From: Isurus oxyrinchus
Lineage: Eukaryota
Assembly (NCBI GenBank): GCA_026770705.1
Contig: JANJGN010000121.1
Span: forward strand, 744,001 to 808,000
Length of the DNA stretch: 64,000 nucleotides
Direction: 5' to 3'
Shown here: positions 1 to 64,000 of the stretch, one piece after another
Layout of the letters: every line of letters starts with the position of its first letter
How positions within the stretch are numbered: position 1 is the stretch's first letter
Position numbers and translations under genes: made by a program
The notes under the pieces: generated by a model
What the model saw: only the letters and a program-made list of their open reading frames with translations
The model's database searches: none
What the model was told of the DNA's origin: nothing

Positions 1-910
1 TAGTTTTGGCTTCATCTTTACTTTGGGACTGACTATCTGTCCCAATCCTTTGCTGCGTCTCCTGGCAACTCCTTTCAACAGAACTGAAAGTACTTTTCTG
101 TTTTTCTCGGTCTCTGTGTGTCCCTCCCTCTGGATCACTGTTGCTAGGCAACAGCACAGTTTCTTCTAACTTGTGTTTGTTTTGACTTCCCTTCAAGAGT
201 TATAAAAACTCATTAGATAGGCGGCTTCTTCCAAAGTGAAACCAAAACTCAAGTTCCCCCTTTTCAAAACACCCAAATACAGAAATACAAACTAAACTTG
301 AACTGAAAGATAGACCTTATGCCTAACGCACACAAATACACAGAGAACTTCCTTAAGCCAACCCCAGTTCTGAAAAATCACATGACGCACTTCCCCTCGA
401 GTGATGTCATGCTGCTGTCCCTGAAAGGCATATTACAACAGTGTTATCACTTGGCAGGTGATGTGTGCCAGGCAGACCAAGTCCCTGAGAGAAAGGTGGT
501 CACACGATCATAATGAATTTGCAATTTGTATTTATTATGAGATGTGTGCACTGAATTCAGAAGCAATAAGTCCACCAAGATCTTTAGAGATTTAAAAAAA
601 TAAATTAAAATATTTGTCACAAAAATAAAAGATTTTAAGCACATACATAAGACTACAATGACAGCTATAATAACTCCAAAAATTCCTAATTAATCTGACT
701 CCCAGTTACACTCCCTTTAAGGCAACAGACCAAAAATAGATTTTAGATTTAAAACAAACCCAGCAAGTTAACACAATGCCCTGGACAATGGAATTCCAAA
801 TGGATTTTCCCCAACTTCAGTTCTGTTGGATAGCAGGCTTGTGCACAAACAGGGTCCTGAGGACCATCAGCCAATGTAGAATGAACTTGTCCACTCCTGT
901 TTCCAGGATT
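1..910. mobile_element. LTR-like repeat fragments in the intron before V1
   Basis: From 442 onward it resembles the reverse complement of the 3' part of the TG..CA-bounded element at 40236-41187. Paralogous copy at ~16466-17370. Confidence 0.5.
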
Positions 911-1065
911 CTCTCCCATCCATTGTGATACCTTGGGGAGTTCCATGTGTGTCCTGTAGATGGTCCACACTGCAGCCACTGTGCCCCAGTGAAGGAGGGG
1001 GTGGATATCGAGTCTAGTGGATCGTCAAAACACACAGAGTTAAATATTAATATTTCTCTCCCCAG

Positions 1066-1443
1066 TTGGACTGTCACAAGAGTGGAAAGGCAACACTCCA
1101 CGAGAGGTGACAGCGCAGGAAGGTTCGTGTGTACAGATTCCATGTCATTACAGTTACTCATCACATTTGGTAAAGAAAACACATGTCGGAATCTGGTATA
1201 TGAGGAGGTACATACAGAACAAATGGTCTAAATGGTCTATAGCCTTTCACGCCAAGCATCACAATCGCGGGTTACCACGGTTCCACCATCGGACCCGGCT
1301 GTCTGGAGACGTGAAAGATGGCAACTGTTCCCTGATTATAAACAACATCAGACAGGAAGATGCAGGACCTTATTTTTTCAGGATAGAATTTGACATTGCT
1401 CCGAGCCATAACTATTACCCTGAAACCCAGCTTCACGTTTCTG
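1066..1443 (+). CDS. Gene A V-set exon V1 (Siglec-type sialic-acid-binding Ig domain, 'basic' C-C' type)
   Basis: Acceptor tttctctccccag, phase 1-1. Encodes GLSQEWKGNTPREVTAQEGSCVQIPCHYSY...GIW...GNCSLIINNIRQEDAGPYFFRIEF...QLHVS. Siglec signature: CxxIPC, E-strand CSL, and F-strand YFFR with no F-strand Cys. Donor is non-canonical G/GCAAGT. Confidence 0.88.
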
Positions 1444-1694
1444 GCAAGTTCTGTGTTATAATTACTCACCAATTCACATCCAACACTCAATGGGAAATAA
1501 TAGTGTTTGATTTGCTTGTTTTTTGGCCGTGTTAACCAGCGTCACTATTTTTAATGATTTGTCTATTTCTGCTCCCAGATCCATGAGCTTATTGTGTGTG
1601 ATTGAATCCACATCATAGCTGTAACGTAAACCGAGCTGAGGGGTGATGACACCTCCCCCCTGAGTGAAGTGTCTCCTCCCCACTACACCTTCCA

Positions 1695-3555
1695 CCCCTC
1701 ACACTGTCCGTGTAAACCCCCGTCCCATCTCCAGCCTCTCTTTCCTCTCCAAAGTCCTTGAACGTGTTTCCATCTCCCGAATCCATTCCCATCTTTCCCG
1801 GATCTCCATGTTTGAATCCCTCCAATCAGGTTCCCACCCCAGCCACTGTGCTGAAACAGCTCTTATCAAGGTCACAAATGGCATCCTGTGTGACTGTGAC
1901 AAAGGTCAACTTTCCTTCCTCGTCCTTCTCGATCTGTCTGCAGCCTTTGACACGCTCGACCACACCATCCTCCTCCAACACCTCTCCACTGTCGTCCAGC
2001 TGGGTGGGACTGCTCTTCCCTGGCTCCATTCTTATCCATCTCATCGTAGCCAGAGAATCACTTGCAATGGCTTTGCAGCATCATCTGAACAGTGTTAGTT
2101 TTCACCTGTCCACTGAGGATCCCCAGCTCTACCTCACCACCACCTCTCTCGACTCCTCCACTGCTGCTAAATTATCAGGCTGCTTATCCGACATCCAGTA
2201 CTGGATGGGCAGAAATTTCCTCCAATTAAATATTGGAAAGACTGAAGCCATTGTCTTCATTCCCCGCTCCAAACTCTGTTCCCTCGCTACCAACTCCATT
2301 CCTCTCCCTGACAGCTCTCTGAGATTGAAGCCAATCTGTTCCCAGCTTTGTTGTCCCATTTGATCCTGAGATGAGCTTCCGGCCTCATATCTGCGCCCTC
2401 ACTAACACCGTCTATTTCCACCTCCGGAACATCGCAAGACTTCACCCTGTCTCAGCTCATCTGCTGCTGAAACCCTCATCCACGCCTTCATTAACTCCAG
2501 TCTTGACTGTTCCAACACACGCTCCACACTCCATCAACTTGAGGCTATCCAGAACTGCTGACCACGTCCTTACTCACACCAAGTCCCATTCCCTTATCAC
2601 CCGCTCTGCTCGATGACCGAGACTGGCTCCTGGTCAAGCAAAGTCTCAATGTCCAAATTTTCATCTTTGTTTCCTCACTATCCCTGTAATCTCCTCGTCC
2701 TCCTCCAGTACCTACAACCCTCCCTATCTCTGTAACCTCCTCCAGCCCCTACAACACTCCCAATCTCTGTAACCTCTTGAAGTATGTACCGCTTCCCTAT
2801 ATCTGTAAATTCATCCTGCCCAACAAACCTACCAATCTCTGCAACCTCCTCCAGCCACTACAAACCTCCCTATTTCTGTAACTTCCTCCTGCCCCTAAAA
2901 GCTTCCCTATCACTGTAGCCTGCTCCAGTCCTGACAACTTTCCCTGCCCCTGTAACCTGCCCCAGTCACTACAACCCCCCCGACCTCTGCAAACTCCTCC
3001 AGACCCTACACTCTCCCAATCTCTCTTAACTTTTCCAGCCCATACAAACCTCCCTATTTCTGTAACTTCCTCCTGCCCCTAAAAGCTTCCCTATCACTGT
3101 AGCCTGCTCCAGTCCCGACAACTTTCCCTGCCCCTGTAACCTGCCCCAGTCACTACAACCTTCCTTCTCTCTGTAACCTCCTCCAGCCCCTCCAACCCTC
3201 TGAGGTCTCTGTGCTCATCCAATTCCAGCCTCTTGACCATCCCCCGATCCCATCACTACAACATCGGCGGCCGTGCCTTCAGCTTCCTGGGGCCCGAGCT
3301 CTGTAATACCCTCCCTCAACCCCTCTCCGTGCCTCTCTCTCACTCTCTCTATCTGTCTCTCTCTCTATTTCTATCTCTCTCTCTCTCTCACTATCCATTT
3401 CATCCCTCTTTTAAGATTCTCCATAACACCGACCTCTTCTGGCCAGCTGTCGCTAATATCTCCACACGTGTCTGGGTGACATACTTTGTTTTATGACGCT
3501 CCTGTGTAGCACCTTGGGGTGATTTGTCATGTTAAAGTTGTTGTGAAAATATAAG
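1695..3555 (+). mobile_element. Degenerate L2/CR1-group LINE (RT fragment, internal C-rich minisatellite, 3' end)
   Basis: RT motifs RPISSLSFLSKVLERV, LVLLDLSAAFDTLDH and LQLNIGKTE; GGRAFS 3' motif; ~37-bp ccctccctatctctgtaacctcctccagcccctacaa repeats. Confidence 0.8.
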
Positions 3556-4109
3556 TTGTTGTCCTTTGACCCTCGACCCCAGATCGAGTCTTATTTTTGA
3601 GGGAATGTACAACCTCCTTAGATTTCTGACCAAAATGTCATTTGATTATTTTCATTGAGCGAATGCCAAGCCCCGATACCGAGCGAGAGCCTCCTCATTT
3701 GCTGAGTTTAGGGTGATGAGTCAGCCCCTTAGTCCGTAGACGGGATTCTCCTTGGTAATGTGCAGCCTTGTTTGTGTCTCCCCACAAGCGCATGAGGGGT
3801 TTGCACAGAGGCTGCAGCGCTGGAGGGGGTCTGCACAGGGGTCCTGGCCTGTCCTGAGCCGGTTTTAGCAAGGACCACTCTGGCCTTGGCAGCTGAAAGC
3901 CAGCCATTGGACAGACGGGGCCTGTCACAAGGAGCCTGTTAGTCACTCCCCACCGTGTCTCCAGTGCTCGGATCCAGACCATGTTGGCTGGTGGATCTGG
4001 CTCAGGAAGGGTCCTCCCCATGGGTCCCCCAGATGGAAGGTGGGTCGAGCGGGTCAGTCACTTGCATGTTTATTCTGCAGCTTTAATATTTTAAGATGGT
4101 AAGAATGTA

Positions 4110-4835
4110 GGATCATAAGAAATAGGGACAGGAGCAGGCCATTCGGCCCCTCGAGCCTGCTCTCACTGATCTGGTTGTGGCCTTAACTCCATTTTCCTGC
4201 CTGTCCCCCAAACCCTTGACTCCCTTGTCGATCAAAAACCTGCCTCACTCAGCCTTGAGTCTATTCAATGGCCCAGCCTCCACTGCTCTCTGGGGAAGAG
4301 AATTCCACAGGCTAGCGCCCCTCTGAGAGAGGAAATTCCTCCTCATCTCAGTCTTAAATGGGAGAGCCCTCATTTCGAAACTGTGCTCCCTGGTTCTAGA
4401 TTCCCCCACGAGGGGGAAACATCCTCCCAGCATCCACCCTGTCAAGCCCCCTCGGAATCGGATATGTTTCAATAAGGTCACCCCTCATTCTTCTAAACTC
4501 CAATGGATACAGGCCCAACCTGCTCAACATTTCCTCACAGGACAAACCCTTTAATCCCAGGAATCAGCCCAGTGAAGCTTCTCTGAACTGCTTGTACACA
4601 ATGATCCTGTTACAATCTCACTAACGCCCTGTGCAGCTGTTGCAAGACTTCCCTCCTTTTATACTCCATCCCTTTGCAATAAAGGCCAACATTCCACTTG
4701 CCTTCCTCATTCCGTGGTGTTCCTGAATGCTGACTTTCTGTGATTCATGTACAAGGACACCCAGATCCCTCTGTACTGCATTCTGCAGCCTGTCTCCATT
4801 TAAATAATATTCTGTTTTTCTATTCTTCCTGCCAA
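4110..4835 (-). mobile_element. CR1-type LINE 3' fragment
   Basis: Minus-strand peptides QRDLGVLVHESQKVS and FKTEMRRNFLSQR..LWNSLPQRAVEA. Confidence 0.8.
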
Positions 4836-4956
4836 TATAATTTGTTGCCATTCTCCTCAGTATTGACCATCCCCCCAATTCAGCCTCATCTGTAAATTTT
4901 GAGTCTAGCGGATCCACAAACCATCCAGAGTTAAATATTGATATTTCTCTCCCCAG

Positions 4957-5325
4957 TTGGACTGTCACAAGAGTGGAAAGGTGACACTCCACGAGAGGTG
5001 ACAGCGCAGGAAGGTTCGTGTGTACAGATTCCATGTCATTACAGTTATCCATCGTGTCTGGAAAACCAACCGCGAGGTGGAGTCTGGTTTAATAATGAGG
5101 AACAGATTCCCTGGGCTCCCATTGCCTTTCACTCCAAGGATCACAGTCATGAGTTACCACGTTTCCACAATCGGACCCGGCTGTCTGGAGACCTGAAACA
5201 TGGCGACTGTTCCCTGATTATAAACAACATCAGACGGGAAGATGCAGGACCTTATTTTTTCAGAATAGAATTTGACAATGGTCCGAGCCATAACTATTAC
5301 CCTGTAACCCAGCTTCACGTTTCTG
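4957..5325 (+). CDS. Gene A V-set exon V2 (Siglec-type, 'acidic' C-C' type)
   Basis: Acceptor ccccag, donor G/GTAAGT, phase 1-1, open frame, motifs GSCVQIPC, GDCSL and YFFRIE. Confidence 0.92.
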
Positions 5326-6053
5326 GTAAGTGCTGTGTTATAATTACTCATTAATTCACATCCAACACTCAATGGGAAATAACACAAACTGTGACGTTTA
5401 CATATTAACACAAAACACAGCTTATTATAACACACTGTCTGATTCTCAATAACCTGGTGATAGCTTCCAGTTCAGTCCTAAAGCAACCTCTAATACTCAC
5501 TTTAATGACAATGATTAAATGTATTGACTGTGTCCATCAATGTTATCAGGTTATCCACTCCCATCGATCTCTCTAATCCTGTCTTGAAGTCTGACATATC
5601 GACAGAAGAAAGATTCACATTTCTGTAGCACCTTTCACCACCTCACCACGGACGAAATCACTTCACAGCCAATGAGCTGATTCCTGAATTGTAGTTACTG
5701 TTGTAATGTGAGAAACACAGCAGCCAATTTGTGCACAGCAAGCTCCCACAAATTGCAAAGTAATAAATGGCCCAGATTGCTGAGTGAATGATGGGGTAGT
5801 GCACTCCAAACTCTGGTCTGCTCCTTCACCCTCACCCACTATTATCAGTTCAAGTGTCTCGGAGTGAACGTGTATTAAGCTGAGAGACAGAAATACCAAA
5901 GTCTCAAAGCAGGAAATTCTCTCCTGATCATTGTAATCTCTCAGATCTGATATCATCCTTGTAAAAGTGCTTTTTCTTGTGGGACTGTGATTTCTATTTG
6001 AACTGATGCTTCACGTTATATTTCTCTAAAAGGATCCATTCTCTGTCTGTTAG

Positions 6054-6350
6054 ATTTCACAGATAAACCCACGATATTCCCTGCTGAAATTATTGCAGGA
6101 AAGCGTGTGGATGTAAGCTGCACCTTCAACACAACGTGCAATGGAACAGCAGCACCTGTCTTAACCTGGGACACTCCCACTGACGTACGTGGATCAGTCT
6201 CAAACACTGTAACTCAGCATGGTGTCAGTCTGACCTATACTTCTGTTCTGACCCTGATCCCATCACTCAAACACCACGGACACACTCTCAGCTGCAGAGT
6301 GAGATATCCATCTGTTTCATCGGAGCGGACCCTCGTACTAACTGTGCAAG
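6054..6350 (+). CDS. Gene A C2-set Ig exon (Siglec domain 2)
   Basis: Acceptor ctgtctgttag, donor G/GTAAGT, phase 1-1. Encodes DFTDKPTIFPAEIIAGKRVDVSCTFNTTCNGTAAPVLTW...HHGHTLSCRVRYP...LTVQ, with the extra Cys typical of Siglec D2. Confidence 0.92.
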
Positions 6351-6673
6351 GTAAGTACGGACACCCTTCATTCTACATCAGCACTCCCTCAGCGCTGACC
6401 CTCTGACAGTGCAGCCTGTTCTCAGTATCCACATTCTCATGCCTCTCAAAGTGCTTCACAGTCGATAGAAGTTAACTGATCTTTATTTGATTGTTGCTGA
6501 ATGAAGAGACAAGCTGTCTAAACTTTACATCTCACACACATTATTTTCCATGGCAACACCTCCTCCAATCAGTGACCACTTGCTGATTAACCAGCACTCT
6601 CTTCCCTTTGAATATAAATTGTTGTTCACTTTCTGTTGGTAAACCTGCAATCTGTCTTGTTGAGTCCGGTCCT

Positions 6674-6825
6674 GACATCTGAATATTACAATGAACAGAA
6701 CAAGTTCCAACAATGAGCTGTGGTTGGTGATTCCTCACGTTACATCCAGGGACACTGGAGACTATCAGTGTGCTCAGAGAATGAACATGGAGCAGTGGAG
6801 GGGTTCATAACCATCACTGTGGAAC
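6674..6825 (+). pseudogene. Gene A remnant of C2 domain-3 exon (5' half and acceptor lost, 1-nt deletion)
   Basis: Nearly identical to 30590-30742, but has cagtgtgctcagagaat instead of cagtgtgtggcagagaat (frameshift), and upstream homology is absent. Confidence 0.85.
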
Positions 6826-7946
6826 GTTAGTTAAGACAAACTTCAACATCTCTCTCAGATTGAAACACTACAACAACACACATAAATATACAGCCTTATA
6901 TCGACACCTGCAGACACACAATCCCACATCTATGAGCACACACAAAGACACACTCACAAACAAACACACTAGCACATACTCCCCTGTGGATTACCTGACC
7001 TCCCTCAGTGCTGCACCGGTGAGTTGACCTGGATTCTGGGATTTGTGTTCCCTTTCATATTTATGGAAGAATATGGAAATTGCAAAGTCTATTACAGACA
7101 CTCAGATGCACAGAGATACTCACAGATACTCTCTGCCTCTCCAACTCTCTATCCTCCTTTAAGAACCTTCCTGAAATCTAACTCTTTGACCAGTCACCTG
7201 TCCCAATTCCTCCTTACGTGATTTTGTGTGAAATTTTGTTTGAGTATTTGAGAGTAAGAGGAAAGTGGAGAGGTTTAGGAAGGGAATTCCTGTTGCTGAA
7301 AAGCTTACATCAAGTTCTCAGCTTTCCAGTGCCCATTTTTCACATGATGTCCAATGTCCTTGTTCATAATGGGGATTGCCTATGTAAACGTCACGCTGTA
7401 GTTACACTCTCCCACCAGTGGTGGCACGGTCGCACTTAACCCTTGCATCTCCAAGCTTTTCAAGCAATTTCACTTCCTAATTTCCTACTATTCACCTCAA
7501 CCATTCCCTGTGGGAGCGAGTTCCACATTCTCCCCTCTCTCTGGGTAAAGATTGGAACTGTTTATTAAGCGGGGGGTGTAAGTCCGTGGGGGAGTCCATC
7601 TCGATCCTGCCCGATTCGCACACGCGTCCGAGATGGATTTCCACCCGGCACTAAACGTTTCCAGAATTTTCTACAGCACAATCCTGTACACAGCGATGGA
7701 GAGAAACATTGGACAGGGAGTCCAACAGCACAATGATCCATTCTCACCAATGTTCCACGCTAAGGGGAAAGTTCCGATTGTCCACTCTTAGAGTGTTTAC
7801 AATGAAAACATTCATTCCACATTGAATCCCAGTGAATGGGTCAATATTACAGCAAATGTTGCAGTGATATGAAGCTTGATTGTTCAGCCAGAGTGAGAGA
7901 TTGAAAGCGGAGAGTCAGTGATGATTTCTTTCTGTGTGTTCTCTAG

Positions 7947-8086
7947 ACAGTGGAGGAGAGATTCTGCACGTGATCCTGATCCTGGGAATACGAGCTGTGA
8001 TATTCCTTGTGGCTGTGGTTATCACTATCGCTGGAGTCTGTGTCTGGGAGAGACAAACAGTGAAAGGAAGTCGACAGACTGTTTGA
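7947..8086 (+). CDS. Gene A transmembrane/terminal coding exon with intramembrane Arg and short tail (activating-type)
   Basis: Acceptor ttctttctgtgtgttctctag, phase 1. Encodes DSGGEILHVILILGIRAVIFLVAVVITIAGVCVWERQTVKGSRQTV*, with Arg codon CGA at 7991-7993. It is not in the ORF track in this frame. Confidence 0.82.
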
Positions 8087-8194
8087 AGCTTTGTACAGCA
8101 ACAATCTGGTCAGTCAGTGTGGACAAATAACGTGTGATGTTGGGTTAAGTTGTAATGAAACTGGTCAGTGTCCTGGTTAGAATCACCTTCGTAT

Positions 8195-8805
8195 CAGAGA
8201 GGCATTCCAGCACAGTGGGAGCCCATTCAGCCCATTGAGTCCATGCTGCCTCTCTGTAAAGCAATACAGTCAGTCCCATTCCCCCGCTCTATCCCCGTAT
8301 CTCTGCAAGTTTATTTCCTCTCAAGTGTCCATCCAATTTCCTTTTGAAATCGTTCATCGTCTCAACTTCCACCATCCTCGTAGGCAGCGAGTTCCAGCTC
8401 ATTACCACTCGCTGTGTAAAAAAGTTCCTCCTCACATCGCCCCTCTGCCCAAAACCTTCAATCTGTGTCCCCCAGTCCTTGTCTCATCAGCTAATGGCAA
8501 CAGCTTCTCTTTGTCTGCCTTATCTAAACCCATCATCATCTTGTACACCTCGATCAGATCCCCCCTCAATCTCTTTTGCTCCAAGGAGAACAACCCCAGC
8601 TTCTCCAACCCAACCTTGTAGCTAAAATCCCTCATCCCTGGACCCATTCTGCTCAATCTCCTCCCCACCCTCTCAAGGACCCTCACTTCCTTCCCAAAGT
8701 GAGGAGACCAGAACTGGACACAATACTCTAGTTGTGACATAACCAGAGCTTTATAAATGTTCAGCATAACCTCCCTGTGTTTGTACTCAATCCCTCGATT
8801 TATGA
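8195..8805 (-). mobile_element. CR1-type LINE 3' fragment
   Basis: Peptide LEYCVQFWSPH...LGLFSLEQKRLRGDLIEVYK. Confidence 0.8.
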
Positions 8806-9163
8806 AAAGCTTATTCTTTCCATCAGCACAAACAGCAATTTCCAAGCGGACTCCCATCAGCAGACAGAGTGCAATGAAACATCGGCATGCCTGCTTCTTA
8901 ATGTACGGAGAGAAACCTGCAACGAGAGATTCTCCTTCTTCTCCTCAGCAAGCTGAAACTTTTCCTTATACCTGGTGCTCCCCAGTCCTGCTGTGTGGAC
9001 ACATCTTAACCACGGCACTGTCTGGCTGTGTGCAGCCAACATGGTCGAATAGGAATGAACAGAAATGTGACGTTGCTAAACTCTGTTCTCTGATTGGAAT
9101 GTGCTTTCTGAATGCTGCACCTTTTTCATGCTGCGATAGATTGTAAGAAGCATTTGTGTTATG

Positions 9164-9169
9164 AATAAA
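9164..9169 (+). terminator. Candidate polyadenylation signal of gene A
   Basis: AATAAA at the end of a block (9025-9170) homologous to sequence 3' of the terminal exons of genes B (39975-40100) and C (62788-62900). Confidence 0.5.
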
Positions 9170-9524
9170 ATTACATTGATTTACTCAAGTGATTAAAATG
9201 CTCAGCCTGTTCTGTAAATATTTATAGATTAAAATTCTTATTTTGAAGCCAAATTTTTGGCTCAAAGACATTACTTCATGTTGTCACATTTGTTCTATCA
9301 TACGAATTCCTGTGCCCAGCTTTATAATAGAAATTTCCCATGTAAACATGTCACATTGTAGTTTCACACTCCTGCCAGTGGTGGTGCCATTCCAAAGCTG
9401 TCTTGCTGCACCAAACTGAGAAATATTCTCGACGTGTACATGATGTTGTTGTTACACGGACATCAGGCGGAACCTTGGGCAGTGCCTAGAATGCACTTAG
9501 GACAGTGCAGACCACGCTCAGAAC

Positions 9525-11375
9525 TGACAGTGCAGCGTTTCCTCAGTGCTGACCCTCCATCAGTGCAGCGTTCCCTCATTACTGTCCCTCTGACAGTGCT
9601 GCACTACCTCATTATTGACCCTTTTCAAGTGCAGCACCCCGTCAGCACTGACCTTCTGACAGTGCAGCACTCCCTCTTGGATGACAATCTGGCAGTGCAG
9701 CACTCCCTCAGTACTCACTCACCCACAGTGCAGCATTCCCTCAGTACTGATCCTCTGATACTGTATCCCTCCCTCACTACTGACCTTCCGACAGTTCAGC
9801 ACTCCCTCAGTACTGACGCTCCCACAGTGCAGCACTCCCTCAATTCTCACCCTCCCACAGTGCAGCACTCCCTCTGTACTCACTCTCCCGAAGTGCAGCA
9901 CTCCCTCAGTACTCCCCCTCCCACAGTGCAGCACTCCCTCAGTACTCCCCCTCCCACAGTGCAGCACTCCCTCAATTCTCACCCTCCCACAGTGCAGCAC
10001 TCCCTCAGGACTCACCCTCCCACAGTGCAGCACTCCCTCAGTACTCACCCTCCCACAGTGCAGTACTCCCTCAGGACTCACCCTCCCACAGTTCAGCCCT
10101 CCCTCAGTACTCACTCTCCCGAAGTGCTGTGCGAGTTGTTTCAATCAAGACTGGTGCCCCAAGAGGGAGGTTTCATTGCTAAATCATTGAATTCCGTGAA
10201 AATTATTTTTAGGCTTACGGGAACAAGACTTAGTTCCTCAAATCCTTTCTTTTGCAATAACACACAGTACAAGAATCTCTGTTTAAATAAATTCCAGTTA
10301 AACTTTGCCATGAAAGGATATCTCCTCACGCTCCGCTCTACCTCAGTACTAACCCTCCCACAGTCCGGCACCCCCTCAATACTGACCCTCCAACTGTGCG
10401 GAACTCACTCAGTACAGACCCTCCGACAGTGCAGCACTCCCACATTACTGACCCTCTGACAGTGCAGCCCTCCCACATTACTGACCCTCTGACAGTGCAG
10501 CACTCCCTCATTACTGACCACCTGACAGTGCAGACCTCCCACATTACTGACCCTCTGACAGTGCAGCCCTCCCACATTACTGACCCTCTGACTGTGCAGC
10601 CCTCCCACATTACTGACCCTCTGATAGTGCAGCACTCCCTCATTACTGACCACCTGACAATGCAGACCTCCCACATTACTGACCCTCTGACAGTGCAGCC
10701 CTCCCACATTACTGATCCTCTGACAGTGCAGCACTCCCTCATTACTGATCCTCTGACAGTGCAGCACTCCCTCAGTACTCACTCTCCCACAGTGCAGCAC
10801 TCCCTCAGTACTCACACTCCCACAGTGCAGCCCGCGCTCAGTACTCACCCTCCCACAGTGCAGCACTCCCTCAGTACTCACCCTCCCACTGTGCTGTGCG
10901 AGTTGTTTCAATCAAGACTGGTGCCCAAAGAGGCAAGTTTCAAAGCTAAATCATTGAAATCTGTGAAAATTATTTTTAGGGTTATGGGAACAAGACTTAG
11001 TTCCTCAAATCCTTTCTTTTGCAATAACACACAGTACAAGAATTGTGTTTAAATAAATTCCAGTTAAACTCTGCCATGAAAGGATATCTCCTCACACTCC
11101 ACTCTACCTCAGTACTAACCCTCCCACAGTCCGGCACCCCCTCAATACTGACCCTCCAACTGTGTGGAACCCACTCAGTACAGACCCACCGACAGTTCAG
11201 CACTCCCACATTATTTACCCTCTGATAGTGCAGCACTCCCTCATTACTGACCCTCTGATGTTGCAGCACTCCCACATTACTGACTCTCTGACCGTGCAGC
11301 CCTCCCACATTACTGACCCTCTGATAGTGCAGCACTCCCACAGTACAGTGCTGCTGACAGTGCAGCACTCCCTCC
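9525..11375. repeat. 33-bp minisatellite (cagtgcagcactccctcagtactgaccctctga) with a ~770-bp higher-order duplication
   Basis: Directly visible tandem units; an AT-richer spacer occurs twice (~10125-10330 and ~10892-11095). Confidence 0.9.
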
Positions 11376-11601
11376 ATAATGATAACAGGGATCGTTGAAA
11401 TGTATCATAAGGCCAGAGACCTGTATTGGGAACTCTTATCGCCTGAGTTTCAGCCTCCGAGGTGAGGGGGAGGAGTCTAATCCCACGGAGCCAATGGAGA
11501 AGCTTGATGACTACAGCTGCCCAAATATGAGCTGACAGATCATCACATGGTAAACGTTTTGCTGAGAGCACAAAACATCCTCGATCTTCTCACTGGTTAC
11601 C

Positions 11602-11619
11602 CACTTCCTCATTTTATCT
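11602..11619. promoter_or_regulatory. PU.1/Spi-B site with overlapping GATA motif in the putative gene B promoter
   Basis: CACTTCCTCATTTT (reverse complement AAAATGAGGAAGTG, PU.1 consensus) overlapping TTATCT, about 130 bp upstream of a G/GTAAGT donor at 11743. Confidence 0.6.
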
Positions 11620-11649
11620 CACAGTGACACATCAACCCTTTCTAATTAA

Positions 11650-11742
11650 ACACACAGAGGGAGCAGCACAGGAAGAGGTCATTCAGCCCAAGCAGAGCGT
11701 GTGGGCAGTTCCTCCCCAGGCGAGCAGTCGGACAGGTCCTGG
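11650..11742 (+). other. Gene B putative non-coding first exon (start approximate)
   Basis: Non-repetitive sequence ending in a consensus donor GG/GTAAGT. The next exon (12151) has an acceptor upstream of its ATG, so a preceding 5'UTR exon is required. Confidence 0.55.
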
Positions 11743-12192
11743 GTAAGTAACGGAACGATTGGAATTCACTTCCACCACCAACACCGTCCTTTGTTGATGT
11801 TGTGACTTTATAAAGACAGATTCCAATGATTGATGCCTTTGAAAGATTTCTACTGATTATTGAGATCTGGGTGTGAGGCTCAAGTCTGTTGTACAGAACA
11901 TCTTTCTAGCTCAAGGGATGAGAGAAGTGCAGAGACATGAGCTTTGGGACGTCTTGAGGTGGTGAAAGGTGCTATAGAAATGCAAATCCTTCAATGTTTT
12001 TCTTTCTTAAAGCCTTGTAACTCTCTGTAGAGCACCTATCATCCCACAGAGAATCAAATTAGTCTGTCAAGACATTGTCCAAAAACAGTTCTGATCTCTT
12101 GAGAGCTGTCGGACAAGAGGTGAGGTCTCATTAACTCCTTTCTCTTTCAGAGTTTGAGAGTCAGAAGCTTATGAAATATTTGGGAGTGGACA

Positions 12193-12232
12193 ATGATCGG
12201 GAAATCCTACTTCCTCCTGTCACTTCTCCAAG
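12193..12232 (+). CDS. Gene B signal-peptide (leader) coding part of exon 12151-12232
   Basis: Acceptor ctttctctttcag, then ATG giving MIGKSYFLLSLLQ + G/GTAAT in phase 1. Joins in frame to any V exon (MIGKSYFLLSLLQVGLSQEW or ...AEPSQEW). Confidence 0.82.
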
Positions 12233-13869
12233 GTAATAACATCGTCAGCTCGGACAGGTTTATGGCTAGTAGTCTTTGTAAAAGATCATTCTTATTGAGC
12301 TCTGATAGGGAACTGATTCAGCAGTGAGCCAGTGTACAAACGCACACCAAGTCCCATTCACCCATCACCCCTGTGCTCACTGATATACACTGATTCCCTG
12401 TCTGACAGCAGAATTGGAGGAAAGCAGAGATCTCAGAGGGTTTTAGGGTTGGAGGAGGTTACAGGGATCGGGAGTGTAGAGGGGGGATGGTGGGGTAAGA
12501 AATCGATGATGAGAATTTGAAATTTGAGTCATTGCTGGACTGGGAGCCAGTGTAGGTCAGCCAGTGACAGGGGAGCGATCGGCTGAATAGAGAATCAGGA
12601 ACACCAACTGGGGGATGAAGTCTATCCTGATGCTGGGACTCGAATAACAATGCCCTGAAATTTTGTGTCTTTTGCTGATTTTGTCAGAATTTCCCATGAA
12701 GACAACACAGCAGCTCCTAGAATAGACAGGTTGTTCAGTGTCACACTTCCTGTCCATTCTCACCTTGCTAGATACTTCAATAAGGGAGCAAGATAACTGA
12801 AAGAGAGAAGGAAGGCAAAGCTGTCCGTGTGTAAAACTGTCAAATATTCTGAGTTCTCATGAGTGTCTCTGATCTGCTGCAGAGTTTAAATTTCACAGAA
12901 TCTGAGCACTTTGCAGCTCAGAGAGAGACCATTGACTCACTGCCTGAAAGGGCGGTGGAAGCAGATTCAACAGGAACTTTCAGAAGGGGAACTGGATAAA
13001 TACTTGAAGGGGACATTTTGCAGGGCTGTGGAGGAGAGAGCAGAGGTGAGAGTGGGACTAATTGGACAGATCTTTCAAAGGCCCAGCACAGGCTCGATGG
13101 GCCAAATGGCATCTTTCTGATCCGGATCATTCTACAATCTGATAAATTAAGCCCCACATCAGTAACTCTTCAGGCTCCTGCTGCAGGGATGGATCTTTGA
13201 GAAGGACAGGGAACAAGAGGTTCCTGGTATCATTTTCATATTTCTTGACAATTACATAAGTGTATAGATCTGTTGAGTATTTGAGTCTCTAAAGCGTAGA
13301 GGTAATCTGCTGTTATGTCGAGATCTTGTGGTGGCAAAATTGTCTGGAGGTTTCTTTAATTGCTCACATTGATCTGTGGGATTGTCATTCTTTGATGTTG
13401 TCCCTGGTTTCAATTGACATTACACCCTTGATGCAATTGAGGAGGCTTTAAACTAATATGGCAGGGGATGGGATCCCGAGAGGAGGTTCAACAGGGAGAG
13501 ATGCACAGCCAAAATTAGAAGAGAGCAAATGAACCTGGAAGGCATAGAAATTATTGGCCATTTAAGGCTCAAGATAGCGTGGCAAAGTTGGATTGTATTA
13601 ATTTTAATGCAAGGAGTCTGACAGACTTGAATTCTCCTGCAGGTGTAATGTTGCAGCTGCCTTGAAACTGCCAATATTGTTGAATCTTTCTGCATATTTC
13701 AATGTTATGTCATGAACTGAGTTTATGGGATAGTTTCTGAGACTGGGACAGACATAAATCCATTGGCTTTCAGCCGGACCGGACAATCTTGGAAGTGGGT
13801 GGGGCCAGAAAATCCCACCCCTATGGGAACATTTTCAGTTTATTTGATGTGCCCAGAGAGATCAATAAA

Positions 13870-15600
13870 GACCACAATCCACAATTTATTGGCAAGCCAC
13901 GTCAGGATATGTGTGAGAGGTGGAATATCGATCACCGCTCCTAGTCTCGTCGTGTACATCATCGCCATTTCCTGGTTTGTCAGTCACCACATGTATATGT
14001 TCCTGATGGGATAGCGGATGGTCATTCTTATTGCTTGAAGTTACCCCGTTGTGCAGGGTTTGTTTGGATCAGCGCACGGCTCTTTGTAGCTGCATCAGCC
14101 TTTGCTCTAGTGCCCTGCTGCTGTCAATGGCCCTTTCTGCCACAAGCCTTGCAGGATTGGTGGAAAGCTGGGCATTTCCTTGGTGCCTGCAGAAGGCCAC
14201 ACCTTCCACACGTCTCACTAGGTTTGGATGTTCTAGTGAGTGTGTCAACAATTGATGTTGTACTGAGGACCTGTAAGCTTCGTTGACCTGCGAGGATCAC
14301 TTCGTATTTATGTCCATCCTTGAGTAGCTCTTCAATGCTATAGGTTTTGGTCTTATCTAGCAGATCTTTCTGGAAGGCTTCCATGGGAGTGGATGCGATC
14401 ACCAACTCAACAACTCTGTCCGCAGACTCTGTGTTTGAAATCACAGTGCGTACCCTTTTCTCTACATCGGCTGATGAAGTGGTCTATGGATTGTGTAGGC
14501 TGATGAAATGACATAAACTCTAGTTGATGAATATGGAGTTTCACCTGATTCTGAACCTGTCTTCCAATATCGTCCATATCTATTGGGGATCCTTTCGCTC
14601 TTCTGCTGTTAATCCTGATGTGTTCAGCCTGTGTAGACATTCATTCCCAATCACGAGGTGAATTTTTATGGCTTGTTCGTCTGGTTCAGTCACACCTGAA
14701 TCAGGAAACCAGAGCTCTGTATGCTGTTTAAACATCCTGAATTCAGATAGTCGGTCAGCTACATCCCAGTTCAAACTGGGGAATTTCGTGGACATTCTGA
14801 CAATATTCCTTTGACCTTCCTTATCCTACAGGACCTGGGATGAGTGTCGCTTTAGCCCCTTTCATGCGCTTTTCCGAAGCTCTGCCCACGGAGACGGGTT
14901 GTGGCAGGAACACACCACGGAGTAATGGAGTCTTTGTTTTTTATTCAATTTGCTGTTCATCAAACTCAAAGCCGTCCGTTATAATCACTAACTTGTCTGG
15001 GCTGATTTTTATAATGGTTTTTGTGTGTTTGACTCTCCCTTGCTCACTATCGATCCAGCCCACACCCTGGTCACTCGCCTTCCCTGACTGAGCTAACCCG
15101 CTGCTGGTCCTGGCGATACACACTGTCCCACTCACTGACCTACAGGCTGTGTGCTGTAATCTCACCACGAGGGATCCGTCTGCTCCCCAGCTCTTTACTT
15201 GAGCTCTTTCCCGTCACTGTGTCTTCAAAGGTTTCCTGAGCAGTCAGTACACTGCGATTTCAACCCTCTCTGATGCTGTGTCTCTGTTGTGGTCTGACCA
15301 AAGCGTCGAGGATCGTCTCATGTCATCTAGCTCGATCTAAGGCTGTTCACCGCGTCGTACCTGTACTGAATCTTGCTGCCTGAATGTTTGGCCACCGCCG
15401 ATCACCATGTTGTGTTTTTATAATGATATAAAGGCACCAGCCACTGATACGGAATTGGGTAAATACATTGTGGGTTCAGTTATTTAGAATAGTGACATGA
15501 GAACAGATATACAAGGATAGAAAGCTGGGAGACACCTGCAGCCAAACTGTGTGAGCTGTGTTCTGCTCACAGGCCAAAGTGAAACTTGGACTGGATGGTG
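13870..15600 (-). mobile_element. Degenerate Ty3/Gypsy-like LTR retrotransposon (gag, PBS-like site)
   Basis: Minus-strand gag-like peptides MSTKFPSLNWD..FRMFKQ and QSIDHFISRCR, zinc knuckle CPAFHQSCKACGRKGH, and PBS-like TGGTGATCGGCGGTGGC at 15391-15407 (minus). Confidence 0.7.
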
Positions 15601-17514
15601 TTACCATCCCAGCTGATGTTACTACTGGGCAAGTCAGATCCCAGGGTGGAACTCAGCTTGACAGGTCCTAACTTTTATTTTTTATTTAGGAATGTGGAGT
15701 GCGGCTACTGAACAGAGTCATAGGAGTCATCTGATGAACTTCTAACAAAAGAATAAAACATTTATTAAACTAGGAAAGACAAACTATATGACATTACTCA
15801 TTCACCCAGATCTATACCTTTGCAGATTCATAAGTAGAACACAAGTTACGATAACTATCTTATGCTCTCATGTTCACACTATGTACACAGTCGATGTAAA
15901 CCAATAGACGACCTGTGGTCAGGGACACCACATTCTGAAAGCAAGTGGCAGAGCCCACTTGAAACAAATTCTATGTCTCATCTGACCCCAGACGCTTGTT
16001 GCACTGTGAGCCAACCAGTCTCACTGAAAAGCTTCTTTCATATGAGGGTTTCCAATCTCCACTCTCCAAGAACTCACTTTGGAATCTCCTCCAACATGAC
16101 ACTTTCACTCAGACACCTTCCACAAGGGTCCACTTTCACTATTTCAAACTCTCCTTCCCATGCTCCTGCCCCCTGGATCGCCACGTGCATTCAGCATTCC
16201 TTCCACGCCCTGTCTCTCCAATGCTCAGCCGTGTCAATGGAACACCATGGCTTCACATGGCCGTAGTAATGAGTCACCAACCTGTGGTGTCTCCTAGGAT
16301 CTTCTGGCTTCTCACAAGCCTATTTTGCTTTAGGCCTGTGTCCTGCTGCTTTCTCCCTTTATGCTTGAAGCCTTCTTCTGCTCCTCACTCTTAACTTCAC
16401 TTAACAGGGCCGTTTCCAGATTTGACTAGAAGGTTTTCTTGGGCCCTTTCTCCTGTCAAACTCGACAGTTTTGGCTTCTTCTTTACTTTGGGACTGACTA
16501 TCTGTCCCGCTCCTTTGCTGCTTCTCCTGGCAACTCCTTTCAACTGAACTAAAAGTACTTTTCTGTTTTTCTCGGTCTCTGTGGGTCCTTCCCTCTGGAT
16601 CACTGTTGCTAGGCAACAGCACAGTTTCTTACACCTTGTATTTGTTTTGACTTCCCTTCAACAGTCATAAAACCTCAATGGAATGCTGGCTTCTTTTTAA
16701 CTCAAGTTCCCCCTTTTCTCAACACCCAAATACAGAAATACAAACTAAACTTGAACTTAAAGATAGACCTTTTGCCTAACACACACAAATACACATAGAA
16801 CTTACTTAAGCGAACACCAGTTCCTAAAAATCACATGACAAACTTCCCCTCGAGTGATGTCATGCTGCTGTCCCTGAAAGGCATATTACAACCGTGTTAT
16901 CACTTGGCAGGTGATGTGTGCCAGGCAGACCAAGTCCCTGAGAGAAACCTGGTCACACTATCATAATGATTTTGCAATTTGCATTTATTATGAGATGTGT
17001 GCACTGAATTCAGAAGCACTAACTCCACCAATACCTTTAGAGATTTAAAACAATAAATAAACATATTTGTCATCAAAATAAAGGATTTCAAGCACATACA
17101 TAACTACAAGACTGCTATCATAACTCCTAAAATTCCTAATTAACCTGACTCCCAGTTACAGTCCCTTTAAGGCAACAGACCAAAAATAGATGTTAGATTT
17201 AAAACAAAATCAGCAAGTTAACCCAATGCCCCGGACAATGGAATTCCAAATGCATTGTCCCCAACTTCAGTTCTGTTGGAGAGCAGACTTCTGCACAAAC
17301 AGGGTCCTGAGGACCATGAACCAATGTAGAATGAACTTTTCCGCTTTTGTGTCCAGGATTCTCTTCCATCTGGTGTGATACTTGTGGAGTTCATTGTGTG
17401 TCCTGTAGATGGTCCACACTGCAGCCACTGTGCCCGAGTGATGGAGGGGGTGGATATCGAGTCTAGTGGATCAACAAAACATCCAGAGTTAAATATTGAT
17501 ATTTCTCTCCCCAG

Positions 17515-17892
17515 TTGGATTGTCACAAGAGTGGAAAGGTGACACTCCACGAGAGGTGACAGCGCAGGAAGGTTCGTGTGTACAGATTCCATGTCATTAC
17601 AGTTATCCATCAGATTTGGTAAAGAAACCACATGTCGGAATCTGGAAAATGAGAAGATACATACGGAACAAATGGTCTAAATGGTCTATAGCCTTTCACT
17701 CCAAGGGTCACAGTCACGAGTTATCACAGTTCCACCATCGGACCCGGCTGTCTGGAGACCTGAAAGATGGCGACTGTTCCCTGATTATAAACAACATCAG
17801 ACGGGAAGATGCAGGATATTATTTTTTCACGATAAAATTTGGCAATGGTCCGAGACATAACGTTTCCCCTGAAACCCAGCTTCAGGTTTCTG
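17515..17892 (+). CDS. Gene B V-set exon V3 (basic type; essential Arg replaced by Thr)
   Basis: Canonical splice sites, phase 1-1, open frame. YYFFTIKF instead of PYFFRIEF (ACG at 17829-17831). Confidence 0.9.
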
Positions 17893-18144
17893 GTAAGTGC
17901 TGCGTTATAATTACTCACCAATTCACATCCAACACTCAATGGGAAATAATAGTGTTTGATTTGCTTGTTTTTTGGCCGTGTTAACCAGCGTCACTATTTT
18001 TAATGATTTGTCTATTTCTGCTCCCAGATCCATGAGCTTATTGTGTGTGATTGAATCCACATCATAGCTGTAACGTAAACCGAGCTGAGGGGTGATGACA
18101 CCTCCCCCCTGAGTGAAGTGTCTCCTCCCCACTACACCTTCCAC

Positions 18145-20122
18145 CCCTCACACTGTCCGTGTAAACCCCCGTCCCATCTCCAGCCTCTCTTTCCCCTCCA
18201 AAGTCCTTGAACGTGTTTCCATCTCCCGAATCCGGTTACATCTTTCCCAGAACTCCATGTTTGAATCCCTCCAATCAGGTTCCCACCCCAGCCACTGTGC
18301 TGAAACAGCTCTTATCAAGGTCACAAATGGCATCCTGTGTGACTGTGACAAAGGTCAACTTTCCCTCCTCGTCCTTCTCGATCTGTCTGCAGCCTTTGAC
18401 ATGCTCGACCACACCATCCTCCTCCAACTCCCCTCCACTGTCGTCCAGCTGGGTGGGACTGCTCTCTCCTGGCTCCATTCTTATCCATCTCATCGTAGCC
18501 AGAGAATCACTTGCAATGGCTTTGCAGCATCATCTGAACAGTGTTAGTTTTCACCTGTCCACTGAGGATCCCCAGCTCTACCTCACCACCACCTCTCTCG
18601 ACTCCTCCACTGCTGCTAAATTATCAGGCTGCTTATCCGACATCCAGTACTGGATGGGCAGAAATTCCCTCCAATTAAATATTGGAAAGACTGAAGCCAT
18701 TGGCTTCATTCCCCGCTCCAAACTCTGTTCCCTTGCTACCAATTCCATTCCTCTCCCTGGCAGCTCTCTGAGATTGAAGCCAATCTGTTCACAGCTTTGT
18801 TGTCCCATTTGATCCTGAGATGAGCTTCCGGCCTCATATCTGCGCCCTCACTAACACCGTCTATTTCCACCTCCATAACGTCGTACGACTTCACCCTGTC
18901 TCAGCTCATCTGCTGCTGAAACCCTCATCCACGCCTTCATTACCTCCAGACTCGACTGTTCCAACACATGCTCTACACTCCATAAACTTGAGGCCATCCA
19001 AAACTGCTGACCACGTCCTTACTCACACCAAGTCCCGTTCCCTTATCACCCGCTCTGCTCGATGACCGAGACTGGCTCCTGGTCAAGCAAAGTCTCAATG
19101 TCCAAATTTTTGAATATTTTTCCTCCCTATTACAGTAATCTCCTCCTTTATCTTCATCCACGGCAACATTCCCTATCTCAGGAGCCTCTTCCAGTCCCTA
19201 CAACCCTCTCTATCTCAGGAGCCTCCTCCAGTCCCTACAACCCTCCCTATCTCAGGAGCCTCCTCCAGTCCCTACAACCCTCGCTATCTCAGGAGACTCC
19301 TCCAGTTCCTACAACCCTCCTATCTCAGTACTCTCTTCCAATCCCGAAAACCATTCCTATCACTGCAAACTCCTCCGGACCCAACACCCCTCCCTATCTC
19401 TTTAACCTCCTCAAGCCCCGATAACCCTCACGATATTCGTAGCCTCCTCCAGTCCTAACAACCTCCCCTATCTCTGCAACCTCCTCCAGACCGAATACCT
19501 CTCCCTATCTCTGTAAGCTGGTCCATCTCTTACAACCCTTCATATTTCTGTAACCTCCTCCAGCCCACTACAACCCTCCCTATCTCTGTAACCTCCTCCA
19601 GTCCCTAAGAGTTTCCTTTATCTCTGTAACCTCCTCCAGCCATTATAACCCTCCCTATCTCTGTAGCCTCCCTCAGCCCCAGCCACACTCCATATCTATG
19701 TAACCTCGTCCTGCCCTTACAACCCTCCCTATCTCTGTAACCCCATCCTGCCCCAAAAACTCCCCCATCTCTGTAAACTCCTCCAGTCCCTGCAACCTTC
19801 CCTACCTCTGAAACCTCCACCAGCCTTTCCAACCCTCCCTACCTCTGCAATCCGTCCAGCCCCTACAACTCTTCCTATCCCTGTAAACTCCTCCTGCCCC
19901 TAAAACCCTCTCTGCCCTTGCAGCCTCCTCCAGTCCCTACACGCTCCCCATCTCCATAAACTCCTCAAATCCCTACAGCCCTCCCTATCTCTGCAACCTC
20001 CTCCAGGTCCTACCACCCTCCCTATCTGCGTAACCTCCTCCAGTATCTACAGCCCTCCCTATCTCTGTTACCTCCTCCAGCCCCCACAAACCTCCCTATC
20101 TGTGTAACCTCCTCCAGCCCCT
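18145..20122 (+). mobile_element. L2/CR1-group LINE RT fragment plus C-rich minisatellite (paralog of 1695-3200)
   Basis: Near-identical ORFs 18113..18812 versus 1664..2363. Confidence 0.8.
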
Positions 20123-20189
20123 GATGGAAGGTGGGTCGAGTGGGTCAGTCACTTGCATGTTTATTCTGCAGCTTTAATATTTTAAGATG

Positions 20190-20965
20190 GTAAGAATGTA
20201 GGAACATAAGAAATAGGGACAGGAGCAGGCCATTCGGCCCCTCGAGCCTGCTCTCACTGATCTGGTTGTGGCCTTAACTCCATTTTCCTGCCTGTCCCCC
20301 AAACCCTTGACTCCCTTGTCGATCAAAAACCTGCCTCACTCAGCCTTGAGTCTATTCAATGGCCCAGCCTCCACTGCTCTCTGGGGAAGAGAATTCCACA
20401 GGCTAGCGCCTCTCTGAGAGAGGAAATTCCTCCTCATCTCAGTCTTAGATGGGAGCGCCCTCATTCTGAAACTGTGCTCCCTGGTTCTAGATTCCCCCAC
20501 GAGGGGGAAACATCCTCCCAGCATCCACCCTGTCAAGCCCCCTCGGAATCGGATATGTTTCAATAAGGTCACCCCTCATTCTTCTAAACTCCAATGGATA
20601 CAGGCCCAACCTGCTCAACATTTCCTCACAGGACAAACCCTTTAATCCCAGGAATCAGCCCAGTGAACCTCCTCTGGACTGCGTTCAATGCAACTCTATC
20701 CCTCCATAATTAAGGAGACCAGAACTGTACACACTGCTCCTGATACAATCTCACCCTGTGCAGCTGTTGCAAGACTTCCCTCCTTTTATACTCCATCCCT
20801 TTGCAATAAAGGCCAACATTCCACTTGCCTTCCTCATTCCGTGGTGTTCCTGAATGCTGACTTTCTGTGATTCATGTACAAGGACACCCAGAACCCTCTG
20901 TACTGCATTCTGCAGCCTGTCTCCATTTAAATAATATCCTGTTTTTCTATTCTTCCTGCCAAAAT
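20190..20965 (-). mobile_element. CR1-type LINE fragment (paralog of 4110-4835)
   Basis: ORFs 20336..20572 and 20751..21179. Confidence 0.78.
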
Positions 20966-21083
20966 AATTTGTTGCCATTCTCCTCAGTATTGACCATCCC
21001 CCCAATTCAGCCTCATCAGTAAATTTTGAGTCTAGTGGATCCACAAACCATCCAGAGTTAAATATTGATATTTCTCTCCCCAG

Positions 21084-21452
21084 CTGAACCATCACAAGAG
21101 TGGAAAGGTGACACTCCACGAGAGGTGACAGCGCAGGAAGGTTCGTGTGTACAGATTCCATGTCATTACAGTTATCCATCGTGTCTGGAAAACCAAACGC
21201 GAGGTGGAGTCTGGTTTAATAATGAGAAACAGATTCCCTGGGCTCCCATTGCCTTTCACTCCAAGGATCACCGTCACGAGTTACCACGGTTCCACCATCG
21301 GACCCGGCTGTCTGGAGACCTGAAAGATGGCGACTGTTCTCTGATTATAAACAACGTCAGACAGGAAGATGCAGGACCTTATTTTTTCAGGATAGAATTT
21401 GACAATGGTCCGGGACATAACTATTACCCTGTAACCCAGCTTCAGGTTTCTG
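21084..21452 (+). CDS. Gene B V-set exon V4 (acidic type)
   Basis: Acceptor ccccag, donor G/GTAAGT, open frame, YFFRIE. Confidence 0.9.
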
Positions 21453-24400
21453 GTAAGTGCTGTGTTATAATTACTCACCAATTCACATTCACCACTCAAT
21501 GGGAAATAATAGTGTTTGATTTGCTTGTTTTTTGGCCGTGTTAACCAGCGTCACTATTTTTAATGATTTGTCTATTTCTGCTCCCAGATCCATGAGCTTA
21601 TTGTGTGTGATTGAATCCACATCATAGCTGTAACGTAAACCGAGCTGAGGGGTGATGACACCTCCCCCCTGAGTGAAGTGTCTCCTCCCCACTACACCTT
21701 CCACCCCTCACACTGTCCCTGTAAACCCCCGTCCCATCTCCAGCCTCTCTTTCCCCTCCAAAGTCCATGAACGTGTTTCCATCTCCCGAATCCGGTTCCA
21801 TCTTTCCCGGAACTCCATGTTTGAATCCCTCCAATCAGGTTCCCACCCCAGCCACTGTGCTGAAACAGCTCTTATCAAGGTCACAAATGGCATCCTGTGT
21901 GACTGTGACAAAGGTCAACTTTCCCTCCTCGTCCTTCTCGATCTGTCTGCAGCCTTTGACATGCTCGACCACACCATCCTCCTCCAACACCTGTCCACTG
22001 TCGTCCAGCTGCGTGGAACTGCTCTCCCCTGGCTCCATTCTTATCCATCTCATCGTAGCCAGAGAATCACTTGCAATGGCTTTGCAGCATCATCTGAACA
22101 GTATTAGTTTTCACCTGTCCACTGAGGATCCCCAGCTCTACCTCACCACCACCTCTCTCGACTCCTCCACTGCTGCTAAATTATCAGGCTGCTTATCCGA
22201 CATCCAGTACTGGATGGGCAGAAATTCCCTCCAATTAAATATTGGAAAGACTGAAGCCATTGGCTTCATTCCCCACTCCAAACTCTGTTCCCTCGCTACC
22301 AACTCCATTCCTCTCCCTGGCAGCTCTCTGAGATTGAAGCCAATCTGTTCACAGCTTTGTTGTCCCATTTGATCCTAAGATGAGCTTCCGGCCTCATATC
22401 TGCGCCCTCACTAACACCGTCTATTTCCACCTCCATAACGTCGTACGACTTCACCCTGTCTCAGCTCATCTGCTGCTGAAACCCTCATCCACGCCTTCAT
22501 TACCTCCAGACTCGACTGTTCCAACACATGCTCTACACTCCATAAACTTGAGGCCATCCAAAACTGCTGACCACGTCCTTACTCACACCAAGTCCCGTTC
22601 CCTTATCACCCGCTCTGCTCGATGACCGAGACTGGCTCCTGGTCAAGCAAAGTCTCAATGTCCAAATTTTTGAATATTTTTCCTCCCTGTTACAGTAATC
22701 TCCTCCTTTATCTTCATCCACGGCAACATTCCCTATCTCAGGAGCCTCTTCCAGTCCCTACAACCCTCTCTATCTCAGGAGCCTCCTCCAGTCCCTACAA
22801 CCCTCCCTATCTCAGGAGCCTCCTCCAGTCCCTACAACCCTCGCTATCTCAGGAGACTCCTCCAGTTCCTACAACCCTCCTATCTCAGTACTCTCTTCCA
22901 ATCCCGAAAACCATTCCTATCACTGCAAACTCCTCCGGACCCAACACCCCTCCCTATCTCTTTAACCTCCTCAAGCCCCGATAACCCTCGCGATATTCGT
23001 AGCCTCCTCCAGTCCTAACAACCTCCCCTATCTCTGCAACCTCCTCCAGACCGAATACCTCTCCCTATCTCTGTAACCTCCTCCAGTCCCTAAGAGTTTC
23101 CTTTATCTCTGTAACCTCCTCCAGCCATTATAACCCTCCCTATCTCTGTAGCCTCCCTCAGCCCCAGCCACACTCCATATCTATGTAACCTCGTCCTGCC
23201 CTTACAACCCTCCCTATCTCTGTAACCCCATCCTGCCCCAAAAACTCCCCCATCTCTGTAAACTCCTCCAGTCCCTGCAACCTTCCCTACCTCTGAAACC
23301 TCCACCAGCCTTTCCAACCCTCCCTACCTCTGCAATCCGTCCAGCCCCTACAACTCTTCCTATCCCTGTAAACTCCTCCTGCCCCTAAAACCCTCTCTGC
23401 CCTTGCAGCCTCCTCCAGTCCCTACACGCTCCCCATCTCCATAAACTCCTCAAATCCCTACAGCCCTCCCTATCTCTGCAACCTCCTCCAGGTCCTACCA
23501 CCCTCCCTATCTGCGTAACCTCCTCCAGTATCTACAGCCCTCCCTATCTCTGTTACCTCCTCCAGCCCCCACAAACCTCCCTATCTGTGTAACCTCCTCC
23601 AGCCCCTGATGGAAGGTGGGTCGAGCGGGTCAGTCACTTGCATGTTTATTCTGCAGCTTTAATATTTTAAGATGGTAAGAATGTAGGAACATAAGAAATA
23701 GGGACAGGAGCAGGCCATTCGGCCCCTCGAGCCTGCTCTCACTGATCTGGTTGTGGCCTTAACTCCATTTTCCTGCCTGTCCCCCAAACCCTTGACTCCC
23801 TTGTCGATCAAAAACCTGCCTCACTCAGCCTTGAGTCTATTCAATGGCCCAGCCTCCACTGCTCTCTGGGGAAGAGAATTCCACAGGCTAGCGCCTCTCT
23901 GAGAGAGGAAATTCCTCCTCATCTCAGTCTTAAATGGGAGAGCCCTCATTCCGAAACTGTGCTCCCTGGTTCTAGATTCCCCCATGAGGGGGAAACATCC
24001 TCCCAGCATCCACCCTGTCAAGCCCCCTCGGAATCGGATATGTTTCAATAAGGTCACTCCTCATTCTTCTAAACTCCAATGGATACAGGCCCAACCTGCT
24101 CAACATTTCCTCACAGGACAAACCCTTTAATCCCAGGAATCAGCCCAGTGATCCTCCTCTGAACTGCGTTCAATGCAACTCTATCCCTCCATAAGTAAGG
24201 AGTCCAGAACTGTACACACTGCTCCTGATACAATCTCACCCTGTGCAGCTGTTGCAAGACTTCCCTCCTTTTATACTCCATCCCTTTGCAATAAAGGTCA
24301 ACTTTCCACTTGCCTTCCTCATTCCGTGGTGTTCCTGAATGCTGACTTTCTGTGATTCATGTACAAGGACACCCAGATCCCTCTGTACTGCATTCTGCAT

Positions 24401-24937
24401 CCTGTCTCCATTTAAATAATATCCTGTTTTTCTATTCTTCCTGCCAAAATAATTTGTTGCCATTTTCCTCAGTATTGATCATCCCCCCAATTCAGCCTCA
24501 TCAGTAAATTTTGAATCTAGTGGATCCACAAACCATCCAGAGTTAAATATTGATATTTCTCTCCCCAGCTGAACCCTCACAAGAGTGGAAAGGTGACACT
24601 CCACGAGAGGTGACAGCGCAGGAAGGTTCGTGTGTACAGATTCCATGTCATTACAGTTATCCATCGTGTCTGGAAAACCAACCGCGAGGTGGAGTCTGGT
24701 TTAATAATGAGGAACAGATTCCCTGGGCTCCCATTGCCTTTCACTCCAAGGAACACAGTCACGAGTTACCACGGTTCCACCATCGGACCCGGCTGTCTGG
24801 AGACCTGAAAGATGGTGACTGTTCCCTGATTATAAACAACATCAGACAGGAAGATGCAGGATCTTATTTTTTCAGGATAGAATTTGACAATGGTCCGAGC
24901 CATAACTATTACCCTGTAACCCAGCTTCACGTTTCTG
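21453..24937 (+). repeat. Second copy of a ~3.5-kb tandem duplication (first copy ~17893-21452) carrying L2 + minisatellite + CR1 + V exon
   Basis: Matching ORFs at offsets of 3560 (18113/21673) and 3485 (20336/23821); 75-bp minisatellite indel. Confidence 0.92.
24569..24937 (+). CDS. Gene B V-set exon V5 (acidic type)
   Basis: Acceptor ccccag, donor G/GTAAGT, open frame, YFFRIE. Confidence 0.92.
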
Positions 24938-25749
24938 GTAAGTGCTGTGTTATAATTACTCAACAATTCACATTCAACACTCAATGGGAAATAACACAAA
25001 CTGTGACGTTTACACATTAACACAAAACACAGCTTATTATAACACACTGTCTGATTCTCAATAACCTGCTAATAGCTTCCAGTTCAGTCCTAAAACAACC
25101 TCTAATACTCACTTTAATATCAATGATTAAATGTATTGACTGTGTCCATCAATGTTATCAGGTTATCCACTTACATCAATCTCCCTAATCCTGTTTAAAA
25201 TTCTTACATATCAACAAAAGAAAGATTTGCATTTCTATAGCGCCTTTCACCACCTCTGGACGTCGCAAATGGATTCACAACGATTGAAATAATTCTTGAA
25301 ATGTAGCCCTTGTTGTAATATAGGAAACACAGCAGCCAATTTGTGCACAGGAAGCTCCCAGAAACAGCAATGTGATCAATAACCTGATCATCTGTTTTAG
25401 ATGCCGGTTCAGTGATTGGTTCAAATGGATTCTCTCCTGCTGGGGACAGGATAGAATTTAAATCTGGCAGATTTCAGAGAAAGTAACAAGCCAGTGTGTC
25501 AGGAACTGTGAGCTGCTCCCCCGCCTCACCTGGGATTGTCAATTCAATTGTCTCAAAGTGGAAGTGAATTCATCTGAGAGACAGAAATTCCACTAAGTCT
25601 GAAAATAGGACATTCTCTCCTGATCATTGTAACCTCTCAGATCTGATATCATCCTTGTAAAATTGCTTTCTCTTGTGGGACTGTGATTTCTATTTGAACT
25701 GATGCTTCACGTTATATTTCTCTGAAAGGATTCATTCTCTCTCTGTTAG

Positions 25750-26046
25750 ATTTCACAGATAAACCCACGATATTCCCTGCTGAAATTATTGCAGGAAAGC
25801 GTGTGGATGTAAGCTGCACCTTCAACACGACGTGCAATGGAACAGCAGCACCTGTCTTAACCTGGGACACTCCCACTGACGTACCTGGATCAGTCTCAAA
25901 CACTGTAACTCAGCATGGTGTCACTCTGACCTATACTTCTGTTCTGACCCTGATCCCATCACTCAAACACCACGGACACACTCTCAGCTGCAGAGTGAGA
26001 TATCCATCTGTTTCATCGGAGCAGACCCTTATGCTAACTGTAAAAT
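25750..26046 (+). CDS. Gene B C2-set exon (domain 2)
   Basis: 297 nt, phase 1-1, paralog of 6054-6350, donor T/GTAAGT. Confidence 0.92.
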
Positions 26047-26409
26047 GTAAGTATGGATTCCCTTCATTCTATATTAGCTGTAATAGGATACAATGTGCAG
26101 AGCAAGATCCCACAAACATCACTTGAAGACAAAACAGGTCCTTTTTTATTAGTGATATTGACCAGGGAGAGCTCTTCCTGTATTGAGCCTTGGGATTATT
26201 TATGCCTACCTGATCGGGCAGAGGGGGCCAAGGTTGAACTTAAAAGACAATATAGGATAATATAAATATTGTCTTCATTGATGTCAAAGATTTTGGGGGA
26301 GATGTAGTATAAAAGTTTAATATTAACAATGTAAATAGATAGTATTTATCATCAGTTACTCAAGGTCACATGAGAATAGAACACGGAGAGAGATAGTTCT
26401 ATAGATACC

Positions 26410-28480
26410 TAGGTACATAGAAACTAGGAGCAGGATTAGGACATTCAGCCCTTCAAGCCTTCTCCGCCATTCAATATGATCAAGGCTGACCCTCTATCTC
26501 AAAGCCTTATTCCCGCTTTCTCTCCGTACCCTTTGATGCCCCTAATATCAAAATATTTATCAGTTTCTTTCTTGAATACACTCAGTGACCCGGCCTCCAC
26601 AGCCTCTGTGATGGAGAATTCCACAGATTGACCACCCTCTGAGTGAAGAAATGTTTCCCTATCTCAGTCCAAAATGGCCTGCCCTGTATCCTGAGATTGT
26701 CGCCCTTGGTTTTAGACTCCCCAACCAAGGGATGCATCCTCCCTCCATCCAGTCTGTCTATCTCTGTTAGAATTTCTTACGTTTATTCAGGTCTCCTCTC
26801 ATTCTTCTAAACTCTAGTGAATACAGACCCAGTCGTACCAATTCTCCTCATACGACAGTCCTGCCGCCCCTGGTATCAGCCTAGAGAACCTTCTCTGCGT
26901 TCTCTCGATGGCAAGTCTATCCTTTTTTAGGGAGGGAGACCAAAACGGCACGTTTTACCCCATGTGCAGTCTCACCAAGACCTTGTATAACTGCAGTAAG
27001 ACATCCCTACTCCTGAACACAAATCCTCTTGCAATGAAGGCCAACATACCATTTGCCTTCTGAATTACTTGCTGCACCTGCCTGTTTACTTTCATTGGCT
27101 AGTGCACAAGGACACCCAGATCCCTTTGTACATCCACATTTCGCAATATATCACCATTTAAATAATACTCTGCCTTTCTGTTTTTCACACCAAAGCCTAC
27201 AATGTCACATTCATCCACATCATCTGCCATGTGTTCGCCCACACGCACAACTTGTCTAAATCGCCTTGAAGCCTCTTTGCATCCTTCTCACAGCTCACAC
27301 CCTTACCCAGCGTTGTGTCATCAGAAAACCTGGAAATATTGCACTTGGCTCCCTCACCCAAGTCATTTATATATATCGTGAATAGTTAGGTCCCAAGCAC
27401 GGATCCCTGTGGTATACCACTAGTCACCGCCTGCCACTCAGATAAAGACTAATTTATTCTGACCCTCTGTTTCCTGTCTATCGACCAATTCTCAATCCAT
27501 GCCAGTAAATTACCCGCAATCCCATGGGCTTTAATGTTGCGCACTAGCCTCATGTAGGACCTTATCAAAAGCCTTCTTGAAATCTAAAAACACCACATCC
27601 ACTGGTTATCCCTTATCTATTCCACAAGTTACATCCTCAAAATCTCCAGTAGATTAGTTAAGCATGATTTTCCTTTCATTAACCCATGCTGACTTTGTCT
27701 AATCCCATTAAAGCTTTCCAAGCGTTCCATTAGCACACCTTATATAATAGGCTCTAGCGTTTTCCCCATGTTAGACTAACTGATCTGTAATTCTCTGATT
27801 TTTCTCTCCCTTCTATTTTAAATAGTGGAGTTACAATTGCCACTCTCCAATCTATAGGAACTGCTCCAGAGCCTATAGAATTTTGGAGGATGACCACCAG
27901 TGCTTCCAATATTTCCAGGGTCACTTCCGTTAGTCTCTGGGATGTAGATTTTCAGGCCCTGGGGACTGTTCAACCTTTAACCCATTAATCTCTCCAGATT
28001 CATTTTTTAAAACTAATCCTGATTATCTTCAATTCCTCCCTCTCACTAGACACTTGGTTCCCTAACATTCCTGGGAAATTATTTGTGTCCTCTTTTGTGA
28101 AGACAGAACCAAAATATATGTTCAGTTCTTCTGCCATTTCTTTGTTTCTCATTAGAATTTCCCCCCTTTCTGACTGCAAGGAACCTACATCGGTCACTGC
28201 TAATCTTTCTCTCTTCACATATTTATAGAAGCTTTTACAGTCGGTTTTTACGTTCCCTGCAAGTTTACTCCCATGTTCCATTTTCCCCTTCTTGATCAAT
28301 CTTTTTGTCCACTTTTGCTGAATTCTAAACTGCTCCCAATCCTCAGCATTGCTGCTTCCCCTGGCAATTTTATGTCTCCTCTCTGGATCTAATACTATCC
28401 CTAATTTCTTTTGTAAGCCCTGGTTGAGCACCATTTCCTGACTTATTTTTACGCCAGACAGAAATGGATAATTGTTGTAG
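26410..28480 (-). mobile_element. CR1-type LINE ORF2, long degenerate fragment
   Basis: Peptides KLAGNVKTDCKSFYKYVK and MAEELNIYFGSVFTKED; CR1-like 3' end near 26420. Confidence 0.85.
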
Positions 28481-28589
28481 CAAATGCTTCAGCCTTATCT
28501 TTTGCCCTGATGTGCTGGGCTCCCCCTTCATTGAGGATGGGGATATTTGTGGATTCCCCTCCTCCAGTGAGCTAATTGTCCGTTACCAT

Positions 28590-29590
28590 TGGATACGAGC
28601 ATTAGTGGACTGTGTTAGACCATTATCGAAAATGAAAGCCAGACTCCAGTATGGCCTTACTATGATGGATATGACAAATCGATTTCCAGAGACCATCCCT
28701 TTAGGAACAATTACAGCTAAAGTAGGAATAGGGAAGTTAACCCAATTTTTTTACCCATTATGGATTACCGCTGGAGATCCAGTCAGATCAAGGTTCCATC
28801 TCTATGTCTTAAAATTTTCCGAACATAATGAGTAATTTGGGTATAAAACAGTTAAAGTCCGCAGCATATCATCCATAGACACAGGGATCTTTAGAGAGGG
28901 ACCAACAAACCCTCAAAACAATGATTGAAGCTATTGTCATGAACTCCCCATGACTGGGACAAAGGACTGGATTTTCTTGTATTTCCCACACAAGATTCAC
29001 CAACTGAATCGGTAGGTTTTAGTCTTTTTGGAATAACTTATGGACACGAGATAAGAGGCTGTCTGAAATACATCAAAGAAAGATATTCCGGACAGAGGGA
29101 TGAATCCTCTATTTCAGATGATATGTCCATGTTTCAGGAACGGCTCATGGGAGCCTCCAAAGTGGCACAAGAACATCTTATAGTTTCTCAAACAGAGATG
29201 AAGGAATGGGGCAGACAGGCAAGCTGTGACCCGAACATCTCAACCAGGGGGATGACTTGTTAGTATCATTGCCTTGGCAGGGGGAGCCTCTGAAAGCGCA
29301 GTTCAGTGGTCCCTACAAGGTAATTAGGAGGGTTGGTCAAGTAAATTATTTGATAGACACCCCAGATTGTAGAATAAAGAATCGGCTGTGACACATCAAT
29401 ATGTTAAAACGATACCATCGTAGGGAGGGAGGTAAAAAGGAGCAGGTATTTCATTTCCAACCAGATTCTGCATAGATTACAGCAAGGTTAATGCAGCAAT
29501 AAAACCAGATTCCTACCCAATCCCCTGTTTAGAAGATGGTATTGACGAGGTTGGCAGTGCCATGTTCCTTACTGAGATAAATTTGTTGGT
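28590..29590 (+). mobile_element. Gypsy-type integrase/pol remnant
   Basis: YGLTMMDMTNRFPETIPL, SAAYHP.TQGSLER..QTLKTM and FSGPYKVI-like motifs with frameshifts. Confidence 0.7.
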
Positions 29591-29644
29591 AGTGGGGGAT
29601 GTTTGTGACCATCAGTGTGGAAGGGTTAGGTTTACAGGTTACAC

Positions 29645-30030
29645 AGACCAGACACACACCAACAGACACACACACACATGTAAGCACGCACATTCACACG
29701 CACACGTGCACACACACAACACACACACGCACACACACATGCACACACACACACACACACGTAAGCACGCACATNNNNNNNNNNNNNNNNNNNNNNNNNN
29801 NNNNNNNNNNNNNNNNNNNNNNNNNNNNNNNNNNNNNNNNNNNNNNNNNNNNNNNNNNNNNNNNNNNNNNNNNNNNNNNNNNNNNNNNNNNNNNNNNNNN
29901 NNNNNNNNNNNNNNNNNNNNNNNNNNAATCACTTGTGCAGAAACACAAACACACACACACACACATACACACACACAAACACACTCACTTGTACAGAAAC
30001 ACAAACACACACACACACACATACACACAT
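29645..30030. repeat. (CA)n-rich microsatellite with assembly gap 29775-29926
   Basis: Directly visible. Confidence 0.95.
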
Positions 30031-30460
30031 GTGAGTTCCCTCTCCTCTCTCAGTGCTGCACTGGAGTCTCGGTGTCAGCTCCGATTCTGTGCTGAAGGAA
30101 GGTAAACTCCAGATCAACAAGACCCTGAATTGGATGAGCAACCTCCTGAACAGAGAATTGTAGATTTACCCCTCAGTGCTCCATCGATCAAATATAATTC
30201 ATTGCCTGTCAAGCCCTTGGGGACATTCTGAGGATGTGAAAGGCTGTTTCTTTAAATCTGGATGGGCAGGGTCTCTGGTGGGAGAATGCTCCTGCAGTGT
30301 GACAGTTTACATAGGCAGTGCCCATTGTAAATGTGACATAGGAACTTATCTTGAGAGAGGGTGCCTAGAAATGCACACAGGCATCAGTTACAGCGAGAAG
30401 ATACAGGAAGTTTTGCTGTGCACTGTGTTTGCTCACATTAAAATCTTTATATATTTTTAG

Positions 30461-30742
30461 ATGCACCACAGAATCTCTCAATTACTTCTCTTGATATGAT
30501 TAACGCTTCATCGATCAATATAATTGAGGGGAATTCTGCAGTGATAATCTGCTCTGTCGAGAGCTTCCCAGCTTCTAACCTGACGTGGCGACATCTTAAT
30601 GTCCCAATGAACAGAACAAGTTCCAACAATGAGCTGTGGTTGGTGATTCCTCACGTTACATCCAGGGACACTGGAGACTATCAGTGTGTGGCAGAGAATG
30701 AACATGGAGCAGTGGAGGGGTTCATAACCATCACTGTGGAAC
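30461..30742 (+). CDS. Gene B C2/I-set Ig exon (domain 3)
   Basis: Acceptor atatttttag, donor C/GTGAGT. Encodes YAPQNLSIT...IEGNSAVIICSVESFPASNLTW...DTGDYQCVAENEHG...ITVE, which is CD22/MAG-like. Confidence 0.92.
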
Positions 30743-31074
30743 GTGAGTGTGGAGATACATTTGTTTGTTTGTTGTCTCCGTGGTCTCCGTGGAGCCATTG
30801 GGATCGTGTTGTTTTTAATCCAGTTTTCTTCAATCCTCGCTCAGTCCACGTTATCCACACATCCAATTTTTCCTCTCCCTTTCTGTTTTTGCTCTCAGTT
30901 TCTCCTTCAATGGTTGTGAGGACAAGGCTGTCAGGTCTTCGTTTCCAATCTCCGTACTTGATGAACTTTCTCTCTCTAACTGTCCTGAACAAACCTTTTA
31001 ATTGCTGAACGTCTCCTCTTGATCTAAGCCACTCATTGGTCTTTCTGTCCATCCAGCTGATTCTGACCATCTGG

Positions 31075-32100
31075 CAGCATCTGTGGAGACAAAGACAGGG
31101 TTAGCGTTTGGAGTCCGTAAGACTCCTCTTCAGAGCTAAAGGGAAGTAGACATGTGGTGAAATATATCCTGTCTAAGGGGGGGCGATGGGACAGGTGGAG
31201 CTGGATAGAAAACCAGCGATAGGTGGAGGCAATGGAGAGATTGTGGAAGATGTCATAAACAAAAGGTCAAAGGGTTGTTAACAGTGGTGGTATTGGATAA
31301 AGGAGGTGCTAATGGTGACATTAAGCAGAGTGTGATAATGGGCGGACCAGGGTAAGCACTCTGGAAAGAGACAGATGGCCCTCGTGGGGGTGTGGCAGGG
31401 GGAGGGGACGGTGGAGGGAATAAAGATCGAAAATAGACTAAAATCTGCGGATAAAACAATCAAGAAAAATGGAAATGAATTTCAAATAGTAATAATAAAA
31501 ATAAGTGGAAAACAGTTAACAAATAAAACAATTAAAATGAATACATAAAAAAAAGTTCAAAAAGCAGTGAAGATCGAGGAGAGAGTTCATGACCAGGAAT
31601 TGTTGATCTCAATATTCAGTCCGGAAGGCTGTAAAGTGCCTGGTCGGAAGATGAGGTGCTGTTCCTCCAGTTTGCGTTGGGCTTCACTGGAACAATGCAG
31701 CAGGCCAAGGACGGACATGTGGGTAAGAGAGCAGGGTGGGGTGTTAAAATGGCAAGCGACAGGGAGGTCTGGGTCATGCTTGTGGACAGACCGAAGGTGT
31801 TCATCAGAGCGATCACCCAGTCTGTGTTTGGTGTCTCCAATGTAGAGGAAACCACACTGGGAGCAATGAATGCAGTAGATTATATTGAAGGAAGTCTGCT
31901 TGAAGCGCTACTTCACCTGGAAGGAGTGTTTGGGTCATTGGACAGTGAGGGGGGAGGAAGTAAAGGGGCAGGTGTTGCACCTTCTGCAAATACATGGGAA
32001 GATGTCATCGGAGAGGGTTGAGGTGCTAGGGGTGATGGAGGAGTGGACCAGGGTGTCCTGGAGGGAATGATCCCTGTGGAATGCCAACGGGGTGGGGGTG
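31075..32100 (-). mobile_element. Penelope-like element remnant (GIY-YIG endonuclease region)
   Basis: Minus strand CICRRCNTCPFTSS followed by IYCIHCS.CG..YIGDTKHRLGDR-type motif. Confidence 0.7.
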
Positions 32101-32734
32101 AAGGGAAGCTGCTTTTGATGGTGGTCAGATTTTGTCCGAAGGAGGTGAGAAATGAGGGAGGGAATTCCAGAGGTTAGGATCCAGGCAGCTGAAGGCACGG
32201 CTGCCAATGGTGGAGCGATAGGAATCGGGGGAAGGTCAAGAGGCTGGAATTGGAGGTGCATCGAGATCTCGGAGGGTTGTAGAGGCTGGAGGAGTTTACA
32301 GAGATAAGGAAGGTTGTAGGGGCTGGAGGAGGTTACAGAGATAGAGAGGGTTGAAGCGGCTGGATGAGGTTACAGAGATAGGGAGGGTTGAAGGTTCTGG
32401 AGGAGGTTACAGAGATAGGGAGGGAGTAAGGAGGGATTTGAAACGATGTTAATTTTAAAATTGTGGTATTGTCGGACCGGGAGCCAGTGTAGCTCAGTGA
32501 CCAACAGGGAGTGATGTGTGAACGGGACTCGGTGTGAGTTAGGACATGGGGACAGCAGAGTTTGGGATGAGCTGATGTTTACGGAGAGTGGAAGATGGGA
32601 GGTCGGGCAGGAGAGTGTTGGGATAGTTGAGTGCAGAGGTAACAAAGGCAGGAATGAGTGTTTCAGTGTGAAGATTCTATCTTACGCTCTAACTTTGCTA
32701 TGACGTTGTCTCATTGTTGTCCTTCCCTCCTCAG

Positions 32735-33028
32735 ATAAGCCGGAGATTTCCCAGCAGTCGGAGTGCACTCGGAGATCAGAGGGGGTCACCTGCGTCTGTG
32801 TGGCCACCTCCAACCCACCCGGAGACCTCACCTGGCACCTGCCCAGTGCCAACATCAGTGGTAACCAAACACACGGAGGTTTTGTGTCGTGGCAGGTCAG
32901 AGATGGGCATCTGGTGACTGGTTTCCTCACCCTGATGAGACCCCAGGATGAGGGGGGAGTGATTGCATCCTGCTCGGTTCAAAACCCACATGGGGAAGCC
33001 ATGTTCAAGATGTATCTGTGGGTCAAAG
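32735..33028 (+). CDS. Gene B membrane-proximal Ig exon (MAG domain-5-like)
   Basis: Acceptor ccttccctcctcag, donor G/GTGAGA. Encodes HKPEISQQSECTRRSEGVTCVCVATSNPPGDLTW...SCSVQNPHG...LWVK, with the C-x8-CxC-xxxSNP pattern of MAG-like membrane-proximal domains. Confidence 0.9.
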
Positions 33029-33374
33029 GTGAGAGACTCGCTCAGGATCGATCTCCACTCAGCTGGATTGATCCCTAAACTCGAGAATTCCCTCCCTCAA
33101 CCACTCCACCTCTCTCTCTACCTCCTCTAAGATGCTGTTTACAACATAACCCTTTGACCAAGCTTTGAATCACCTGACCTCATGTGACAATGGCAACACT
33201 TGGTCAAATTGGAGCCAGGCCGTTCAGGGGGTGATGTCAGGAAGCACTTCTTCACACAAAGGGGAGTGGAAATCTGGAACCCTCTCCCCCAGATAAGCTG
33301 CTTCATTGGGTGCAAGACAGAAAGCTTTGACAAAATGTCCTTTCTCAGCAATACTCAGGTTCTCCTCCCAAACG

Positions 33375-33785
33375 ACTAAATATTATATATAAACATTACA
33401 TAGATTACATCGAGAAACATTATATATAAATGTTACATAGATTACATTGATAAATATTATATATAAATGTTACATCGATTGCATCGAGAAACATTTTATA
33501 TAAATGTTACATAGATTACGTTGATAAAAATTATATATAAATGTTACACAGATTAAATGGATAAATATTATATATAAATGTTACATATGTTACATTGATA
33601 AATATTATATATAAATGTTACATGGATTAAATCGAGAAACATTATATATAAATATTACAGAAATTAAATGGATAAAAATTATATATAAATGTTACATAGA
33701 TTATATTGATAAATATTATAAATTTATGCTATAGGGATCACATTGATAAATATTATATATAAATGTTACATGGATTAAATCGAAA
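33375..33785. repeat. AT-rich ~39-bp minisatellite (ataaatattatatataaatgttacatagattacattg)
   Basis: About 10 degenerate tandem units visible. Confidence 0.9.
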
Positions 33786-34314
33786 TATAAGACTTGCGTT
33801 GATAAAATACTTAGGAATTCCCAAAACTCTTGATAACCAGTAAAGCAGTTTCGAAGTGAGCTCACTGTTATCATGTTGGAAACGCAACAGCTGATTTGTG
33901 CACAGCAAGATCCCACAAACAACAGCGTGAAATTGAGGTGATAATTGATTATTTTAGGGAGGGTAGTTGATACATATATATAGAAATTACATATATAATA
34001 TGGGTCACTAATGATCTTAAGGGAGCGAAACCTGTCCATTTTAACAGGTCTGGGTGTATATGTGACTCCAGTCTCAGACACCAACATGGTTAACTCTTAC
34101 CTGCCCTCTGAACTGGTCTTCCAGTTTGGGACAAACCAGTGGTTCAGGAGGAAGACCCCCCACCACCTTCTCAAGGGGAAACTAGGGATGGACAATAAAT
34201 GTCAGCATTGCCCGAGAATGAGTATTTAAACATTGAGTGAGTGTATCGCTTCTCGAGATACATCGGAGCATCATTGTAAACCTGTAGTGCAGTAATTAAT
34301 GGCTGTTTTTACAG

Positions 34315-34411
34315 GTAGAGACTCCAGTAAATGGACAGTAGGATTGTTCACGGCTGGGATCATGTTGAGTGTTTTCCTGGCTGGAATCTTCATCTTCATC
34401 TGTGTGAGAAA
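34315..34411 (+). CDS. Gene B transmembrane exon (uncharged)
   Basis: Acceptor tgtttttacag, donor AA/GTAAGT, phase 1-2. Encodes GRDSSKWTVGLFTAGIMLSVFLAGIFIFICVRK. Confidence 0.9.
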
Positions 34412-35133
34412 GTAAGTCTGAAGATTTAACTTGATTTTAATCTAAACATTTGCTTAGGACTAATTGGACAGTTTTTACAAAAGGCCAGCACAGGCACGAT
34501 GGGCTGAGTGGCTTCCTCCTAAGCTGTGAGATTTTAAATTCTTTCATCGAATGTGGCTGTCATTGGCGTGGACAATACTAATTGCCCATTCCCAATTGCC
34601 CCTTGAGAAAGAGGTGGTGAGCTGCCTTCTTGACCCACTACAGTCTATGTGGTGTAGGTACACCCACAGTGTTGTTAGAGAGGGAGTTCCAGGATTTTGA
34701 CCCAGCGACAGTGAAGGAACGGTGATATATTTCCAAGTCAGGATGGTGAGTGACTTGGAGGGGAACTTCCAGGTGGTGGTGTTCCCATGTGTCTGCTGCC
34801 CTTGTCCTTCTAGATGGTAGAGGTCGTGGGTTTGGAAGGTGCTGTTGAAGGAGCCTTGCTGAGTTGCTGCAGTGCATCTTGTAGATGGTACACACACTGC
34901 TTCCACTGTGTGTTCGTGGTGGAGGGAGTGAATGTTTAATGTGGTGGATGGGGTGTTGATCAATCGAGCTGCTTTGTCCTGGATGGTGTCAAGCTTCTTG
35001 ATTCTGTGCTTTGTGCAGAAGTGATTTAAAGAGACAGTCCAGTCGTTGGTGTAAGCTAACAGTGGGCTCTGTGTCTGTGCTGCACTGACTCTCTGCTATA
35101 TGATAACCACAGTGTGATATTGTGTTATTGCAG

Positions 35134-35215
35134 GAGAAAGACAGCGATGGAGGAGAGAGTTTCAGGGACCAGTGACATTGCATTGAGCCCCAGTTCACTC
35201 TCTGTGAAGCACCAG
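35134..35215 (+). CDS. Gene B juxtamembrane cytoplasmic exon, cassette a
   Basis: Acceptor ttattgcag, donor CAG/GTACAG, phase 2-0. Encodes RKTAMEERVSGTSDIALSPSSLSVKHQ, in frame with the TM exon. Confidence 0.82.
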
Positions 35216-35350
35216 GTACAGGAGCTGTTTACACTCACTCCAAAGCTTCAATCTCAGTGTGTAGACAACACGTGTCCCAGATTCCCAGCCCAGTTACCCA
35301 CTGATTTGTACCTGTGGAGTCAGCAATGTTTCAGTATCATGCTGTCTCTC

Positions 35351-36105
35351 TGTTATGACACAGCAACTGGTAAAGACTGTTGTTTAAAATCCCAGAGGGA
35401 AACTTTAAACAACTGTCATAACCTATATTTCCCAGTGGAATGTTTGAGATGCAGCTCTAAATTCAGGAATAAGACCACCAGTTCTCGAGATGGTTTTATA
35501 TCAAACTACATGAGCCATTTATTAATTAACACAAGTTAAACATATGCACATGGCTACAAACTAGTATTATCATAACTTTTTAACAAATTCCCAAACTAAT
35601 CTCCTCTAAGATAACCCATAGAATTTAAGCAGACACCCAGGCAAAGCATTTTCACCTCACAAATTCCAAATGAGGTTCCTTTCACTTTGGTTCCTTTGCA
35701 GACAGGTGTAGGCTTACAGCTGTTTTGATGTTACAAGCCTCTGCTCTGCACACACAAAACTGCTCAAGTTATACCCAGCTCTTCTCTTTGAATGTAAATT
35801 CTAATTGTATCATCAGGACCTTTGAACTCCATCCCTTCAAACAATAAATCCTCTGTCATAGTATCAATTTTATCAATAAAATAAATGTTGATTGGTTTAA
35901 GATTTCACTCTCAGGCGTTGAATGCTCTGTTTAAAAATACAAATTTTTATGCCTCAGTTTACATCTCAAAACTACTATACATCAAATACCCAGACTGGCT
36001 GGCTTTAATCCAATTAAAACACACAGAGACACACCCACAGACTAAACCCCGATGTGAATAAAAATAATTTCCAATAACATGATATTTATTAATCGCATCA
36101 TGACA
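35351..36105. mobile_element. Probable solo LTR (paralog from ~38272)
   Basis: TGTTATGA...TCATGACA imperfect inverted termini; similar fragments elsewhere in the window. Confidence 0.5.
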
Positions 36106-36615
36106 GTCTCTCTCTCTATCCCAACCTCCCTTTCTTTCTCTCTCTCTCTCTTTCTCTCTCTCTCATCCTCTCTCTGATTACAAGGTGCATGTTAATGAGC
36201 TTCACACCAGACACTTGAGTGCAGAATCCAACTGTCACTCACCAGAACCATTACCGAGGGAGTGCAAGACTGACAGAGGGTCAGTACTGAGGGAGTGCTG
36301 CACTGTCGGAGGGTCAGTACTGAGGGCGAGCTGCACTGTCGGAGTGTCAGTACTGAGGGAGCGCTGCACTGTCGGAGGGTCAGTAATGAGGGAGCGCTGC
36401 ACTGTCGGAGGGTCAGTACTGAGGGAGTGCTGCACTGTCGGAGGGTCAGTCCTGAGGGAATGCTGCACTGCCATAGGTGGTATCTTTCATATGACATGAG
36501 AGAGAGGGTTAAGCCAACTGAGACACGACTGACATTAACAAGGCTGCACAATAATTTAACCCTATCAGTGCCAGTAAATGATGTGAGGATATCTTCTGTT
36601 TCGATTTCTCTGTAG

Positions 36616-36864
36616 GTTAAACAGAACGTGCTGATTACTGAGCCCCAGAACACAAAGAGAGACGCAACTGGCGAGGGGGAGACCCCAGCTCCCTGGGGTC
36701 TCTCTGAAGATGCAGTGGGAGGCGATGTTGGACATGGGAACCCTGACAAACCTGAAGAGTTTCTCTACGCCAATCCCCAAGTCTTGAGGATGTCCAGTGG
36801 TGATGGGTCTGTCCACAGGGAAGTGGAGACGGAATACGCACAGATCAGGTTCGAGCATAACTGA
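36616..36864 (+). CDS. Gene B terminal exon, cassette a (FLYANP + ITSM-like TEYAQI)
   Basis: Acceptor tttctctgtag, phase 0. Encodes VKQNVLITEP...EEFLYANPQV...ETEYAQIRFEHN*. AATAAA at 37432-37437. Confidence 0.85.
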   Translation, partial: VKQNVLITEPQNTKRDATGEGETPAPWGLSEDAVGGDVGHGNPDKPEEFLYANPQVLRMSSGDGSVHREVETEYAQIRFEHN

Positions 36865-37061
36865 ATGAGAAATGGGGAGAGTGAGTGAGGAGGTATGGGG
36901 GTGGGGGTAGTGATTGAGATTCCTGGGAACAGGAAACAACCCACTGGGGGAGAGGGGGAGAGAGGGAGGAAGGGATGGAATTGGGCTGCGGTTGGTGTGG
37001 TTTGGAATGAAATGCTTCTCCAGAGAGGACTGGATGCTGAGCCATTGGGGATAGAGATTCA

Positions 37062-37092
<31 letters not shown>

Positions 37093-61830: not shown

Positions 61831-62079
61831 GGTAAACAGAACGTGCTGATTACTGAGCCCCGGAACACAACCAGAGACACAACTAGCGAGGGGGAGACCC
61901 CAGCTCCCCGGGGTGTCTCTGAATGTGCAGTGGGAGGCAATGCTGGACATGGGAACCCCGACAATCCCGACGAGTTTCTCTACGCCAATCCCCAAGTCTT
62001 CAGGGTGCCCAGTGGTGATGGGTCTGTCCACAGGGAAGAGCAGACGGAATACGCACAGATCAGATTCAAGAGAAACTGA
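61831..62079 (+). CDS. Gene C terminal cytoplasmic exon (FLYANP + TEYAQI); gene probably non-functional
   Basis: Paralog of the 36616 and 39696 exons, intact acceptor and frame, AATAAA at 62687-62692. Confidence 0.8.
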   Translation, partial: GKQNVLITEPRNTTRDTTSEGETPAPRGVSECAVGGNAGHGNPDNPDEFLYANPQVFRVPSGDGSVHREEQTEYAQIRFKRN

Positions 62080-64000
62080 GCGTGAAAAAGGCAGAGGTGG
62101 TCAGGAGGTTTGTGGATGGTGGCAGGGATGAAGATTCTTGGGAACATGAGACAACCCACTGGGGGAGAGGGGGAGAGAGGGAGGAAGGGACTGAATGGGT
62201 CTGTGGTTGGTGTGGTTTGGAATGAAATGTTTCCCCAGTGACGACTTGATGCTGAGTCATTGGGGACAGAGATTCAGTGTCTCTCTCTCTCGCATTCTGT
62301 CTCTCNNNNNNNNNNNNNNNNNNNNNNNNNNNNNNNNNNNNNNNNNNNNNNNNNNNNNNNNNNNNNNNNNNNNNNNNNNNNNNNNNNNNNNNNNNNNNNN
62401 NNNNNNNNNNNNNNNNNNNNNNNNNNNNNNNNNNNNNNNNNNNNNNNNNNNNNNNNNNATTAACTGGCTTTGTGAAATCAGCTTTTTGTCACCTGTCCCT
62501 AATACCTCATTATGTGTCTCTGAGATGGATTTATATGTAGGTAACAATCCCCTGAAGAGATTTGGGACAGTTTGTTACATTAAGTGTGCCATATAAATGC
62601 AAGTTGTTGCAGGAAAGTTGATCTGCCTCGATTCAGAATGGTAATTCGGAGGGTCCATCGACAGGGCGTGTGTGCAACAGGCTCGCAATAAATGCATTGC
62701 ACAGCAACAACTAAGCATGTCCTTTGATGCTGATGCATCCCAGTCCTGCTGTGTGGACACATCACAACCGAGGGACTGCCTGACTGCGTGCAGCCAACAT
62801 GGCCGAATAGTAATTAGCAGAAATGTGATGTCACTGAACTTTGATGACATTTCAGAATGTGCTTTCTGAATTCTGCAATTTGTTTATTCTGTGATAGATT
62901 ACAAGAAGCCTTTGCATTTTCTATAATATTACATTTATTGTCACAAGGGATTGAAATGCCCAGACAACTCTGTACAGATATATTTTTATTAAACATCTTA
63001 CTCCAGGACAACCTTCCTGCTCCAATCTGTTAATTCATGTCATTGCATTTCCCCACCAAATTATGTAAAATCCTGTGTGCACATTTATCATGAAAATTTC
63101 CCATGTAAACATGTCACACTGTACTTAGAATTTTCTACCAGTGGTGGTGCTGTAAACACACCAAATTCTTTCTCAGAGACTGCAGGACATCTCCCAGTTA
63201 TCTTTACAATATTATTAAAATACAGGGAATGGGGACAATCTTCACACTGTGGTTACGATGTTGTTAAGACAGCTGGTGAAACCAAAACCCCTCCTCCTGA
63301 GGCAGCATCAGTTCTGGCTGTGAGACTCCCACACTTATCCCACGCCCCCTGTTCATTTCTCCATCCCAGCTGTAACTTAGCGCTTTTGGACATGAAGGGC
63401 AGGGCCCACAGGAAAATGTGGAAGGGCTGCCCATCGCAGCTGGAACAAGGATCCTGCCGGGTCTCCCAGGATAGAATGACGGAGTGGGGGAGGGGGAGCA
63501 GTGGGATCAATATCCACACCCTCCCCAACACCCCCATCACTGTCACTACCAAGAGGGAACATCAGTCTCGAGACAGAGACCAGAGTGTGACCAACTGAGA
63601 CAAACTGAGACTGAAACGAGCATCAACCAGTGTCCCAGCAAATAAGGTCAGAGTAGGGGAAATGGGGAAAAGACAGAAAGGTTCTTAATCTGAATGCACG
63701 CAAGAGAGAATCTAACCATCTCCCCTTGACATTCAATGGCAGCACCTTCACTGAATCCCCAAATATCAACAGCCTGGGGGTTACCATAGGCCAGAAAATG
63801 AACTGGGTCAGCCACTTAAACATTGTGGCTACAAGAGCAGCTCAGAGGCTGGGAATCCTGCGGTGAGTAACTCACCTCCTGACTCCTCAAATCCTGTCCA
63901 TCATCGACATAGCACAAGGCAGGAGTGTGAATGGAATACTCTCCACTTGCCTGGATGAGTGCAGCTCCAACAACACTCAAGAAGCTCGACACCACCCTGG

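Follow-up and report, generated by a model that had tools for sequence, protein, structure and literature searches.

The window analysed here, 64,000 nucleotides of an Isurus oxyrinchus contig, contains two neighbouring Siglec-like receptor genes, A and B, with every feature given in window positions lying on the + strand. Gene A enters the window within the 3′ end of a long intron (1–1065) paralogous to intron 1 of gene B, followed by V1 (1066–1443, 378 nt), a basic V-set exon of the Siglec type that occupies the head position and has no BC-loop Cys, and V2 (4957–5325, 369 nt), an acidic V-set exon with an extra Cys in the BC loop (YPSCLEN). A C2-set exon, C1 (6054–6350), has a BC-loop Cys that aligns to domain 2 of MAG. 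The second C-type exon, typical of the family's activating genes, persists as a 3′ half (6674–6825) that is bypassed by the C1-to-TM joint, and the gene ends in an activating-type transmembrane (TM) exon (7947–8086) with an Arg within the membrane span, a short tail, and a stop.

Gene B begins with a leader exon (MIGKSYFLLSLLQ; 12193–12232), for which RNA contigs contain a leader-to-V loose end. Three V exons follow: the head-type basic V3 (17515–17892, 378 nt), in which Thr replaces the essential Arg (YFFTIK versus YFFRIE), and the acidic, Cys-bearing V4 (21084–21452, 369 nt) and V5 (24569–24937, 369 nt); in V4 the motif quoted in an earlier, sequence-only reading of this DNA reads ENQTRGGVWFNNEKQ. 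Downstream are C1 (25750–26046), a second C-type Ig exon (30461–30742), a membrane-proximal Ig exon (32735–33028), and an uncharged TM exon of the inhibitory type (34315–34411). A first cytoplasmic exon (35134–35215) and first tail exon (approximately 36616–36864) carrying FLYANPQV and TEYAQI are succeeded by a duplicate cytoplasmic exon (38055–38136) and tail exon (39696–39944) carrying LLYANI and TEYAQI, which we take to be motifs of the ITIM and ITSM types, respectively. Judged by these motifs, an Arg-bearing TM with a short tail and an uncharged TM with LLYANI and TEYAQI are opposite signalling modules.

Pfam profiles for V-set and Ig_CD22 score above cut-off for V1 to V5, and C2-set_2 for C1. 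In the best PDB matches, Siglec-5, -8, and -7, CD33, and MAG, the F-strand Arg aligns, and the scores for the CD33-related proteins and MAG are close; Foldseek likewise matches the V+C unit to CD33 and MAG. The genes share with Siglecs a homologous V-set first domain followed by a C2-set domain, the Cys pattern at residue level, and the essential F-strand Arg, which is present in V1, V2, V4, and V5 (aligned to Siglec-5 YFFRVE) and absent from V3. The usual Siglec layout has a single N-terminal V-set domain (PMC5701461, partial text), Siglec-12 being a recognised exception, whereas the genomic order is V-V-V-C in gene B and V-C-V-V-C in gene A.

The sequence-only reading had claimed tandem V exons in the same order in both genes, all open, with V1 matching V3, V2 matching V4 and V5, and paralogous flanks, and exon mapping agrees on each point. 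All five exons are open in phase 1-1 with an identical AG acceptor; the lengths and quoted motifs are as given; nucleotide identity is 90.7% for V1/V3, 95.1% for V2/V4, 96.5% for V2/V5, and 86–87% between classes; and window base 2 aligns to 16467, with 88.9% identity over 3231 nt. Its division into basic and acidic classes holds for the net charges of these exons (+6 for V1 and V3, −4 for V2 and V4, −7 for V5), but position and the BC-loop Cys discriminate better; charge alone is too loose a marker, V1-type heads averaging +1.7 and V3-type heads +7.4. V4 combines a V5-like exon with a V3-like downstream intron (switching between 21489 and 21510), which suggests that it is the product of an unequal crossover.

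A leader for gene A had been expected about 4 kb upstream, but none was found within 10 kb of V1 in the upstream contig sequence, and the nearest, 13 kb upstream, belongs to a fused partner. At a point 7.7 kb before the window starts (G000:C121:736274–736277), the long intron of gene A runs into the pre-TM intron of a different gene: homology to intron 1 of gene B ends at C121:736274, and 4 nt (GATT) are common with the activating-gene pre-TM intron. The partner retains a leader (C121:732047), a V exon, V0 (732949–733317), and C1 (734176–734472), and its TM exon is absent. An undeleted two-gene arrangement is found at C71:609668–635078, where the downstream gene has its own leader and is 98.5% identical to gene A over 16,090 nt. 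Gene A is thus not a colinear copy of gene B, because its leader was deleted and the rest fused behind another gene, an outcome close to the separate truncated gene for V1 that the sequence-only reading had named as evidence against itself. The fused unit has the exon order L-V0-C1-V1-V2-C1-TM(Arg) and is likely to encode a longer, two-headed V-C-V-V-C activating receptor.

All seven exons of this unit are open and phase-compatible, no AATAAA or ATTAAA was found from the upstream C1 to the junction, and the junction is present at 14 loci (6 activating, 8 inhibitory), with 9 of the 11 fused copies whose leader is in view open in all exons checked; these observations make it unlikely that gene A is a silent, leaderless remnant of a cassette functional elsewhere, its upstream half yielding at most a short, secreted L-V0-C1 protein. 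Such a remnant would fit the missing leader, the two broken copies among the 11, a further fused copy with a CT donor on the upstream C1, and the stop met after 18 residues on reading into the intron past the C1 that lies upstream of gene A (donor GTAATT; fused intron 10.6 kb), as well as the absence of a C1-to-V joint among the 10 joints listed for the second set of RNA contigs. It would also fit the splice donor of V1, which is GC (exon CTG, intron GCAAGT) where V2, V3, V4, and V5 have GT; among the 163 V exons examined this donor is common to the C71 copy only, and V1 may consequently be skipped. If the fused receptor is made, it represents a new architecture arising by non-homologous deletion and then spreading.

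The genome yields 693 V matches, 71 of the basic class, 278 with the Cys-V pattern, and 227 activating-type and 226 inhibitory-type TM exons, counts that may include haplotype duplicates of the assembly; a more detailed exon set covers 1.66 Mb, with 163 V exons in 83 genes. V1–V2 is a family-wide cassette of Siglec-like shark receptors, comprising a variable head V and a Cys-bearing second V. Tandem V exons occur in 13 of 30 neighbouring genes, and the arrays in the fetched DNA, found with every tail type, contain between 2 and at least 6 V exons each. The multi-V layout is therefore no one-off accident, as had been proposed: genes of the activating and of the inhibitory type have it, and so do RefSeq models from other sharks and from a ray (both tail types in Carcharodon). 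Nor are the upstream V exons decaying, since 4 of 57 head V exons are broken, compared with 8 of 69 of those further along an array and 9 of 37 in genes with a single V.

Of 69 V exons preceded by another V, 66 have the BC-loop Cys, against 1 of 61 in first position (163 exons, 33 unscored); the single Cys-bearing first V exon in the 1.66 Mb is in a pseudogene. Within the acidic class alone the figures are 66/68 for later and 1/25 for first V exons, and among 82 homologous proteins of other species 34/41 and 1/79, with 7 unscored. Counter-examples outside the 82-protein count are five more Carcharodon RefSeq models in which a Cys V stands first (P0101, P0103, P0105, P0107, and P0109), P0101 being an isoform of P0010's gene that skips the head V. 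The Fisher tests overstate independence, since the gene copies are related. The three V cysteines are kept, as residues, in 82/82 first and 60/61 later intact V exons.

Siglecs have an interdomain disulfide between the V and C2 domains (described in part of PMC10122656), and the placement of the BC-loop Cys in non-first V exons favours V domains arranged in series and linked by disulfides. With the tandem exons spliced in series, the Siglec V interdomain Cys would bond to the BC-loop Cys of the next V along, as it would to the C domain where a gene has a single V, and all cysteines would then be paired: V0–C1, V1–V2, and V2–C1 in gene A, and V3–V4, V4–V5, and V5–C1 in gene B. This would provide a testable rule for the stacking of lectin domains, namely that the extra Cys occurs in non-first V domains only. 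The Cys V domain may still bind sialic acid.

Splicing was assessed in contigs from public runs, presumed to be RNA (two sets of four runs: X1, X2, X4, and X6, then X2, X3, X6, and X7), which show presence and not absence and whose depth over exons cannot rank them. At the family level they contain leader-V, V-C1 (in 4/4 runs of the second set), C1-C2, and C1-TM(Arg) joints; V-V and C1-V joints are found neither among the 15 joints listed for the first set nor among the 10 listed for the second, with 214 further joints of the first set and 195 loose ends lying outside these lists. Similarly, searches for transcript-derived proteins spanning a V-V joint returned 2 and 32 matches, all genome-annotation models; a Logan protein cluster (P0079) is not multi-V, and a tandem-V homolog modelled with AlphaFold reached a pTM of 0.44, which is uninformative about domain packing. 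V-V and C1-V splicing, central to the fused receptor, is putative.

This joint pattern, the uniform phase and acceptor of the V exons, and the head-skipping isoform P0101 are what would be expected if the V exons were alternative cassettes, the leader being spliced to one V or skipping the heads to give several single-V receptors. We regard this as improbable: a Cys V in first place would leave its Cys unpaired, and the genome places only the one pseudogene exon of 61 there, while RefSeq models, which are predictions, contain direct V-V joints for a ray and for six genera of sharks. In addition, V exons have their first ~85 nt in common, so a leader-V read that comes from any single-V gene can align wrongly to the start of any of them.

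The distribution of heads over tails bears on the proposal that each inhibitory specificity may have an activating counterpart. V1-type heads lie on activating genes in 11 of 12 cases, with an intact inhibitory carrier in 0/12, and V3-type heads occur on all three tail types; the essential Arg is missing from 31/31 V3-type exons (27 Thr, 4 Met). Near-identical heads on opposite tails are found for the V3-type and two other head classes, and not for the V1-type, and in two sets of head exons identical copies occur on genes of both the activating and the inhibitory type. The proposal thus survives for some head classes family-wide and is not supported for gene A as the counterpart of B; matching would hold across the family by head class and not between neighbours. 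That A and B are dedicated to each other as activating and inhibitory partners of mirrored specificity, in the manner of SIGLEC5/14, is very improbable and is largely refuted by exon comparison, in spite of their equal V class order, adjacency, opposite tails, and 97.6% identical C1 exons, since the ligand-binding domains are not near-identical (V1 and V3 share 79% of protein sequence, with 26/125 residues differing, among them the essential Arg lost in V3), V1 and V3 sit in separate clades, subclasses that differ at this Arg, each of V1 to V5 has closer relatives on other contigs, where the nearest activating copies of V3 (97.1%) also lie, and gene A arose by fusion. In clusters of this kind, adjacent genes that look alike need not be functional partners.

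The cassette of head V and Cys V, with a deletion that made gene A an L-V0-C1-V1-V2-C1-TM(Arg) activating receptor, is in our view the probable explanation of the locus as a whole. Unequal crossover and conversion in near-identical introns would lengthen the arrays (V4 may be an example), and the same exchange would move heads among activating, inhibitory, and third-type tails; in gene A the V1–V2 cassette was put behind another gene's leader-V-C exons by deletion, and the Arg TM of activating genes would recruit an ITAM adaptor. The head V would serve as a diversified recognition unit and the Cys V as a more conserved extender. Pooled pairwise dN/dS is 0.95 for first and 0.58 for later V exons, with amino-acid distances of 0.22 and 0.09. 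For V3-type heads the pairwise dN/dS came to 2.9, a value set aside because their higher replacement rate is not significant when variants are counted (9 silent to 38 replacement, versus 27 to 70; p = 0.31).

More tentatively, the family might constitute a germline, non-rearranging combinatorial repertoire of some 450 or more Siglec-like genes, each with an interchangeable, diversified head V (some classes no longer binding sialic acid), a variable number of disulfide-stapled extender V domains (none to several), and a signalling tail of one of three kinds, in which the deletion-born, two-headed V-C-V-V-C form has spread to 14 expressed copies with both tails. If the counts hold, this paired-receptor family of cartilaginous fish far exceeds the mammalian Siglec cluster, with activating-type and inhibitory-type membrane exons near 1:1. 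A literature search outside the subscription journals found no paper on an expansion of Siglecs in sharks, on arrays of tandem V exons, or on the fusion described here.

Partial parallels exist. In primate SIGLEC5/SIGLEC14 and SIGLEC11/SIGLEC16, as in the shark, a V-set plus C2-set ectodomain is common to a form with an ITIM-type tail and a form with a charged TM, and is homogenised by recombination (PMC4042635, PMC5701461, PMC13358205; partial texts). Unlike these two pairs, the shark has ~227 activating and 226 inhibitory TM exons matched many-to-many by head class, with some heads biased in tail and A and B unmatched. The human SIGLEC14/5 fusion allele also arose by a deletion that put the 3′ part of one Siglec under the 5′ part of its neighbour, there homologous and encoding plain Siglec-5 (PMC4042635, in excerpt); in the shark, by contrast, the sequences joined are non-homologous, with 4 nt in common, the product would gain domains (V-C-V-V-C), and amplification has raised the junction to 14 copies, found with either type of tail. 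Siglec-12 (Siglec-XII; PMC6288428), a single gene in primates, likewise has two serial V-set domains and a head that lost its essential Arg (human R122C), whereas the shark arrays comprise anywhere from 2 V exons to 6 or more in a gene, occur with every tail type, and carry an extra Cys whose presence is tied to position. The RefSeq models of other sharks, whose names are automatic, have the same leader, V, C1, and TM exons in the same tandem-V order, and among them the fused V-C-V-V-C order appears in one read-through-like Cetorhinus isoform only (P0090).

Genes A and B are members of a shark family of Siglec-like paired receptors that is very large and built from modules (head, extender and tail); gene A is one of its fused members. 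All five V exons pass the Pfam cut-offs for V-set and Ig_CD22; the best solved relatives of V2 (4957-5325) are Siglec-5, -8 and -7, CD33 and MAG, the F-strand Arg being in register, and MAG domain 2 aligns with C1 (6054-6350), its BC-loop Cys included. The terminal transmembrane (TM) exon of gene A (activating type; 7947-8086) encodes a short tail and carries an Arg within its membrane span; by analogy, this Arg would couple to an adaptor. Gene B (inhibitory type) comprises, besides its V exons, a leader (at 12193), three C-type exons, and a TM without charge; its tail exons are duplicated and bear tyrosine motifs, which we take to be ITIMs and ITSMs. Its first cytoplasmic exon and tail exon are doubled in tandem (34522-39959), the tails differing in tyrosine motif (FLYANPQV versus LLYANI); other inhibitory genes nearby have the same doubling. 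The 80 homologs are annotation models from sharks and rays, except for one unnamed protein, and the closest come from lamniform sharks.

The sequence-only reading, which described a real but partly misread feature, gave the correct positions for V1 to V5, all open and in phase 1-1, as well as paralogous flanks (window base 2 aligns with 16467). V1 (1066-1443) and V3 (17515-17892) have 378 nt and a net charge of +6; V2, V4 (21084-21452), and V5 (24569-24937) have 369 nt and charges of -4, -4, and -7, respectively. Identity is 90.7% for V1/V3, 96.5% for V2/V5, and 86-87% across the two classes. Overlooked were a GC donor at the end of V1, the replacement of the essential Arg by Thr in V3, and differences between V1 and V3 at 26 of 125 residues.

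At least 150 exons in the genome share 93-100% identity with V2. Pattern counts, which may include haplotype duplicates, give 693 V exons (71 of the basic 378-nt class and 278 with an extra Cys) and 227 activating-type and 226 inhibitory-type TM exons. The sample examined closely (1.66 Mb in 46 segments, with 163 V exons and 83 gene models) includes every one of the 14 fusion loci described below, along with 44 of the 71 basic-class exons. Tandem V exons occur in 13 of 30 genes in contiguous blocks, among them a block of contig C71, chosen for carrying gene A's copy; of these 13 genes, six are inhibitory, five activating, and two of a third TM type. The longest arrays in the DNA examined have six V exons. 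Multi-V layouts, sought in other sharks and rays, are present in RefSeq models (predictions, not cDNAs) of Carcharodon (both tail types), Cetorhinus, Scyliorhinus, Mustelus, Chiloscyllium, Rhincodon, and the ray Hypanus.

Gene A results from a fusion. A leader had been expected about 4 kb upstream, and none lies within 10 kb of V1. Homology to gene B intron 1, broken by a 3.5-kb insertion, extends upstream to position 736274 of the same contig (C121), stopping just before the expected leader site; beyond it, the sequence is pre-TM intron from a different activating-type gene, which retains an intact leader, V exon (V0), and C1 and lacks its TM exon. Four bases, GATT, are common to both sides of the junction. 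The undeleted arrangement is found at C71:609668-635078, where a complete activating gene is followed by one that has a leader of its own and matches gene A at 98.5% identity across 16,090 nt, GC donor included; relative to it, gene A lacks approximately 4.7 kb with the TM exon and leader. The junction occurs at 14 loci, six with an activating and eight with an inhibitory TM at the end, and the heads behind it (first V exons of arrays) belong to three different classes; nine of the 11 loci with a leader in view are open in all exons checked. Gene A is nearest to other fused copies upstream and to the C71 gene downstream, a switch that fits crossover within the long intron. The available text of PMC4042635 offers a precedent in the SIGLEC14/5 deletion fusion, but there the fusion is homologous and brings in no extra domains.

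Gene A is not the counterpart of gene B. V1-type heads, which keep the Arg, number 12, of which 11 stand on activating genes and one is unresolved; the sole V1-type exon on an inhibitory gene in the sample is broken and sits second in its array. The Arg is absent from all V3-type heads (27 Thr, four Met), which stand on 16 inhibitory, seven activating, and six third-type genes, with two unresolved. The nearest relative of V1 is on C71 (99.5% identical), and the nearest activating relatives of V3 are on C71 and another contig, C52 (97.1%). A tree of 56 basic-class V exons puts V1 and V3 in separate clades and requires 14 or more changes of tail label; two groups of exons identical in sequence are found on both activating and inhibitory genes. 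Together these results indicate that the proposed matching of inhibitory specificities by activating ones holds family-wide for some head classes, and not for the neighbors A and B or, within the sample, for V1's class. The family works like primate paired Siglecs, which, in the accessible portions of the reports, share ectodomains through gene conversion and differ in signaling (PMC4042635, PMC5701461, PMC13358205). Siglec-12, with two V domains and Arg loss, is a precedent for both traits, as far as the available text goes (PMC6288428). Our literature search, with subscription journals and supplements outside its coverage, found no paper about the present shark family, and the accessible part of PMC13262535 does not mention shark Siglecs.

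Random decay of upstream V exons had been considered; broken exons number 4/57 among array heads versus 8/69 among later V exons (9/37 single V, 9/90 C1), so upstream exons show no preferential decay. All five common V lengths (154 of 163 exons) keep the frame. First V exons have a pooled pairwise dN/dS of 0.95 and later ones 0.58; the suggested V1/V3 comparison gives 1.8 (V2/V5, 0.41). Because these pairs are non-independent and a variant-count test was not significant, positive selection is not demonstrated. V4 resembles V5 along its whole length and is followed by a V3-like intron, a mosaic that bears the signature of unequal crossover.

Tandem V exons could be spliced in series or used alternatively. 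Of V exons preceded by another V, 66/69 have the extra BC-loop Cys, against 1/61 of those in first position, the one being a pseudogene (acidic class alone, 66/68 versus 1/25); 32 exons with the 5′ side unseen and one unreadable exon were excluded. Among 82 homologous proteins the figures are 34/41 and 1/79, with seven unscored; five further Carcharodon models, one a skip isoform, have a Cys V in first place. Siglec V domains have a Cys bonded to one in the next domain, according to the available text of PMC10122656; in the shark exons the spacing from the B-strand Cys to this later Cys is six residues in C1 and seven in V2. In-series splicing would leave every Cys paired in genes A and B. Counted against it are the RNA contigs, in which the joints listed at family level are leader-V, V-C1 (4/4 runs), C1-C2, and C1-TM, with no V-V or C1-V among them, although contigs cannot show absence. 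Structure prediction was uninformative on domain packing.

An inhibitory gene at C121:580123-595309 has 13 tandem copies of its second C-type exon (others have seven or eight); ectodomains thus differ in length through their C exons as well as their V exons. Pattern matches show eight Cys-type V exons spaced by about 2 kb at C52:2282410-2296541. The third TM exon type (C121:846240 and elsewhere), found on 6 of 31 V3-type genes, is uncharged and 75% identical to the inhibitory TM. One V is preceded by three tandem leader exons (C121:812097-815709), and several other genes have double leaders. An amplified truncated gene at window 50792-51965 combines a leader of divergent sequence (MGEVGLILIFISLLQ) with a V-like exon that has a stop right after the DxxxY motif, and has 97-99% identical copies at C121:449968, 570134, 615770, and 635961. 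Open frames that looked retroelement-like by eye, at 14127-14483 (minus strand, gene B intron 1) and 52009-52620 (plus strand, after the truncated V), had no match in a Pfam search. An orphan third tail exon lies at 61831-62079, with no TM exon ahead of it within the window, and similar orphan tails occur at other C121 sites.

Follow-up and report, generated by a model that had tools for sequence, protein, structure and literature searches.

How does a gene with one leader exon, three intact V-set exons and a single following C2-set exon (D2) use its V exons? The question is raised by a Siglec-like locus (gene 2) in a 64,000-nucleotide stretch of Isurus oxyrinchus DNA (contig JANJGN010000121.1, positions 744,001 to 808,000), here called the window. 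The initial annotation proposed that each V exon was made to join the leader on one side and D2 on the other, with splicing swapping the ligand-binding head in the manner of Dscam, and named a receptor with three V domains as the alternative. This alternative is now the best-supported reading, and we lean towards it: V3, V4 and V5 would be spliced serially (leader-V3-V4-V5-D2-D3-D4-TM-ITIM tail), yielding a multi-V ectodomain, not alternative heads.

On re-reading of the window, all exon coordinates of gene 2 hold (Table 1). V3, V4 and V5 are each open in one frame, have a length that is a multiple of three, and are phase 1-1 with canonical AG/GT sites, sharing the acceptor tatttctctccccag and the donor gtaagtgctg; the introns ahead of them measure 3.1-5.3 kb. 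As a general property of Ig exons, phase 1-1 cannot tell swapping from serial use; the exon anatomy and the identical strong splice sites favour the latter. The claim that no leader or C2 exon lies between the V exons was likewise upheld, with no C2 exon detected by tblastn between 6349 and 25752, no second copy of the leader detected by blastn-short in the window, and nothing convincing in a scan of 12233-24568 for an ATG with a hydrophobic run and a phase-1 GT donor, which argues against hidden leaders ahead of each V. The MIGKSYFLLSLLQ leader, sole in the window and found also in shark Siglec models, is preceded by another exon and is thus not on the first exon of gene 2. The sequence SSPGEQSDRSW of this preceding 5' non-coding exon matches the N-terminal extension of the Carcharodon model P0162, while in the window its frame meets a stop ahead of ATG 12193. 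As the exon ending at 11742 splices to 12151, a single promoter upstream of ~11.7 kb is indicated. At the other end of the gene, a duplicated tail cassette is located at 36619-36861.

Table 1. Features of gene 2 and of the upstream gene of the same layout (gene 1); positions refer to the window.
Feature	Position	Strand	Details
5' non-coding exon, 3' end (gene 2)	11710-11742	+	donor gtaagt
Leader exon	12151-12232	+	ATG 12193; 13 codons + 1 nt, phase 1; encodes MIGKSYFLLSLLQ; acceptor ...ctctttcag; donor gtaata
V3, A-type (first-position) Siglec V-set exon	17515-17892	+	378 nt; 3 Cys; start V-GLSQEW; YFFTIK
V3-V4 intron	17893-21083	+	LINE reverse-transcriptase fragment; CT-rich 37-bp satellite 19164-20122
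V4, B-type (follower) V-set exon	21084-21452	+	369 nt; 4 Cys incl. YPSC; start A-EPSQEW; YFFRIE
V4-V5 intron	21453-24568	+	second copy of V3-V4 intron; satellite 22724-23607
V5, B-type (follower) V-set exon	24569-24937	+	369 nt; 4 Cys; start A-EPSQEW; Arg kept; adjoins D2
D2, C2-set exon	25750-26046	+	297 nt; VSCTFNTTC, B-strand Cys + extra Cys six residues on
D3, Ig exon	30461-30742	+	phase 1-1
D4, Ig exon	32735-33028	+	phase 1-1
Transmembrane exon	34315-34411	+	membrane span without charged residue
Last cytoplasmic exon	39660-39941	+	ITIM LLYANI (nt 39840); ITIM-like TEYAQI (nt 39909)
Gene 1, V1	1066-1443		
Gene 1, V2	4957-5325		
Gene 1, D2	6054-6350		

The proposed membership of the Siglec family was borne out by profile and structure searches. 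V3, V4 and V5 match Pfam V-set (E 4e-13 to 8e-12) and Ig_CD22 (E 6e-10 to 9e-9), D2 matches Pfam C2-set_2 (E 2e-9), and V5 matches the solved structures of Siglec-5/7/8, MAG and CD33 (E 1e-16 to 1e-12); with Siglec-10 and sialoadhesin included, its best solved relatives span E 2.5e-16 to 2e-11. Gene 2 has the C2-set domains, TM segment and ITIM plus ITIM-like tail by which a Siglec is recognised and, judged by its sequence, encodes a putative inhibitory Siglec-like receptor of CD33-related type. In Siglecs, an essential Arg on strand F (YFFR motif) binds the sialic-acid carboxylate. The Arg of V4 (GPYFFRIE) and V5 (GSYFFRIE) aligns with that of Siglec-5 YFFRVE, and V1 and V2 of gene 1 have it as well; in V3 it is missing, with Thr in its place (YYFFTIK), so that canonical sialic-acid binding, if any, would rest on V4 and V5, for which it is predicted. 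The Siglec cysteine pattern comprises a B-E pair within the sheet and a Cys five residues before the B-strand Cys, which bonds an extra Cys of the C2 domain. At the sequence level this pattern is found in GSCVQIPC...GDCSL of every V exon, the GSC Cys being kept in V3, V4 and V5 as first reported, and in VSCTFNTTC of D2; the Cys spacing in V and D2 matches that of C36/C41 and C163/C169 in CD33. The C..FNTTC of D2 is nearly invariant in alignment A1, and it is to its extra Cys that the inter-domain Cys of a V would be expected to bond.

The V exons fall into two classes. V2, V4 and V5 (B-type) carry a fourth Cys, located in the B-C loop (YPSC), which is missing in V1 and V3 (A-type). Signal-peptide-like starts had been described for all three V exons of gene 2; this holds for V3 (GLSQ), whereas V4 and V5 have changed to EPSQ, a feature of non-first domains. 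In annotated elasmobranch relatives, followers begin with EPSQ or ELSQ instead of GLSQ, and a Cys within three columns of YPSC is present in 30/38 non-first V domains vs 4/118 first or single ones (18/23 last, 12/15 middle, 1/23 first and 3/95 single V). Among the four exceptions, a truncated two-V model accounts for one, and in the other three the Cys stands two or three positions ahead; with domains collapsed at 70% identity, the Cys occupies the exact column in 5/9 followers vs 0/31 first or single domains (p = 2e-4). A few follower domains are without it though the preceding V keeps its GSC Cys. With three Cys in V3, four each in V4 and V5, and three in D2, the total is even for L-V3-(V4)-V5-D2 and odd for any product starting with V4 or V5, and cysteine pairing is thus predicted to work out only with V3 first. 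The A-then-B order recurs in gene 1. We consider the A-type V (V3; V1 in gene 1) most likely to be the first, membrane-distal domain, and the B-type (V4, V5, V2) a follower; if confirmed, presence or absence of YPSC would provide a simple sequence rule for telling first from follower V exons in locus annotation. Serial use is supported by the extra Cys as a mark of non-first domains, by the parity, by the follower starts and by the order shared with gene 1, and the follower Cys and EPSQ of V4 and V5 speak against the view that each V was made to link leader and D2 by itself.

V4 itself is the product of a ~3.5-kb duplication by unequal crossover. It is 96.7% identical to V5 in nucleotides, with identical runs of 105, 58, 40 and 35 nt, and the flanking introns match at 92.8% (17893-20043 vs 21453-23602) and 94.5% (19238-21083 vs 22724-24568), the two alignments being shifted by 74 nt, which equals two satellite units; the V3-V4 intron and V4 form the parent/daughter unit of the tandem duplication. 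From an ancestral layout leader-A-B-D2, unequal crossing-over at the 3' ends of V exons would have duplicated the intron together with a B-type exon, giving rise to V4. That V4 might be an assembly artefact, as the initial annotation had considered, is ruled out by the 5-7% divergence of the duplicate.

NCBI automatic models of relatives, a type of model prone to include every in-frame exon, contain serial V domains in many sharks and rays, among them Carcharodon and Cetorhinus (2-3), Mustelus (3), Scyliorhinus (3-4), and Hypanus and Mobula (4), which is in line with serial use; the database searched held no gene model from I. oxyrinchus itself. Carcharodon Siglec-13 isoform X2 (P0156, 2 V), Mustelus Siglec-12 (P0160, 3 V) and Scyliorhinus canicula X1 (P0151, 4 V) and X3 (P0001, 3 V) are of the same kind as gene 2, with which they have in common the MIGKSYFLLSLLQ leader, the A-then-B order, the FNTTC D2, the TM segment and the ITIM tail, at 70-97% exon identity. 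Unlike these models, gene 2 owes its A-B-B array to its own 3.5-kb duplication. For a structural comparison, P0003, a natural protein with two V domains, was modelled with AF2 (pTM 0.44, medium confidence) and the model searched against the PDB. Its V-V pair superposes on the V-C2 pairs of MAG (Z 17.4, 206 residues, 5.3 Å), CD33 (Z 15.0, 207 residues, 5.5 Å) and Siglec-10 (Z 14.7, 207 residues, 4.1 Å), which again favours V domains in series; other two-domain Ig chains fit only at 8-17 Å rmsd.

RNA-like data (run X1) were placed as contigs on a single 5.6-kb stretch, 20500-26100, spanning V4 to D2, and gave a depth over exons well above that over introns. In one contig, TTCACGTTTCT and a G are followed by the start of V5 (24568/24569), constituting a V-end to V splice junction; in another, the same 11 letters and G are followed by the start of D2 (25749/25750), constituting a V-end to D2 junction. 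Since the donor of the V-to-V5 junction ends with CACGTTTCTG, as V1, V2 and V5 do, whereas V3 and V4 of the window end with CAGGTTTCTG, this junction, which supports splicing in series, stems from an allele or a close paralogue. No junction among the X1 contigs on 20500-26100 was unambiguously assignable to gene 2.

The same data bear on cassette skipping, in which V3 would always come first and V5 always lie beside D2, with V4 (or V blocks in relatives) optional, so that two-V and three-V isoforms coexist. The X1 depth at V4 (142-201) is well under that at V5 (740-917), as skipping would predict, but contig depth is unsuitable for ranking the parts of a gene against each other, and contigs derived from V5 can cross-map on V4. 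Omission of V4 would keep the frame, all V exons being phase 1-1, and an even Cys count; moreover, S. canicula models X1 and X3 share their C-terminal 443 residues identically while differing in their V sets, and human SIGLEC12 was reportedly first described in one-V and two-V splice forms. Against this stands the fact that acceptor and donor of V4 are the same as those of V5; the X1 contigs gave no V3-to-V5 junction, though on a stretch that begins downstream of V3, and we regard skipping as possible, if rather unlikely. Because of the lower V4 depth and the cross-mapping, V4 inclusion is unproven; under serial splicing we infer that it would be constitutive. More speculative still is a generalization by which the V-exon arrays of shark Siglec loci form a splicing-tunable module: the A-type head would be fixed, and exon skipping or alternative leaders would determine how many follower V domains, or which ones, are used (V4 in gene 2, whole V blocks in S. 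canicula models X1 and X3). If true, tunable followers would alter how far an inhibitory receptor reaches, or its avidity or specificity, and such arrays would give the oldest jawed vertebrates a layer of diversification encoded in the germline.

An improbable alternative is partial use of the array, with V3 and/or V4 as silent relics and a mature mRNA of leader-V5-D2, or of leader-V3-V5-D2 with V4 dead. It would fit the loss of the essential Arg in V3 and the single V of P0162, the Carcharodon model nearest to the constant region of gene 2, and the open frame of V4, just 3.3% from V5, could persist by chance (dN/dS 0.67, based on 12 differences). However, the reading frames of V3 and V4 are unbroken and their splice sites perfect, both paralogues of the window have preserved the A-type/B-type pair, as have sharks of different orders, and the extra Cys of V5 argues that V5 follows another V; V4-specific sequence is also present in X1 with no mismatches listed, a point whose weight is lowered by cross-mapping.

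Mutually exclusive choice, with one V per transcript between leader and D2, is highly improbable. As in Dscam, shared exons are followed by a tandem series of similar Ig-domain exons matched in size and phase, the differences between the V classes are concentrated in the B-C/C-C' region and at the Arg, and dN/dS of 1.7 between V1 and V3 suggests diversifying heads; but L-V4-D2 or L-V5-D2 would leave the follower Cys without a partner, GLSQ is changed to EPSQ in V4 and V5, the RNA-like data contain a V-to-V junction, and the A-B order is kept both in gene 1 and in other sharks, whose models show it as domains in series. Nor were the devices of exclusivity seen at the V array: no docking/selector complement common to V3, V4 and V5 was found, the only repeated complement being a GA-rich patch (12435-12468) against the CT-rich satellite, which is missing in front of V3; introns of this length impose no steric block, all splice sites are U2-type, leaving no U2/U12 incompatibility, and in-frame double inclusion escapes NMD. 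Dscam-like head swapping, as first proposed for gene 2, is hence not supported, and both sequence features and RNA junction point to serial inclusion.

For the serial ectodomain, we propose that the B-type V gained its B-C-loop Cys at the position occupied, in a C2 domain, by the Cys to which a Siglec V domain is disulfide-bonded. The GSC Cys of each V could then bond to the next domain (V3-V4, V4-V5, V5-D2), an arrangement to which the cysteine positions and the P0003 model point, and these predicted bonds would stiffen a rod of lectin domains. A dedicated follower class with an added Cys suggests that V would be stapled to the next V as V is to C2.

Mammalian Siglecs have one V-set head, and Siglec-12 has two. 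The multi-V layout of elasmobranchs has already been recorded by automatic annotation and is apparently uncharacterised, the literature searched yielding no paper on elasmobranch multi-V Siglec arrays, only automatic gene models. Elasmobranch receptors seem to carry lectin-type V domains in arrays of 2-4 or more; if this is confirmed, cartilaginous fish would already have possessed elaborate multivalent sialic-acid receptors and elaborate paired activating/inhibitory Siglecs. The nearest known counterpart, Siglec-12 (Siglec-XII in humans), is a CD33-related Siglec with two V-set domains, in which the human R122C change loses the essential Arg (PMC6288428). Like the product predicted for gene 2, it carries Siglec-type V-set domains in tandem ahead of the C2 domains, an ITIM plus ITIM-like tail and one Arg-less V, and these shared features account for NCBI naming many shark relatives 'sialic acid-binding Ig-like lectin 12'. 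Gene 2 differs in having three V exons, and relatives up to four or more; its extra V exons belong to a follower class of their own, marked by the additional Cys in the B-C loop. The shark array was independently expanded in elasmobranchs, and orthology of gene 2 to SIGLEC12 is unlikely. In gene 2 the Arg-less V would be the outer one, by a lineage-specific change, V1 having kept its Arg.

Sequence searches were run exon by exon. The arrangement described in the initial annotation of the Siglec-like gene under study (gene 2), with one leader, three intact V exons and one D2, held in its coordinates, frames and splice sites (see table). V3, V4 and V5 have the acceptor tatttctctccccag and the donor gtaagtgctg in common, and each matched Pfam V-set and Ig_CD22 in profile scoring; among solved structures, V5 matched Siglec-5, -7, -8, MAG, CD33, Siglec-10 and sialoadhesin with E-values of 2.5e-16 to 2e-11. 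That no leader or C2 exon lies between the V exons was borne out as well: no C2 exon was found between V3, V4 and V5 by tblastn, no second leader copy in the window by blast with the leader, and no cryptic leader in a scan of 12233-24568. Gene 2 thus forms a single transcription unit under one promoter. Its tail motifs, LLYANI and TEYAQI, mark it as an inhibitory receptor of the CD33-related type. The cytoplasmic region is duplicated (34522-35783 and 37445-38703, 95%), and so are the tail cassettes (36619-36861 and 39660-39941, ~81%), the first with FLYANP and TEYAQI and the second with LLYANI and TEYAQI; a Carcharodon model (P0162) has both cassettes in series.

Coordinates of exons and repeats in the two Siglec-like genes and their surroundings (window positions)
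Feature	Position	Description
V1, gene 1	1066-1443	
LINE-type reverse-transcriptase fragment (…LLDLSAAFD…)	1664-2360	intron after V1
CT-rich 37-bp satellite	2699-3200	part of intron after V1 (A-type)
V2, gene 1	4957-5325	
D2, gene 1	6054-6350	
5' non-coding exon, gene 2	ends 11742	precedes leader exon
Leader exon, gene 2	12151-12232	AG acceptor, ATG at 12193, 13 codons (MIGKSYFLLSLLQ) plus one base, GT donor
V3, gene 2	17515-17892	378 nt, single open frame, multiple of three
LINE-type reverse-transcriptase fragment	18113-18809	intron after V3
CT-rich 37-bp satellite	19164-20122	part of intron after V3 (A-type)
V4, gene 2	21084-21452	369 nt, single open frame, multiple of three
LINE-type reverse-transcriptase fragment	21673-22369	intron after V4
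CT-rich 37-bp satellite	22724-23607	part of intron after V4
V5, gene 2	24569-24937	369 nt, single open frame, multiple of three
D2 (C2 exon), gene 2	25750-26046	
D3, gene 2	30461-30742	
D4, gene 2	32735-33028	
TM exon, gene 2	34315-34411	
CT-rich 37-bp satellite	57823-58826	further copy

Four lines of evidence (cysteines, exon starts, RNA and relatives) point to use of the V exons in series. Every V exon contains GSCVQIPC...GDCSL, the first cysteine of which the initial annotation had correctly seen to be kept throughout, and D2 contains VSCTFNTTC. In Siglec structures, the first V cysteine bonds an extra cysteine of the C2 domain (C36-C169 in CD33). A fourth cysteine (YPSC), which follows the B-strand cysteine by seven residues and corresponds in the fold to the C2 partner cysteine, is found in V2, V4 and V5, the follower class (B-type), and is missing from V1 and V3, the first-position class (A-type). 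A survey of this position drew on 118 annotated elasmobranch proteins with, in all, 156 Siglec-type V domains; a cysteine was counted when it fell within 3 columns. The extra cysteine was present in 12/15 middle and 18/23 last V domains, against 3/95 single and 1/23 first ones; of the four exceptions in single or first domains, one is a truncated two-V model, and in the other three a cysteine stands two or three residues earlier. When the domains were collapsed at 70% identity, a cysteine in the exact column remained in 5/9 followers vs 0/31 others (p = 2e-4). Because the domains are related, the survey mainly shows a B-type lineage that always stands behind another V. Leader-V3-V5-D2 and leader-V3-V4-V5-D2 have an even number of cysteines, and any product starting with V4 or V5 an odd number. 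In the arrangement that this pattern suggests, the GSC cysteine of one V would bond the YPSC cysteine of the next, and that of V5 the FNTTC cysteine of D2.

The exon starts had been read as the end of the signal peptide. This applies to the first V domains, which open with V-GLSQEW, a signal-peptide tail, and not to V4 and V5, which open with A-EPSQEW; many follower V domains of relatives also show EPSQEW-type starts. As V2 still has GLSQ, the exon-start argument is weak. Together with the follower cysteine, the A-EPSQEW start speaks against the proposal that each V is built to adjoin leader and D2.

Of four sequencing runs examined, X1 is RNA-like (exon bins of 140-917 vs intron bins of 0-40); X19, X20 and X22 are DNA-like, with short contigs over introns, and hence tell nothing about splicing. 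One contig of run X1 joins TTCACGTTTCT plus G to the V5 start at 24569, and another joins TTCACGTTTCT plus G to the D2 start at 25750, so both V-to-V and V-to-D2 splice junctions exist. V1, V2 and V5 have TTCACGTTTCTG at their 3' ends. Since V3 and V4 in the window end with CAGGTTTCTG, the V-to-V5 junction must come from a close paralogue or another allele. What it documents is the use of this class of exons, not a transcript of gene 2 itself. The comparison of V-to-V with single-V junctions, proposed along with the single-V model, thus yielded a V-to-V5 junction with such a foreign donor. A search with the V5 exon for homologous, transcript-derived fragments spanning junctions returned only 3 short annotated proteins.

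The best protein identities, 93-97%, were to models from Carcharodon carcharias and Cetorhinus maximus; the database searched held no model of gene 2 from Isurus oxyrinchus. NCBI automatic models with 2, 3 or 4 serial V domains occur in Carcharodon, Cetorhinus, Mustelus, Scyliorhinus, Hypanus and Mobula, with the A-type first and the B-type after it, as in the window. A literature search found no paper describing multi-V Siglecs of cartilaginous fish, which according to this search exist only as automatic models. Gene 2 therefore belongs to a known, automatically annotated kind, and the cysteine rule for follower V domains is a modest new point. In Scyliorhinus canicula, models X1 (P0151) and X3 (P0001) have the same leader sequence and are identical over 443 residues that comprise the last V, D2, D4, TM and tail, with upstream V sets that differ (four vs three, ~87% alike); this reflects either an alternative choice of V blocks or the merging of neighbouring genes during annotation.

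An AF2 model of a natural two-V protein without a D2 domain (P0003) had a mean pLDDT of 69, with the Ig domains mostly at 80-92. Taken as a unit, its two V domains overlay the V-C2 pairs of MAG (Z 17.4, 206 residues, 5.3 Å), Siglec-10 (Z 14.7, 207 residues, 4.1 Å) and CD33 (Z 15.0, 207 residues, 5.5 Å); with Fab, scFv, CAR, JAML and pIgR pairs, the fit reaches only 6-17 Å. As soft evidence, these superpositions are consistent with the proposed disulfide between V domains. Complex prediction with V3 and V4 as separate chains gave a score of 0.04, which counts neither for nor against contact between them.

Within serial use, V4 may be skipped as a cassette in part of the transcripts. Skipping keeps the cysteine parity even, and the different V sets of the S. 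canicula models hint at a choice of V blocks in the family, unless the models are merged; the splice sites of V4, however, equal those of V5. A lower RNA depth over V4 than over V5 was discarded as evidence, as the parts of a gene cannot be compared by the depth of contigs; V4 and V5 share identical runs of 105, 58, 40 and 35 nt, so that V5 contigs can lie on V4.

For a mutually exclusive, Dscam-like choice of one V per transcript, as the initial annotation had favoured, no device was found on inspection of introns, splice sites, frame and RNA pairing: the introns measure 3.1-5.3 kb, all splice sites belong to the U2 type and follow one consensus, and double inclusion stays in frame, while cysteines, the RNA-like junction and relatives favour the series. 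The phase 1-1 borders carry no weight, as they are the rule for Ig exons. No docking/selector complement shared by V3, V4 and V5 was detected; the only repeated one is low-complexity GA/CT. It joins the CT-rich satellite to a GA-rich patch at 12435-12468 in intron 1 (complementary over 15 nt perfectly and over 35 nt at 89%), but V3 has no such satellite in front of it; the two could pair in the pre-mRNA, and the complementarity is probably a low-complexity coincidence.

The serial array has a counterpart in the upstream paralogue (gene 1), which follows the same plan. V1 corresponds to V3 (units 89% identical) and V2 to V5 (units 92-98% identical), from which we take leader, A-type V, B-type V and D2 as the ancestral layout. 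V4 is a later addition. It is 96.7% identical to V5, and the V3-V4 and V4-V5 introns duplicate one another at 92.8-94.5% identity, with an offset of two 37-bp satellite units; one unequal crossover between V exons, at their homologous 3' ends, would explain its origin. The LINE fragment was copied along with the V duplications. Two observations speak against V4 being an assembly artefact: the 5-7% divergence, and the contigs of all three DNA-like runs, which span V4-specific sequence without any listed mismatch.

The leader of gene 1 (1066-8086) lies off the window. At ~7947-8086, a TM-like exon has an Arg inside its hydrophobic span (ILGIRAVIFLVAVVITIAGVCVW), and gene 1 and the ITIM-bearing gene 2 look like a paired-receptor arrangement in which gene 1 is the putative activating partner. 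D3-like pieces at 6676-6857 (~33 and ~17-28 residues, in two frames with breaks near 6774) are 82-94% identical to D3 of relatives; placed between the D2 and TM exons, they resemble an Ig exon that has decayed.

The essential Arg is kept in V1, V2, V4 and V5 and is Thr in V3, where YYFFTIKFG (17810-17875) stands against YFFRIEFD in the others. In the inhibitory gene, the sialic-acid-binding Arg has been lost from the outer domain, while the putative activating gene retains it in the corresponding domain. dN/dS was ~1.7 for V1 vs V3 and 0.4-0.7 for the B-type exons, on small counts and with a contrast that is not significant (p = 0.1).

Elsewhere in the window, a V-set-like open frame at 51702-51947 (+) shares only ~30% identity with the Siglec V exons and is probably part of another gene of the Ig superfamily. 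Long arrays of a 33-bp tandem repeat, which contains an open frame (…PTVQHSLSTH…), occur between the two Siglec genes (9524-11372) and at two further places (48650-48969 and 61136-61692), one of the arrays being inverted.
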